A DNA stretch of 64,000 nt from Phoronis australis. Taxonomy: Eukaryota > Animalia > Phoronida. The translations under genes and the position numbers were made by a program. A model generated the notes under the pieces. It had not been told where the DNA came from. It searched no databases and saw only the letters and a list, made by a program, of their open reading frames with translations. How positions within the stretch are numbered: position 1 is the stretch's first letter; every line of letters starts with the position of its first letter. The DNA lies in contig NMRA01000020.1 in the NCBI GenBank assembly GCA_002633005.1, forward strand, positions 950,803 to 1,014,802. Reading direction: 5' to 3'. This document shows positions 1-64,000 of this stretch, piece by piece.

Positions 1-140
1 AGACTATTTCTGCCATTTACCGGAGCATTCTGCCAATATGGCGCATTAAAGACATTTTTTTACTTTCACTTGATTTTTTGAAGAGGAAAATGGGATAGTA
101 AAGGCAGAGATAAACAGAGTAAAAAAAATAAACTACAAAC

Positions 141-329
141 TTCTATGGCGTCGTCAATGTCTTTGAAGTAGACAAAGCCAAATCCTCGAGACCGGCCACT
201 ATGATGATCGTAGACGATGTTGGCTTCATCCAGGGGACCGTAGCGACCAAACACATCACGAATGTCGCGTTCCTGAGTGTACAAGCTCAAACCAAACACT
301 CCCAGACAGTTGGATGCATCGGGATTGTC
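141..329 (-). CDS. tra2: Transformer-2 homolog, coding exon 5 (RRM, RNP2 to RNP1); gene continues beyond the left edge
   Basis: cag|GAC...GAA|gtttgt, 189 nt, phase 0-0. Translates [63 protein letters not shown], matching the TRA2A/B RRM ([17 protein letters not shown]...RSRGFAFVYF). Confidence 0.97.
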
Positions 330-929
330 CTGCAGGAAAACAAGACTTCACAATAATCATTGGTCTCAAGAGTTTCGATGATAAGCTGTTCTCTTGCTCA
401 AAGTAGAACATGTCATAAACATAGCATTACAAAGATAATTATAGTAAACAAACACTACCATTAAAGCCTACCTTAAATGGAAACGCACATAATTTGTTTG
501 CCACAATATACTTTGAGCACCACCCTGAGCACATCAATGTCAAAAACTGCAGAGCGTAATGAGCAGTCAGGCTTATTGAATTAAATGTTTGCCAATGTCA
601 CTTTCCATCCAACTACTCACAGCCGTTTTGTCTTTTTTCCAAGGTGATGCAATACGGGACGAAAAGGCTAATTCACAAATCACTTGACAAGACGTTAGTG
701 ATTAAATCGTGTTTTCTTATGTTGCTTATGATACTTAAAAGTATTGCTGCAACTATCAAGGTGCCCAAATACATCCAAAATAATAGGTCTATTCAAGGAA
801 GGATGCAACTGAAACTGTTAGTTATCTTAACCATTTGAAGCTAACGTCAACCACCAAAAAAATCTCATGCGACAGTTTTCGTGTAAGTGCACAAACACAT
901 GGAGAATAGCATTCGTAAAATAGACTCAC

Positions 930-999
930 TCGGTTGCCAATGTGTCTTCTGCGACGAGACATAGGTGAGCGACTGTGACTTCTGTTCCGGCGACCATTA
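930..999 (-). CDS. tra2: tra2 coding exon 4 (end of RS1 domain)
   Basis: cag|T AAT...CGA|gtgagt, 70 nt, phase 2-0. Encodes NGRRNRSHSRSPMSRRRRHIGNR, the conserved SPMSxRRRHxGNR motif that precedes the Tra2 RRM. Confidence 0.95.
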
Positions 1000-1240
1000 C
1001 TGAAAATAGGAATGCTCAAGATGATGGCTTAATTCTACAAAAATCTCCGGAGAGCCACATTACAATACAGTATCAGAAATGACTAGTGTTTTGGTCTGCT
1101 GCAAAATTTGTCCACGGGGACAAGACAAGGCAACCATAAGTTTTATTTTTGTTAATGTTCAGAAGGCAAGTCACAAGCTACTGCCTTCAAACCATCCATT
1201 TTTGATACTCTTGGATATTCTGAGGTACTTAACAACATAC

Positions 1241-1330
1241 CTTCTTCCTCTGTAGCTGTCACTGCGACGGCCATAAGGACTTCTAGAGCGAGATCTTGAA
1301 CGTCGACGTCGCTGATATGGGGAACGTGAC
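1241..1330 (-). CDS. tra2: tra2 coding exon 3 (RS1 domain)
   Basis: ttcag|G TCA...AGA AG|gtatgt, 90 nt, phase 2-2. Encodes SRSPYQRRRRSRSRSRSPYGRRSDSYRGR. Confidence 0.92.
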
Positions 1331-1386
1331 CTGAACAAATGAATATTAACATGATTTGAGTGCTCGTCTGTCAGAAACTCTTGTTA

Positions 1387-2275
1387 CAGTATTCACCCTA
1401 ATAAGCGCTCAGGCCCCAATAAGCGCCCCCACGCGTTTGCACTAAAATAAGCGCCCAGCCCATGAACTTGTATACATGTGAAACCTAGAGTTCTAAAACT
1501 CTACAGTAACGTCTTCAATTTATCAATACTATCCGACAATCCTGAAAAAATCATTGTGCGACAAATTTCAAGACCACGAGCCTATCTGCAGATATTTAGC
1601 CGTGAATATACACTTCAAACCTTTGCAGTGCTTCAAAAAGAATTCAAAAGTTTGGCAGACCTCGCGAGTCACGTGTCCCACTAAGGTCTGACCTTTCAGA
1701 ACAGACATAGTGTACTTGTCAACGGGGGTGAATCTTCCTTCACTCCGCACACACAAACACAAAGACGAAATTCAAAACAAACGTCACGTGACAACAACAT
1801 GTGTGTTCGTTCAGATTTTTCTCGTGTTGCGAGGTGCGATCTAGCGTAAATTTGGACTTAATATTCAGTTAATCCGGACTCCACAGGAACTTAAAAATCT
1901 TAGGGACGCTAAGAATTTCATGTAATTTGTTGAGTCGAAGCCATTTTTATTGAAGAATTCAAGTTGCCCTATGAACGATTGCGAGGCAGCGACTGATAAG
2001 GCAATAGTCGGCGAGTTTTCGCCCTGGGATTTTCCCACAATTTTCTAAAAAAGGATCTTAATTTAATAACGAAGTTTGATAGCAATGCACCACACTTTTG
2101 TGGAAAGTCTGTCATAGGCTACAAATACGTTGCAGAGCGTAAATTTGATGAATCCTAGCTTCCGATTTCACCCGTTTCGGAGACTAGGTTTCAACTGCCT
2201 TAGGCTACGATAAGCACCCTCCCTCCCCAAAAAGAGTTTTCTAAGCGCCCTGGGTGCTTGTTAGGGTGAATACGG
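1387..2275. mobile_element. Non-autonomous DNA transposon with TA TSD (Tc1/mariner/pogo-like termini), family A copy 1
   Basis: TA|CAGTATTCACCCTAATAAGCGC ... GTGCTTGTTAGGGTGAATACGG|TA terminal inverted repeats. Internal sequence is shared with 5563-6099 and with 6570-6800 plus 8754-8875. Confidence 0.85.
1501..1762 (-). pseudogene. Frameshifted HIRAN-like domain fragment carried inside the family A element
   Basis: ..DKYTMSVLKGQTLVGHVTREVCQTFEFFLKH..LKCIFTAKY, then after a frameshift ARGLEICRTMIFSGLSDSIDKLKTLL*. Resembles the D.YAV.V....VGHVPRE...FL..GG...C.VTG...GLEIPC...F.G pattern of invertebrate repeat-borne HIRAN-like ORFs (recalled pattern). Confidence 0.6.
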
Positions 2276-2879
2276 TATATCGTTGATATTTATTTCAATG
2301 GCCTACTGAAGGGGCATTTTGTCACTGTTTAGTTCTCAACAAACTCTTTATAGAAAACAAAGCACTTTGGTATTTAAAAACAATTACCATACATCCAAGC
2401 CAGAATTGCTGCTGATTGAGAAAGCAGCTCAAGACATACCATACATGCACAATTTTCTTAATCACGATGGAATTTCATTCCTATTACCAACTAAAGACAC
2501 GTTCAAGCAAGCGCCTAAAATATATCATTTTCTACAAATTTAGGTTTGGTCAACCACAAAAACTTTCAAGAGCTTTCTTGGGTCACCGACGATTTTCATG
2601 TTCTTGTTGGCAACATAAATCAAGTCCTATCACGGTATGGAAATTTATGAGCTTAAGTGTCTCAATATATTTTTCATTTCAGGCAGCTAAATACCAATGA
2701 AATGCAGTTTCAATTGTTTTCACATGGCTAATTGAATTTGATGAAACCCAATAAGAGAATTTTAGGCCACAACACCAAGAACAGACACCACTACTCAGTA
2801 AGTTGAGAAATAACACCAATTATAGTAACAAAGGACTTCTCTCTAGTCTCAAATTGACAAAACACAAACTCTGGAATAC

Positions 2880-3031
2880 CTGGATTTTGAGTAGGAACGT
2901 CTACGTGATCTGGAACGTGACCGCTTGACTGACGGGGACCTTGAGCGTGATGCAGAGCGAGACTTGGCGCTGCCCGACTCTGCAGCCGGAGACCTACCAG
3001 GTGCGGGTGAAGGTGAGCGAGAACGGCTTCC
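2880..3031 (-). CDS. tra2: tra2 coding exon 2 (RS1 domain)
   Basis: tacag|GGA...TCC AG|gtattc, 152 nt, phase 0-2. Encodes GSRSRSPSPAPGRSPAAESGSAKSRSASRSRSPSVKRSRSRSRRRSYSKS. Confidence 0.92.
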
Positions 3032-3348
3032 CTGTAGGCAACAATTTCAAATGCTTAGCATTTTGTCACACAAGAAATAACACTAACAGTAGAAAGTCCA
3101 TTCACATTTCACACCATGACCTTTTTAAAATTTGGAAGTACCGAATGTGCTTTACAGAGTCATTAAGAGAAAACACTGAGATAGAGTTTGATATTTGGTC
3201 AGTGAGACAAAACCCAACAGGGTACCCCTATGACACAGGCACAATGTGTTCTGATCACCTGCTTTCTCCTTAGGTAAGGGCTGAATGGGAAACCAGTCAT
3301 CATTGTGCGCACAATTCATCCCTACTGTCCTGTTTGACTTAAAATATA

Positions 3349-4138
3349 CTCTCGAGTTCCGAATAGCCATATATATACGATTATTTATTTCAGACTCTTT
3401 TTCCCGTCTATACAAAGCTTATTTGGGTCTCTATGTTTATTAATTGGAGATGGTTTTTCCACCCCTCCACAATTATTTGGTCAAGATGAAATTGGGAATT
3501 GACTGTTTCTTACTCATTTCTTGAAGCAAAATCTCGACACCAAGTTTCGAACCCTAGTTGCCGGAGTGAGAACTCACAGTCCTAACCACCAGACGAGACA
3601 CTTCCGACAATTAGGCAATTTTAAAGTTTATATACGATTCTACGGCACACACGTAAGTCACTTGTAATAACATGCATATGAAAAAGATTTTATTTGATAA
3701 CTATACAACTGTACATTTCAAAGCCTAAATAATCCGACTCCTAAGTATGTATTCTCATTAGTAGCAACAAATGTATCGTATGTATACCTCACAGCCCAAT
3801 GAAAAGTTGTGCATTATTAAGACTTGCCAGCTGAGTCATTTACAAGCCTTGCCAGTATGCTTCCGTCGCGAACATTTTACATTTCACGCAAATACGTTAT
3901 CAATATTATTATTATTCCAGTCTATACTATGTATTTGCCATATATACCATGATTCCATTCTATACTATCATTATTTTTTTCCGCAAATTTCCAGTCTATA
4001 CTATTATTTTACTCCTCTAGTGGCAAAAATGTTGGATCTATCCTATTATTCCAGTCTCTACTATTATTAGAGTAGTACCTTGAAAATTTCCGGTCTATAC
4101 TATTATTGCTGTCTCTACGACAATTCAGAACTCGAGAG
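3349..4138. mobile_element. MITE-like element with TA TSD
   Basis: TA|CTCTCGAGTTCCGAAT ... ATTCAGAACTCGAGAG|TA, with subterminal repeats of CCAGTCTATACTATTATT. Confidence 0.75.
3532..3603 (-). pseudogene. Degenerate tRNA-Glu(CTC)-like sequence or tRNA-SINE head
   Basis: Minus strand reads GTCTGGTGGTTAGGA (A box/D arm), GAGTTCTCACTC (CTC anticodon arm) and CTAGGGTTCGAAACTTGG (B box/T arm). The acceptor stem does not pair. Confidence 0.55.
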
Positions 4139-4171
4139 TACCTGCTGGGCATTTTGCTTTTTCTGATGGAT

Positions 4172-4678
4172 CAGGGCTTGGAATGACCAATGACAAAAAA
4201 CGCGGAAACTTTTACGGTCCAAATCATGCCTGATAACCGATAACCAGCCTTTGAAATGGTCAATGTGAACCTTTCCGCGATAAAAATCGGGAGGACTAAA
4301 AAAAAAACGTTACCACCATCAGTAGCATGCGTCTGCGTCCTTTTCGCTCGCCCGTCCACTCCCAACCCACACAATTTTGGCTGCAGAGCGGTAGTATTTG
4401 TCGCCGCGCTTAACAATAACACGAGTCGCCATTGAAAATCACACCACGCTTTACCCAGATGCCCCGGCAATGTTGACAATTTACGTTCCTCCGAAACATA
4501 AAGAGCAACTTCCGCTTTCCGAGATGAACGTCGTCTGCAACGCCGTGGTAAGAAAGGAATTTGCCTCGGAAATTTCATATCAAATCCGATTTTTTTACGC
4601 GGAAATATTATAAAAAAAGCGGAAAGCACATTTCAAAAAAGCGGAAATCCGCGTTTCCGCAGAAAATTCCAAGCCCTG
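4172..4678. mobile_element. hAT-like MITE
   Basis: Perfect 13-bp TIR CAGGGCTTGGAAT/ATTCCAAGCCCTG. ATGGAT is duplicated on both flanks (8-bp TGATGGAT if it overlaps the terminal TG). Subterminal GCGGAAA repeats. Confidence 0.8.
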
Positions 4679-5562
4679 ATGGATATTTGACCTTTAGCAT
4701 AGTTTCAAATGTGCTGCTTTTAAAAAAAGAAATTACAAGTATTTGTACATTTAGTGTACCGTTTGAGACAATCCTCCCTATAGTACAGAATTCACTACTG
4801 CAGTTGCACTTTGAAGTCACATACACTTGACGAGAATGTGTGTGGAGTGTGGAATTTTTATTGCAGAGAACACTGCAACACAACTTCAAAGTAGTAGGCA
4901 CTTGTCTTTAGTCGATAATTGTAAGCAATAACCAGAGGTTGTGAAATGTACAATTGCTATAACAGTCCAAGGCAGAATAACTACAACTTCCTTTGAAGTT
5001 TAATTCACTCTTATTTTATACTTTATCCACTTTTAGCCATGAAAGCTTATTTTGACCTGTTATAGAACATACCGCTGGTATGCGCTAATACACTACAAGT
5101 AAAGAATGGAGCACTACGTCGCCACTACATGAACATATTGATCCCTGCAATTGGCCGTTGCTTAACTTCGATCCAGGTCATGCATTGTCGAACTCAGATC
5201 AAAGGTCACGTAGCAGGTTACAAAGCATGTCAACAGGTCAGATTGTAAACCTCGCCAGACTTCCAGCACATCTATATTCCAGTGTTCTCCACAACACATT
5301 TTGAGTTGTTACTGCATCGAAATTGAATTTTGCCGTGACCATTTTGGCTTACTTGCATGAGTTTGAATTATTGGGAGATTAGTTTTAGACTTTTTGGTAC
5401 TTGTTCAATGCACTTACTCAAAGACTTAACACACTAACTGTAATCTCTCTAGATTACGACCACCAAAAATTATTCAACATTTTCAATCATTTTTCTTTCT
5501 AGAAAGTACGACCAGTGAAGATTGGCACTCCTCACAGTATAGACTTCAATTTCGAACACATA

Positions 5563-6099
5563 CCGTATTCGCCGTGATAACCGCCCATGCCCCTATAAGT
5601 GCCCCCCACGCGTTTTCAGACTGCTGAAATAAGCGCCCAGTCCACGATCTTGCACAGATTTGCACTTAAACCTGGCGTTAATCCAGACTCCATGGGAACT
5701 AACAAAATGTTAGAGATGCTACTTATAATACTTAATGGGGATTTCAGGTAATTTGTTTGAGTCGAAACCATTTTTATTTAAGCATTGAAGTCGCCATATC
5801 GAAGACGGCGATTTCGAGGCAGTCAGTGGGCGAGTTTTCGCCCTGGGATTTCAGCACAATTTTCTGTAAAATGATCGTAATTTTGCAGCAGAGTTTGATA
5901 GCAATGCACCACAGTTTTGTTGAAAGTCTTTCATAGATTACATATACGTCACAGAGCGTAAATTTAATGAATCTTGGCTTCCGATTTCACCCGTTTCGGA
6001 GACCGGGTTTCAACCACCTTGACCTTGGGTTATGTAATAAGCGCACCCCCTGAACTGAACTTTTCTAAGCGCCCTGGGCGGTTATTACGGCGAATACGG
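5563..6099. mobile_element. Family A TA-TSD element, copy 2 (shorter, lacks the HIRAN-like part)
   Basis: TA|CCGTATTCGCCGTGATAACCGCCCA ... TGGGCGGTTATTACGGCGAATACGG|TA. Internal homology to 1870-2275. Confidence 0.85.
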
Positions 6100-6800
6100 T
6101 ATATGAGTTTTGCAACTCCAGTCCAATTTATTTTCTGTAGTAGAGAACAATGCCTTTTTTACTTAATAGTGTATACCAGAGGTATGCAGACCTGTGAACC
6201 ACCAAAACTGCATTTGACTATGTTAGCCACCAGATTTGCATTTTTCAGTAAATCTGCAGATTTTCATGCAGAGACCAATTTGAAATTTTCAGCACGTCAG
6301 CGTATTGAAAGTGTGTTAAGTTGTATGGCCTTCGATCCCTCGATTTTGTGACCGTATATCAGACTTATTCTCCTCTTCAAAAAATATTTCAAAATCAAGC
6401 GCAATTCCCCTCAAGAGGCCCTAACATTACCTTCAAGTGATTAAAAAAATTCCGCTCGAGGTTCAACTCCCATTAACTTACACGGGCAACGATTTGGAGC
6501 AGCACAAAATGCACTGGCTTCTTGAGGCAAATCCCATCAAGGTTCCAGTTCCTATTGTGGCCCCGGTACGCATCCGCCAACAAGAATTAAAAATCTTAAC
6601 TAAGGACACTATTTGGAAAACTTGAGGATTTCAGGTAATTTGTTGAGTCTAAACTATTTTTATTCAAGAAATCAAGTTGCCCAATAGACGATCGCGAGGC
6701 AGCGAAGCATCATCAGTCGGTGAGTTTTCGCCCTGGGATTTCAGCACAATTTTCTGAAAAATGATCGTAATTTAACAACGGAGTTTGATAGCAATGCACC

Positions 6801-8753
6801 CAGGGAGTCATCTAGCGGCCGTCCTTGGACGACCCTTTTAAAGAAAATGACGGCTTTGGATGGCACGGCCAAGACGGAAAAAAGACGGCCTGTTCCAAGA
6901 CAACCTCAGCGAAAATGAAAGCTAAACGAAGAATTTTAACATTTATTATTAATAAATTTTATTGAAACCTACAATTCATTGTTTAACTAAATATTAAGAA
7001 ATATCTCAACATTAGAAATTTTTGCCATCTATTTTTACTATAAATGTCACAATGACGATTGGCAAATACTGGCAACCATCTTTGCATAATACCTTCCTGT
7101 TCTGTGACGTCAAGGTGACTTCATAAGGAATCCCCCGCACAACTAGTGTCGATATATTGCATCCAGCGCTAACTACCCGTACATGGACACTTAATCTGGA
7201 CACTTAATCTTTGAAATTGAAGAACCCACACCCGAAGTTCAAAGGATTTGCGTACCCCTAATGCTAGTTGCCGACGCGGAAGTTGGCACTCGATGTATTC
7301 GACGGAGCAGCCAATATGAAATAGCTGAGAACGTACACTTCGAAAAAAAAATGATACCCACCAAAATTCTAGCACTGACCTGCTGTACAAATGCCATAAA
7401 TGTCGTTGAACAAGCAAACCAGATAAAACATAGTGCAAACATCCTTAATTTGTTCGCATAGTTCCGTTGCAACTCGAACGAATGAATGAAAAAATATCAA
7501 AAAATTCGCACGGCCGCCGAACGACTTATATTGATGCGAGAGAATGCAGTGCAAACTTTACGAGAAAAAATGTGGTGTGTAATGTTGGTTACGTATTCAA
7601 TGACTAACTTAGCATGAACGTAAATGCCTCGAAATAGTTCAACTTTTTGTGGAATTCCATGATTATTGGGCAACTCGAGTTTATCCTAGCTGTGTGTGGC
7701 ACTGCGTGCCATATATGGAAAAAAGCAGGTCAGCCAGTCACGTGCACAGCACCTGTTACTTCGGCCGTGAACCTGGCTGGGGGATTTGACTCTTAAACTG
7801 TGAGAAAAGAATGGGTCTTTTTCAGAATAAATTTCTTGTAGCGTACTATGAAAGACTGTGATAGACTTTTGATTTGGTAAGTTTCAATTCAACAAAGTGT
7901 CCAATTATAATGCACTGCAGAAGACGTTAACAACTACGATGTCCCCGGCGATTACTGACGATGCTCGTAGCCAAACGACGTGAAATTTACGAGTAAAGCG
8001 CTCGGAAAAACATTTAGAAACGTAAAAATACGAATGCCATATTCAAACATGGAGTTTCGACGTTTTTTGGTCACGATCCTTTACGAAGCCAAGTCCGCAT
8101 ATACACGCGCGAGTGCGCATACGCCATCACTCTTATTTTCCAGCGGAGATTTTCGCCCGTGTTGAGCACTGGTGGTACTGAGTTATGAATTTGTTGAGGA
8201 CATGGTCTTGTTTTTGTAGACTCGTGAATTGCAGTACTGTGCGATGTAATGAAGCTTAGACACGTACTGTAGGATTTCTTCATGTCCTTTCCAATGCAAC
8301 TTCATTGTCTTCTCATAATTTTAAAAGGTTTCTCAACAGCATTAAAGTAGTACACTTCTCTTTTGAGAGCTTCAAGATGCATTGAGTCCTGTACTCATGC
8401 TGTGGATTATCTGTCTAACAAGTAACTCTACATAGATTATCTTACTAAAAGATTTACAGATCTTGATTTTTGCAGTCTAGTGACAATGAGACAACACACA
8501 CATCCTGAATGGAACAAACCTCCTAATTTTTGTTGAGTTTCCCTTTGTGCCCTCCTTTGAACAAGAAAATGCAAGGAAATGACCTTTTTTATGTAACAAT
8601 TTTTTCCTCAGCTGGTGGGGTGAATCCTCCACCTCCCCCCCNCCCCCCCCCCCATCAGCACTGCGCGCCTCAGATTTGCGCTTTGCACGACTCGTCGACT
8701 CGTCAGTCTGACGAATTTGGACCCCCAATTTTCAAATCCTAGATGAGTCCTTG
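6801..8753. mobile_element. ~1.95 kb hAT-like non-autonomous element nested in a third family A copy
   Basis: TIRs CAGGGAGTCATCTAG / CTAGATGAGTCCTTG (13/15 match) and 8-bp TSD AATGCACC/AATGCACA. Family A sequence breaks at 6800 and resumes at 8754. Confidence 0.8.
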
Positions 8754-9030
8754 AATGCACAATTTTGTAGGAAGTCTGTCATAAGTTACAGATACATCGT
8801 AGAGCATAAATCTGATGAATCCTAGCTTCCAATTCTACCCGTTTCAGAGACCAGGTTTCAACCGCCTTAGGCTACAATTGCAGGCTTGGGCTTGGAATGT
8901 TCGTTGTTCATTTTGTTGAAACTGAAAAGTGAAACTGGAAAGACGGATTCAGCTGCCGCCGACATCGTCTCCCTCTACATATTTGAAGAAAGATTCCTAT
9001 ATATGATAAATTCACGAAGGAAAATATTAC

Positions 9031-9045
9031 CTCTCTGTCACTCAT
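9031..9045 (-). CDS. tra2: tra2 coding exon 1 (MSDRE)
   Basis: ATG AGT GAC AGA GAG|gtaata, phase 0, which fits exon 2. Vertebrate TRA2A/B also start MSD in a short first exon. Promoter-like motifs lie just upstream. Confidence 0.8.
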
Positions 9046-9148
9046 CACGATGGAATCGGTATCAAATCCTTCCAAAGGTGACTGGAAACCCAATAACAAC
9101 AACCAACGCGAACCTCAACAACACGGAGTCCAACACGCAATGATTTTC

Positions 9149-9228
9149 CAAAATGGCGACTTCGTCATTCGTTAATTTACGTTCATTGTGCTACTTATTT
9201 CGGTTATTTCCGGAAATTACGCGGGAAA
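9149..9228 (-). promoter_or_regulatory. Probable tra2 core promoter
   Basis: YY1-type CAAAATGGCG (9149-9158), palindromic ETS-type ATTTCCGGAAAT (9206-9217) and E2F-type GCGGGAAA (9221-9228), all within about 180 bp of the ATG. Confidence 0.55.
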
Positions 9229-9576
9229 GACGAGGATAGTCTCGTAACCATCCGTGTTTGTTGCGAACTCAGGCCACTTTTTTAAATTAACTCCGGCTGA
9301 TATGTGTTTTTTATTCTTGATCGGTCGATCAAGGATGAGGTCAATCGGTCAAGTCAATTTATTTACAGTCGGTTAATGTAAAACATGGGAAAACATTAAA
9401 TAAATATGAAATTTTAATTTTTTAAAATAACTGTTTTAAAATAAAGAGATTGAAAAATAATAATAAATGGCAATTAGCACCATAGGAGATATTATGTTTG
9501 AATCAGGATATTGCACTTGCAGGGGGGCTCAGCCCATATTGCACAAATGTCTTAAAATCTAAGCTTGATCTCGCCT

Positions 9577-9649
9577 CCTCTGATAGACAAGGTCAGTCCA
9601 CAAATTAGAACCCGGTTCTAATTTGTGGACTGACCTTGTCTATCAGAGG
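9577..9649. repeat. Perfect 73-bp palindrome (36-bp arms, 1-nt spacer)
   Basis: CCTCTGATAGACAAGGTCAGTCCACAAATTAGAACC-C-GGTTCTAATTTGTGGACTGACCTTGTCTATCAGAGG. Confidence 0.97.
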
Positions 9650-11579
9650 GCTGGGCTCTGAAAGATGTGAGTGAGACCACAACGAGGGCTTTGCACTGAG
9701 CTATGTTTGTCCTGTTGGATGATCTCAAGTTATATATACGGTCCTGCGAATTGTGAGATGGTCCCACAGAAATGGGGGTGACAAGTGGTTCAAAAAAAAT
9801 TTTGGCAGCTTCTTAATGATCATTCATTACTCTGGGCTACCAAGCTCAGAGTAGGCAGATTCAATAGGGCGGCTCTTTCACAGGTCGTATTTTTCCTGCA
9901 ACACATAAAAGCTTACAAAAAGCTTGCTCCTGAATCAATATTAAAAAAATAGTGCATGCCGTCTAACCGTCTAAAATATAATGATAAGAAAGAAAATGGT
10001 TCCTCACCCTTCAAGTGCGCTACCCCCGCTATTCAGGGATAGCGAAGTGAGCGGCACGCCCGATACTTTTGCCAATGTTGCGTACTACGAACTCAGGTCA
10101 GAGTGTGGTTGTATGTAAACATTAATAAAGTCGGACTCCACGCTTTTATGCTGATGTGAATTCCAGAAAGTTTTTATATGCGGTTGTCTGTTACTAGCCA
10201 AAAAGTTGATCCCGCAATCTTGTTTACTGTAATTTTTTATTTGAAAATGTGTTGTATGTGGTAAAGAGAACAAAATTAGCTTGGCTGCACTTTGTGCAAC
10301 CTTGGGCATTTTTCATAGTTCAACACGGTGACGTCGGCCATCTCCAAGTTAATTTTTCTCTCACTGATTTCCATCTTCTGAACTCGGTGGCATATACAGT
10401 AGGTCACAGAATGTTAGTTTTTCTTAAGACTTAGAGTCCATTTCCGATATTATTTTATAAATACAGGATCAAATCAGAAGTCGAAGGTCAAGTTGAAGTT
10501 GAACTGAAATATGGAAAATCCACTTCTCTTGGAAGGTAAATTGTTAAACATAACTGTATGGGTAATGTTACATGTACATCAACAACTTTTGGTTTCGCCT
10601 ATGATCCCATGTTAAGCATAAGAGATTGCTGAATACTATAACAAAATATCCCGGCAATCATAGTCAAAATCGCAATAATCGTGAGGTCACAATGTACCAT
10701 AAGTTTTAATTCCTACTGGTAAGTTATAAAGTTGTAGTGTACATGTACATGTATACGTGTATCAGACAGCTAAGTTCTGTAGTCTACACGTCTGTAGTCA
10801 CAGGTACTACACGTACAGGCACATCTTGGTTTGCTCTATTATTTGTTTCCAAATGCATTTAAGTTGATTGCAACGATCCGGAGACATGAAAAGTACGTTG
10901 ACAAAGTTCACAGATCGGGATTGCACCCGACTCGACCGGTTTGCGTTTCGGAATCTTCCGGCATTGATCGAAGGCACCATGTTGTTGTAGTTAGGCCCTA
11001 TATATTTTTTTTACTCGCGGCCTCAGGTTGATGATGTTATCGTTCTCTGTGTAATCAGACCCATCATAAACACACTGGGGGCAACAATATATGTTTAAAA
11101 TATCGCTTTGAATGTTTGTAAATAGTGTTTTGAATAGATCGTGAAAAGTACACGTCATCAAGGATTTTAGGTTTTGAAAATTGGACAAGAAATGTGACTT
11201 TTGTTTCAAAATGTTGCCATTTTATCATCAGTCTGCTGTTTGTGAAACGCAATTGGGATGATTACCAAATCACCAGTCAGCATTTGAATTTTAGGTAAAC
11301 CCCACTAGTGTCATCGTTCAATTCTTGGTATGAATGCTGAAGACCGACTCACCAAGATCGCAATATATGAAGTCGCAATCATGTTGAAGATCCAAGTCTC
11401 CTAAATATTCAACCAAGCATATATGAGTCTGTGCATTTGTGTCTTGTTAAACTGTTGAGATATTGCAATTAATTGTTTTTTTTCAATATGCATATTATCC
11501 ATGCATGTGTTTGAATCTGTATTTACACATCTATAGGCTTCAGTTCGTTTCAATACGTTAGTATGTATGACAAGTCTCA

Positions 11580-12420
11580 GTCCTCATCTGCTTGTCTTCA
11601 GCGTCCTCGGCGTCTATATGTTTACTCAGTGGTGTACCTACCTACATGTACTGCAGCGGAAAACCCAGGTCTCTTTTCTCACTCAGGCTTGTCATGATAG
11701 TCTGCATGACAGGCCACAGCTGTTGCATCTGCAACGTGTGCTGCACGTACATGTAGCCTGTCTTTCTGCACTGCATGTGCTCGGCTAACTACATCAAGTA
11801 CAGCTGGGGTGCAACGGGTAGTGTTGAAGTGGTCAGTGCTACTATACTGCATCCACAGTTGGTAACTTTTTACCATGTGCGCCGGTGGTCGGCTGCCTTC
11901 CAAAGCAACATGTGAAGATTTGTTCAGAACGCGTTTAGTGGTCGTTGAAATCCGCTGGTCGCCCCGGGCTTGGAAGCGTCTTTCCCAGCGGTAGAAGTGG
12001 ACACGGTCAACGCTCATTGTTTGACAACTCTCGTCTGCTCATGCAGAGGTTCCCAAATGATCAGCATGGGTCTCACCAGACTCTCACAATAACTAGTGGA
12101 GCTCTGGAATATTTCTTTCTAATATTTTGAGGGGGCATTCAACTTTTCGTTTCTAAAGGCATAGACACTGTGTGGCAAACTGACACTACAACACTTCGGA
12201 GAAGTATGTTGGCTAGCTCTTTTTGGGGCCCAATCTGTGACCTGTTACATTTATGGGCGAGATACCACCGTTACACTCCTTCATTTGAATATTGGCATCA
12301 ACTGCCATCCGTGATGTCCAATAATCCAAGACGGACCACGAAGACGTCGTCACTGAGCATTCTGATGGCTGGGCGCCTCACGTCTTACCACGTCTGCTGC
12401 TTCATGGCTCGCTAATGAAT
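11580..12420 (-). mobile_element. Decayed C-terminal part of an Academ(X)-like transposon protein (XPG/PIN-like nuclease plus Cys-rich finger)
   Basis: Motifs in order across frameshifts: SHEAADV, IRMLSDDVFV, IQMKECNGG..INVT, SVCHTVSMP (cf. SGCDTVS), IPELH..SGETHAD, LHMLLWKAAD, PVAP/VLDVVS, CSAE..TCTCSTRCRCNSCGLSC, then an acidic tail. Family assignment is from recalled motif order. Confidence 0.65.
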
Positions 12421-15142
12421 TCACGGTGGTTCTTGTTAACCAGCTTGGTGGTGTGTGAAAGGGAATGCGCAATGTCCTACACCGAAACTATTGATCATTT
12501 GCGACTGTTTGATTACTGAAATCAAAATCCTCGTGATTAACTTAGGTTAACCAAAACTTGGATTCATTTTTCAGACAATATTAATTTGGGATGGACATGT
12601 AATTCATCATGGCGAATGATTGCCGTGCGACTGTTGATGCAATACCAAAGACTGTGAATTCTGGATGCGCACCGATTTCGACCTTTTTAACTGGCTATGG
12701 AAAATCGAATTAAGCCTTTTAATTTCAGAAAATCGGTCTTATAATATTCCCTGCCAGGATAGGATCATCTGATTCCGTTACCAACAAGAAAACCGGAGAC
12801 CACCAAGGACTCATGAAAACGCTGACCCACGAAAACGCTGAACTCTCGTATTGGAGTTGGTGAATCCTAAATCACGATTTTCGAACGCAGGCACGTCACT
12901 TGCTCGCGGCTCAGCATTCACAATATGGGATGAGCTTGATAAAGATTTTAAATCCCAAAATACTTCAGTTGAGAATTCAACACTGACAGCTAAACAACCG
13001 TGAAATGGACTACACTGACATCAAGAATTGACACCAATTTGCCGTCAGCAGGTGAAAATGACTTGAAGGTATTCACTTTTAAAAAACATCCATAAAGCCG
13101 CCTACCCACCAAGAAACAAAGTTCAGATTTAGATCACTTGCCCCGAAAAATGATCTCGGCCTTTACCTCATTCAGACGATCATTGATTTGTGTGTTTGCA
13201 AGGACCTGACAGTTCATTATTCCTTTAGAGCATGAGTCAACTTATAGAGCCTGGTCTCAATTGCAATAGCGAATTGTCAGTTCTTCGGCAGGCCTGAAAT
13301 CACCACCAATTTGACTGAGAAATAACTTGATGCCAATGTCATAACACATGCAGAAAGTGGCCTATACTATCAAAAATTTCTTTTGTGGTGGAAGGCAAGT
13401 TTACCGATACATGACATCAATTAGTAAAATCAAACGCATTTGGCATAATAGGCAGTTTCCTGCTGTAACTTTCCTGCCCTGTAACCAGAAACGACTTCAT
13501 GTACATTCTATTGTCTGCCAGTCAGGCAGAATGACATTCAATTAAAAACTGTTAACATGCCCTTGGGCAGTTGTTACTCTAGCCTGTGAAAATTGCAAGG
13601 ACAGTTTGCCAATAATTGTACTCATTAACAGTTCAAAATTGATTGTAAAATGAAAATAGCTCAGCAGGACGGTTCGGTTTGTTGCTAACACCAATAAAGC
13701 ACGTCAAAATGTTTTGTAAGATACTGCACCGGAATAGATTGATCAAAAGAAATGTTGCAACTAATTTCAGCGTCCCCTAGTGTACTTTCCTTGGCCAACT
13801 CCAGAGCCACAATTTCTTGTTAGCAGGATATTAACACGGTAGGTAAAATACCAAAAAGATTGTATTTTGATTTTATGATATTACGAGTATTGGATGTCCA
13901 TTGGCATAATCAGATTTTATAATCAAATCTTGGTCAGGAAGTTGCCATTAGACTTGGTGCATCTGCGAAATAGCAAGTCTTTGTGAGCCATGCTTTACAC
14001 AGAATGCTTTGTGTTCTGACAGGCACGCCACAAGTTATGTTCATTACAGGTATTTTATTACAACTTTTACAAGATTCTAAATAAAGTTGTAACAATCTGA
14101 GAGCCTTTGTGCATGTTTTCTGCAAAAGACAATTTTTGTAGACAACAGTAGAACTACAATACAGTCAGGTCAGCAATAGAGCAGTGTGTTCAACTGTCGG
14201 GCAGAGAATATGTGTAAATAATACTAGAATAACCATTATCTCAATATAAATAAATTTAACACATAAAGTGCATCGTTGCATATTAAAACTACATCATTCA
14301 GCTGACACCATAAATCACTTCAAAGCAGAGACTCAAAGATATAAATCTGCCCTGTGTATATGAGACACTAATCTCAGCTTCAACAAGTGAATGTTTGAAA
14401 ACAGAGAATGTTCACTGGCTCTTACCACCTCCTGGGGTGACAGTGCCCCCTATTGACTGATATCACAGAGAGGTGGCAAGACCACGCAAGTTTCAGTGTG
14501 ATATCTTGAGTAGTCTAGTCACGGCATGTAACCTCACATGACTTCACTTATCAGTAAGCAAAAAGTGAACATTATTCAACAGCAAAATGACATTGGTTTC
14601 AATTATTTGACACACAAAATTGTCCTGAGCTTATTCCTCAAAATTTCAACACATCTGAGTTCAGGTTTTCAATGAACTAAATGAGTTTTTCTTTTAGACA
14701 AACTTCTCACAGCAGTTTGGTGTAACAAATTACCATGACCAAAGAGTGAGATTCTAAATAACTTAAAACCAATGTAGTTGACTGGCAGGGAATTCAGTAA
14801 TCCTTGAGTCAAATAGAATACGGTCCTTTCAGCATACATTATTAATTTTTTTCAATCCTGAAAAATCGAAGGCAAAATCCTTTATTTTTCACATCCTGTC
14901 CAATTTATTTTATCAACCTAACTCACAGTATAGCAGGTAAAGATCCTTGGTACAAAAGCAAGAGATGCACGTGACCGTTTCATTCCATTTTGAGTGTCGG
15001 CATCAACATAAGCGTAATAAAAGTGTATTCCAGAAATACATCATGACAACCAAGGATATCAAATTCACTATGACCACCAATGTGTAGAATTCAACATGGT
15101 AGTCATCAAATGTATCAAATCCATGCATCATTGTTGCGTAGG

Positions 15143-15410
15143 CTAACACACAGCTAGTTGTTCTTCCGACAAGCTTCCACATGTAACATTATTGTTTATG
15201 CTCTCCGGAAATGCTGTAAGACTGTCTCTCAGTTTATATTTTTTGGCAGGTCCAACATCCTCCACTGCACAATCATCGTTGTTATTTGTTGTCAAGGCGC
15301 GTCTGCAGCCAATGGGTGAACCAAATGGTGATCGCAGAGGCACCGAGGTGCAATGTTCATCAGATCTTAACCACGGGTCTAGAAGACATTCACTAGCTGA
15401 TAATCTCTCA
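15143..15410 (-). CDS. STK17: DRAK/STK17-like kinase, last coding exon (subdomain XI and C-tail)
   Basis: tacag|T GAG AGA..., 268 nt. Encodes ERLSASECLLDPWL...GPAKKYKLRDSL...EQLAVC*. The AKKYKLRDSL segment resembles the DRAK C-tail SKRFRFDDSL. Confidence 0.92.
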
Positions 15411-15947
15411 CTGTAGAAACAAAAAGTAGGCCATTAACAACGCTATTCAGTGACTACACAACTTCTGCGACAAAACCTATACTCGAGACCACGGGAGAAA
15501 TGCCCATCGGAAAAATTTAATGTTAATCAGTAAAGCGCCGATGACATAAAGCTTCCGACACTGATCCAAAAAGTTTGTAGCAGAAAAGTGTTCACATCGG
15601 CTGGTAGTTGGATGGTAATCTGGAGTGCCAGTCACCAAAACTAACTATTAATCTAAATAAAAATCAACCTACCATACTGGGCATTATGCCACCCAATCAG
15701 CGGAGTCGCCCAAGCATTGATCAACACGTGATCAAGGTGCAAGACAAAAATTGAGCAAGAATCTTGGTGAAAACTTGAAACAATGGAAAAATTGTGCGAT
15801 TACTTACTTAAAGGAAAACAACATCAGTTAACCTAAAAGAGCACTAGAGAAAAGTTACAACACTTTCCTGTTTTGGGTTTGTCATTTTACTGATTTTCAA
15901 CAAGCGAAAATCACTTTCATATATATCGATGATGCAGTTCTATTTAC

Positions 15948-16127
15948 CTTGGTTCCCTAACGAGACACTTGCTAATAAAGTCTTTTGCTTGGTTTGAAAC
16001 GTCAGCAAACAAATCCTCCGGGAAGTCCAGATTGACCTGTGCTATATTGAGGAAGGTTTCTTGCTTGTCATCTCCAGCAAACGGTGAATGGCCAGTTAGC
16101 ATTACATAGGCTAGAACTCCAATACTC
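15948..16127 (-). CDS. STK17: DRAK/STK17 exon 6 (subdomains IX-X)
   Basis: ccag|G AGT...CCA AG|gtaaat, 180 nt. Encodes [59 protein letters not shown], including the DRAK signature [15 protein letters not shown]. Confidence 0.96.
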
Positions 16128-16752
16128 CTGGAATACGGGCACAGTCATGGGTTAAAGAACCAATCAATATGGTTTTGAGTATCAGAAGACATAAATTGTA
16201 ACTAAAATTGATCTGCATTGCTTTAAAGGTTGAGCAGCCAGAATGAGGCATTCTTGTGACCAGACTCGTGTCATTTTCAAATCTGCAACAGGAATTTTTG
16301 TTAGCAAAATAGATTTCAAATAGATCATCACAATTGAGGCAGACACTGAATTGAGAATGTCATAAAATATCAAAAACAATGACAGTCATAAATATCAGGG
16401 TTATTAGCCATCGGTGATTAATAAAATAGACAATGTCCCTCTCTCCACACTTGACTGAAAACAAAGATAAATGTTTGTAATTCAGTCAGAGGCTTGATTC
16501 ATGCTGACAAGTGATGCGGGTTCACCATTTTATCACGGACTTCATTCACCCTGTCATCTGCTTTATTACCCTTCCACAAAGATTTCCTTTATCAGCATTC
16601 AAATTCAGCAAAAATGACCCTGAATGACAATTCTAATCTCAGACACAGAGTTCAAATGGTTTGCTGTAAACAACATCAGTCCCCTGGGAGCCAAACATTA
16701 AGACACCAAGTAGTAATCACTTACACACATTGAATTATCTACATCTACTCAC

Positions 16753-16801
16753 CAGATGTCAGTGTATGTACTGATAGGTTCATAACTAAGAACTTCGGGG
16801 G
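16753..16801 (-). CDS. STK17: DRAK/STK17 exon 5 (APE motif)
   Basis: ttcag|CC CCC GAA...ATC TG|gtgagt, 49 nt, phase 1-2. Encodes APEVLSYEPISTYTDIW. Confidence 0.95.
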
Positions 16802-18247
16802 CTGAAATGAACAAGTATTGACCATAAAATACAATGGCTGATTATTGACAACTTGATAAGCACTCCTTTGTTTTCCTCACCAACTTATGGCTTGAGAAAA
16901 TGTACTTTGTCCACTGTGGGAGCACAGTACACTTACTGAACATGACACTAGGTGGCATTTTGAGTACTTGCTGTTGGTCTGCCTTTAAGTGCAAATGAAA
17001 TATGAAGGAGATAGAATGATCTTAAGTATCAAAAATAGACACCTATAATAACATTAACACTGGTTTCGAAATGAGTAATTAAGTTGGCAAAGAACAGTTT
17101 TTAAGGAAAAAAATCAGAGATTGATAATACCGGTAAATTCATAATGTACCATGGATTTCTTCACTCATGACCACAAAGTGGGGCCAAAAATTATTTGTTG
17201 TGAATTTATTATTAATCCCGTCATCCCCAATAACACTTTAAGCAAAATATGTGAAATATATGATAAGTCGACAGAACTCAGTGTGAACAATATAGCAACT
17301 TAAATCAAGCAGGCATAAACAGAGAACCTTTTTCAATGTAAACATTCACACAAGTTTGATAATCATATTGTAAATTGTGCACTTAAATTACACGTTAATA
17401 CATGCAAGTCACACAAACCCATTCTTTCCCACTTCTGCATCCAAAAAAATATTCTTGGGGCAGCACATTTATAGCAAAATTTCACCAGTTTGAGACAAAA
17501 TATGGCAAACAAGAGATTTTTTCAACTTTTAGATTCCATATCGTATCTAGATAATATAATGAAACATTCTGCATAGTCAAAACAATGCGTAAGCCTTTGA
17601 AATAACAATAACGATCAATTTTGGCAACGTTTTGACTGTCTTAAATTGGTGAACTTTCACTACAGTCATACTCCGGTAAGACAGTATGGGTTTAAAGAAT
17701 AGCTAAGCAAAAAGTTACAAAATGATCAAGGTAGCAACAACAAGAAGAAAGTTAAGCATCAGAGCAGAAAACCATGAAAATGGTGACACTGCCAAGAATT
17801 GGTACCACAAAGGTTATACACTGAATACATTGGAACATGATATCATCCATTGCATGTCATATTGTTATATTGAAGTTAAAGTTGGGAGAATAATCACTAC
17901 TTTTTTCCCTATATAATGAGGACCAAAGTCGCTAAAAAATAAAATAATATGAAAAAATGCATGCGAGACTCTCTTTGGTTGAAAGTCAAACGAATGATAC
18001 AAAACACAAAACTGATCTTTAGGTCTTAACCTGTGAATTGACTTGCAAGTTTTATGCAGTCTAAGAATGAAGGTTGTTGATTATTGTGAGGCACTCAACA
18101 GGGACATTCCACTATTGCATAATCACATGCTATTTCACTGTAAATATCAAGTGTATAACTTTCATGAATATGGGCACACAGAGAAAGGAACAAGGTTATA
18201 AAGTTTGCCATCATTGGGATTTGATGGCCCAGTTGGTTGACTCTTAC

Positions 18248-18374
18248 CAACGTAGTCAGGTGTGCCGACAATAGCGCAAACATCTTTGCTGTCATGAACA
18301 AAGTGGGCGCAGCTAAAGTCGGCAATTTTCAGCTCGCCTTTCGGATAGGTATCCATTAGTAATATGTTCTGGGG
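18248..18374 (-). CDS. STK17: DRAK/STK17 alternative exon 4B (activation segment, DFS variant)
   Basis: ttctgcag|CCC CAG...GTT G|gtaaga, 127 nt, phase 0-1, open frame. Encodes PQNILLMDTYPKGELKIADFSCAHFVHDSKDVCAIVGTPDYV. Confidence 0.88.
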
Positions 18375-19162
18375 CTGCAGAATAGTGAAAGAATATGACA
18401 CAATCAGGTTTGTCTGGGACATCGACAAGTCGCGGCACAGACAAAACTGAAGACCACCTGCTGATTTTCATGCATGGCACTGCCTCTTGTTTGACGGATG
18501 TGCATACCAATCTAGGAGCAGGTTTTCTACATCTCAGCTTATTTTTACCAACTCGTAAACGATTTTCTAGAAATCCAAGAGAACATCAATGCAAACTTAA
18601 AATTACTGAAACATGCCAGCAATGCTGAGCTGACCGCGAGTTTAAAGCCATGCATTAAAAATCAGAAAGAATCGACAATGTCAGTATATGTCGTGCTTTC
18701 AGAGAAACGAGGTATCCTGTTTGTGGCATACGTCTCAAGTCAGTGGACTTCAATACGGACTACAATGTTCTTTAAAGAACAACCAACTAACTCCCTCAGG
18801 TATTCCAAAACCAAGTCACTGACTAAGTACTTCACAAACATGTTACCTCGACAAATAATCATTTTACAGTTCATCAAAACGTGGTCACTCCTATAGAATA
18901 ATGGGACCGTGAGAGAGAATTCTGCCAAAATATTCATATTTGGAATATGTAGTGTCCAAGTAGGGTTTATTTTCGTTATTGTGGCAAAAGACATAAACAC
19001 TTTTTCTCACAGAAGACATCGCCTTTTGTTTGAGGTTAGTGGCAAAATGTATCCCAAAATTCTCCACCAAGAAAGGAGCAGGGCAGGTTTTGGAGAAACT
19101 GTTAAATGTCAGTAGAACAGATAGATAAGACCATCACCATGACAACAGGTGGTTTCACTCAC

Positions 19163-19289
19163 CAACATAATCGAGAGTGCCCACAATGTCCCTCAGTTCT
19201 TTGTGTTTCAACAAGAACCGAGCAAAACCAAAGTCGCACAACTTTATTTTGCCTTGTGGGTAGGGAGTAGTGAGCAGTATATTTTGTGG
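19163..19289 (-). CDS. STK17: DRAK/STK17 alternative exon 4A (activation segment, DFG variant)
   Basis: tttacacag|CCA CAA...GTT G|gtgagt, 127 nt, phase 0-1, open frame. Encodes PQNILLTTPYPQGKIKLCDFGFARFLLKHKELRDIVGTLDYV. Confidence 0.92.
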
Positions 19290-19588
19290 CTGTGTAAAAT
19301 ATAGGCAATATAGGGCGCAATTTGTCACAACTCACTCAGCAGAAGTATAAAATGTACGCAACATTACTAAATCTAGGAATCATAACAATTACATCATTCT
19401 AGACAAGTTAAGTATTACTAATAAAGTATACATCTAAGCACTTTTGCCACAAAAATAGTTTAACAAAATCTGGGAATAAGACAAAATGAAAACTGCAAAC
19501 AATGTCAAATTCAATTTAACATTTTGTGAGAAAATTTTGAAGTTATTCTTCCACAATAAAGTTCATAGTCAGCAAAGCAAATGCATAC

Positions 19589-19730
19589 CTTTAAGTCTAA
19601 ATGTACAATATTTCTTTCGTGCAGAAACTGAAGTCCCTCTAGTGTCTGCCTCAAAAGTTTTACTACGTCTTTCTCTTTGAAATCCTCCTCCAAACCCAAG
19701 CAATAGCTATGAAGTTCTCCCCCTGCAGCA
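19589..19730 (-). CDS. STK17: DRAK/STK17 exon 3 (hinge to catalytic loop)
   Basis: cacag|T GCT...AAG|gtatgc, 142 nt, phase 2-0. Encodes [47 protein letters not shown], with the non-RD HLDLK typical of the DAPK/DRAK/MLCK group. Confidence 0.96.
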
Positions 19731-20316
19731 CTGTGGAGGCAAAACGGTTAGTAAGTAAACATCCAAATAAACACGACTTTCAAAACATTCAAGTCCAGGA
19801 AGTACATGAAAAACTATACAGATTAGTGCAATGAAGTCTTGACAACTACAATTGCCGAACAACCTTCTTGCATTTATCTAGGGTTTTTAACATTGCTGTG
19901 ACTGCTCATATTATCTTATGGTAGCTATGGTACACGATTGTGACACGGAAAAAGCAAATTCACATCTCCCCCATCCTAAACTGATGAGATTTTATGGTAT
20001 GTCACACATATACCAGAGGTTGACGAATTCCTCAACACATCTCCTGGTATCTTGTGGGCTGTGTACATCCAAGTACTAAAACAGAATCTGTAAACACTGT
20101 CTGTAGAATGTGACACTTTCAATCAACATCTGGTTGACAAAGTGTTGTTTTTCTCTAGACCAACAAGTGGGAAAAGCTAAAATCTCTGACTTATCTACCA
20201 AAAAAAACATAAATCCTTTTCCAAGTTAATAAATCTGATACTAGTCAAGGGTCAACAGAAGCTGTGAAGTTAAGTTGACCATTAGCTTTGGAAACCAACC
20301 TCCCAGTTATTGCTAA

Positions 20317-20389
20317 GTGGTGCTATTGTCATCATTATTACTAGGTGGTGCTATTGTCATCATTATTACTAGGTGGTGCTATTGTCATC
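20317..20389. repeat. 28-bp tandem repeat, ~2.6 copies
   Basis: Unit GTGGTGCTATTGTCATCATTATTACTAG. Confidence 0.9.
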
Positions 20390-22952
20390 CCAGTTATGGC
20401 AAGGTGATGTAATGTGTCTTAAGAAATATGAACCACACTCTTTGACAACAGCAGTGACCCCTGTAATAACTTTTTTGGACAGGAAATTTGAGCATTCAAA
20501 CTTAGCAACGAAGCTGTCAAATCCTCCTGTTTACCTTGAAGTAAAATTTGAGTTGTTATTGGATTCGAAGCCAAACTGAGGCTCGGTGGCTCCCCCACCC
20601 AAGCGTGGACGTTAGTGGCAAAAGCCTGACAATTCACAATGAATCAACATTACCAATGCACAGTTATGTTTACCTAAGGACTTTATAATTGAATGTATTT
20701 TCACATAAAAAATACTGAAATTCCTTGTTTGACTGAAATGCAAGTTTTTGCACCTGTATCAAACAAATTTTGCAGAAAGATTCTCCTGAGTAAGGGAGAG
20801 AGCAGTCATTTGGGAGAAAGATTTGCAGAGCTGCTGACTCACCACGTAACTCTGTAATGGGAAGGAGCACCACAGGAATGCTGCTAATTTTCCATAAAAC
20901 TGACAGCTTTTTTTAACAATTAATTCATAAAAAATTAGATACGCAGCAGAAAGTAAAAAAACACTTTATTTTCAGCATTTTTAAAGTAATTTATGCATAA
21001 CATTTGAAACTTTCGTTGAACATGAGGTTTTAATTTTCATATTAGGGCAGCACCAGTCAAAGACAGAAACTTTTTAATGTAAGCCTTATCCTACATATGG
21101 ACTGAGCCTTCCAAAAAGGCAATGGTGATTATTAAACATAATATAAACCAAGTCAGATAAAATTACACGTAAGAGGACCTCTGGTGGCAAACCATGTACA
21201 TGGAAACCTGATAAGTTGTGTTTACTCAAGTCAATGTTATGACATTTAAACAGTATTAACAAAAGAGGATTACCAATGATAAGCTGTTTACAAGTGAAAT
21301 TAGACAAAAGAAAAGCGGCTCCAATCAGTGTGTGGCTATCATAATATGATGTTTAGGACCACATGAGACCTCAGCATTCAGTTATAAAATGGTATTCAGG
21401 TGGATTTCAGTGCTACATCCTATATATGGGTAGTGGACATAGTAGTAGTTTGTGACATGCATTCATCAGTAGGTCATGGAGGACAATCCACAATGGCATT
21501 ACCAGAGGAATGTTCTGTTCAAAAGAAACACAAATTTTATTAACCCAATCACTTGTGCCTAGTTACCAAAATGTATTTCTATTTGCAAAATGTATGCAAA
21601 TAAATGGGTTACAGCAAAATAATAGTGGCAAAATTAAAATGACTAAAAACGACAATGACCATTTTTATGGCATCTGTTCAGGGCAGCAAGTGGAGAGTGG
21701 TGATAGAGTGACTTACCAGTCTTATTACCACCCAAAGGAAATTTAATCTGGTTCACTTCGAAAGCTTCACAATCCCTGTTTATATTTTGTAACTCCTGTA
21801 ACAAACACCCAAGAGAAGAGTGCTTTTTTTTGCACTTTTGAAAAGTGCATCAAGAGCTAAAGCTAAACTTGTTTGAAATCCAAGAGCTGTAGTTACCTAA
21901 TTCGCACCATCTCTATAGACAGCTCGTAGCTGAGTGCCTATCAAGTGTTCTTGAAGGAAACCTTAGAATAACAGATTGATACGGCGAATCCCTGGTAATC
22001 TATTTGCGGAATTATCCCCAACGACTGGTCTGCAGGTAACCATGTACAGTATGCAATAGCCACTTGAATAACAAACTGTCAGTTTTGCGACAGGTATCGT
22101 TGTAGACTGGGCATTTTGTGATCAACGCCAGGTGTGTTCAACTGAGAATTCTTGAAAACAACCCGGCAGAATACTATGATGTAAAGATAAAAGTACGAAG
22201 AAAGAGTACTTGTATTACTCTTGGGGAAATCAAAATATACTTAAAACTGAAACTGTTGAACTCTGCTTTTTGTATAAAAATAAGTGTGAGATCTACAAAA
22301 GGCAAGACTGCAGCTGGCTTGAATATTTTGCTAGGTCTAATCAGATCAGATCAGAGCTCTGGGTTGGACATTTGTATTCGGAATTATTTTTTACATTCTC
22401 CATTCTACTTTACACAAAAAGTCAAGGCACAACAAGTGTCTATTTCCTGGGCACAAGTAATGAGTGTTTATTCCAGGTTTGCACTTGATGACCCATAGAT
22501 TCAAGTTATGAACATGACTTCAAACACAAAGTTACAGGGTTAATTGTGGGGTCATCAAGTGAATGGTAAGACTAGACAGCCATTCATGAAAAGCAAAGGG
22601 GACTCAGGTACAGAATAATAAACAGTTATATCAAGTTCGCACAGAAATAGAACGAACAGGTCAAAAATAATTTTGAGATGGATTTCAAGGAAAAATGTGG
22701 ACTTGGCCCAGATCAACATAGGTATAGACACATTAGTGTGCCAATGGTTAGTTACCCATGTCATTATCCAAATCACATGTTCAGCATGAGTTTTTTTAAA
22801 CAGTGAACAGTTACTTTGGTTTTCAGTTTTTCAGTACACTGTTTGTCGGTTACTCATACGTGTTGGCTTATTCAAAAACAAAACTTGACACTAAGCCAAT
22901 GACACTATTTGTGCATGGACCATGTGCCAAGGCAATAGCAGATATCACTCAC

Positions 22953-23165
22953 AGTTCCATGATGACTATCAAGTCATGCGCCGACTCAAACACTTCCTTC
23001 ATGTCGATCAATCGAGGATGATGCAGCGCAATCTCCAACATCACCAGCTCCACCAAGATATCCTTCCTGCAGTCTTGACCTTTGCGACTCTTACGGATGA
23101 ACTTTGCTGCGTACTCTTCACCAGTTTCCTTGTGCTTCACTTTCTTGACCACGGCAAACTTTCCT
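22953..23165 (-). CDS. STK17: DRAK/STK17 exon 2 (Gly-loop to subdomain V)
   Basis: tccag|A GGA AAG...GAA CT|gtgagt, 213 nt, phase 2-2. Encodes RGKFAVVKKVKHKETGEEYAAKFIRKSRKGQDCRKDILVEL..., with the DRAK-specific GKFAVV and basic-loop RKGQDCR motifs. Confidence 0.97.
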
Positions 23166-24540
23166 CTGGAGAACAATGTACAGAGTCAGTGTTGTATGAA
23201 CTACAGATGTATGTAACCAGACAAAACACCGTGTACTTGTCATGACGGCCAATATCATAGCTGTCATAACAGCAAAAAAAGACTCATTTCTGATAGTAAA
23301 TATAAGGGTGGCAAAACTCTAGATTCAGAATGACTTAGCTGTCTTCATAATTTCCCAGCTAATCTCCCGTCGTTCTGGGTCACGATGGAAGGGTATGACT
23401 CGTGAATTCGACTTCTGCTTGTACTGATATTTTCTGCAGTCTGCACATGACTGAGGACCATGGAAAATAGTGTCAAGATATGAATTAGTACCTTGAATCT
23501 CACATAGGTGGAAATGTGGTAGCAACATCTGGTCAAAACGAGTATGAATTGTTCGTTTGGGTATGGTAGTGCAGCAAAAGCTCATCAATTTATGAAATTA
23601 GGGAGATTAACTTTTCACACAATGTACAATTGAAAACAATTCACAATGTTTATAGATAAAGATGTAATTGTTGGACATTTTGATGCTTTCCAAGAATTAC
23701 TTTTCACCTGGTGCAAAAAATTTCAATCAAGTATTTATTGAGGGCGCTAGACTATTACATGACCAGTTTAGCAATATCTATGGACTAGCCTAAAACACCC
23801 TGGACAATGAAAATACTAAAAACTTTATAAAAAATTTACTAATTCAAACGATGATAATATTCACATAAAAAGGTGAAACGAAAAGGAAAAATAAATGAGC
23901 CACTAGTAATTGTTTTGGAAAGATTTGAATAGCTAATACATTGCAACCCAAAAGTATTCAAACAAAATGACCCTAAATACCCCGTCATGACGGCTGGGCA
24001 GACGCCAAATTCACCATCAGAGTAGTCTCCCCTTACCGCCGAGAATGAAGGGGAATTTACAGGACGGTTAGTAAGGCGACAAAACCATTCTGTAATTAGA
24101 AATTCACCACCAAGAATAATTATTACCAGTAATTTTTGCTGTTAACAGAATTATTCCTCATGAAGGGGGTATGGTGTTTTGTCTGGGTAGTTTGGTCTTG
24201 TAGTGTTGTTCAAGAAGGTATTGGGAAATATTCGTGGCAGTTCTAGAATGAGCATGGCACTGGAAGTAACAATCCGAAGACACATTTAGAAAATTAGGGC
24301 AGCGTTTTTGAGATTTCACTTTGAAATGAACGTCAAATTGAATTTTTTCATGTCAATGAAGCAGCTATTTCTCTATAAACGTGACTTACGTTTTTGCTAA
24401 ATTTTATCAAAAAGCCATGGTCATGTGACCCAATCAATGACAGTTTGATACAAAATAATAAATCAAATTTTATAGGCTTTCTACCTGCAGAAAGTATGTA
24501 TTTTATGCTGACAGAATCAAATTTTACAGTTTTATACATA

Positions 24541-24711
24541 CCGTAAACTCGCGGGCTAACACCCTGACTCAGGGAAATTGCCCACTCCGGACTTTTGCCA
24601 ATTTTCAGTTTAAGTGCTAACTGCTTGGTTAATTGCCCACCCCGTTTCAGGGTTTCCTAATTTATGCGCTCAGGGTGTTAACCCCTCAGGGTGTTAACCC
24701 GTGAGTTTATG
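24541..24711. mobile_element. Small TA-TSD MITE
   Basis: TA|CCGTAAACTCGCGGGCTAACACCCTGA ... TCAGGGTGTTAACCCGTGAGTTTATG|TA, imperfect TIRs. Confidence 0.7.
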
Positions 24712-25875
24712 TAACGACAGACTTGTCAATAAGTTGGTGAATGGTGAAACTTCCGGCATCATCAAATTTAGCGGAGTCAAATCAGACATACTACAACATA
24801 CACCATTATAAGTAAGAGGGGAGTGTGGGACAGATCCTAAGAGACAGCATGATTAACAGCTACTTATGGTAACCAATGGTTTCCATTTTCACATCCATCA
24901 AAGTATATATAACCCTAAAGCTTTTATCACCCAGACCACAAATGTAGACACTTGTCTATTGGGCATATACCTGTATGAGCACAGAAAAAAAAATCCAGTT
25001 TCAGACAGTCTTTTAAATTTGGGAACCTGCAATTCAAGCCAAAATTGAACTTTCTAGATTCTGAAGATTGGAACATGGGCAATTTGGCATTCAATGCGTT
25101 TCTCAACTATTGGGAGACTACATTTTGTATCAACAAAGTCTGAGATAATAGTGGGAAGTAGCTGCCAATACAAAATCCTCTTTCTGGTGAATCCTGAATT
25201 TAGTACCGACAATATTGCTAATTCTAAAATTTGGTACGAATTCTGATATTGAGCAAAATGATTTTTTTGCTGCTCTGAAACTGGAGAATTTTTACAGTAC
25301 CGCTATGTCAAGATGTCACTGAAACTGTTCAGTCAACACTACCAGTATTTGGGAGCAAACATTCTGGTGAGACAGGCATTCGCAAAGACACTGCGACACT
25401 TCTAAGGAAAAAGAGTCGGGAGTATGGTAAACTGTCACTAATTTAGGACACAATATGGCAGACAAGTGAAATTGTATTTTTTGATTTTTTCCAAGAAAAA
25501 TATGAAGCAATAAAGTAATGCTTTTTCAATTTCAAGGTTCAGGTACCAACGCTTGCACCAAATAATAACTTGAAAGAAGTGTAGGCAGCCTTTCAGATCA
25601 ATGTTAGAAGCTTATAAAAATGAAAAAAATGACTATTTTGGTAATTATTTTGTCTGCACTAAGTTGAGCATGGGCATTCAAAAGTGAAAATTTTGATATC
25701 TGGGAATAGGCGTTGAGACAGGAGTAAGGCTGAATGAAAAGGAAACAACATGAAAAGCATGCACAATTTAAATGTTCAATGTTAATCAACTTTTCATTTT
25801 TACATAATCAAATTTCTCGTTTTTCTATGCAACTTTTGCTCGGTTAATAGCCAGATCGGAGATCTATGAATTACC

Positions 25876-25953
25876 CACAGTACACTTTAGTCTACTGTCC
25901 TTCAAGTGACCATACCTACAGTACACTTTAGTCTACTGTCCTTCAAGTGACCA
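25876..25953. repeat. Two-copy ~42-bp tandem duplication
   Basis: ACAGTACACTTTAGTCTACTGTCCTTCAAGTGACCA occurs twice. Confidence 0.85.
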
Positions 25954-28900
25954 GACCACCGAACATCTCTCTGTAGGTGGTCTTTTCCAGCAGCGCAATA
26001 AAAAAAAATTCAATAAGTATTGCTAAAATTGTTACTACTTCAAATGTCACTTAATTTAGTGGATTTTTGCCTTTGGCCATGAAATAAAGAACAGGCCTCC
26101 AACTTTAAATACAAGATAAGTGTCTCATACTGTTAATCAAAACGTCGCGTTGAGCATGAATTTAAAGGTTTGATGAAGAAAAAACATGCCTAATATGCTT
26201 CCTCTTGTAATTAAAATGCCAACTGGAAACAATAAAACATAATCAAATTAACTTGAAATGGCTATAAACCTGAATTCCGTCCATTCAAGAAGCGAACTTT
26301 GGTACTTTCTGCTACAAAATTTGTCTCAACTGGTTCTGTACTCAGATTTCTGGGATGACAAAGAATTGACAGTTGGGAATTCCTTGTCCAGACGAAGGGT
26401 GGTGAACAAAACGTGACAAGTTCACATACAAGAACCTTGCGTGCATTCAGTAAAGATAGGACCTACACTTGGTCCTAGATAAAATCTAGCCAGAGTTATC
26501 TCGGGAAGTCTTGCTTTTCAGCGAGGTCCTAGCATTACTGAACAGGAGGCTGGTCTCAGTGAAAACCAAACCATGTGTTCTTCTGAAGCGCAGGAAATCC
26601 CCTACAATTAGTCTAAGGAATAACTTGATGTTCAAGTGGTCTACACCAAAAGTTGGTTTTGTGATGGGAGGCACGTGTTTTATAGTTGCTTTAAAGAGTT
26701 ATACATTTCAGAAATAGTAAACTCAAACAAAACTTGGTGGAATGAGTTACAGTTTGGGTAAGCCACTTTCTTCCTGCAGCATGGACTACAGCATATCACC
26801 CACTTCCACAACAGTGAGTCCTCTAAATCAAAAACTGATTTCTGTGATGAAAGGTGTAATTTTGGCTTAGGGGGTTTCACATTAAAATTAACATTCAAAA
26901 CAATAAAATCTCGATGAAATTAATTTTCAAAACCAAAGTGATAAAGCAATAAACATGCGATAAATAAAATTGTTTCTTCATCAACAATAAAAAATAGTTT
27001 TTAACCGAATACCAATGCACTTTGTGAAGTTCGATGCTGCAGGGCAAGACTAAAGACTAGGCAATCAGTTCAAAATAGAAAATAAACATTGTTGAAAAAG
27101 GATCGTTTGTCTGGATATCGCTTTTGTTAATAGAACTAAAGGAATGCAGAGTTTTTAGTGACACAGGGAAAGAATGCCCAACTTTTTTAATTGAATCATA
27201 CGTTTGTGGGGATGATGCGAAGACAAAAACCACACATAATGGCAGAAAAATGAAACACAATACACTGGACTTTTGTGAGGGTTAGCACCCATCTTTGATA
27301 TAACACTGACCCTCGAAACTTCCAAATTTACATTCTCAAATGGCCACACTTGGTTTTAGGGGTCAAAAACAAGTTTTTGAGATTATCATTGTATGGGAGA
27401 GACTTCTTGAAGTTATATTAGCTTTGACCAGAAACAGCAAAATTTGCTGTTTGGTGATTTGATTAGAAATTAATGATTTTCGTCACCAGCTTCCAGCCAT
27501 TTGTTGAAATTATGGCAAATCATGGCCTGAGTGTCTCTATCAGTTAATATGCTTAAAAACTTGACCACCAGGCCAATGGGTTTTAGCACGAATGGGTTTT
27601 AGCAATACTGCAACCACTGAGGTCGAGAGTTCAAATACAACTTTGGGCTGATCTCAAATAAACAGTATTGAGGGCAAGTGTTTCACTTTAACACCTATGC
27701 TACGCCTAATATCCACTCCCCAGTTTTTTGTCCAAAATTGGTGAGATTTTACTGTAAGACATTCCACCGCTGTGTGCATGAATTGTGATGTCAGTGCAGT
27801 ACCTTAGGACAAAAACCCAACCAACAGTTTGGAAAAAAACACATATGCCCTTGGCTTCTTAAAAAATTGTTTTTATATGCATGCGCTTGGCTTAAAGCTC
27901 TACCTCCTGACTTTTTCCCAATCAAAGTGGTCCGTGGGTGACAACAAATACATGTATGGTAATAGTTTATCGTTAAAAGAAATTAGCGAAAACACAATCA
28001 AATAGCAATTACTTTTACTGTACTGAACTTGTATTTCAGAAAGAGGTGCAACTAGTTATCTGCCAATTCCCATGCTTTTTAAGCATTTTTAATGACGCAG
28101 GGGCGCCATTAGTGGAATTACCCCGAGGAAAATATGAAATATGAAGAACTATTAATCCGGATGAAAGAGATTCGACTCGATAACAATTTAAATGCAGGAC
28201 GTCATACTATCAAAAATATTTGTGCGTGAAACAGCTCGAGGGCACTCTTAGTAAACTTTAGTTTTGAGCAGATTCTCGGTGGAGAACTAAATGTGGAGGG
28301 GAAGAGGAAGTGTGGTAGTTGGAAATGAATACAAGGTCCTGCTTTGAAGCTAAAGATTTACACACGTGTATCAAATTTCGAGCTCACATCAGTTTAGTAA
28401 GCATGGGCTTTGAAGAAGAGGATGACTTTGAGAACAACCACATCGTTTTGTCATTGGTATATACGCTTCCAGGAAAAAAATGGTACACGACTCCAAACTT
28501 CCCCTCTCAACTGATACATGAATGTGGTCAAGTCAAATTACAGAAAATGTATTTATCTAACAATTTACACTAAACGACAGCCTACATGGAGGAAACTTTC
28601 ATTTACACAAGTTCACATTTTTGGGCAATTTATTTAGAAAAGGAGGAAACATTGAAGAATATACTGCACCATACCATTCCTTACTATAAAGGAGTGGAGA
28701 CAATTGTAGCCATGTAAGTGTACTTACGGCACCAGTGTTCAACTGTCATGAGAGAAACAAAATTTTTGATTTAGATCATGTTCTCATAAAAACTTTTCTC
28801 ATTTCGCTTTTTACTCAGAAGTTACTTGGTTTCTGAGCTCCAAAAAATAATTTAAAGACAGGTACGTATCAGGTTGTTCTGTAATAAAATGAGAGGTGTT

Positions 28901-29256
28901 TTCTGGGTTTGGGACGGACTAGCCGAGTCCTGCTTGAGATCAGTCTCGCCAGGGGCATAAAATGACAAATGTGAATTAAGCCAACCTGCACTGCGACCTC
29001 AGATAGGTCTCAAAAACAAGTATGAACCGTCGGTATTTCAAGACCAGAAATCATCTCCAGTTTGAGTAGAGACCTACTTGTGACCAATTTCACAACTGTA
29101 AGTGAGGCAACAGTCATTAATAAAGGGTCCCAGATTTTGAGAGTCAGTTAAATGCCTGTTCAGTGAAGAAGACTGCTTCTCAAATGTGAGATTCCTAAGA
29201 CCGACTACTACCTTAAGTGGTCTCAATCGCAAGTTGTTTTTTAACAGAAAACAGGC

Positions 29257-32200
29257 TTTTAATAGAATAGCAATTATTATGGCAATCTGAGAACCCATGG
29301 AGAATAGCATCACTAACTTCCGTCTTTGTAGAAGAAATGAAACAAGCAAGAAAAACAAATCATAGTGTCTGACTGCAACTCAGACTTCACATGGATTTAA
29401 ATAAGAAATCATACAGTTGAGTAAATAATTCTTTAGTGCCATCCAGACAAATTGCCGCCAAGCACAATAAAGTCTTGACTTGTTTTATTGCTGATTAGTT
29501 TTGTATTTTATGGGCACAAAGCCCTTATCTAAATAAGCATATTTTTTCAAACTCCTGGTTGGATCACTCCCGCCCAGAGTCAAAGACAAACTGCATGTTT
29601 ATGTATTTGTAAGAATGCAATCCAGTTGTAACTTGTTTTTCATGCACTACAAAGTAGCCATTTCTGTATGATGCTTGACAGTTTAAAGTACCCTACTCAT
29701 GAAGCTGCATAACTGCCAAACACCCAGCATGGTCCAACAGGCTTACACCCATTTTAATTTTGGGAAGAGGAGAATTATGACACAACCTCACCTGTGGTAG
29801 GCCTACTAACTTAACAATGGGGAAAATAGGTACAAAAGTGACAAATCCAATGTGAATGAGTGTTCCAAACAATGGTGTTTTCAAGTTGGATTTGCGACAG
29901 ACTTTTACTCTAGTTCACTAAAACTGCACATATTACACGTTATAATTCCTCGTTTTGTCAGCAAACAGCGAAACGAAGTCCTTAAAAAGTAACGAACAGG
30001 TAAAGTTTAAAAAACATCATTTTTACTAAAGCCATTCAGTATTGTAGGGCCAGATCAAGAACAAAAACAAAATCACAAACAGGAAACGTAACTGGTCTGG
30101 ACAGAGAATGATGATTAAATTCCATTCGTAATTATCAAGGTTAGGCGGGTTGGGAAATGTTAAACTCTGCTGGCAAATGTATGCACATGTGTCCTGGGTA
30201 CTGACCCACAAATTAAATTGATAATAAAAAGTCATCTCCTCTTACTGGGTTCATAGGCAGTGGTAACATGTCATAGACTGCCATGAAACCTATTGTTGCC
30301 ATGGGCACCTTACCCTAGTCAGGTTACACAGTCAATTGTGTGACGCATCCTTGTATAAGTGGTGATGAATCAAAATTCCTTTAGTTTCCCCGTTTCCGAA
30401 AATATCCAAAAAATAAATACATTGGATCGAGATCTATACAAACTATTAACTTCGTATAGATAAACTTGTGTTTTCATCATAGTCATCTTTAGTTATTTGA
30501 AACCAAATTACATGTTGAAAGATATTTAATGTTGTTTCTTCGCAAGTACAAGATATGTGACACATGTAAAATGACAGCACCATGGCATCTCAGGCGGATC
30601 AAACCAACAGAAAATGTATATTTTTGTAAATGTATATCACAATCTTTGATAAACTGCATTCAAGAAAACCAGTTTGAAGTGTCCCTGATGAATTTGTGTT
30701 ACTCCTCAAATGGATGAGAATTTTTAGCCGCTCTACAACAAACTTTTGTTTTAATAAGCACTTGCTTTACATAATTCAGGATCCGTTAATGTTATGTAGT
30801 ATTCTCAAAAACTGAGTGACCTGTTAGAGTGTCCCGCGATCGTTTTACAAAGACTTCATTTGTGATATGTTTGTAAATACGTGCACTGTCAATCAAATTT
30901 CAGTTATTAACAGCCACAGGTCCTTTTAAAGATTGTACAATCTATAAGATGGAGTTCAGTAGATGTCTCGCAGCGAGAAAAAGAATCTCGCCAAAATCAT
31001 GTGCTCTCATTTAATACATGGCAACACCTCTCCCTATCTCACAGACTTTCTTTTCTAGCCAGGTCCTGGTATTATTGAACTCTACACAGGTTTACCATAA
31101 GTGCAGGTGAGAAATACTCATACTTAATGCCACTGTCAACTTCTCAAAGGTCTGCATATGATTTACAAGAAAATGTTCCGTGACAATAACTTTTATAGAA
31201 TGATTGCCATCAGTTGGTTTGAGTAGATGGATTAGCAAGGGGTCAAGGTCGCTAGTAACACTCCAAACCACTTGCTGTGCAGTAAAATCTTACCAATATC
31301 AGGCACAAATGTTTGGCATTTTGATCGTTTTTTCATAGATCAAAAACCTCTAATCTTTGAAGTGGTGTCCATAAATTCTTTGTCTAGTGGTGGCTATAGT
31401 ATGGTGTGTAAAAATGATAAGGCTTTACTTCTGGTTTTTTTAGATTCATCAATTTTGTNNNNNNNNNNNNNNNNNNNNNNNNNNNNNNNNNNNNNNNNNN
31501 NNNNNNNNNNNNNNNNNNNNNNNNNNNNNNNNNNNNNNNNNNNNNNNNNNNNNNNNNNNNNNNNNNNNNNNNNNNNNNNNNNNNNNNNNNNNNNNNNTTT
31601 TAATAGAATAGCAATTATTATGGCAATCTGAGAACCCATGGAGAATAGCATCACTAACATCCGTCTTTGTAGAAGAAATGAAACAAGCAAGAAAAACAAA
31701 TCATAGTGTCTGACTGCAACTCAGACTTCACATGGATTTAAATAAGAAATCATACAGTTGAGTAAATAATTCTTTAATGCCATCCAGACAAATTGCCGCC
31801 AAGCACAATAAAGTCTTGACTTGTTTTACTGCTGATTAGTCTTGTATTTTATGGGCACAAAGCCCTTATCTAAATAAGCATATTTTTTCAAACTCCTGGT
31901 TGGATCACTCCCGCCCTGAGTCAAAAACAAACTGCATGTTTAGTATTTGTAAGAATGAAATCCAGTTGTAACTTGTTTTTCACCACTCCTAAGTAGCCAT
32001 TTCTGCATGACGCTTGACAGTTTAAAGTACCCTACCCATGAAGCTGCATAACCGCCAAACACCCAGCATGGTCCAACACGCTTACACCCATTTTAATTTT
32101 GGGAAGAGGAGAATTATGACACAACCTCACCTGTGGTAGGCCTACTAACTTAACAATGGGGAAAATAGGTACAAAAGTGACATATCCAATGTGAATGAGT

Positions 32201-34367
32201 GTTCCAAACAATGGTGTTTTCAAGTCGGATTTGTGACAGACTTTTACTCTAGTTCACTTTAAAACTGCATCAATTACACGTTATAATTCCTCGTTCTGTC
32301 TTCAAACAGCGAAATGAAGTCCTTAAAAAGTAATGAACAGGTAAAGTTTAAAAAACATCATTTTTACTACAGCCATTTAGTAGTGTAGGGCCAGATCAGA
32401 AACAAAAACAAAATCACAAACAGGAAACGTAACTGGTCTGGACAAAGAATGGTGATTAAATTCCATTCGTAATTATCAAGGTTAGGCGGGTTGGGAAATG
32501 TTAAACTCTGCTGGCAAATGTATGCACATGTGTCCTGGGTACTGACCCACAAATTAAATTGATAATAAAAGTCATCTCCTCTTACTGGGTTCATAGGCAG
32601 TGGTAACATGTCATAGACTGCCATGAAACCTATTGTTGCCATGGGCACCTTACCCTAGTCAGGTTACACAGTAAATTGTATGACGCATCCTTGTATAAGT
32701 GGTGATGAATCAAAATTCCTTTAGTTTCCCCGTTTCCAAAAATATCCAAAAAATTAATACATTGCATCGAGATCTATGCAAACTATTAACTTAGTATACA
32801 TAAACCTGTGTTTTTATCATAGTCATCTCTAGTTATTTGAAACCAAATTACACGTTGAAAGATATTCAATGTTGTTTCTTCACAAGTACAAGATATATGA
32901 CACATGTAAAATGACAACACCATGGTATCTCAGGCGGATCAAACCTACAGAAAATGTATATTTTTGTATTGTATATCACAATCTTTGATAAACTGTATTC
33001 AAGAGAACCAGTTTGAAGTGTCCCTGATGAATTTGTGTTACTCCTCAAATGGATGAGAATTTTTAGCCCCTCTACAACAAACTTCTGTTTTAATAAGCAC
33101 TTGCTTTACATACCGGTAATTCAGGATCCGTCAATGCATGTAGTATTCTCAAAAAATGTTTTTAAAAAGTCGCAGCGAGTGATTTGTGTCCCTGAGTGTC
33201 CCGCGATCATTTTACGAAGACTTCATTGGTGATATGTTTGTAAATACGTCCATTGTCACTGGTAAAAGCATAAGAAATTGAACTTTTGCGGTAATATTTT
33301 TTGCTCTGCTGTGCATTACTGTTTAGTGCCCTAAGGTACAAACAAGGCAGGACAGCGTGCACTTCAGAGAACATCAACTGCCAACTGAGTGATTCCGGCA
33401 TATTTGTTGGCGTTTTCACGCATGTGGTCAGTGTTTAGGTTTTAACATGTGGAGAACACTGAAATGTGACAGGCCCCCTAGCACTGGTTGCAAACTGCCT
33501 CAGTGTTCTCCACACTCAAACATTCAAACATTCAAACATTCAAACAGGTCGCGTTTACAACCATTTTGGAAATTTAGACAGTGTGCAGTATGTGTATATC
33601 ATAGCGACAATGGAAAAAATCAATTGTTTCACGTGCTACTTAAACAGGTCAAAAGGAAAACCAAACAGGTCATGGAGAACAATGTGCCAATAACAAGCAA
33701 ACTCTACATTCATTTGCAAAATATCATTTTTAAATGTTAAATGTGTTTTCATTTTGTGCAGTGGAAAGATTACATCAATATAGACTTGCAAGATAATTCA
33801 ATCAAAGTTCAGTTATTAACAGCCACAGGTCCTTTTAAAGATTGTACAATCTATAAGATGGAGTTCAGTAGATGTCTCGCAGCGAGAAAAAGAATCTCGT
33901 CAAAATCATGTGCTCTCATTTAATACACGGCAACACCTCTCCCTATCTCACAGACTTTCTTTTCTAGCCAGGTCCTGGTATTATTGAACTCTACACAGGT
34001 TTACCATAAGTGCAGGTGAGAAATACTCGTACTTAATGCCACTGTCAACTTCTCAAAGGTCTGCATATGATTTACAAGAAAATGTTCCGTGACAATAACT
34101 TTTATAGAATGATTGCCATCAGTTGGTTTGAGTAGATGGATTAGCAAGGGGTCAAGGTCGCTAGTAACACTCCAAACCACTTGCTGTGCAGTAAAATCTT
34201 ACCAATATCAGGCAAAAATGTTTGGCATTTTGATCGTTTTTTCATAGATCAAAAACCTCTAATCTTTGAAGTGGTGTCCATAAATTCTTTGTCTAGTGGT
34301 GGCTATAGTATGGTGTGTAAAAATGATAAGGCTTTACTTCTGGTTTTTTTAGATTCATCAATTTTGT
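29257..34367. repeat. Tandem 2.2/2.8 kb duplication flanking an N gap (29257-31458 vs 31598-34367), likely uncollapsed alleles
   Basis: Highly similar copies with scattered substitutions. Copy 1 ends and copy 2 begins exactly at the gap edges. Copy 2 has an extra 542 bp (33259-33800). Confidence 0.9.
31459..31597. other. Assembly gap
   Basis: Run of N. Confidence 1.
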
Positions 34368-36696
34368 ACAAAATAACAAATCATTTTTTCATCTTTCAAA
34401 GGCTTGAATCCAATTTCTGAAAAGATCTGATGCTGGTAGACAGTAGTCATCGCATATAAATTACATATCGCCAGCATCAGTTTAGTGCGACTTGTCCTTT
34501 AGGAAAAAGAGCAAATAAAAAATTTCACTTCTCCGCCATATTGTGACCTAAACTGACGAGATTTTACCATACTTAATTTTCATGAAAGAAAAAACAAAAT
34601 TTTGTTTGTCTGTAATTAACTCTGTCTTAAGTTGAAGATTTTATCTGAACTTCACTTTCATGAAAATAAAAACAAACATGAAAATAAAAACAAAATGTCT
34701 TCCGTCCGCCATACATTGTCCTTGTGCTCTAACAGTGTTCATTATGTGCTCAGACAATAACACCATGCCAACAGGTGGCACTATTAGCAATAACATGATT
34801 TTTATGTGAGTGTCATTGCCATACATGACTAGGGCAAAAACTGAGACATCAAAAACCCTGAATTCCATCAATAAATTCTCTTTCCCATGTAAATCAAATC
34901 AATTTACATTTTTAAAATTTTGAAATCAAGACTTTTATTTTATCTCAGTTAACATATCTGTGACACATTTTGTTAGTGCCCAAGACTATTTTTACATTCA
35001 TAGTAAAAAACATGGGCACACTTGACAGTAAATCAATTGCCTCGTAAACCACAGTTTCCGCCAATTAAGGGCCATTAATTGAAACACTTCACCTAGGACT
35101 GGACAAGGCAAATGATCCCAACAAGAGTTACAAAGCATAATTGAAATACCATTTACCTGATTCAGGGCATCAGGTGTTGAACCCATTTTCAGGACAGCAA
35201 GCATGTGTTCCTATCTGTTACTTTCATTCAGAAGAGGCAAGCAAAATTTAGTTCATGTATTTAAGAGCTAGGGTACTTGGAGTCCATAAACAATGTTATA
35301 AATCAGTGTATATATTTAACTGATAGTGTAAGGCTAAAAATAATGCACTAATTGTTTACCTTATCAAACAACACTGCTATAAAGGGTGGAGTTTTTTCCA
35401 TCAAGCCTGAAAATGGCTGTACTCAGAATCTCAACTAAATTTGTAGACACTGTCACTTCAAACAGTCAGGGCAGGCTCCTACATTTGTTGACATAAAAAG
35501 CGCCTTAATGAAGATAAAATAAAGAAAGCCCAGCAACAGTTTTTGCAATTGGTCATCTAAACCGGTTGAATATTTCTAAGACATATCGCATTGCCAAGTG
35601 ACAGTAATAGCCGACATCAAGAGCAAATGGGATCAACAAGTTTGTACAGTCCAATCTTTATGTAAACCTTTTCTAGCTGAAATGAGAGGACTATTGGCAT
35701 TCTGTCAAGAATGGCCACAGAACCACCTGCAATGTGCCATTAATTCTGCACAACTGGTGACAGAGTGCAGCTGCAATCCAGAAGATCTTTCCCTGGCTTA
35801 CCAAGAGGTTGTTCACGTTTTGAAAACAGGACATACGAAGTCAAAAACTTCATCTTGATTTTCTTTAGACACATTTTGGTGCAAAATATGAAACAGATGA
35901 AACATTTCAGAACTACGTAAGCAATCTGCACGGAAGAGACAGATGCCACAGAGATTCTCCACCTCATCGGAATGAATAGATTTTTGTGACTCTTGATGCC
36001 CTTACTGCCTTTTGGGGGTAGAAATTAGTTTCTGTCATGATAAGGAAAGATTTGTACGGCAATCTACCTGGTTGTTTAACCTGGTTCCTCATTTGCACTT
36101 TAGGTGGTGGTTAATGAAGCAACAGACCCTTTAAGAATCACTTGCCACAACCTGTGCAAGGTCTAACACCAATGGCACTGATTGCCACTGACAGTAGCAA
36201 GCCTATCAGAATGGAGAAACAACACCAACTTCCTGCGTTGATGGTGAAAGACATGCTTTTTTCAAATACTAATTACATCAAAATGTCAGCGTGCAACTAA
36301 TGGACGAAGGCATTTAGAAGCACCAGAGGCACCGGGAATAAAAAGGGAAAAGTAAATCGTTAGGAATTGAATTAAAATTCTTGCGAGATCAGTTTCAAAA
36401 GAGCCGCCATTTGCAAATGATTTGAACCTCAATGGATGCCATTAAGATGTACACACGAAATATTGTACCAGGTAATTTTAAAAGCGTGTTGGTCTTACAG
36501 AAAAGTTTGAAAATTTGGTGATAACAACTAAAAAGAAAACTAACATTTACTAGAAACAACTTTTTCTTAAAGTGGCTCTATATCAGCTTTCTGTCCAAGA
36601 AGCAAACTTTTGATTAACGTATGCCACACACTGAGTTATAAAATTGTCCTTAAATTGTTCATTACTCAGATGAGAAGTGATTTGATGTTTGTAAGG

Positions 36697-37073
36697 AAAT
36701 GACAGTCAGGTATTGGTTGAAACCATCTCAGGGCATAAAATGACAGTCAGGTATTGGTTGAAACCATCTCAGGGCATAAAATGACAGTCAGGTATTGGTT
36801 GAAACCATCTCAGGGCATAAAATGACAGTCAGGTATTGGTTGAAACCATCTCAGGGCATAAAATGACAGTCAGGTATTGGTTGAAACCATCTCAGGGCAT
36901 AAAATGACAGTCAGGTATTGGTTGAAACCATCTCAGGGCATAAAATGACAGTCAGGTATTGGTTGAAACCATCTCAGGGCATAAAATGACAGTCAGGTAT
37001 TGGTTGAAACCATCTCAGGGCATAAAATGACAGTCAGGTATTGGTTGAAACCATCTCAGGGCATAAAATGACA
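36697..37073. repeat. 41-bp minisatellite, 9 identical copies
   Basis: Unit AAAATGACAGTCAGGTATTGGTTGAAACCATCTCAGGGCAT, period 41, no spacers. Confidence 0.97.
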
Positions 37074-39939
37074 TGCGCTGACATTAGCCAACTTGTAGAG
37101 CAATAATGAACAGCCCGTTCTTTCCAAGCCCTTAAACTGAAAGAATCTCCAATTTGACTCCGTCATCAATTTGAGGCAACTTTCATAATGGTAATTGGTC
37201 TAAATCAAAAGTTGCTTTTGTAATGGAAGGTGCGGTAAGTAATCTATTATTTATGTGGATTATTGGCTCTTATGGTGCTTTCCAATTGGGAGAACTTCGG
37301 TTTACTGAAACTTCGGAGAAACTTCGGTTACCTTTCTGAATGTACGAGGACATCGAAGTTATCACTAGATGGCGATTCAGTCATCCAAGTAGACACCAAG
37401 TGGCACAGTTCATGCGTACACTCAAACAAATATTGGATAATGGGTTCCAGGCTAACTTAAAAATTGTTCTCCTGCCATTTACGAGTGTTTAATAAAATGA
37501 TTGTCATTCTTCATCAGATATACTTTCTTTTATTTATTTACATGCATCTATTGAGAGCACGTCGGCTAAGCAACAATAACAAAGAACACGTTTTGCGAGT
37601 CTCGCGTGATTGTATATAGTACAATTTTAGCGAAGTTTCAGTTGCAGTTTAATTACGGGAGCTAACCTTTCCCACTAACTGGAACTTCGGTAAAAGCGAA
37701 GTTTCACCTCTAATGGGAAAGCACCTTTACATGGTGTTGGCAAAAAATTGCAAGCCATTGAAAATCTACAATTTTCTGAAACAGGGATTCTGCTAACTGC
37801 TGGTATTGCTTGAAAGTTACCATTTCTTGAGAAAATCAATTGAAAGTGTTGCAGAAATATACTCCCTGACTTCAAACATTCCCCGTAGAGAAGAAACTGA
37901 TTTAAAAGAGCCTCATCTGGCAAGCAGCAAGTAAGTTACCATAGGTATTAATTGTTAATCCTCGAGTGAACCAGGTACCATGTTATTCCAATCAGTTGTT
38001 GCAGCTCACGACTTATCTCTTAAGAGCCTTATTAACACTAATTGATGAAGCAAACGACTTCCAGGGCACTAGTGGGTCTGACTGAGGTTAAGCTATTTTC
38101 ATGAACATCTGATCACTTTGTGTAAATTCACCAGCCACAATATTTACCCATCCATCAAGTTGGCATTTTGATACAAAAAACAAAGGTGTGTCAAAACTAC
38201 CTATCTGATAATTAGCACATAGTTGAGGTGTGCGCCCATCGCATGGCTCTCTCAAGTAGCTGAAGCAGCGTCAGTTTTACCCCGTTCACATGCTAGTTAA
38301 AAGCTAACATTTTTTAGCCTTCTGTTAGCAGTAAACCTCAGCCATGTGAACTGTTGGAGTGATGTGCTGTGCAGATACTGCCTAAAACACTGGCAAACAT
38401 TGTCCAGTAATGTGAACCATTGCAAGGGTCAGTTTTGCTAGAGCCTTGCTGGCCCAAGAGTTACTCAGCCAAACCTGCAGGCCTTTTCACCAGCACTTTG
38501 TTAAGCCAGGCCATGTCAACTATAAAGGTATTACGGACAATAGGGAACCTTTGTTTGTCAATGCATTAATGAGTAGTTGTAGAGTTCTAATTTACTAAAA
38601 CTATTGCAACAACAGTCAAATTTTTCAAGCAATAGTCACTGTATTGTTATACTCTGATCGCAAATCACCAAACAAACCAGATCACCGGCCATGTTAACGA
38701 TGTTTTGGTTTTCTACCTGCAACTCCAGCAGGCCAGTCCAAAAATAATTTATATTTTCATTAAAGCATTCATTAATATACAAAAACAATCAATTGTTTGT
38801 GTTGGTAACAGTTGGAAGTGTTTCACTGAAGAGTGTTAAGGGAAGATGCACTGCTGGCAATATAAACCCAGGTTGAGCTATGTATAGGTGTGGTTATGAG
38901 AGCTACAAATTACATGTACATGTATAGGACACATTCTTGTGGGGTGTTCTAGGGTTGTTAGGTAAATAAAGCAAGTAGCCCATCCATAACAATTCTCAGT
39001 AACTACTGTGTGTAGGTGATCCAAGTTTGTCCAACCTTAAGATGACAGAAAACCTGAAAGGGAGAAACAAGATCATGGGGTCAAACATAAGAGCAAACAG
39101 GATTAAGAAGTTCCATGTTAGCTAATCAAACAATGTGTAGGACTGGGGGTGGGTGTTTAGTTTAAGATCAACATGGAAAGTTGATCTGCTTGTGGGAGAC
39201 CACCACTACACCTGCCAACTTAACCTGAATGAGGTGTCTACATCAGACATTTATTTGAATCTGGAGTAGTATAACCATAAGTATTAATTCCGGTTAATGC
39301 AGGTGGAATGCGTTGATAAACAATGCTTTTTAAACACATGACAGAGAACTTGAAGGAACAGAGGTGTACACAAATGGTTCTCCACAACCTGTGTTATTGT
39401 GTTGTTGCCACCTCAGGGTTTGCCGGCACTTGTGAAACATTTTAACTGTCCACAACCCGTTTGAACCATTAGCAGCCAGTTTGGAAACAAGGCATCGCCA
39501 TTGCTAAAGCTATTTTTACTGGTGAAAAACAAAAATCAAAGTCCTGTGACTATCACAAAACCAGTGTCACAACATTCCCTACTGCGACACCATTACATTT
39601 CCACCTTTAGCAACACAAGTTGCAGTCAATGTGTAAGCAAGTCATTTTTTAATTCACAATTTTTGAGTTGGCCATTCCCGATAAACTCCGAAGTGTTTTC
39701 TTGACTCGCTGATGGTTTCAATATTTTTGTTGGTAAGGGAAACAAAATCCTATCACGATAAGGAATCTTATAAGACAAAATTCATGAGAGAAAAAAATTT
39801 AATTCAATTTTCATTTTTAGCAAGTTGAATATGGCGAAATGCGTCTGTAACAATTCTTAGCTATTTTAAATTAGTCTCAGTAACAGCTTGGCCAATTCAA
39901 TTACACTGGATAACAAGGCAGGTTACAGGCATGCTCTAA

Positions 39940-40473
39940 AGGCCTTTTCATACTGATTTAAGTCCGCTCTGAGCGCAGCGCCGACGTAAACTGCGAAGTT
40001 TAACTGTTCATACTGGCTTCAGTAGTTAACGGACGTTGAAGTAAATGGTAGGTGACGCTGTTGCCATCGAAGTACCGTAAACGCAATGTCGCACTGCACG
40101 TTAAGGTTTTCTAAATGTGACAATTTGGGAACATTTACATGAGCTAATTGACATAAAATTTAGTTTTAATTCGATTGGTAATTATTCAAGCAAAATATAA
40201 TAAAATTAAATTTTAATTCGATTAGTAATTATTCAAGCAAAATATAATAAATATCAGCGACTACACTACCCTTTAATTGTTGCACCTGGTGATAACTTCG
40301 ATGGAACTGAACCGAAGTTGACCGTTCATATGTCCGCTATTAAATCCACCTCTTTAGTGCGAAGTTAACTGGCGCTGTTAACTTCGATCCAGGACCGAAG
40401 TTAAGCGTTCATACTGACCGCAAGTCCGCAACTCCCTAAAATATCGACGCGTCGATGTTAGAATGAAAGGCCC
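39940..40473 (+). mobile_element. PIF/Harbinger-like MITE, family B copy 1
   Basis: Termini AGGCCTTTTCATACTGA ... TTAGAATGAAAGGCCC. Homologous along its length to 42378-42877 (inverted) and 48405-48910. Confidence 0.75.
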
Positions 40474-42377
40474 ACAAGACTTACCACATTGAAACTGCAA
40501 GTTAATCTGCTCTGCATAGAATGTCAATCAGGGCGTGCTTCTGAAATTTTCAGGTGTTTGTGTGCTTTTTATAGGTTTGTTGGTGTTAGCGCACTTCTGA
40601 CACACATTTCGGTTTTCAATTGAGGAGTACGACATTTAGCTACTACTCTCAAGTCTCAACTCGCCAAAATTTTTTGACAGTTCCAATGTGTTATGTAAGT
40701 ACATACTGTTTTGAACTTTCCAGGCATACTTAAACCCCCTAAAGTAATTTATATTTTTTCTTGTTGAAATGTGATAATAAGGACCAGTGTGTGATCAAAT
40801 GGCTACATTATGCCTATGGATTACCACAATTTCATATCACTGGCAAATTACATTACATTCAATTCATAATGCAATTCTCTCACTTGGAATAGGTGGTAAT
40901 GGTCTTTACTTGACACTGAGTAAAGGTCAATAGATCTGATAACCTCACTGATGCCAATTATCAATGATTCATTTTAAATATATATCAAAGCCAGTGGAGC
41001 AACGATTTCACCAGTACTCAACAGGATTCTGTGACTTACAATCATCTTCATATTTCGGAAATTCAGTAGATGTCCTTGCATGATTTTTCACTGGTTATTT
41101 CATGGAAATATCCTTCGAGATTTGAAAGCATTATCGAGTTCACTAGTGATGTGGCCTTGAATTGTTGCCGAATTAGCCCACAAGTGATTGGCACATGCAA
41201 TACACACATACCTATGTCATTTTCTAATTCGCAATGTTGGGGTAAGCCAACCCTAATAAACCCTGAAGTGTTTTCTTGAGTTTCTAAGGATAATGATGTT
41301 GGAAACAGTTCTACCACAATAAGGAATCTTACGAGACTGATTTCATGGTCCTGCTTAGTTAACTTAACGAGTGACACAGTAGGAGTCGAGCATAAAAATC
41401 AGCATAAAAATCTACACACACTTCTAGGTTGATGGCTACACCCACATACACACGCTACAAAAATCACATAATCAGGTGAATTTTACAGATGTTTCAGCAT
41501 ACAAGCAGATGCCCTAGCCAAAAATCACAGAACGAAAGTAAACAACACTAATTCCAGAGCATACAATCTATGTCTCGCATGCTCACCGGGACTTTTCTCC
41601 TTCTGGGCATGCGCAAATTAAAGGACTCTAGTTCCCCAGACACTGCTGTCAACTTTAAGCACCCATGTGCTGTTGTCATAACATTCACTCCTGATTTTTG
41701 GGGTTCTTAGTTTAAGTGTCCCTGGGTGTACCTACCCAGCCATGGTAAAAAGGCTGTCTGCACACCTTGATTTTTAAAGTCCATTGATTGGTTCAACTGA
41801 GATTCACGATCACTTCAGTAATTCCTCTATTACTATCAGAGCATACAAAATGGTGTGAAGTTTTGTTTCTATGGGCAAGCAGTGTACAAAGACCATTTAA
41901 TTTGTAAATTACAGCCAATTTGTGTTGTTATAAAATTGCACGTCTTTACTAAAAATTAGAACTTGAAATTCAAATTTTCCCATGGTGAATATTAAAGTAC
42001 TGCTCAGGAAATCCTCCAGTTTGCAAGATTACCACCGAATGTGTTCTAAACCTCAAAGCGTTCATCCCCAGTGTTGGAGAAATGCAGTTGGCAGACATCA
42101 GATCAGACATCCAGGATTTGATTGACAGGTGAAAGCAAACTGCAGATGCTGGTTAGTTAAATCATCATCACACTCTTCCTGTCCATCAGAAGCCTGTCCA
42201 CTCAGTACATACCTCTCTGTTCTGTGACTTATACAGCAGTACCACACTACTAATTAAAACCTACCAAATGGCATTCTCTAAATATATGTAACTATATCCA
42301 TTTCAAAGAGTGCAACATGTATTACTGGAACTCTCACCCACTACTATACAAGTAATACAAAAAATTTTCCTGCTAAA

Positions 42378-42877
42378 TGACTCTTTCATAATAACGTCGA
42401 CGTTTTGGGGAGTTGCAGTCAGTATGAACGGTTAACTTCAGTCCTGAAGCAAAGTTAACAGAGCAGTTAACTTCGAAGTAAACAGGTGAATTTAACAGTG
42501 AAACGTTGATGCTGCTGTGGAGTATGAAAGGTCAATTTCAGTCTCATCGAAGGTATCGCCAGGGTCCTCTGTTATCGTCAACAATTAATGGGTAGTGTCC
42601 TCGCTAATAGTTGCTTATATTTTGCTCAAATAATCACCAATCAGATTGGAAATAAGTTTTGTATCAATTAGCACACATAAATGGTCTCGAACTGTGACAT
42701 TAAAAAAATCTTAGCGTGCACGGGATGCATCACTGCTACCCTGCAATTACTTCGATGATGACAGCCTCACCTACCGTTTACTTCGATGCTGTAAACTACC
42801 AAAGCTAGTATGAATGATTAAATTAACTTTGCAGTTTATGTAGATGCTAGTGGAGTTAAGTTAGTATGAAAGGGCCT
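42378..42877 (-). mobile_element. Family B MITE copy 2 (inverted)
   Basis: Ends TTAGTATGAAAGGGCCT; reverse-complement homology to 39940-40473. Confidence 0.7.
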
Positions 42878-45800
42878 AAAGATGACCTCCAACAACAGTT
42901 TTATAGACTTTTTAAGATTGCCTACCCCAGTACACCTTTTAAGTATGGTAAGGAGAATAGAGAAAATGACTTCTGTACAGTTGAGGTGTCATCGACTCCT
43001 TACAAAATCATGAGAATCACCCGGGTACCTGTATGTACTTTGCATTGGGTATTTTAAGGCTGTCTGAGTACACGAGTCAGGATGACCTTTCTTGGCTATG
43101 ACGATTACTTCTCAACTCATCAAATGGATGCCAAAAGCAAGATTCAAAAAATCCTAAAATGCACAGGTCATTAGAACACGCAATAATAGACTTAGTTTAG
43201 GCTAGGGCTCGTATTTAGCGCTTAATAAATATTAATTTCCATCAATTTGGCACTGCCACTAACATGATTTGATGCATTTCATATGGGCAGTTAGCTGGAA
43301 AGGATTATCTTGTCAGTCCAGTATCAGCTCTAGAGCGATATTACGATGAATCTATTGGTCTGTGAATGTTCGATTACCTAAAAGCATTTGACACTATAAA
43401 TCTTGTGATTAACGTAAACTATTAAGAGGATCTAAGTTATATAATTCAAAGCTTCACAGAAATGATATGAATTCACATTTTATAGGTAAGAGAAATGTAA
43501 TGATAAGACCTCACCAATAACGGACAAAAATAATTAGCACTAGTTAAACCAATTTTCCCCTTTCAAATGCTTTTTACAATGAAGTGAACGTCCAGAATTT
43601 CTCAAAACATTGTCAGGTGGTCAGGTTTTGTTATAGAACTTATGAATGATTTAGTACTTATTTGGTACTCAAAAATTAAAGTTTCACTTGTCCACCATAT
43701 TGTGCTCTAAATTGGTGAGACTTTAATATAGCACATGTATCAGAAATAACCTCAGTTTTGTCAGCTACACGGAATTTCTGAAATGAGACCAAAACTATGA
43801 TGTGACCCACAATGATATGAAATTTCCCCATCTTTACAGAAAGGAGTTCTAAGGCTTCTTCTAATGGGAAGGAGTGTTTATGGCATTTCAAGCTTGAATC
43901 AGGATTAGGACAGGACTTCTGCATGAGATGATACACCAATAAACATTCTAAAGAAATCAAAGGAACAACTAGTTGTCCTAACAAAGCACCCACAAAAAGG
44001 AAATGATGAGTGATGTAGGGATAATAGCAAATAACAGGTGCTGAAAAATCTTCTATGGCCCGTTCTTTATTAAACAGAATGACACAAATGAACAAAATTT
44101 GAGGATAAAATAAAAAATACCGCGGTATGTGAAAATATTACAACAGATGTGTTGTCCGAGAACAAAGGCCTGGATTTTCAAACAAAAATCACAAGTCTGA
44201 AAACATAATTTCTTTCAAAACAAAACTGCTGAAGAATGGACAACTAACAGAAAACCAGGCCTGCGACAGAAACTTTGAGGAACTGATAACAATAAAACCA
44301 CTCCCTGTACAACCTACAGAGGGTTCTGTGCTTCAGGTGCAATATTTCTGTTTAAGAGGCAGGGCTGTCAGTTCTTTGTATCATCATTGGCTCTCAGTAC
44401 CAACTCATAAAATAACATCTTTATCTAATGTAGGAATGTGTACATATCTAATAAATGTATGATTAGTTCTTAATCAACAAATAATATTTGTTGTAGAGGT
44501 TTAAAGGGAGCTCATTGTCCTTCTTAAATGTGCCCAGAAATATTTAGCCATGAAGTATGGGAGTAGCTGCTTTGAAGCTCTTGGATGAATAGTTACTAAC
44601 AGGTGAATGAGCATGAATCAGAGCACCTTGTGCAGTCTACACAAACAGTAAGGGAAGGTTAATAACACTTCAGTTGGGGCTTACATGCCTCCCCCCCCTC
44701 TGTTGTGGAGTTACCCAAGCCATTGCTACCATACAGTCAGGATACAAAATTACTTTGAATCCCAGCATACATGCCTCTGTCCACACCATGAATTACCCTA
44801 AATCAACCTACTCCTAAACAACAAGTTGTTGTAAGGTTTAGTAGTTCCATGCTGTTAGCAACAGCGCTGGGGGGAGACAAACCAGTTTTTTGTCCAGGAT
44901 ATCTGTGCATGCAACATGAGTAAGAAAATAAACACTAGTCTTGGTTACATAGTAAATGACAGGATGCTGACTATGTGAATACAACATTTTTGTGGGCCCT
45001 TGTACACACAGAGCAGAGCTCTCTGGGTTGTAAACTGAACTGGAACATTACCAAATAGTTAACAAAGAATGTCTACAACAGTTGGGTGAGGAGTACTAAC
45101 AAGTGTATTTTATTTTCAAGTTCTTTGTAGTGTAACAGTTTTCTGAAACTACAGTGCTCTGATACAGCAAAAACATTGAGGGGAATCAGTTGGGCACTGT
45201 GTATTTGTGCCAAGTTGTCAAAGGCAGCACACAAAGTAGATAAAGATCTTCTAAACTGTCAAAAACGCCTGGCACAACTTTCTTTTCACTCTCAATCAGT
45301 TAATCACGTACCCTTTGTCCAACAAAAAGAATTGAGAACATAAATTGAAGCGTGAAAGCATTATTGGTGAAAAATTCTCAGATTTTGACTGTTGATTTCT
45401 TTGTGGTGCTTTATTGTATAAACCTGTCATACCTAGAGGTTACCTGGTGAGTGGTGAGTGGTGACACTACCTGTGTGGCATGAATCCTTGGTCACATGCT
45501 GAGGTATAAACATGTGAGACAGCTGCCGACAGCAACAAAACATTTCAGCAAAATCCCTTGCTTACTAGTAAGCCGTTAATGAATGTTAGAACGCTCCATG
45601 AACGTTACAGTAAAGTGTCACCAACTGGGGACACGATATGGCGGACAGGTGACATTTTATTTTCACATTTCTTCATAAATGACAGACATATAAAAATGAA
45701 GCATTGCTAAGTTCTGTACCATAGCTACCAACAGACAGTATTTTGAACAATTCTGAACATTCACAACTTTGGCAATTATTTTTGTTCGAAATTGGTGAAA

Positions 45801-48404
45801 TTTTACCTGGCTGTCTGGATAGTAAGTAAAATGTTCGTAAAGGATGCAACAGATTTTGAGCTGTATCACCACGGCCAAGTTGCCCCTTTTCAGTTTACCA
45901 ACCACACATTTTACCTGCCGCAAGCGCCAACGCTCTAGTGGTCATATGCTCATAAACCCTGTAGACAAATGCCAGACATGAACTTCACAAGTACTATTAC
46001 AACTTGTAACTTACAAGTGCAAATAATTGCTTCTTCAACAGACCAGTTGCATTGGACCAGGTTCATCCAGTGCATAAGTAAAGTTGAACTCATTGTCCAG
46101 GTAGGCCTATGGGGGCATGGACATTTTGTTCCTGGGGCAACTGCCCATCTGAACACAGCTTAAGACAATATGTTTTTATCAAGAACCATTTGGTTTGCCA
46201 TCAGTCACTAAAGTTATGGCACAAAATGAATCCACAGTGACCATGACGTCTGGAGATGACTCACATGGATGATATGATCTAAAAAAGTAGGTCTGAAAAA
46301 TAAAACCTCACACACCCACAGAGCTAGTGGTCATTCATTTCCAGACTTTATCTGATCTTGGAGCCATGTGATTATCCAGCAACAACATTCGCAAGATGCT
46401 AAAGTTGGCCTGTTACCAATTTGGCCACAGTTTACATTGTGACAGTACTGGTTCACCATGCCAAACATTGACTGGAACCATCATTTACCCATCACCCCTG
46501 GGAGGTCTGGTATTCAGGGTGCTCAATCATTTAGCAACAATGAATGCATAAACAAACATGGAGGTCTTGGTGTCTATAACCCAGGTTAAATAGCAAGAAA
46601 AACTTCTCAACACTGAACACTGCTATCTACCAATATACTGAAGGACCTTTTGGAGTTAGTAGGGTGTACTAATCTGAACCACATGAATTTTAGTCCCAAT
46701 GGGAAAGGTGATTTAGACCACTCTCAATTTAGTACCCAACTAAATTAAAGTACCCTTGAAAAGACTGGACTAATCAGCTGACCAAAGTTGGAGGATTACT
46801 AGGATTACTTTGTAAGCACAATGCCAAAGGTTTGGTCCCAATTACATTGCTTGACCAAGCTCAGTTCAAAGCCATTGCACCACAGGAGTTCAGGATTGAA
46901 AACACAAATAAAGAGACTTCAGTGTAAAAGGGCTGAGGATAACTGGTTGAAGACCTGAAATTCAGCAATGCAAATTGAGATTTTTGCCAACTTCTAGTAG
47001 TCAAATGGGTGTGAAGTGAATCGCATCATCCGAAAATGCATCAACAGCAATTTTCTCCTTTCAGTCAAATGGGAAAATAATGATGACGTAATATAGGAAA
47101 ACATCCCAATAGCATTTTTAGTCAGCAAGAAGATATGGGTGTAGCAACACAGAAAAATTTTTGGTCATCAAAGGTGTGTGTCTGTGTGACTGGGATTTGT
47201 GTGCACGAGATAAATTTCGAGCTGGGATTTTGGCCAGGTGTCATATTGATGACCGGCTAATTTTTATAATGTCAAGAGCTGTATAATTTAATCAGTATTA
47301 ACTCTCTCAAACTTTATTTTTACGTGTATCAATGCAAACTTCCTTGCTAAACAAGGAAGTTTTCTTTTGATTTTTTGAGGGTGTGTTCACAAATAATCTG
47401 ATTCTTAGGTTGACAAGACTGGCATCATGTTTAAAGGATGAAAAACATGATATATTCTGATATTCATGTATTGCGATTAGAAAAAAAATAAAAAGAATTA
47501 AGATTTCTTTATTCTGTCTTTAAAGTCGACAAGATCATATATATGCAGAGCTTCAAAAATTGGTATACCAAGTACTGAAATTTTCGCGAGGGTGAAAATA
47601 TTAATCTTTGGGTACAGGAAATTAATCTGGCATACAAAAGAATAAGGAAGAAGTGTTAAAAGGAAGTTGAAATTCAATATGGTTAATAGTACAATACATA
47701 TAACAACACTTTGTAAAACAGAACATTTGCAGTAGTCTTCATGACTTGTGAAAACTTTAAAAATTCTAGTCTTAATTATTTAATGGTTAACTGAAGTAGA
47801 CTTAACTTTGTGGCCGCACTTGATGATTTATCAGACTTTTAAAAAAAATGTTATACGCCCTTGAAAAATGAGAAAGTGGTAATTTTAGCAATTATTATTG
47901 TCCAAAATTTGTTATTTTACCAGTTATTCAACTAGATATTGATGGGCGTTGCCAGTAGATTAATCGTAACATTTTTGTTGCCCAACAAATACTATCGACC
48001 TCAGCTCCTAATTTCATGAAATTCTTCGCCTTTAATCAGATAAGTTCTTCACATATCTCCAAGCCACCATTTTTCTGTTTTACTATATAGCTGTAGCTGG
48101 TGTCGACTATACTAGGTACATTTTGCAATAAACGGGGGAATTTTCATAAGAGGTGCAGATAGCATGACCCTTCAGTTCAAAATCTTAAAAACAAAACTTC
48201 ACAAAGGTATCACATTTGCCCCCATGCAAGTTATTAGCATTATGTTAAAGCACAAAAGGGTAATATTCTGGCCAACCCCTACCTTCATGGGCTGTCAGCA
48301 CACAACCACAAAAAACATCAGTGGAATGTACACTTCTCACCATAAGAAGAGTGATCTGATGGCTCATTTGAGGTCCTATGATGCTTTGAGGTCCCATGAT
48401 TATG

Positions 48405-48910
48405 AGGCCTTTTCATACTGACTTAACTCCAGTCTAAGCAGAGCGCCGACGTTAACTACGAAGTTAACTGAACAGTCATACCAGCTTCGGGAATTAACGG
48501 ACATCGAAGTTAACGGTAGGTGATGCTGTAGTCATCGCAAGGTAGCGCTGATGCATCACATGCACGCTAGGACTTTCAGGATGTGATAGTTTGTGAACAC
48601 TTACATATGCAAATTCATATAAAACTTCTAATTTATTGGTGATTATTCGACCAAAATATAAGCAACTACGATCGACGACACTGCCCTTTAATTGTTGACG
48701 ATGACTGGCCCCTAGTGATACAATAACTTTGATGGGACCGAAGTTGACAATTCATACTGCAATGCAGAGTCGATGCTCCACTCTTAAATACACCTGTTTA
48801 CTGCGAAGTAAACTGGCACTGATAATTTCGATACAGGACCGAAGTTAACCATGTATACTGACCGTAACTCCTTAAAACATCGACGCATCGACATTAGTGT
48901 GAAAGGGCCT
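48405..48910 (+). mobile_element. Family B MITE copy 3
   Basis: AGGCCTTTTCATACTGA ... TTAGTGTGAAAGGGCCT. Confidence 0.78.
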
Positions 48911-50108
48911 ACAGAAAGTAAATCAAGACGTCAGACGATCCTTCATATGTGAATTATTTCAGGCATCTGACGATCGTTTGCGCCCTTGGTTTACCCAACA
49001 AAAACGAAAGTTTGCAGTGAACATTGGTAAGATCTGTTACCTAACATAGACAGGTTAGGTAGCAAATTTAGCACTCAATTATTATAACAATTGTGAGCTA
49101 TAATTGGTATGTCATTTTTGAAACCACTGACTTCAGTGACAGGAATTGGTTACAAGTTTGCATTCATAGTAGACGAGCATTCTCTGCATTTTTGTAATGC
49201 TGATGCCCAATGGTGGAATTCTAGGTTCTTTTACTGTTCAATGCTTGGTTCAGCCTGGGGCAGAAATACCAAACTGTATTTTCCATCCATTCCAATTTTC
49301 TTCAAAGAATCACCCAGGAAATTGTCTACCTATTGTTGGAACTGTGTTTGTTTAAGGCAAATGACTTACAGTGATAGGGATACCACCCATTACAGAATGA
49401 GAATAACTTGATGGGCGGGCACAAACATAAATTCAGTGGAAAAACAGCCATTTTGGCTGGATGTAAACCAGAGCATTGAACACATATTGAATAACATATG
49501 ATTGGTATTGATGGTATTGATTTCTAACACTGTATGATCAATTGATGTCAAACTACCATCAAAAGTCATAAAGTCCAACAAACCAGGGTCTGACCAAACA
49601 ATTTCTTTCAATTTCACCATGCTAAAAATCTCAACCTGTTACTCGTGCCTTTCTATGAGACATTAAACATTTTCAACAAAAATTCCTGTTTTAGTGGATT
49701 TACTGAGAACAAATGAGAGTCACGATTTCTTTATATTTTGTTCAAGACCAGCATCAGATGACACTGAAGAAAAGTGATAATAGCCCATTTTGCAATCCAC
49801 CAGCACAATATTTACACTGAGGACCACCATCACTGTGAACCACCATAGTGCAAGTACCGGCAGAATGTTCGCACAAGATTATAGACTGTACACTTTTACC
49901 CGGACCCCCTTCCATTCCCGAAGGCCTACAAAAATGACAATATTTGTATAACGTCTATAATACATGTTAAACTACAAGTGTGCTTCAAGCTTTGACGCCA
50001 GTGTTGGTTAGCGCACTGAGGAGTGGTATTAAAATGAAACATGGTATTTTCAAACAATTCTTCCAATACTTTGTTTTGCCTCAGGATGGATACTAGTGAC
50101 ATTTATGT

Positions 50109-50446
50109 CATAGGTTGTTTTGTCATGTTTATATGATGTGAAAAAGTAAAAAAATACATAGGTTGTTTCGTCATGTTTATTTGATGTGAAAAAGTAAAAA
50201 AATACATAGGTTGTTTTGTCATGTTTATTTGATGTGAAAAAGTAAAAAAAAATACATAGGTTGTTTCGTCATGTTTATATGATGTGAAAAAGTTAAAAAA
50301 TACATAGGCTGTTTCGTCATGTTTATATGATGTGAAAAAGTTAAAAAATACATAGGTTGTTTTGTCATGTTTATATGATGTGAAAAAGTTAAAAAATACA
50401 TAGGTTGTTTCGTCATGTTTATATGATGTGAAAAAGTAAAAAAAAA
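50109..50446. repeat. ~48-bp minisatellite, 7 copies
   Basis: Unit CATAGGTTGTTT(T/C)GTCATGTTTATATGATGTGAAAAAGT(A/T)AAAAAATA. Explains the repetitive ORFs at 50103-50471. Confidence 0.95.
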
Positions 50447-52744
50447 CACATTGACTTCTGTTATTTGACACTGTCTTTTTTATGATGTCAAAAGCATACT
50501 AGGACACATGCAGCAAGCCCCAACCACCTCGCCTCTAAAAATACAAGATTGCACACATGTGAAAATGGTGATAATTGTGAACAGTTGTTATGGAAAGTCA
50601 TTGACACATCAACAGCGCAAAACAAAGGACAATGGATAATTAATAAAGAAATTTGAAGACAGACTATAGTGGTCATCAACATACACTTGAACCACTTGGG
50701 TTTTTGTAGAGTGTGAGAAGATGTTGCCAAATTAAGATGTTAGTCAGAACCTTGGGCAGTCACTAGACAATTGGGTGTAAAAGCTATTCAAAAGCAAAAG
50801 GAAATGAAAAAAACCTGAATTCAGCTTGTGACAGTATGCTATTCAGCACTTGGATCAAGGCAAGGTTTACGCTTGGAAATAATAATGGTGATATTTCGCT
50901 GACGGTCGCAAGACCTCTTTGAAACTCTCCAGTGACTTTACTTTAAGTAAAACTGATACCGGGGAGGGTGCGCAGACTATGAATCAAGTTACAAGAGGGT
51001 AAAGTAATGTCAAACAATTACACTGTGTCTGTAAATGTTATGTGTCCGACATGTCCACCATAACTTCATTGCAGCTAAGACCAAACTTAAAAGAGACTCT
51101 GTCAACACTGATACCCAGTTCACAAACTGCTCAGGCATTTTCACTAGCATTTTCTCAGTTGCAAAAACGCCAGTCATGTGAATGGTTGCACGTATCACTT
51201 TCGCTAACACTTTGCTGCAAGTTTGAGTTACCCCAAAACAACTGGTATTTTTAGCAGCTTTTTTGTAGCCAGGCCGTTTAACTTCAAAAAAATTGCATGC
51301 TTATCGTCGCATTAATCAATTTATGGCAGAGAATGAAGAGCTTTGATATCAAATTTTGATTAAAAGCAAGTGGGGCGAAATGAACCAAATGCTGACGAAA
51401 AAGACTCCTTGGCCGACGGCTCATCTAGCTAAGATGCTCACGTTTTAGCCAGTGAAACTGCTAGCATTTCTTTAACTGATGTGAACCTGATGTGACATCC
51501 AGCACACGCTACATTTCAGCAATACTGTAGTAAAATTGTCTTCACAAACATGATGTAACCTGAACTCAAAAAAACAACTTTCGCAGAATATGAGCACTTC
51601 CACTATAAAATTTTTTAAGAAATGTTAAAAGTCATTTGAATTTCTGAATAGTCTGTATGTTGAAATAGTCCTTTGCATTTTTTTGTGTTTTGACAATTAC
51701 GCAACTGGTATTAACTACACTAATGCAGAAAGTAATTTTATGTTTTTTGTTTGGAAATTTAATGTATAAATTACCTAAAATTCCACTAAGTGGTTTAGGG
51801 AGGATTTGCAACATCAATTGCATGAAATGTAATTTAATTTTCAACTACTTACTTTGATGTGATTTTGAATTTTAACAGTTAGCAAAAAGTTTGGGCCGGG
51901 TCCTGCAGTCCAAGACTCTAACGACACAAGCAAGCATGCGATAAAATTTAATGGTTATAGACATGTAGGTTTAATTTCAAGGATGTCTGCTTCCTGAACA
52001 CATGAACACCAGGTGTTTCATAAATGCACTGTAATATCAGAACACAATTCAAAGGATTCTGGGTAACTGTTGCCTACACCTCATGTCCCTGCTAACAAAG
52101 TTGACTTGGGCAGAGGAGGTGGCTGAAGGTTCCAGGGGCGGATCCAGAATTTTGGGGTGGAAGGGCAGAGTATTAGAGAGGATTTTGTCCGTCAGACATT
52201 TGCACCCCCGTACTACCAAATGGAATTTTAGGGGGAGGGGGGGCCATGGCCCCTTTGGGCCCCCTTACATAAATAAGCGGCTGGGTTCAACCAGTTGAAT
52301 TTTTCCATCTAGCCACTAGACACAATAGCAACAGTGATATCTAATGAAAACAAGATCCATGGAAGTGGTCCACAATAGTCTTCTGTCTGCTGTATAACAA
52401 TGTGTAGTATGTTCTAATGAGTCATCCAAGGTTATGGCATTTCAACTTGCAATTAATGCTGCACCAGCTGAGGGCAACTGGAGGTAGGTGAAAGGTGTCA
52501 TTAAAATTCCATGTATATCATCTGCCTTAGGCATTGAACACACAGGTGGGTAATAAACTGTTACTGAAAAGTTTCTGAACAGTTTACACATTCACCTGCA
52601 CAACATGTACACCAGTAGGAAGCATTAATCTGACAATTTTGTCAAATGAAGAAAAAAAACACACACCCCCCCCCCCATTTACTTAGTTTTAAGCTCTGCA
52701 ACATTTAACTTGGGATTGAATTAACAACTCCAGTTTTTGGAAGT

Positions 52745-52791
52745 GTTTCATTTTGTCGGTTTCATTTTGTCGGTTTCATTTTGTCGGTTTC
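52745..52791. repeat. 14-bp tandem repeat, 3 copies
   Basis: Unit GTTTCATTTTGTCG. Confidence 0.85.
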
Positions 52792-54661
52792 GAGAACAGT
52801 ACAACAAACTTGCAGGATTCACAGATGCGTGAATCCTGAGCATGGTTCCCAAGTGGTTCTAGATCAGCGCCTGGACAGCTTTTTGTCCAGAAAGTGATGG
52901 GTTCCATCATAAATAAGCCTCTCTAGTAAATAAAGTTTCCCAGGAAGTTCCCCAAAGCACTCCTGTGGAAAACAATACAATTTTAAGAAAATGGGTCTTG
53001 TTCATGCACAAACTTTTTTAACATTAAACCTTACAGTTAATTAATTTATAAAGAAATGTTTGTGCATTTCGAAGTGTCTTGAGTACGGTAACTCTTAATT
53101 ATCAGGGTAATTTGGGTCAGGCCTATTCATCAAATCTGGATATTTATTAGGTTTTGGTATTAGTTACATATTAACTGATTAATTTGATGCAAAAACAAGA
53201 TCACTGCAATAAAATGTACGGGCAAATACCGACTTACTCAAATGTCAGCTCTAGAGAAGTTATGCATGAGCGAGATTAGTTACACTTATTTCGCTGAGAT
53301 ACCACATTTGCTACTGTTATTTCCCAGTAACAGTGTTCCCTGTATAGCAGGGAATGTGAACGAGTAAACTTCGTAAATTTTAGCAAAAAAAAGAAAGGCA
53401 CATCCATAACAAAACAAAAGTAATAATATCATGACTAAATTCCAGTCAATATCAATGTTCAAGATCAAGTCTCAAAATGCTGAACATAGTTTTCTAAATT
53501 ATCATTTTGTTTTTGTTTTTTGTAAGAGTATAATTTTTGATATCCCCACAAAGCAAAAGTGCAGAATTTAAAGACCATTTCTAATTTAGTATTTTGGAAA
53601 CGGCGCATACAGTAAGGCATCTGAAAGTTTCAATCCACTCAGCCACTTATGAGTTATGATGTTCCAAAGATTGCCGAATATGGATATTTTTCTAGACCAA
53701 CTAAATAACCTTAAAGTTCTACAATTCCACTTGTTGTGAAGTCATATATCACCAAAGGGAAAGAGTAACTATGTCCACCGGTTCAACTATTTTCAATTAC
53801 ACTTGAATAGTGGACACAAGGTGCAATCAAATTCCCCAGTTTGGGACAATCCTTAAACCAAAATTCAAACAAGCCAAAATTGAATTTTCGTGAGTCTGGG
53901 GGTTGGGACATACATGCACTTTTGGCATTGATAGTCTCAAATATCAGACGGTGCATTTTGTACCAAGAACAAAATCTGAAAGTACACATGGTAGTTCACA
54001 AAATAGTTGAAAGCAGTTGACATGGGTTTGGAACCACCAATATTACCTACTTCTGAATTACGGTACAAGCTTCGACTTTGAGCAAAAAATTTTTACTGTT
54101 CCAAACTGAAGAAATTTTATGGAACTCAGTATTGGTGACTCCAGAATTTAGACAATGTTTGTGAAAACACTAAACAATCATGCGAGATGCTTTAAATCAT
54201 TTAAAGCGGCATCTCAACAGATCTTTAAAATGAACATCGGCTTACACCTGTGAAATTTATCTCAACTTGTCATCGGTCAAATCAGGGGTAATTTTGGGGA
54301 CTTCAAAAGAACTGAGTGTTTATTAGGCCTATTGCTCGAGACCAGGCTCTAGGCCTACAAGTTGTTATTTAGTGTGTGGAACATGGTCTCAAGGAAAAGC
54401 AAACTGTCACTGCCAGTTAGGCCTAATGGTTTAAGCACAGAAATCACTTCTAAACTGAGCAAGGACCAAGTGGGAACCAAACTGATTGTCATCTATCAAT
54501 AAAAAGTTTGCTTCTTGAACAGAATGCAAGTTTATATCCACTTCACCAAATGCTCAACCAAGACTTCAAGGAAAGCAAGACGAGCTTTGACCATAACTGT
54601 TTGCAAACCATCAGCACGCCACGTACTCTTAGTCTAAGTCAACGAATAAAACTTTACTCAC

Positions 54662-54768
54662 CTGCCCAGAACACTTTGAATTGTGTAGACATTTGTTACT
54701 TGGTCTTGGCGAATTTTCGATGAAATTCTGTCAGTTATTTGAGTCAATCCGTTCATATTCTCATCCAT
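54662..54768 (-). CDS. STK17: DRAK/STK17 first coding exon, 31.5 kb upstream of exon 2
   Basis: gtaATGG...CTG GGC AG|gtgagt, 107 nt, phase 2. Encodes MDENMNGLTQITDRISSKIRQDQVTNVYTIQSVLGR, which completes the Y......LGRGKF Gly-loop. An in-frame stop lies upstream at 54841-54843. Confidence 0.88.
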
Positions 54769-55270
54769 TACTTCCGCATTAATACTTTCAGGTGATACTT
54801 GGCGAATGTTTCCTCGTTTCCAACTTGCAGTGACCACTGACTAGTAAGGTATTTAAAGAAAAACGTCTGGCGTCCGTCTCGTCATTTGCTTTTTGCAACA
54901 GCGTTCGACCAACAAGACTACTGTTTACTTTCTGCTAGCCTCTGGTATTTGGATTCCTTAATGTGAAGACTAAATTCGATTTGTAAGCGAACACAAACTG
55001 ATGAGCCGAATGACAGCAGCCGGAGGGCAATTCCTGACGAGACAGTTTTAACGACGAAACAAATGTCTAAATCTCCAAGATTTCCACAATGGTTTGCAGC
55101 TGGATCCGGTTTTTCACTTATTCAAAATACGGAGGTTTCGAATATGTTACCATTTTTTGAAAATTTCCAACAGCTTTCTCACAATTCCCACAAAACTTCA
55201 CAGGTTTCCCAGGCGGCTAACAGGACCTTACTATTGACTGTGCTTTATGAATGGAAACTTTGAGAACCGC

Positions 55271-55340
55271 TTGTTTATGACGTCACACTTTCGCGAATTT
55301 CTAATCTTCAGTTGACTTTGGGCACAACCATTTTTATAAA
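55271..55340 (-). promoter_or_regulatory. Possible DRAK promoter motifs
   Basis: Full CRE TGACGTCA (55278-55285) abutting a forkhead-like TGTTTAT, plus TATAAAA on the minus strand at ~55332-55338. About 500 bp upstream of the ATG; TSS unknown. Confidence 0.35.
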
Positions 55341-56307
55341 TGAATTAGATACTATCAACAGTAAATTAAGCAAAATTTTATTTGCTAATTTATTTGACCG
55401 TTAAACTTGTCAAAATCATGGTAAATGATTGAAAAATTAATTGCGAAACTGACACATGTTAAATTTTTATCACACAAAAGATGTCGCTATACTAGATTAT
55501 ATACTTCAGCGCCCCGAACCGTAGAAAAATAAAACTAATCCAGAAACGCGAACCGAGACTGTAGAGACCTCTCGGTCTCAGATGTGAATGAAACTTGTGC
55601 AAAACAACAAAAAAGCGTATTTTTTAAATTTTAAAAATCACTGTAAACTATTGGATACACACAACAAAATTTTTGCCTTTTCATAAACATTTGTTCAAAA
55701 GCAGGTGTGATGAAGTTGATAAGACAATTTTCAACAACGGATTTTTTCGTCGATGTAAATTCTATCTCGACACTGTTCATAGGATATGTCCTGGTATCGT
55801 AGCGGATTTATCAGCCTAACCATTTTGTTGTGCTATGTTGATACTCCTGACGTGTATCTACCAGCCGACAATAACGCTGGGAGCTGCCACTAACTTTTGA
55901 ATGAGAACCAGAGAGCTCAACAAGTTCAGACTTGATTCTTAAGTTTGTTCCTACTTTGTTAGCAATTTTCTTGGCCAAATATTAAAAATCACTGATTGAC
56001 AGCCATGTTTTCTTATATGGCCAAGGACACAACTTTTTGGTCAGCTGGCTTATAATTGGTACACATCTTGTTTAAGACAAAAAATGAAAGGGATATAATT
56101 ACAGATTTGACAATCTGTATCCAATCTATTATTCACAGCTGATTATTTGTTTACGCACATAGTATGATTTATTCCATCAATCGAAAAGTAACTCGGTTGA
56201 GCATTCCCATTACAGGGCCAGGCTTTCAGCATCCACAGGTGATGTACTGCGGAACCGCTTCTCCACACATTCTCTGATAGAATAAACAATGGTACTTAAA
56301 ACATACT

Positions 56308-56464
56308 CCTGAGCTGAGTTGCATAAAGCTTCAAAAGATATCCGCTGGATAAGTTTGATTGTTGCTTGACGTCATGAGCATTGTTCATCAATAACAACGT
56401 GACGCTTGATCATGCGACGTCATTGTTGCTATACGGCGTATAACTTTTATGCAACTGGGCCCTG
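56308..56464. mobile_element. Small MITE
   Basis: Imperfect TIRs CTGAGCTGAGTTGCATAAAG ... TTTTATGCAACTGGGCCCTG. Confidence 0.55.
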
Positions 56465-57715
56465 ATATTTTTAATACTAATTTTTTCTTCACATTTGTGT
56501 CATACTTTGGAGTTACAACTTCGAAAAGGTGCTTTTCCGAGAACAATTGGAGTCTGCTTTAAGGGATTGTTTCAGAACTTCTTGTTGAAGCATGGGTAAC
56601 CCAGATTTTGGAAATTTTAGGCAATATTCCCAAAGTATGTTTACTACATTGAAAAGCTTGGGATACGGCTTCATGAGCGGTGTTTGGAGGACTTCCCCAA
56701 GGAATGCTCAGAACTGATTCGTCTTACCTCAATTCTGGTTCATTCCAGTGGTAGGCTCATCTCTGTTACGTTTTATGAGTTAACCTTGCGCTCCAAAATT
56801 GCCGCGGCACAAATTTTTAGTCTCTATTGCCAGTGCGCATGTACACTTTGCCGGTGACTTGAGTTTGTGACGGAAATAAAATCCTATCACGATGACGAAT
56901 ATTACAAGATTTTCCTTTTTAGCCAGCTAAACAGGGTAAATGCAGCTTTAATATAAAATTATTCAATTTCACAAACTCGGGAAAAGAAAGGTAATCGATT
57001 CCATAATTTCTCTCGACTCCGTAAGGGACCCTTAAGAAGAAATAAAAGTTAGGAAAAGCGTGGTCATGGATTTCGCCAACGAGCCTCTTGCAATGGCTTG
57101 GGCTCCTTACCTGAGATTAAATTCTTAATTTATATTTAATCTATGCCCTAACTATGTAAGCATATGTAATTTCAAAAACAGGAACTGGGTAGCAATTGAT
57201 GCTATCATCAGCGAATTACGCTTGAGGATCATGATTGAACAAACATTGTAAGGAGAAAAACTTTGAATTAAATATGAGTCAGCAAACTGAAAATTGATTT
57301 CACTTCTAATATTTTACAGCACTCAAGGTTACTTTTCACAAGATTAATTAATTAACATTGTCAAATAATGGCTTCTTTTCATGAGTTGTTATTGGATGAC
57401 ATATATGTGCCGTTCTAAAGTCTGCTGTAACTGTGCCATAACATCTAGAGATGCCAGACAAACGGACCTTTTGTTGCACTTGTCATTCATGCTTACCTGG
57501 CGTTTGCGTAAATGAAATTGTCATGTTGCAAATTTTGTTCTGATGTATTGCTGAGTTCTATGGTTGACCATATGCAATGTGTGGTCTGGACTTGAAAGGT
57601 GACTGGTACTAAGAAGTATTGTTGGTTGAAGAAAACTAATCAGGAACGATTTAATTAGCGAATTATGTGATATTTACAGCAATATATACAGAATCCAGAA
57701 ATTTCTTTTCTTAAC

Positions 57716-58022
57716 TTAAAAGGATCATACTAAACCCTGTTTTGGTGACTTCGACCAGTCCTCGTTCTGTCACCTGCTGATGTATCAATGAAGTCCCCCA
57801 TAAGTTGAGTGATAAAAGAAAGATTGAAGTAATCTCATCCTCTCCAAACGTAGGGTCACGCTTACCCATTTAGTAGTCTTTGAAAGGAATTCTTATTTTT
57901 TGGTCCAAAGTTTTGAGGGTTGTCGAGGGTTACAGAGCAATATTTTGTTTCAGAAAACTGGATGGGAAGGTCATTATTAAAATCTGTTAATAGGCCCAAA
58001 CCGGGGTTGCTATCCTTTCAAA
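57716..58022 (+). mobile_element. Kolobok-like MITE, copy 1
   Basis: TTAA-AAGGAT..ACTAAACC ... GGTTGCTATCCTT-TCAA. Homologous to 63001-63372. Confidence 0.6.
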
Positions 58023-59059
58023 ACATCGTCATTGAGATAGCTCAACAGTGTAAAAGGTAAACACTTCAGAACGATCAAACATTAGAATGACAGATCAAAC
58101 ACAAAATGACGAGTGATTACTACTTCGTTGTGGGGAACAAGTTTCCTGAGCCATATCCACGCGATTTAATTGTTAGAAATGCGAGCTTTCTTCAAGTTGC
58201 AAATTCACTGGACATATCATTACACTGGTTGCAGTTTAGGAATTTACATTAGACTCATTTTTTTCACAAGAATTAATGATACTGTCGTGTGTGCTACCGT
58301 AAACAAGAGACATTGGAACAAATTTTACGATTGTTATGTTATTAAAGAAAGTGGACTCTGGAATATAATGATATTATTAACAAAAAGACAATCTTGCTTG
58401 GAACACCTGTTGCATAGTTTTCATCATTCGAGAATGAAAACACTGGGACAACTGGACAGAAAAGCATGACACCCGCATAAAAAGCGGGAAGTCTGGATCT
58501 ATATCAAAAGGCAATGGTGAAATGTTCGCCGCAACACACAAAATGTCCCGACAGCATTTTTGTCGAAGCTTGTTTACAGGTGTTGTAACAAACAAAAGCT
58601 ACCGACGACGTTTTTTGATTTTTACTCTAACATGAAATTGCATTAAATGTCCCGTGCCTTTCTTTTCAGTAGAACGGGAAAGTAAATATGTTTCATGTGG
58701 GAAATCACACGTCAGTTTCACTGTTTGACAAAAAGCGAGACATTTGGATGGTGTAGAGGGGTGGAGGTAAATTCAAAGTGGGACAGCCCGCCAAGAGAGG
58801 GACAGTTGGCAAGTACGCTGTCGGTAACACAACGTATTGAATTTTTACAAGGTATGAACTCATTTCTTTTTATGTACTATAGATAACATTACTGTTCAGT
58901 CATATGAGCAACAGGTAAACATTGCGCAAAATGAATTATGTTAGAACCGATACAAAACAGAAATAACACATACATGCACACGCATACACACACCTACATC
59001 TCCCACTACTCCAGACTTGCCACTTGCCAGTCCCATTGACACCATTCCAACTTCCCCGC

Positions 59060-59560
59060 AACCACGAAATAACCCTATATAGATCAAGATGTGGTCTATT
59101 CCTAAACAACGAGAAATTTAGACATACTTTCTTTGCTTGTGAGGTATGCAAGGAGGAGAGGGTATAGCTCTTCCAGGCACTCGAACAATACCCCAATGTA
59201 TATAAAAAATATTCTGAAATTCCGCAATTGTACAACAAAATTAATTTCTTTCTTTATGGATGTCAAGAACTTAACTCAAACGAAAATAAGGTTTTATTTG
59301 AAATAGTATCAGAATTTCTTTATAACATTAAATCTCTTTGTGTGAGAGGATAGAATGTTATACATCTGTATGAAAATGAATTATTTTCATTCGTTGTCAT
59401 ATATCATTGTATTCTTAACATCAGTTTTTTTATTTATGTATTCGTATATAATAATTGTCTATAGACTTCTTTGTATTTTTTACCCAGATCTAATGCCTCT
59501 TGGCGCTTTCTGGGTTATGTATATTCATTGTATTCTGAAGATTTCGTAATAAACATTAAA
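59060..59560 (+). mobile_element. 3' remnant of a LINE (end of ORF2 and 3' UTR)
   Basis: Across frameshifts: SRCG...E.FRHTFFACEVCKEER..LFQAL...LYGCQELNSNENKVLFEIVSEFLYN, the typical C-terminal CCHC-knuckle/LYG...N..IF..V..F tail of non-LTR ORF2. AATAAA follows at ~59548. Confidence 0.55.
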
Positions 59561-61237
59561 AAACCCACACACCCCCCACACACACTCCTTGCTACGCAAA
59601 TAAATGCACGAGTATAGTTTTTCGAAAATTGCGTATAAACACACATGTAATAGTAAAATTTTAATTTATAATTGCAGATCGCCCAAAAATATTTACTTAG
59701 CAAACTATTAACGTGAAGTTTTTTATATTGTCGACAGTAGTTGAAGACTACTGCCACGTGTCGATCCGTGTCAAGGAATGACTAGCGCTGTCGTCGGGTA
59801 TGTTGAATAATTTTGCCGAGAATTCGCTGATTGTCTGGAACCGCACCTCAAGACTCTGGATGATTCCATTATGAACAAAACTGGCAAAATGAAAACGAAA
59901 CGATGAAATTAATCGTGATTTGATAACTACAACATTCCAACATTCCACTAAAACTCATTGGAGCGGACAGCTGGCCGGGAATTTCCAATAGCTTGCTTTG
60001 GAGTCAACATTTTCGAGCCACAGTTAATACGATTTTGTATTCTGTTGACAAATGGCAACTTTTTCATTATTTTCTCAGTTAAGCTGTAATTTTACAATTA
60101 CTTTCGGAAAAGAGCCAGCATTGTTGATTTGCCACGTGCCGGAAATAACTTCCTATGGATAATAACAGGCATATATGGGCGACATCGTTTTGTTCGAGCA
60201 CTCCAGTTAATTAGTATCAGTTACTAATGAATGTGACATTCTACCCGGCCTTGTCTGCTATAAGAAAGCCAACGTTGAAGACGAATTCTAGATATGTTTT
60301 GCGTAATTTCCATTTGAAAATTAAGAGTTTCATTTCTAAGTCTCTACATAACAAATTCCTGTTCCCATTTTTTGCGAAAAGCCGTTGTTGGCATGACACG
60401 TGACAAATCCACTGACAAGTGTGAGCCTGCCTGCTTGGTTTGTTTTCACTGAAAGGGATTAAAAAACTAAAACCAAGAATACATAATTGCAGGTTACCAA
60501 CTAGAGCCATTGGATGTACATATATTTGAACAACGGTGTTTTCAAATGAAATTATATTTTATTTCACTAGAAAGTTTTTACATTTTAAACTACTTCGATA
60601 GTCAAATTTCCGTTGTTTTCGTTCTTAACAGGACTCAGTGGGAGAACAGCGTAATGTGTTGAAGAGGGACACTGTAACTGCTAAGTATTGTGAACTGTTG
60701 GTAGCGTAATCATAAGAAATGTCAAGTTTTGAATCATGATGTCATTAATACTGAACTATAGTACGTTTACCAATCTATTTTGAAAAACTGAAGAATCACT
60801 GTTGCTGAAGTCAGTTTACTTCCTTGTTAATTACAATTCGATGAGTGACAACTTTTGCACACTCGGCTGTTGTTCATTTCGTTCACACTCCTTCAGTTTC
60901 AGTAGGCCATGCATGTATAATTAGTTCATTAAGGTAATCGGATTGTTGCAACTCAAATCAGCCGCGTAGTGTACCTGTACGTTTTATAGGTTCTGTCTAC
61001 GTTTAATTACTCTAATCATGCAATGACAAATACAACAGTTGATTTCACTTGAAAGAATTGATTTGTTGAAACAGGCAACAGGGAATATTAGCATTATTTG
61101 TCATCGCGGGAGATTTTGTCCTGTGCGGGATTTTATTTCCGTAAACACTAAAACCAAGATTCCTCCGTGCAAAGTGAAGCTGAAAAATTGATTTCACACC
61201 GTTGTCATCAGGTGGCTTTTTCACCAGGAAATACAAC

Positions 61238-61480
61238 GAGAGAGAGAGAGAGAGAGAGAGAGAGNNNNNNNNNNNNNNNNNNNNNNNNNNNNNNNNNNNN
61301 NNNNNNNNNNNNNNNNNNNNNNNNNNNNNNNNNNNNNNNNNNNNNNNNNNNNNNNNNNNNNNNNNNNNNNNNNNNNNNNNNNNNNNNNNNNNNNNNNNNN
61401 NNNNNNNNNNNNNNNNNNNNNNNNNNNGGGAGGGAGGGGAGGGAGGGAGGGGAGGGAGAGAGTGAGTGAGAGAGAGAGAG
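61238..61480. repeat. (GA)n/(GGGA)n microsatellite spanning an assembly gap (61265-61427)
   Basis: Seen directly in the sequence. Confidence 0.95.
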
Positions 61481-63000
61481 AAAGGATCAGACTCTAAGCG
61501 AAACTAATCATGTCGCATTATTCCGGTTTTAATTTGTAACTTGTGTAATCGGAATCGTGCCATTTTTCGAGTCGAGTTTCGAGTACATAGCTTAGATCCT
61601 CGACCCAGATCTTGCCGGCGCTTTTTTCCGTTATTGTATTCAAAACTATTCTTACGATCTTTTTATAGAGCATGAAAGGTGTTCATTGAAATAAAATTCA
61701 CAGGAAATCAATTATATTGATTTTATTTTGTTTGATTTTAATTAGCGGTGATTGGATAACCATTCATCTTTCTCTAAAATGCGTGTTGACATGTTGGGTG
61801 TCACGAAACTGAGTATATTTGCATTTTGAAATATCTGCGTGTGAACCTACATCTACTCATTTTTGTGCATTTAGACTTGTAAATAAGTAATACCGCGATC
61901 ACGCAAACATTATTGTTCTGTCTCCGTGGTCAGGCTGTCGCACTCGTGACAACTATAGGAAAACATTTTAAAAACTCAAAATCGCAGTATTATCGATCAG
62001 GAAGAACTCAAACGTCATCATAGCCCTGGAATGTAGCTCCAATCTATTCATGCTTAAAATTTAACCCCGACAGCAGCCATAATCACAATAATAAGGCATC
62101 AAGTCGGACAAGCGCGTCAATTTGGCCAGAGAAATGTGGCGGTGGTTTTGCCAACACTCGCAATTCGATTTAGAAGGGAAGCTCTCGGATTTTGAACAAT
62201 TGTCATACCTCCCGGAAAGGTGTCAAATTCACCATATTTTCCTGAAATTCCCCCGATTTAGTTTTCTGGAAATGTATTTTGCCGGGTTACCGAGGATAAG
62301 TGGCGACGGAAAGGACAGCCGATGTGCCTCACAGGGTTAATTTGCTGCCAACGTTACTGGGTATTTGTGTATGATCTTGAAATAATAAACAAGAGCAACG
62401 CAGAGCGTTGAAATGCGCCCACAGGTCTCATGGCATAAGACTTTTCTGCCGTAATAAATGTGCGGTCCTGACGGGTTAAATTTTGGTCCTGACCTGATAA
62501 GTTATAGTAGGTCCTGGCGTGATCAATTCCCGGTTTTGAGTTGTTTTTTTTTTGTCCTCAGTGCAGAGGTTTTAATTCTTGAATAGAAAACGTGTCCTGG
62601 ATTTTTCTCATTTGGCTGTCCATAGCCTAGTCTCCATGGTACTAGTCTACGTCTATAGCTCACGATACACAGTGCCCAATCGATTTTTAGACGTACCTTG
62701 TATACTGTAGAAGCGACTAGTCCAATAACGTTGTAGCTGTTTAATTAATGGGTGCTATATAACAGGGAAATGATCACGATTCGGTGTAAATACTTTAAGA
62801 AAGCTGAGAATATCCTGAAGCCACCGACTTCGAATATACTCCAGAATCCAACGACCTTCGTTTTCGACTCTGATTATCAGGTACGTATACACTGTACTGG
62901 CAATAAAAAAGCGACAATAGACCCGCCTTCCGTCCCAAAGAACAAAACTCTTGAATTGCGTTATTTACGGGTACGAAAACCACCACAATTTGTTCCTCAG

Positions 63001-63372
63001 TTAAAAGGATACTAAACCCTGCTTAGACGATTTCCACCAATACTCGTTCTGTCACCTGCTAATGCATCATTTGCGTAAAAATTCGAAGTTAAAGACAGGA
63101 TTTAACTAAAAACTCATACTCACTATGTCACACATTGGGCATCATGGTCCTTGATGGGTGGTCTTTTCCCACAGTTGCCGTGTAATTCGCAGAAAGCGTA
63201 GGTCACACTTGCCCGTTTAGCAGACTTTGAAAGAGGTTTTCAAATTTTCCTTCAGAGTTTTGAGGACAATCAAGGGTTACAGAGCATTATTTTGTTTCAG
63301 AGAACTGGAGGGGAAACTTAATTGTTTTCAATATCTGTTAATAGTCCCAAATCGCGTTTGGTATCTTTTTAA
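63001..63372 (+). mobile_element. Kolobok-like MITE, copy 2
   Basis: TTAA-AAGGATACTAAAC ... GTTTGGTATCTTT-TTAA, with TTAA flanks. Confidence 0.65.
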
Positions 63373-63723
63373 GTGAGAAGTCACTTCAGGGCTCCTATTG
63401 AGAGGCTTCACTTGTCTGGTCTCAACGACTAACGAATTATCATTTCTTTGCAAACCCATAAATTGCTTCTCATATCGGTACGGAACGCGTTCAGACAAAT
63501 TCAGTTACCGCATACAGTAATTTAGCCAATTCAAAAGTTCGCTTCATTGACGTAATGCGGGTTTATACAAATAGCCGCACTGGAATGTATTCTGGTGATT
63601 ATGTTGTTATTTTTGATTTTTTGACTTCGCAATAAAACAAAAATAATGTGTTAACGTTTTCTTCGTTTCATGGTCCGTGGGTATGAAAATTTCCCTCTTG
63701 TTCTTAAGGTCGATCGGAGGTTC

Positions 63724-63977
63724 CAGTGCCGGATTAAGCAATTGCGGGGCCCGTAGCATAAATCGAAGCGCCGGGCCACTACGAAAATACTCGTACGATG
63801 ATTATCTCGAAACAAACGAAAAATAGGTGTAATTTTCACTTTTGAGAAGGACAGCAATTGAGGCGGCTTTTAATGAGACAATGTGTCCACTGGGCATCGC
63901 TAGACGTTGATCAAATTGGTATTACTCAAACACCACTAAGCAGGGGCCCTGCACGTGTGTCAATTATAATCACCACA
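63724..63977. mobile_element. Possible hAT-like MITE
   Basis: Starts CAGTGCCGGATTAAG...GGGGCCC and has a degenerate GGGGCCC...TAATC at the far end. Confidence 0.35.
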
Positions 63978-64000
63978 TTTACACATTTAAATTCTTGCAG

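Follow-up and report, generated by a model that had tools for sequence, protein, structure and literature searches.

Known systems of structure-guided exclusive splicing

In human ATE1, two duplicated exons, 7a and 7b, are each preceded by similar elements that overlap their splice sites and pair into the intervening intron (the R1, R3 and R4 sequences), one pairing pointing downstream and the other upstream. Both elements share a single partner, R3, the exons are 129 nt long and remain in frame, and the pairing is conserved and proven by mutation, according to the available part of the report (PMC7797038). Judged by its layout, this is the nearest described system to the locus considered here, a pair of exons, 4A and 4B, in an STK17 kinase gene of Phoronis australis, which may be viewed as a donor-side mirror of ATE1 with two partners. 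The phoronid gene likewise has two duplicated exons whose similar, splice-site-overlapping elements would pair into the intervening intron in opposite directions. Its elements, however, lie after the donors instead of upstream of the exons, each has a partner of its own, the exons are 127 nt long and the pairing is known from the sequence of one genome. As the partners are separate, the two elements would not compete directly, unlike those of ATE1, and the presence of two partners also sets the locus apart from the docking/selector family.

A study of Dscam exon 17 (2013) reportedly dealt with a two-exon cluster in which RNA structure was proposed to act together with crowding between donor and branch point. 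It concerns a different gene and lineage, and an extra stem on the downstream donor (S3, below) is proposed only for STK17. The clusters of Dscam exons 4, 6 and 9, Mhc and 14-3-3zeta resemble the STK17 locus, as described in the available portions of the sources, in having duplicated exons, long-range intronic stems of 14-18 bp and selector-like elements (PMC6071210, PMC6027157); they differ from it in their common docking site. Exon 4 of Drosophila srp offers a further parallel, namely two pairings that have no common site and are thought to be alternatives. In srp each stem encloses an exon and acts by approximation, as far as the accessible text of the sources goes (PMC4691838, PMC6071210), whereas in STK17 the only exon within a stem is 4B, which S3 encloses; S1 spans nothing but intron, and each of the two touches a donor. 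By analogy, the STK17 locus may operate in the manner of Dscam exon 17 and, in part, of the bidirectional pairing of srp.

The exon pair is apparently unreported. No description of it was found in the literature searched, with subscription journals mostly outside that search, and neither STK17A nor STK17B turned up in a search of the supplements of two human catalogues of mutually exclusive exons.

An STK17 kinase gene with two versions of exon 4

The locus lies on the minus strand of a 64,000-nt stretch of genomic DNA, here called the window, to which all coordinates refer. By its sequence the host gene is an STK17/DRAK kinase, and the part of it that matters here is laid out as follows.

22953..23168, minus strand: exon E2, constitutive, kinase N-lobe (joint 19730-22953, loose ends at 23168, 66-68% identity to oyster STK17)
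19589..19730, minus strand: exon E3, constitutive, ending in HLDLK (sequence and RNA joints)
19163..19289, minus strand: exon 4A, 127 nt, minor form, with DFG and GTLDYV (RNA joints; best PDB matches STK17A and STK17B)
18375..19162, minus strand: intron between 4A and 4B, 788 nt, with a predicted compact fold (MFE z -2.8)
18248..18374, minus strand: exon 4B, 127 nt, major form, with DFS replacing DFG, and GTPDYV (RNA joints; 52% amino-acid identity to 4A)
16753..16801, minus strand: exon E5, constitutive, APE motif (sequence and RNA joints)

Exon 1 lies outside 14800-34700. STK17A and STK17B (DRAK1 and DRAK2) are the sole PDB matches of exon 4A, and over the kinase domain the identity to the closest homologues from invertebrates and amphioxus is 60-70%. 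In a tree of 28 kinase domains, from which five chosen sequences without a detectable start motif were left out, the gene falls with Owenia, molluscs and one more protein in a group without internal resolution; its position is not within the mollusc clade (support 89/87, not starred).

At the DNA level 4A and 4B agree at 74/127 nucleotides and at 13/42 third codon positions, the latter being saturated, and the window holds no third copy of exon 4. Swapping one for the other exchanges the protein segment that begins where the catalytic loop ends and runs through the P+1 loop, and to judge from the residues involved the two kinase forms may differ in activity or specificity. The major form, 4B, reads DFS at the DFG motif, which apart from 4B was not seen among the homologous segments listed; named copepod STK17 homologues (P0169, P0176) and many of their relatives read DLE there. 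The minor form, 4A, reads GTLDYV against GTPDY or GTPEY in nearly all homologues listed, and a metagenome locus (L001) also reads GTLDYV. Elsewhere in the gene, the long first intron contains short dispersed repeats (23900-28100, about 31000 and 33900) that draw many reads from elsewhere on both strands, as well as an ORF-like sequence in two near-identical copies (about 31040 and 33949); the E2-E3 intron has a short tandem repeat of about 28 nt (20385-20320, minus strand).

Among 302 homologous proteins, grouped in clusters of which at most 15 members each were listed, no protein carries two copies of exon 4 and no cluster contains two versions of it. As no cluster shows two versions among its listed members, the duplication looks lineage-restricted. 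An ancient exon-4 pair spread across animals was considered and set aside, the two types found in the same 302 proteins being types of lineages (DLE in named copepods, PNNILLM in named anthozoans). Searching proteins with 4B as the query gave no hit in 24 candidates. Scans of metagenomes, GTDB and viruses yielded no orthologous intron: metagenomes contributed a single locus, L001, which has E2, E3 and one copy of exon 4, ends before E5 and shows no intronic similarity to the window; GTDB contributed a weak bacterial match (L002), and viruses none. A DNA contig, X1, which may be the source sample, differs from the window by 7 substitutions and 2 indels, all in other introns and none listed in the 4A-4B intron; the substitution at 17493 is confounded by repeat contigs, leaving 8 or 9 intronic differences. 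The absence of differences from the 4A-4B intron has a P of 0.055 for 8 events, a weak value because the differences cluster. Two further identities for the region were discarded, those of a hosted non-coding RNA (in 16700-19800, Rfam gave 0 matches up to an E of 5) and of a repeat (no second copy of the 4A-4B intron in the window).

Either/or use of the two exons

Splicing was followed in three stranded RNA runs, X6, X7 and X8, about 18-19% of each being read, and joints were tabulated when supported by at least 3 reads from 2 starts. Only four joints appear in 16700-19800 at this threshold of at least 3 reads. In X6, X7 and X8, respectively, E3 is joined to 4A by 27, 28 and 12 reads and to 4B by 90, 63 and 13, while E5 is joined to 4A by 36, 40 and 1 and to 4B by 136, 129 and 14. 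Exon 4A therefore takes 63/289, 68/260 and 13/40 of the junction reads (22-33%). Neither a 4A>4B nor an E3>E5 joint was found in this interval in the three runs at the threshold of 3 reads. The preliminary description of the locus had proposed that the exons are used either/or, and the reads confirm it: 4A and 4B are a mutually exclusive exon pair.

That description did not take account of frame. With a length of 127 nt, joining both exons or skipping both shifts the frame and creates a premature stop 296 nt (both joined) or 165 nt (both skipped) upstream of the last junction, so that nonsense-mediated decay (NMD) could hide products that are not exclusive. Both stops speak for an explanation that we regard as rather unlikely overall, in which the intronic stems are incidental, splice-site competition and RNA-binding proteins set the choice, and the apparent exclusivity is largely NMD of frameshifted products. 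If the exons were included independently, however, about 115-120 joined or skipped reads would be expected in each of X6 and X7, and hiding them would take about 30-fold decay. Usual NMD effects are smaller than 30-fold. The strength of decay required favours, and does not prove, exclusivity at the splicing step.

Some features of the RNA runs stand apart from this question. In X8 the introns that follow 4A and 4B have a read coverage of about 1-7x and the E3-4A intron is not covered; the covered ones are possibly retained introns. A 4A donor stalled in that run (12 reads for E3>4A, 1 for 4A>E5) was considered and dropped: Fisher's p is 0.013 on reads and 0.096 on read starts, and other downstream introns are also covered in X8. 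Exon 4B shows variants at 18258 and 18294 at third codon positions, synonymous by sequence, that at 18258 being near 50-68% in all three runs; A-to-I editing was rejected for both sites, as A>G there corresponds to U>C on the RNA strand.

Three long stems in the intervening intron

The preliminary description had drawn three stems, S1, S2 and S3, within and just beyond the 4A-4B intron. Checked in the sequence, their coordinates, bulges and G-U pairs are exactly as given there, including the starting point of S1 at +6 of the 4A donor, its extension via UCAUG and AUGG, and the span of S3 over +3 to +17 of the 4B donor. All six arms are assigned from the sequence.

19143..19157, minus strand: S1 5' arm, +6 to +20 of the 4A donor, holding the shared 9-mer at +9
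18448..18463, minus strand: S1 3' arm, pairing with the 4A donor element
18647..18665, minus strand: S2 5' arm, including a branch-point-like CUGAU (A at 18662)
18461..18478, minus strand: S2 3' arm, adjoining S1 with a 3-nt overlap
18775..18788, minus strand: S3 5' arm, pairing with the 4B donor element
18231..18245, minus strand: S3 3' arm, +3 to +17 of the 4B donor, holding the shared 9-mer at +10

As bare duplexes, S1 (15 bp), S2 (18 bp) and S3 (14 bp) amount to -20.4, -23.4 and -15.4 kcal/mol. A hairpin domain is predicted at 18850-18708, and in its apical loop stands the S3 5' arm, which shares nucleotides with a 16-nt palindrome (18781-18766); the S3 3' arm can alternatively form a local hairpin with the 4B donor itself (-8.7 kcal/mol).

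Excess over chance was assessed with a compact-stem metric (G-U pairs permitted, no more than one 1-nt bulge, loop >60 nt) over the 945-nt region 19162-18218, both metric and region having been chosen after the stems were known. In an unanchored scan of this region S2, S1 and S3 come out as ranks 1, 2 and 3. Their scores are equalled in 10, 3 and 12 of 400 dinucleotide shuffles and in 9, 1 and 3 of 122 genomic tiles, and the summed energy of the top three in 1/400 shuffles and 2/122 tiles of the window; the fourth-ranked stem is ordinary (104/400 shuffles). Anchored on the donors, the same metric gives 1/2000 shuffles and 0/144 tiles for S1, and 15/2000 and 4/144 for S3. Over 18 tests of splice site by intron, the best results are S1 (0/400), S3 (6/400) and the 4B acceptor with the E3-4A intron (6/400), and S3 at 6/400 does not survive correction for the 18 tests. 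With the looser metric of RNAduplex, S1 is equalled in 2/300 shuffles and 0/160 tiles and S2 in 0/186 tiles (its anchor picked post hoc), and S3 is not significant (34/300 shuffles, 12/144 tiles). On the antisense strand no compact stem rises above the null (best -19.7 vs a null mean of -21.1). The excess over chance is firm for S1 and S2 and borderline for S3, and the expectation that the stems would outdo shuffled controls holds to that extent.

These counts bear on the reading of the stems as incidental in both directions. Tiles from the same window sometimes equal the stem scores (2/122). Against this, S1 stands at 1/2000 and two of the top three stems fall on the two donors, which we count against incidental stems. 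A second argument carries less weight. The restriction of G-U pairs to the sense strand had been taken as a sign of selection at the RNA level; the G-U pairs are there, but a search of the sense strand admits G-U and not A-C by construction, and the folding of the intron differs little between strands (MFE z of -2.8 sense vs -2.4 antisense), which makes the argument weak. Of the shuffles, 0/82 are as stable as the intron. The near equality of the antisense strand in whole-intron folding speaks against the folded-intron model proposed below.

Other complementarities occur around the pair. The polypyrimidine tract of 4B has complements both downstream (18394-18373 with 17442-17421) and in the E3-4A intron (18395-18385 with 19554-19544). 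Three pairings beyond those of the preliminary description reach 0/150, 4/300 and 6/300 shuffles by RNAduplex, among them the 4B acceptor with 17442-17421 (0/150) and the E3 donor with the 4A-4B intron (4/300). The best stem enclosing 4A (19554-19544 with 18395-18385) scores 6/400 in shuffles but 37/396 in tiles; 4B is enclosed by S3. As the significance of these extra stems on the 4B polypyrimidine tract and the E3 donor depends on the metric and the null, they were not accepted as support and are leads only.

A shared element after both donors

A near-identical 9-mer (8/9) stands at +9 after 4A and at +10 after 4B. In 8.1 kb of the gene it is present only after those two donors, and the pattern of its complement has just two occurrences, each within the 4A-4B intron, giving each donor's 9-mer its own separate partner. 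The sole difference between the two 9-mers is matched in the partners, as C-G in S1 and A-U in S3. Random pairs of introns attain 8/9 similarity in 210/20000 draws. Given that the silent sites of the exons are saturated (13/42), the 9-mer is unlikely to be a leftover of the duplication, and its being shared raises S3 above its stand-alone score.

When each donor element is paired with the partner of the other, the energies are -8.3 and -9.1, vs -23.1 and -18.9 with its own. There is, by this cross-pairing test and by the coexistence of the S1 core with S2, no common docking site for both donor elements, and the analogy with Dscam, Mhc and 14-3-3zeta drawn in the preliminary description loses the shared docking site that defines those clusters.

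The 9-mer could alternatively be a protein-binding motif, which would suit incidental stems, or an anti-donor hairpin. In the latter case, which strikes us as very improbable, it would fold back on its own splice junction and the intronic partners would release or re-register it, with no masking involved. Both donors do form local hairpins with 8-nt loops via the 9-mer (-8.7 kcal/mol for 4B, 4 bp for 4A), and such a role would account for a similar 9-mer at the same offset. However, local folding (-5.3 to -7.0) is shared by the remaining three donors tested, forcing S1 raises the predicted accessibility of the 4A donor only a little (0.20 to 0.27), and the outer helices of S1 and S3 run toward the donor (to +6 and +3), which fits masking.

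Folding of the intron and access to the donors

In constrained ensembles restricted to nested folds, the S1 core with S2 lies 1.0 kcal/mol above the free ensemble, S1 without S2 3.8, full S1 4.7 and S2 with S3 16.2. Snapshots of the nascent chain predict that the S1 core (0.97-0.99) and S2 (0.94) form together once the partner is transcribed, and that the probability of the S1 core drops to 0.63-0.64 when the RNA extends past 4B. S3 has a probability of 0.00 in nested ensembles; these models cannot judge it, as it crosses S1 and also the hairpin domain in which its 5' arm lies. Opening the local structure would cost 6.3 + 6.6 kcal/mol against a duplex of -15.4 for S3, and 8.5 + 7.9 against -15.2 for S1, which is about neutral; the net energies of both are near zero, and by these opening costs S3 would be feasible as a pseudoknot.

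Such predictions bear on a two-state switch, the scheme of the preliminary description, in which an extended S1 (4B state) alternates with S2 plus S3 (4A state) and S2 pries S1 from the 4A donor. Several features speak for it: the extended S1 overlaps the 3' arm of S2, S1 and S3 cross and would exclude each other in nested folds, the stronger S1 fits the majority 4B form, and forcing S3 raises the predicted accessibility of the 4A donor from 0.22 to 0.47 and lowers that of the 4B donor from 0.51 to 0.32. On the other side, S2 does overlap the S1 docking site as had been stated, but by only 3 nt (18463-18461) at the inner end of S1, away from the donor, leaving +6 to +17 untouched. S2 was said to free the 4A donor, yet its predicted accessibility is 0.22 with or without S2 and stays there when S2 is forbidden, the S1 core and S2 coexist within 1.0 kcal/mol of the free ensemble, and the change in accessibility stems from the loss of S1 and not from the gain of S2. 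The proposed 4A state of S2 plus S3 lies 16 kcal/mol uphill in the nested-only model, S3 being still possible as a pseudoknot. We consider a switch of this kind quite improbable.

Two further features lie between S1 and exon 4B.

18402..18408, minus strand: putative 4B branch point (CUGAU), A at 18404, -30 from the 4B acceptor, inferred from its motif
18403..18451, minus strand: S4, a local hairpin predicted by folding; it lies between the putative 4B branch point, which it would pair, and S1

The CUGAU is where the preliminary description had put it, inside a 37-nt zone free of AG, and S4 is absent from that description. In linear distance the putative branch A lies at +759 from the 4A donor, which is not short. 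S1 is predicted to shorten the path to 49 nt (58 nt with its core only), in agreement with the earlier figure of about 50 nt, and S4 would shorten it more. Steric thresholds are given as ~50 nt (PMC7969005, PMC5740500) and as 60 nt (PMC13762713) in the available parts of these papers, and a path of 49-58 nt to a putative branch point is at the threshold, not clearly below it.

Crowding could also arise without any stem, if 4B used a distant branch point near the 4A donor and the two exons were kept apart by plain steric exclusion, as in OGDH. A good motif for this exists (CUGAC, A at +54), near the 50-60 nt threshold. However, 38 AG dinucleotides separate it from the 4B acceptor, and the canonical motif at -30 sits within its 37-nt AG-free zone, which makes this explanation extremely unlikely. 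A second CUGAU, followed by a U-run, lies in the S2 5' arm, with a CAG 32 nt downstream (18665-18630, minus strand); from its motifs this is a possible decoy acceptor that S2 would hide, and no joint to that CAG is among the joints listed (at least 3 reads).

A folded intron as a proposed enforcer of exclusivity

We tentatively propose, with somewhat less than even confidence and by inference from one sequence, that the 4A-4B intron folds with S1 stacked on S2, bringing the 4A donor near the 4B branch point and blocking 4A>4B joining. S1, braced by S2, would close the intron over nested hairpins and place the donor ~50 nt or less from the predicted branch point, and the resulting crowding would prevent joining whichever exon wins. 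S2 would act as a brace for S1 and not as its antagonist. The choice of exon would be a race in time, with U1 binding at the 4A donor set against the moment, ~700 nt later, when the S1 partner is transcribed. The footprint of U1 at a donor does not reach +10 to +17. If U1 came first, the S1 core (+10 to +17, beyond that footprint) could still form and crowd the 4B branch point, leading to 4A>E5; on this path S3 would pair +3 to +17 of the 4B donor and loop out 4B, a second lock and auxiliary mask. If full S1 came first, it would cover +6 onward and 4A would be passed over in favour of 4B, the majority outcome. NMD would likely clear any products that leak through.

It is likely that the stems help to enforce the either/or choice, and probably not as a two-state switch; their structural role, as read from the sequence, is plausible but unproven. 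In DmRdl, according to the accessible part of one report, predicted structures proved dispensable in exon choice (PMC13762713).

A more elaborate version, which we think unlikely, would make the locus the ATE1 switch mirrored on the donor side, with two locks that are each private. Once the exon had been duplicated, long ago, the paralogous donor elements would have co-evolved with separate partners in the one intron, and exclusivity would arise from the crossed topology of the helices together with donor-to-branch-point crowding, the swap exchanging the DFG and the substrate-binding segment with the DFG-less form dominant.

Perspectives

In the literature surveyed, structure-guided mutually exclusive splicing is known mainly from arthropods and from a small number of human genes. 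An example from a further invertebrate lineage could test whether two non-competing stems on the donor side can enforce exclusivity without a shared docking site, and the 788-nt intron is small enough for a complete minigene. What the exon swap exchanges, with the support of reads, is the metal-binding and substrate-binding segment of the STK17 kinase.

Follow-up and report, generated by a model that had tools for sequence, protein, structure and literature searches.

Does the tandem pair of related exons in this kinase gene give one locus two kinases, and if so, what does the choice between them change in the enzyme? The locus lies in a 64,000-nucleotide stretch of Phoronis australis DNA (the window, analyzed at its full length), where a DRAK/STK17-type kinase gene on the minus strand carries two versions of exon 4, here called 4a and 4b, between single copies of exons 3 and 5. 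The pair is a real, expressed, and constrained set of mutually exclusive exons, seen in one species. Mutually exclusive kinase exons are themselves a known class, and what is distinctive here is that exon choice switches the motif DFG to DFS together with the residue at DFG+1, with the odd form being the dominant one.

A DRAK/STK17 kinase gene with two versions of exon 4

The gene model has the following parts, in order of transcription and with the intron that separates the two versions of exon 4.

54662..54768, minus strand: exon 1, coding part; open frame, RNA loose ends at the exon 2 edge
22953..23165, minus strand: exon 2; glycine-rich loop, beta3 Lys57, alphaC Glu75; matches Pfam Pkinase
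19589..19730, minus strand: exon 3; 3' end encodes HLDLK, catalytic Asp152, non-RD type
19163..19289, minus strand: exon 4a; Asn157, DFG-Phe, basic activation loop, Leu in the P+1 loop (GTLDYV); minor form
18375..19162, minus strand: intron between 4a and 4b; 788 nt, GT-AG
18248..18374, minus strand: exon 4b; Asn157, DFS-Cys, His at DFG+3, Cys-Ala for Arg-Asp/Glu, GTPDYV; major form
16753..16801, minus strand: exon 5; 49 nt, APE motif; RNA joints and open frame
15948..16127, minus strand: exon 6; kinase C-lobe; RNA joints, open frame, Pfam Pkinase
15143..15410, minus strand: exon 7, coding part and stop; RNA joints and open frame; tail motifs

The sequence bears out the description in the earlier note of two paralogous 127-nt exons in phase 0-1, with AG acceptors, GT donors, and open frames. 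With either 4a or 4b, the seven-exon frame encodes 361 amino acids (aa), whereas inclusion of both exons leads to a stop after 216 aa and inclusion of neither to a stop after 175 aa (frame computation), so that, as had been claimed, one or the other is needed for the 361-aa kinase. Exon 1 is separated from exon 2 by an intron of 31.5 kb; the loose ends of RNA reads at the edge of exon 2 (233, 200, and 12 reads in runs X1, X2, and X3) exactly match 54665-54685, and we infer the start codon to lie at 54768. The joint between exons 2 and 3 is carried by 231, 184, and 28 reads of the same three runs. Exon 6 is 81% identical to its Lingula counterpart, and the tail motifs of exon 7 are common to the DRAKs of Lingula, Owenia, and Lineus.

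Some further features of the window concern the introns and a neighboring gene. Within intron 1, adjoining an N gap, two stretches are duplicated, one of 1.6 kb at 94% and one of 570 nt at 99% (29257-31458, 31598-33258, and 33798-34367), and these duplications may be an assembly artifact. The 3' end of exon 1 (54665-54686) forms a 22-nt inverted repeat, 91% complementary, with a stretch of intron 1 located 2.6 kb away (52042-52063). Short tandem arrays with units of about 82, 48, 28, and 14 nt lie in the introns at 36697-37073, 50109-50451, 20301-20409, and 52745-52791. At the left end of the window (66-3054, minus strand), and cut by its edge, is a gene for a transformer-2 (TRA2)-like splicing factor, with an RRM matching human TRA2-beta at an E value of 1e-24 and RS-rich frames.

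The identity of the kinase is consistent across searches. Both versions of exon 4 match positions 126-164 of Pfam Pkinase, and their best matches among solved structures are STK17A and STK17B (PDB 7QUE and 3LM0). A profile search returned 801 proteins at an E value of 1e-100 or better; the best 120 of these 801 are mostly from molluscs and vertebrates, include no named arthropod, and, where named, are mostly STK17A/B-like. The closest named relative found is the STK17A-like protein XP_013388197.1 of Lingula, with 68% identity in the kinase domain. As in DRAK/STK17, the 361 aa comprise a kinase domain, with HLDLK at 150-154, and a short tail without other domains, and the HLD catalytic loop is common to the Phoronis kinase, DRAK1/STK17A, and DRAK2/STK17B (DAPK family, CAMK group). 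A search of the ESM Atlas returned only generic kinase clusters. A 28-row kinase tree (P0051 left out; no non-DRAK outgroup) placed the kinase among lophotrochozoan sequences in a group that was weakly supported and poorly resolved, with Lingula and P0047 as the nearest rows. The DRAK orthologs examined have one exon 4 and keep the DFG glycine, whereas the Phoronis gene has two, one of them without this glycine.

Each exon is joined to both neighbors, one at a time

Exon use was read from three stranded raw-read runs (X1, X2, and X3, from one study, with approximately 18 to 19% of each run) and one contig set (X4), aligned over 15000-23300; a joint was listed only if at least 3 reads from 2 start points carried it. 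The earlier note had proposed a count of the junctions, and this count finds each exon joined to both of its neighbors in all three raw-read runs. Exon 3 is joined to 4a by 27, 28, and 12 reads (X1, X2, and X3) and to 4b by 90, 63, and 13 reads, while exon 5 is joined to 4a by 36, 40, and 1 reads and to 4b by 136, 129, and 14 reads. This amounts to 144 junction reads for 4a and 445 for 4b out of 589, favoring 4b by about 3 to 1, and a contig of X4 likewise joins part of 4b to exon 5. Against these 589 canonical reads, neither a 4a-4b joint nor a joint from exon 3 to exon 5 was listed in the three runs at the threshold of 3 reads from 2 starts. Since the four joints are present and those of the both-in and both-out messages are unlisted, 4a and 4b are mutually exclusive in steady-state mRNA, from which decay could hide messages with both exons or neither.

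The share of 4a was 22%, 26%, and 33% in X1, X2, and X3, without a significant difference among these three runs of one study (chi-square p 0.23). X3 must be regarded as a weak run, because its estimates of 4a use disagree between the upstream side (12/25) and the downstream side (1/15; Fisher p 0.013). No variant was listed at the DFS codon of 4b at a depth of about 120 to 140 (X1 and X2).

Both copies are constrained

The two exons agree at 74 of 127 nucleotides and 22 of 42 amino acids, and their peptides find each other at E values of 4e-11 and 8e-11 by tblastn in the 64-kb window, where the same searches with both peptides found no third copy of exon 4 (next best E value, 0.38). By codon position, 27, 33, and 13 of the 42 first, second, and third positions are identical, and 14 of the 22 shared residues are encoded by different codons, in line with what the earlier note had remarked. 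Its proposal of an old duplication with both copies under constraint is also supported: synonymous sites are saturated (pS 0.86) and pN is 0.30 (bootstrap interval of the difference, 0.28 to 0.87), which argues that both copies are old and constrained. Neutral evolution of one copy against a frozen partner would give a pS of about 0.48, which a rough binomial test rejects (p ~6e-5). The flanks of 4a align with those of 4b no better than shuffles do.

Variation in the RNA reads was also tabulated. Both polymorphisms in 4b are synonymous and none is listed in 4a; six other high-frequency or contig-borne coding variants of the kinase are all synonymous as well. Low-frequency differences (4/161, 3/207, and 18/292 reads), some of them nonsynonymous, may be errors; two more changes, both with low counts, fall at 22993.

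The swap alters the DFG glycine and DFG+1

According to the earlier note, the exon covers the catalytic-loop Asn, DFG, the activation loop, and the P+1 loop. All of this stands for 4a; for 4b, the part concerning DFG does not, as the DxG magnesium-binding motif that is present in isoform 4a (DFG) is absent from 4b (DFS). Both isoforms have the catalytic residues, with Lys57, Glu75, and Asp152 coming from the shared exons and Asn157 and Asp173 present in both copies. Thus, neither shows the loss of the beta3 Lys, the catalytic Asp, or the DFG Asp that defines a pseudokinase, as Lys57, Asp152, and Asp173 are in place.

For comparison, we used the orthologs among the matches listed, 126 proteins that gave 119 segments once six frames with exon 2 only and one missed by the pattern were left out. 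Among these listed matches, all 119 segments have the DFG glycine, and only Leu, Phe, or Ile occurs at DFG+1, which argues that the Ser and the Cys of 4b are real departures. Columns were compared over the 109 of these segments, among the matches listed, that have exactly 42 residues. Of the 12 columns invariant in the 109 segments, 4a keeps all 12 and 4b keeps 10 (Thr7 is replaced by Met and Gly21 by Ser). Seven residues of 4b are unseen in the 109 segments, including Ser175, Cys176, His178, and Ala188, and three of the seven fall at the DFG glycine, DFG+1, and DFG+3; the His at DFG+3 is also the residue found in DAPK1. Cys187 of 4b takes the place of an Arg found in 106 of the 109 segments, and at the next position, Asp or Glu in all 109, 4b has Ala. 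The four unseen residues of 4a include Leu193 in the P+1 loop, a position at which Leu also occurs in two hemichordate segments of 43 residues. As a whole, the activation loop goes from basic in 4a to slightly acidic in 4b, with two new cysteines.

In the wider family, the glycine is not invariant, with four DLEV and one DLDV motifs among 110 distinct segments, a set that takes in the matches from 1.84 billion protein representatives. Two other observations concern the same region: mollusc DRAK orthologs (P0007-P0065) have DLG in place of DFG and Cys at DFG+3, and a DRAK-like segment at metagenome locus L005 (699-782) reads DFV, which may be an error, the locus also having a frame change.

Predicted consequences for the two isoforms

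The earlier note had supposed that the isoforms differ in regulation or substrate preference. This is plausible from the sequence, and DFG versus DFS and Phe versus Cys at DFG+1 would provide a concrete basis for it. A natural DFS occurs in TbDYRK of Trypanosoma brucei, which is active and whose activity is about 70% as DFA and 13% as DFG (PMC7136023); its authors proposed a rigid, preactivated state from a low-scoring model and put DFS at 0.4% of human kinases. In LRRK2, the G2019S change turns DYG into DYS and raises activity (PMC13197926). Both cases have the same Gly-to-Ser change in the magnesium-binding motif as 4b, with the catalytic residues intact. However, in TbDYRK and LRRK2 the Ser is fixed in the gene or carried by a disease allele, in other kinase groups, whereas in Phoronis Gly and Ser alternate by splicing at a single locus. 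The DFG+1 residue, in turn, has been reported to largely set Ser/Thr preference, with bulky aromatics favoring Ser, and replacing the Leu of Snf1 at this position by Ser, Val, or Ile gives a Thr kinase (PMC3898841). STK17A phosphorylates the myosin regulatory light chain at both Thr18 and Ser19 (PMC13141761).

With these precedents in mind, we lean slightly toward the prediction that the two 361-aa products are both active and differ in resting activity and target choice. A similarly modest preference goes to 4a as a conventional, Ser-preferring DRAK and 4b as an active but stiffer and less Ser-selective one. The Ser of DFS would stiffen the motif in its "in" position, an effect that has been proposed for TbDYRK and agrees with the activating LRRK2 G2019S, and the change from Phe to Cys would relax Ser selectivity, which would be relevant to Thr18 and Ser19 of the myosin regulatory light chain. 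To our knowledge, DRAKs have no activation-loop phosphorylation switch; given this and their non-RD type, exon choice would serve as the activation switch. Two points count against the selectivity assigned to 4b: the main text of PMC3898841 does not mention Cys at DFG+1, and the effect of small residues at this position is described as context dependent (PMC9876800). The reading of two different enzymes is further weakened by the lack of a significant shift in exon ratio among the three runs and by searches, described below, that turned up no relative with the pair.

It is tempting to carry the idea further, although the following version is improbable. Exon choice would then switch between a DFG enzyme and a DFS form resembling LRRK2 G2019S that is preactivated, shifted toward Thr or dual Ser/Thr use, and possibly redox sensitive through the two new cysteines. 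In its boldest form, the 4b type would be an ancient second DRAK activation segment, which Phoronis would have retained as an alternative exon and arthropods as a separate DLE gene, comparable to the FYN exons and the Src-family paralogs.

Alternatively, the isoforms may be functionally almost the same, their differences being drift tolerated in a fast-evolving lineage, which we consider doubtful. Since both exons stayed in use after the duplication, both would have to stay foldable and active; the exon ratio does not shift between the three runs; and the branches of 4a and 4b in the exon tree are long (0.92 and 1.17, versus a median of 0.14), as is that of the whole kinase in the kinase tree. 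Moreover, single-copy orthologs get by with Cys at the Arg position (P0015) and with Leu or Val at the Pro of the P+1 loop (P0077, P0101, and Mytilus). Against this, 20 of the 42 residues differ, among them those at the two sites whose tuning effect on kinases is best known, and of the seven residues of 4b unseen in 109 segments, three lie at the DFG glycine, DFG+1, and DFG+3. An unlikely alternative from the opposite direction is that 4b has weak or almost no kinase activity and serves as a scaffold or damper, leaving most phosphorylation to the minor DFG isoform 4a. Substitution of the DFG glycine impairs some kinases (e.g., BRAF G596R), and 4b has lost both the glycine that is universal among the listed ortholog segments and the Arg-acid pair before the P+1 loop; however, 4b retains every catalytic residue, TbDYRK and LRRK2 can be active with Ser in this motif, and about three quarters of the message carries 4b. 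Finally, it is highly improbable that the pair is an assembly artifact (two alleles or paralogous genes placed in tandem) or that one copy is a dead pseudoexon. In three of three raw-read runs, both exons are connected to a common exon 3 and a common exon 5 by reads that mostly match at 99% or better, and the copies, at 58% identity, are far beyond allelic difference. Realignment of these runs over 16700-19800 at 80% likeness gave no further joints, and intronic depth in X3 is low over most of the stretch that separates 4a from 4b.

The interest of the pair lies in the positions that it swaps. Within the activation segment, no positions are better linked to activity state and Ser/Thr choice than the DFG glycine and DFG+1, and selection has kept two versions of them in an otherwise identical protein, both expressed. 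This provides a ready-made isogenic pair with which to follow Gly to Ser, the substitution that also activates LRRK2 in Parkinson's disease, within the CAMK group, and bears on the tuning of a kinase without a phosphorylation switch. Among cataloged systems (PMC8373072, PMC9741552, and PMC7954323), FYN (FynB/FynT) and MAPK14 likewise have paralogous exons of equal length, used one at a time, that swap a homologous stretch of the kinase. In contrast to the Phoronis pair, neither swaps DFG or the activation loop: the FYN pair encodes the SH2-kinase linker and the ATP-binding N-lobe, and in MAPK14 the swapped stretch belongs to the C-lobe and follows the activation segment. No paper describing 4a and 4b was found in open-license PubMed Central and bioRxiv full text, a scope that leaves subscription papers aside. 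STK17 and DAPK have no matches in the main text of PMC9741552 or the supplementary table of PMC8373072, and PMC7954323 mentions neither STK17 nor Drak in its main text; the supplements of PMC7954323 and PMC9741552 may include a DRAK entry from an insect or a fish. The string "splic" does not occur in a review of STK17A (PMC13141761).

How the choice may be kept exclusive

Several mechanisms could keep the two exons apart. Steric exclusion is unlikely, because the 788-nt intron between the copies is too long, and all four splice sites are GT-AG without a U12-type donor. Pairing of docking and selector RNA among the three introns was no stronger than in 20 shuffles each, and no long inverted repeat tying the exons was found. 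Messages with both exons or neither would carry premature stops 294 and 163 nt upstream of the last junction, i.e., by more than 50 nt. Given the intron length, the GT-AG sites, the lack of pairing, and these stops, the simplest and most likely account is that splice sites compete and that nonsense-mediated decay would remove the frameshifted both-in and both-out messages.

Age and spread of the pair

The 127-nt, phase 0-1 exon itself is ancestral: identical ends occur in five metagenome loci, two of them vertebrate-like. Of 45 such loci, 10 were inspected by tblastn. Two near-identical ones (L003 and L004) span exons 3 to 6 with one exon 4; L002, L007, and L008 also show one copy, seen from exon 4 onward only; and L005 and L006 have a different intron layout. 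No second exon version turned up within a cluster among the listed members of 10 clusters (15 of 23 in the largest) from molluscs, a brachiopod, an annelid, a nemertean, amphioxus, and a starfish. A word-index search gave no relative of 4b (seven candidates, none of which passed), which is weak evidence, and among 33 matches in 1.84 billion protein representatives none was closer to 4b than 57%. Overall, no relative carrying the pair was found in these distant loci and protein representatives, a set with no close relative in it. The two Lingula RefSeq isoforms of equal length (X1 and X2 in that record) were considered as a conserved exon pair and rejected, as they differ by one tail residue only.

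Both exons share the rare residues Tyr10, Phe25, Lys30, and Val36 (found in 4, 1, 7, and 8 of the 109 segments), which favors a lineage-specific duplication. However, Met7 of 4b, and in some cases its Glu14 and Cys33, also occur in arthropod-type DLE segments and in P0162 and P0173, which counts against such an origin. Trees of the 42 exon columns accommodate both arrangements, with a p-AU of 0.44 for a clade of 4a and 4b and of 0.47 for 4b with the arthropod-type group; the exon tree joins 4b to P0162/P0173 with support of 82/78, flagged as possible long-branch joining. The arthropod-type DRAK-like kinases (P0159, P0160, P0169, P0177, and P0182; DLE or DLD) resemble 4b in their nonglycine motif, their exon ends, and Met at exon position 7, some also in Glu14 or Cys33, but have an acidic residue at the place of the DFG glycine, where 4b has Ser.

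A further set of DRAK-like single-exon frames falls into two types, P0162, P0173, and P0184 on the one hand and P0168 and P0183 on the other. Both types have an unusual PNN start; one resembles 4b (Met7, Glu14, and Cys33), and P0168 and P0183 are canonical. These frames may come from another animal that has either its own exon pair or two separate genes.
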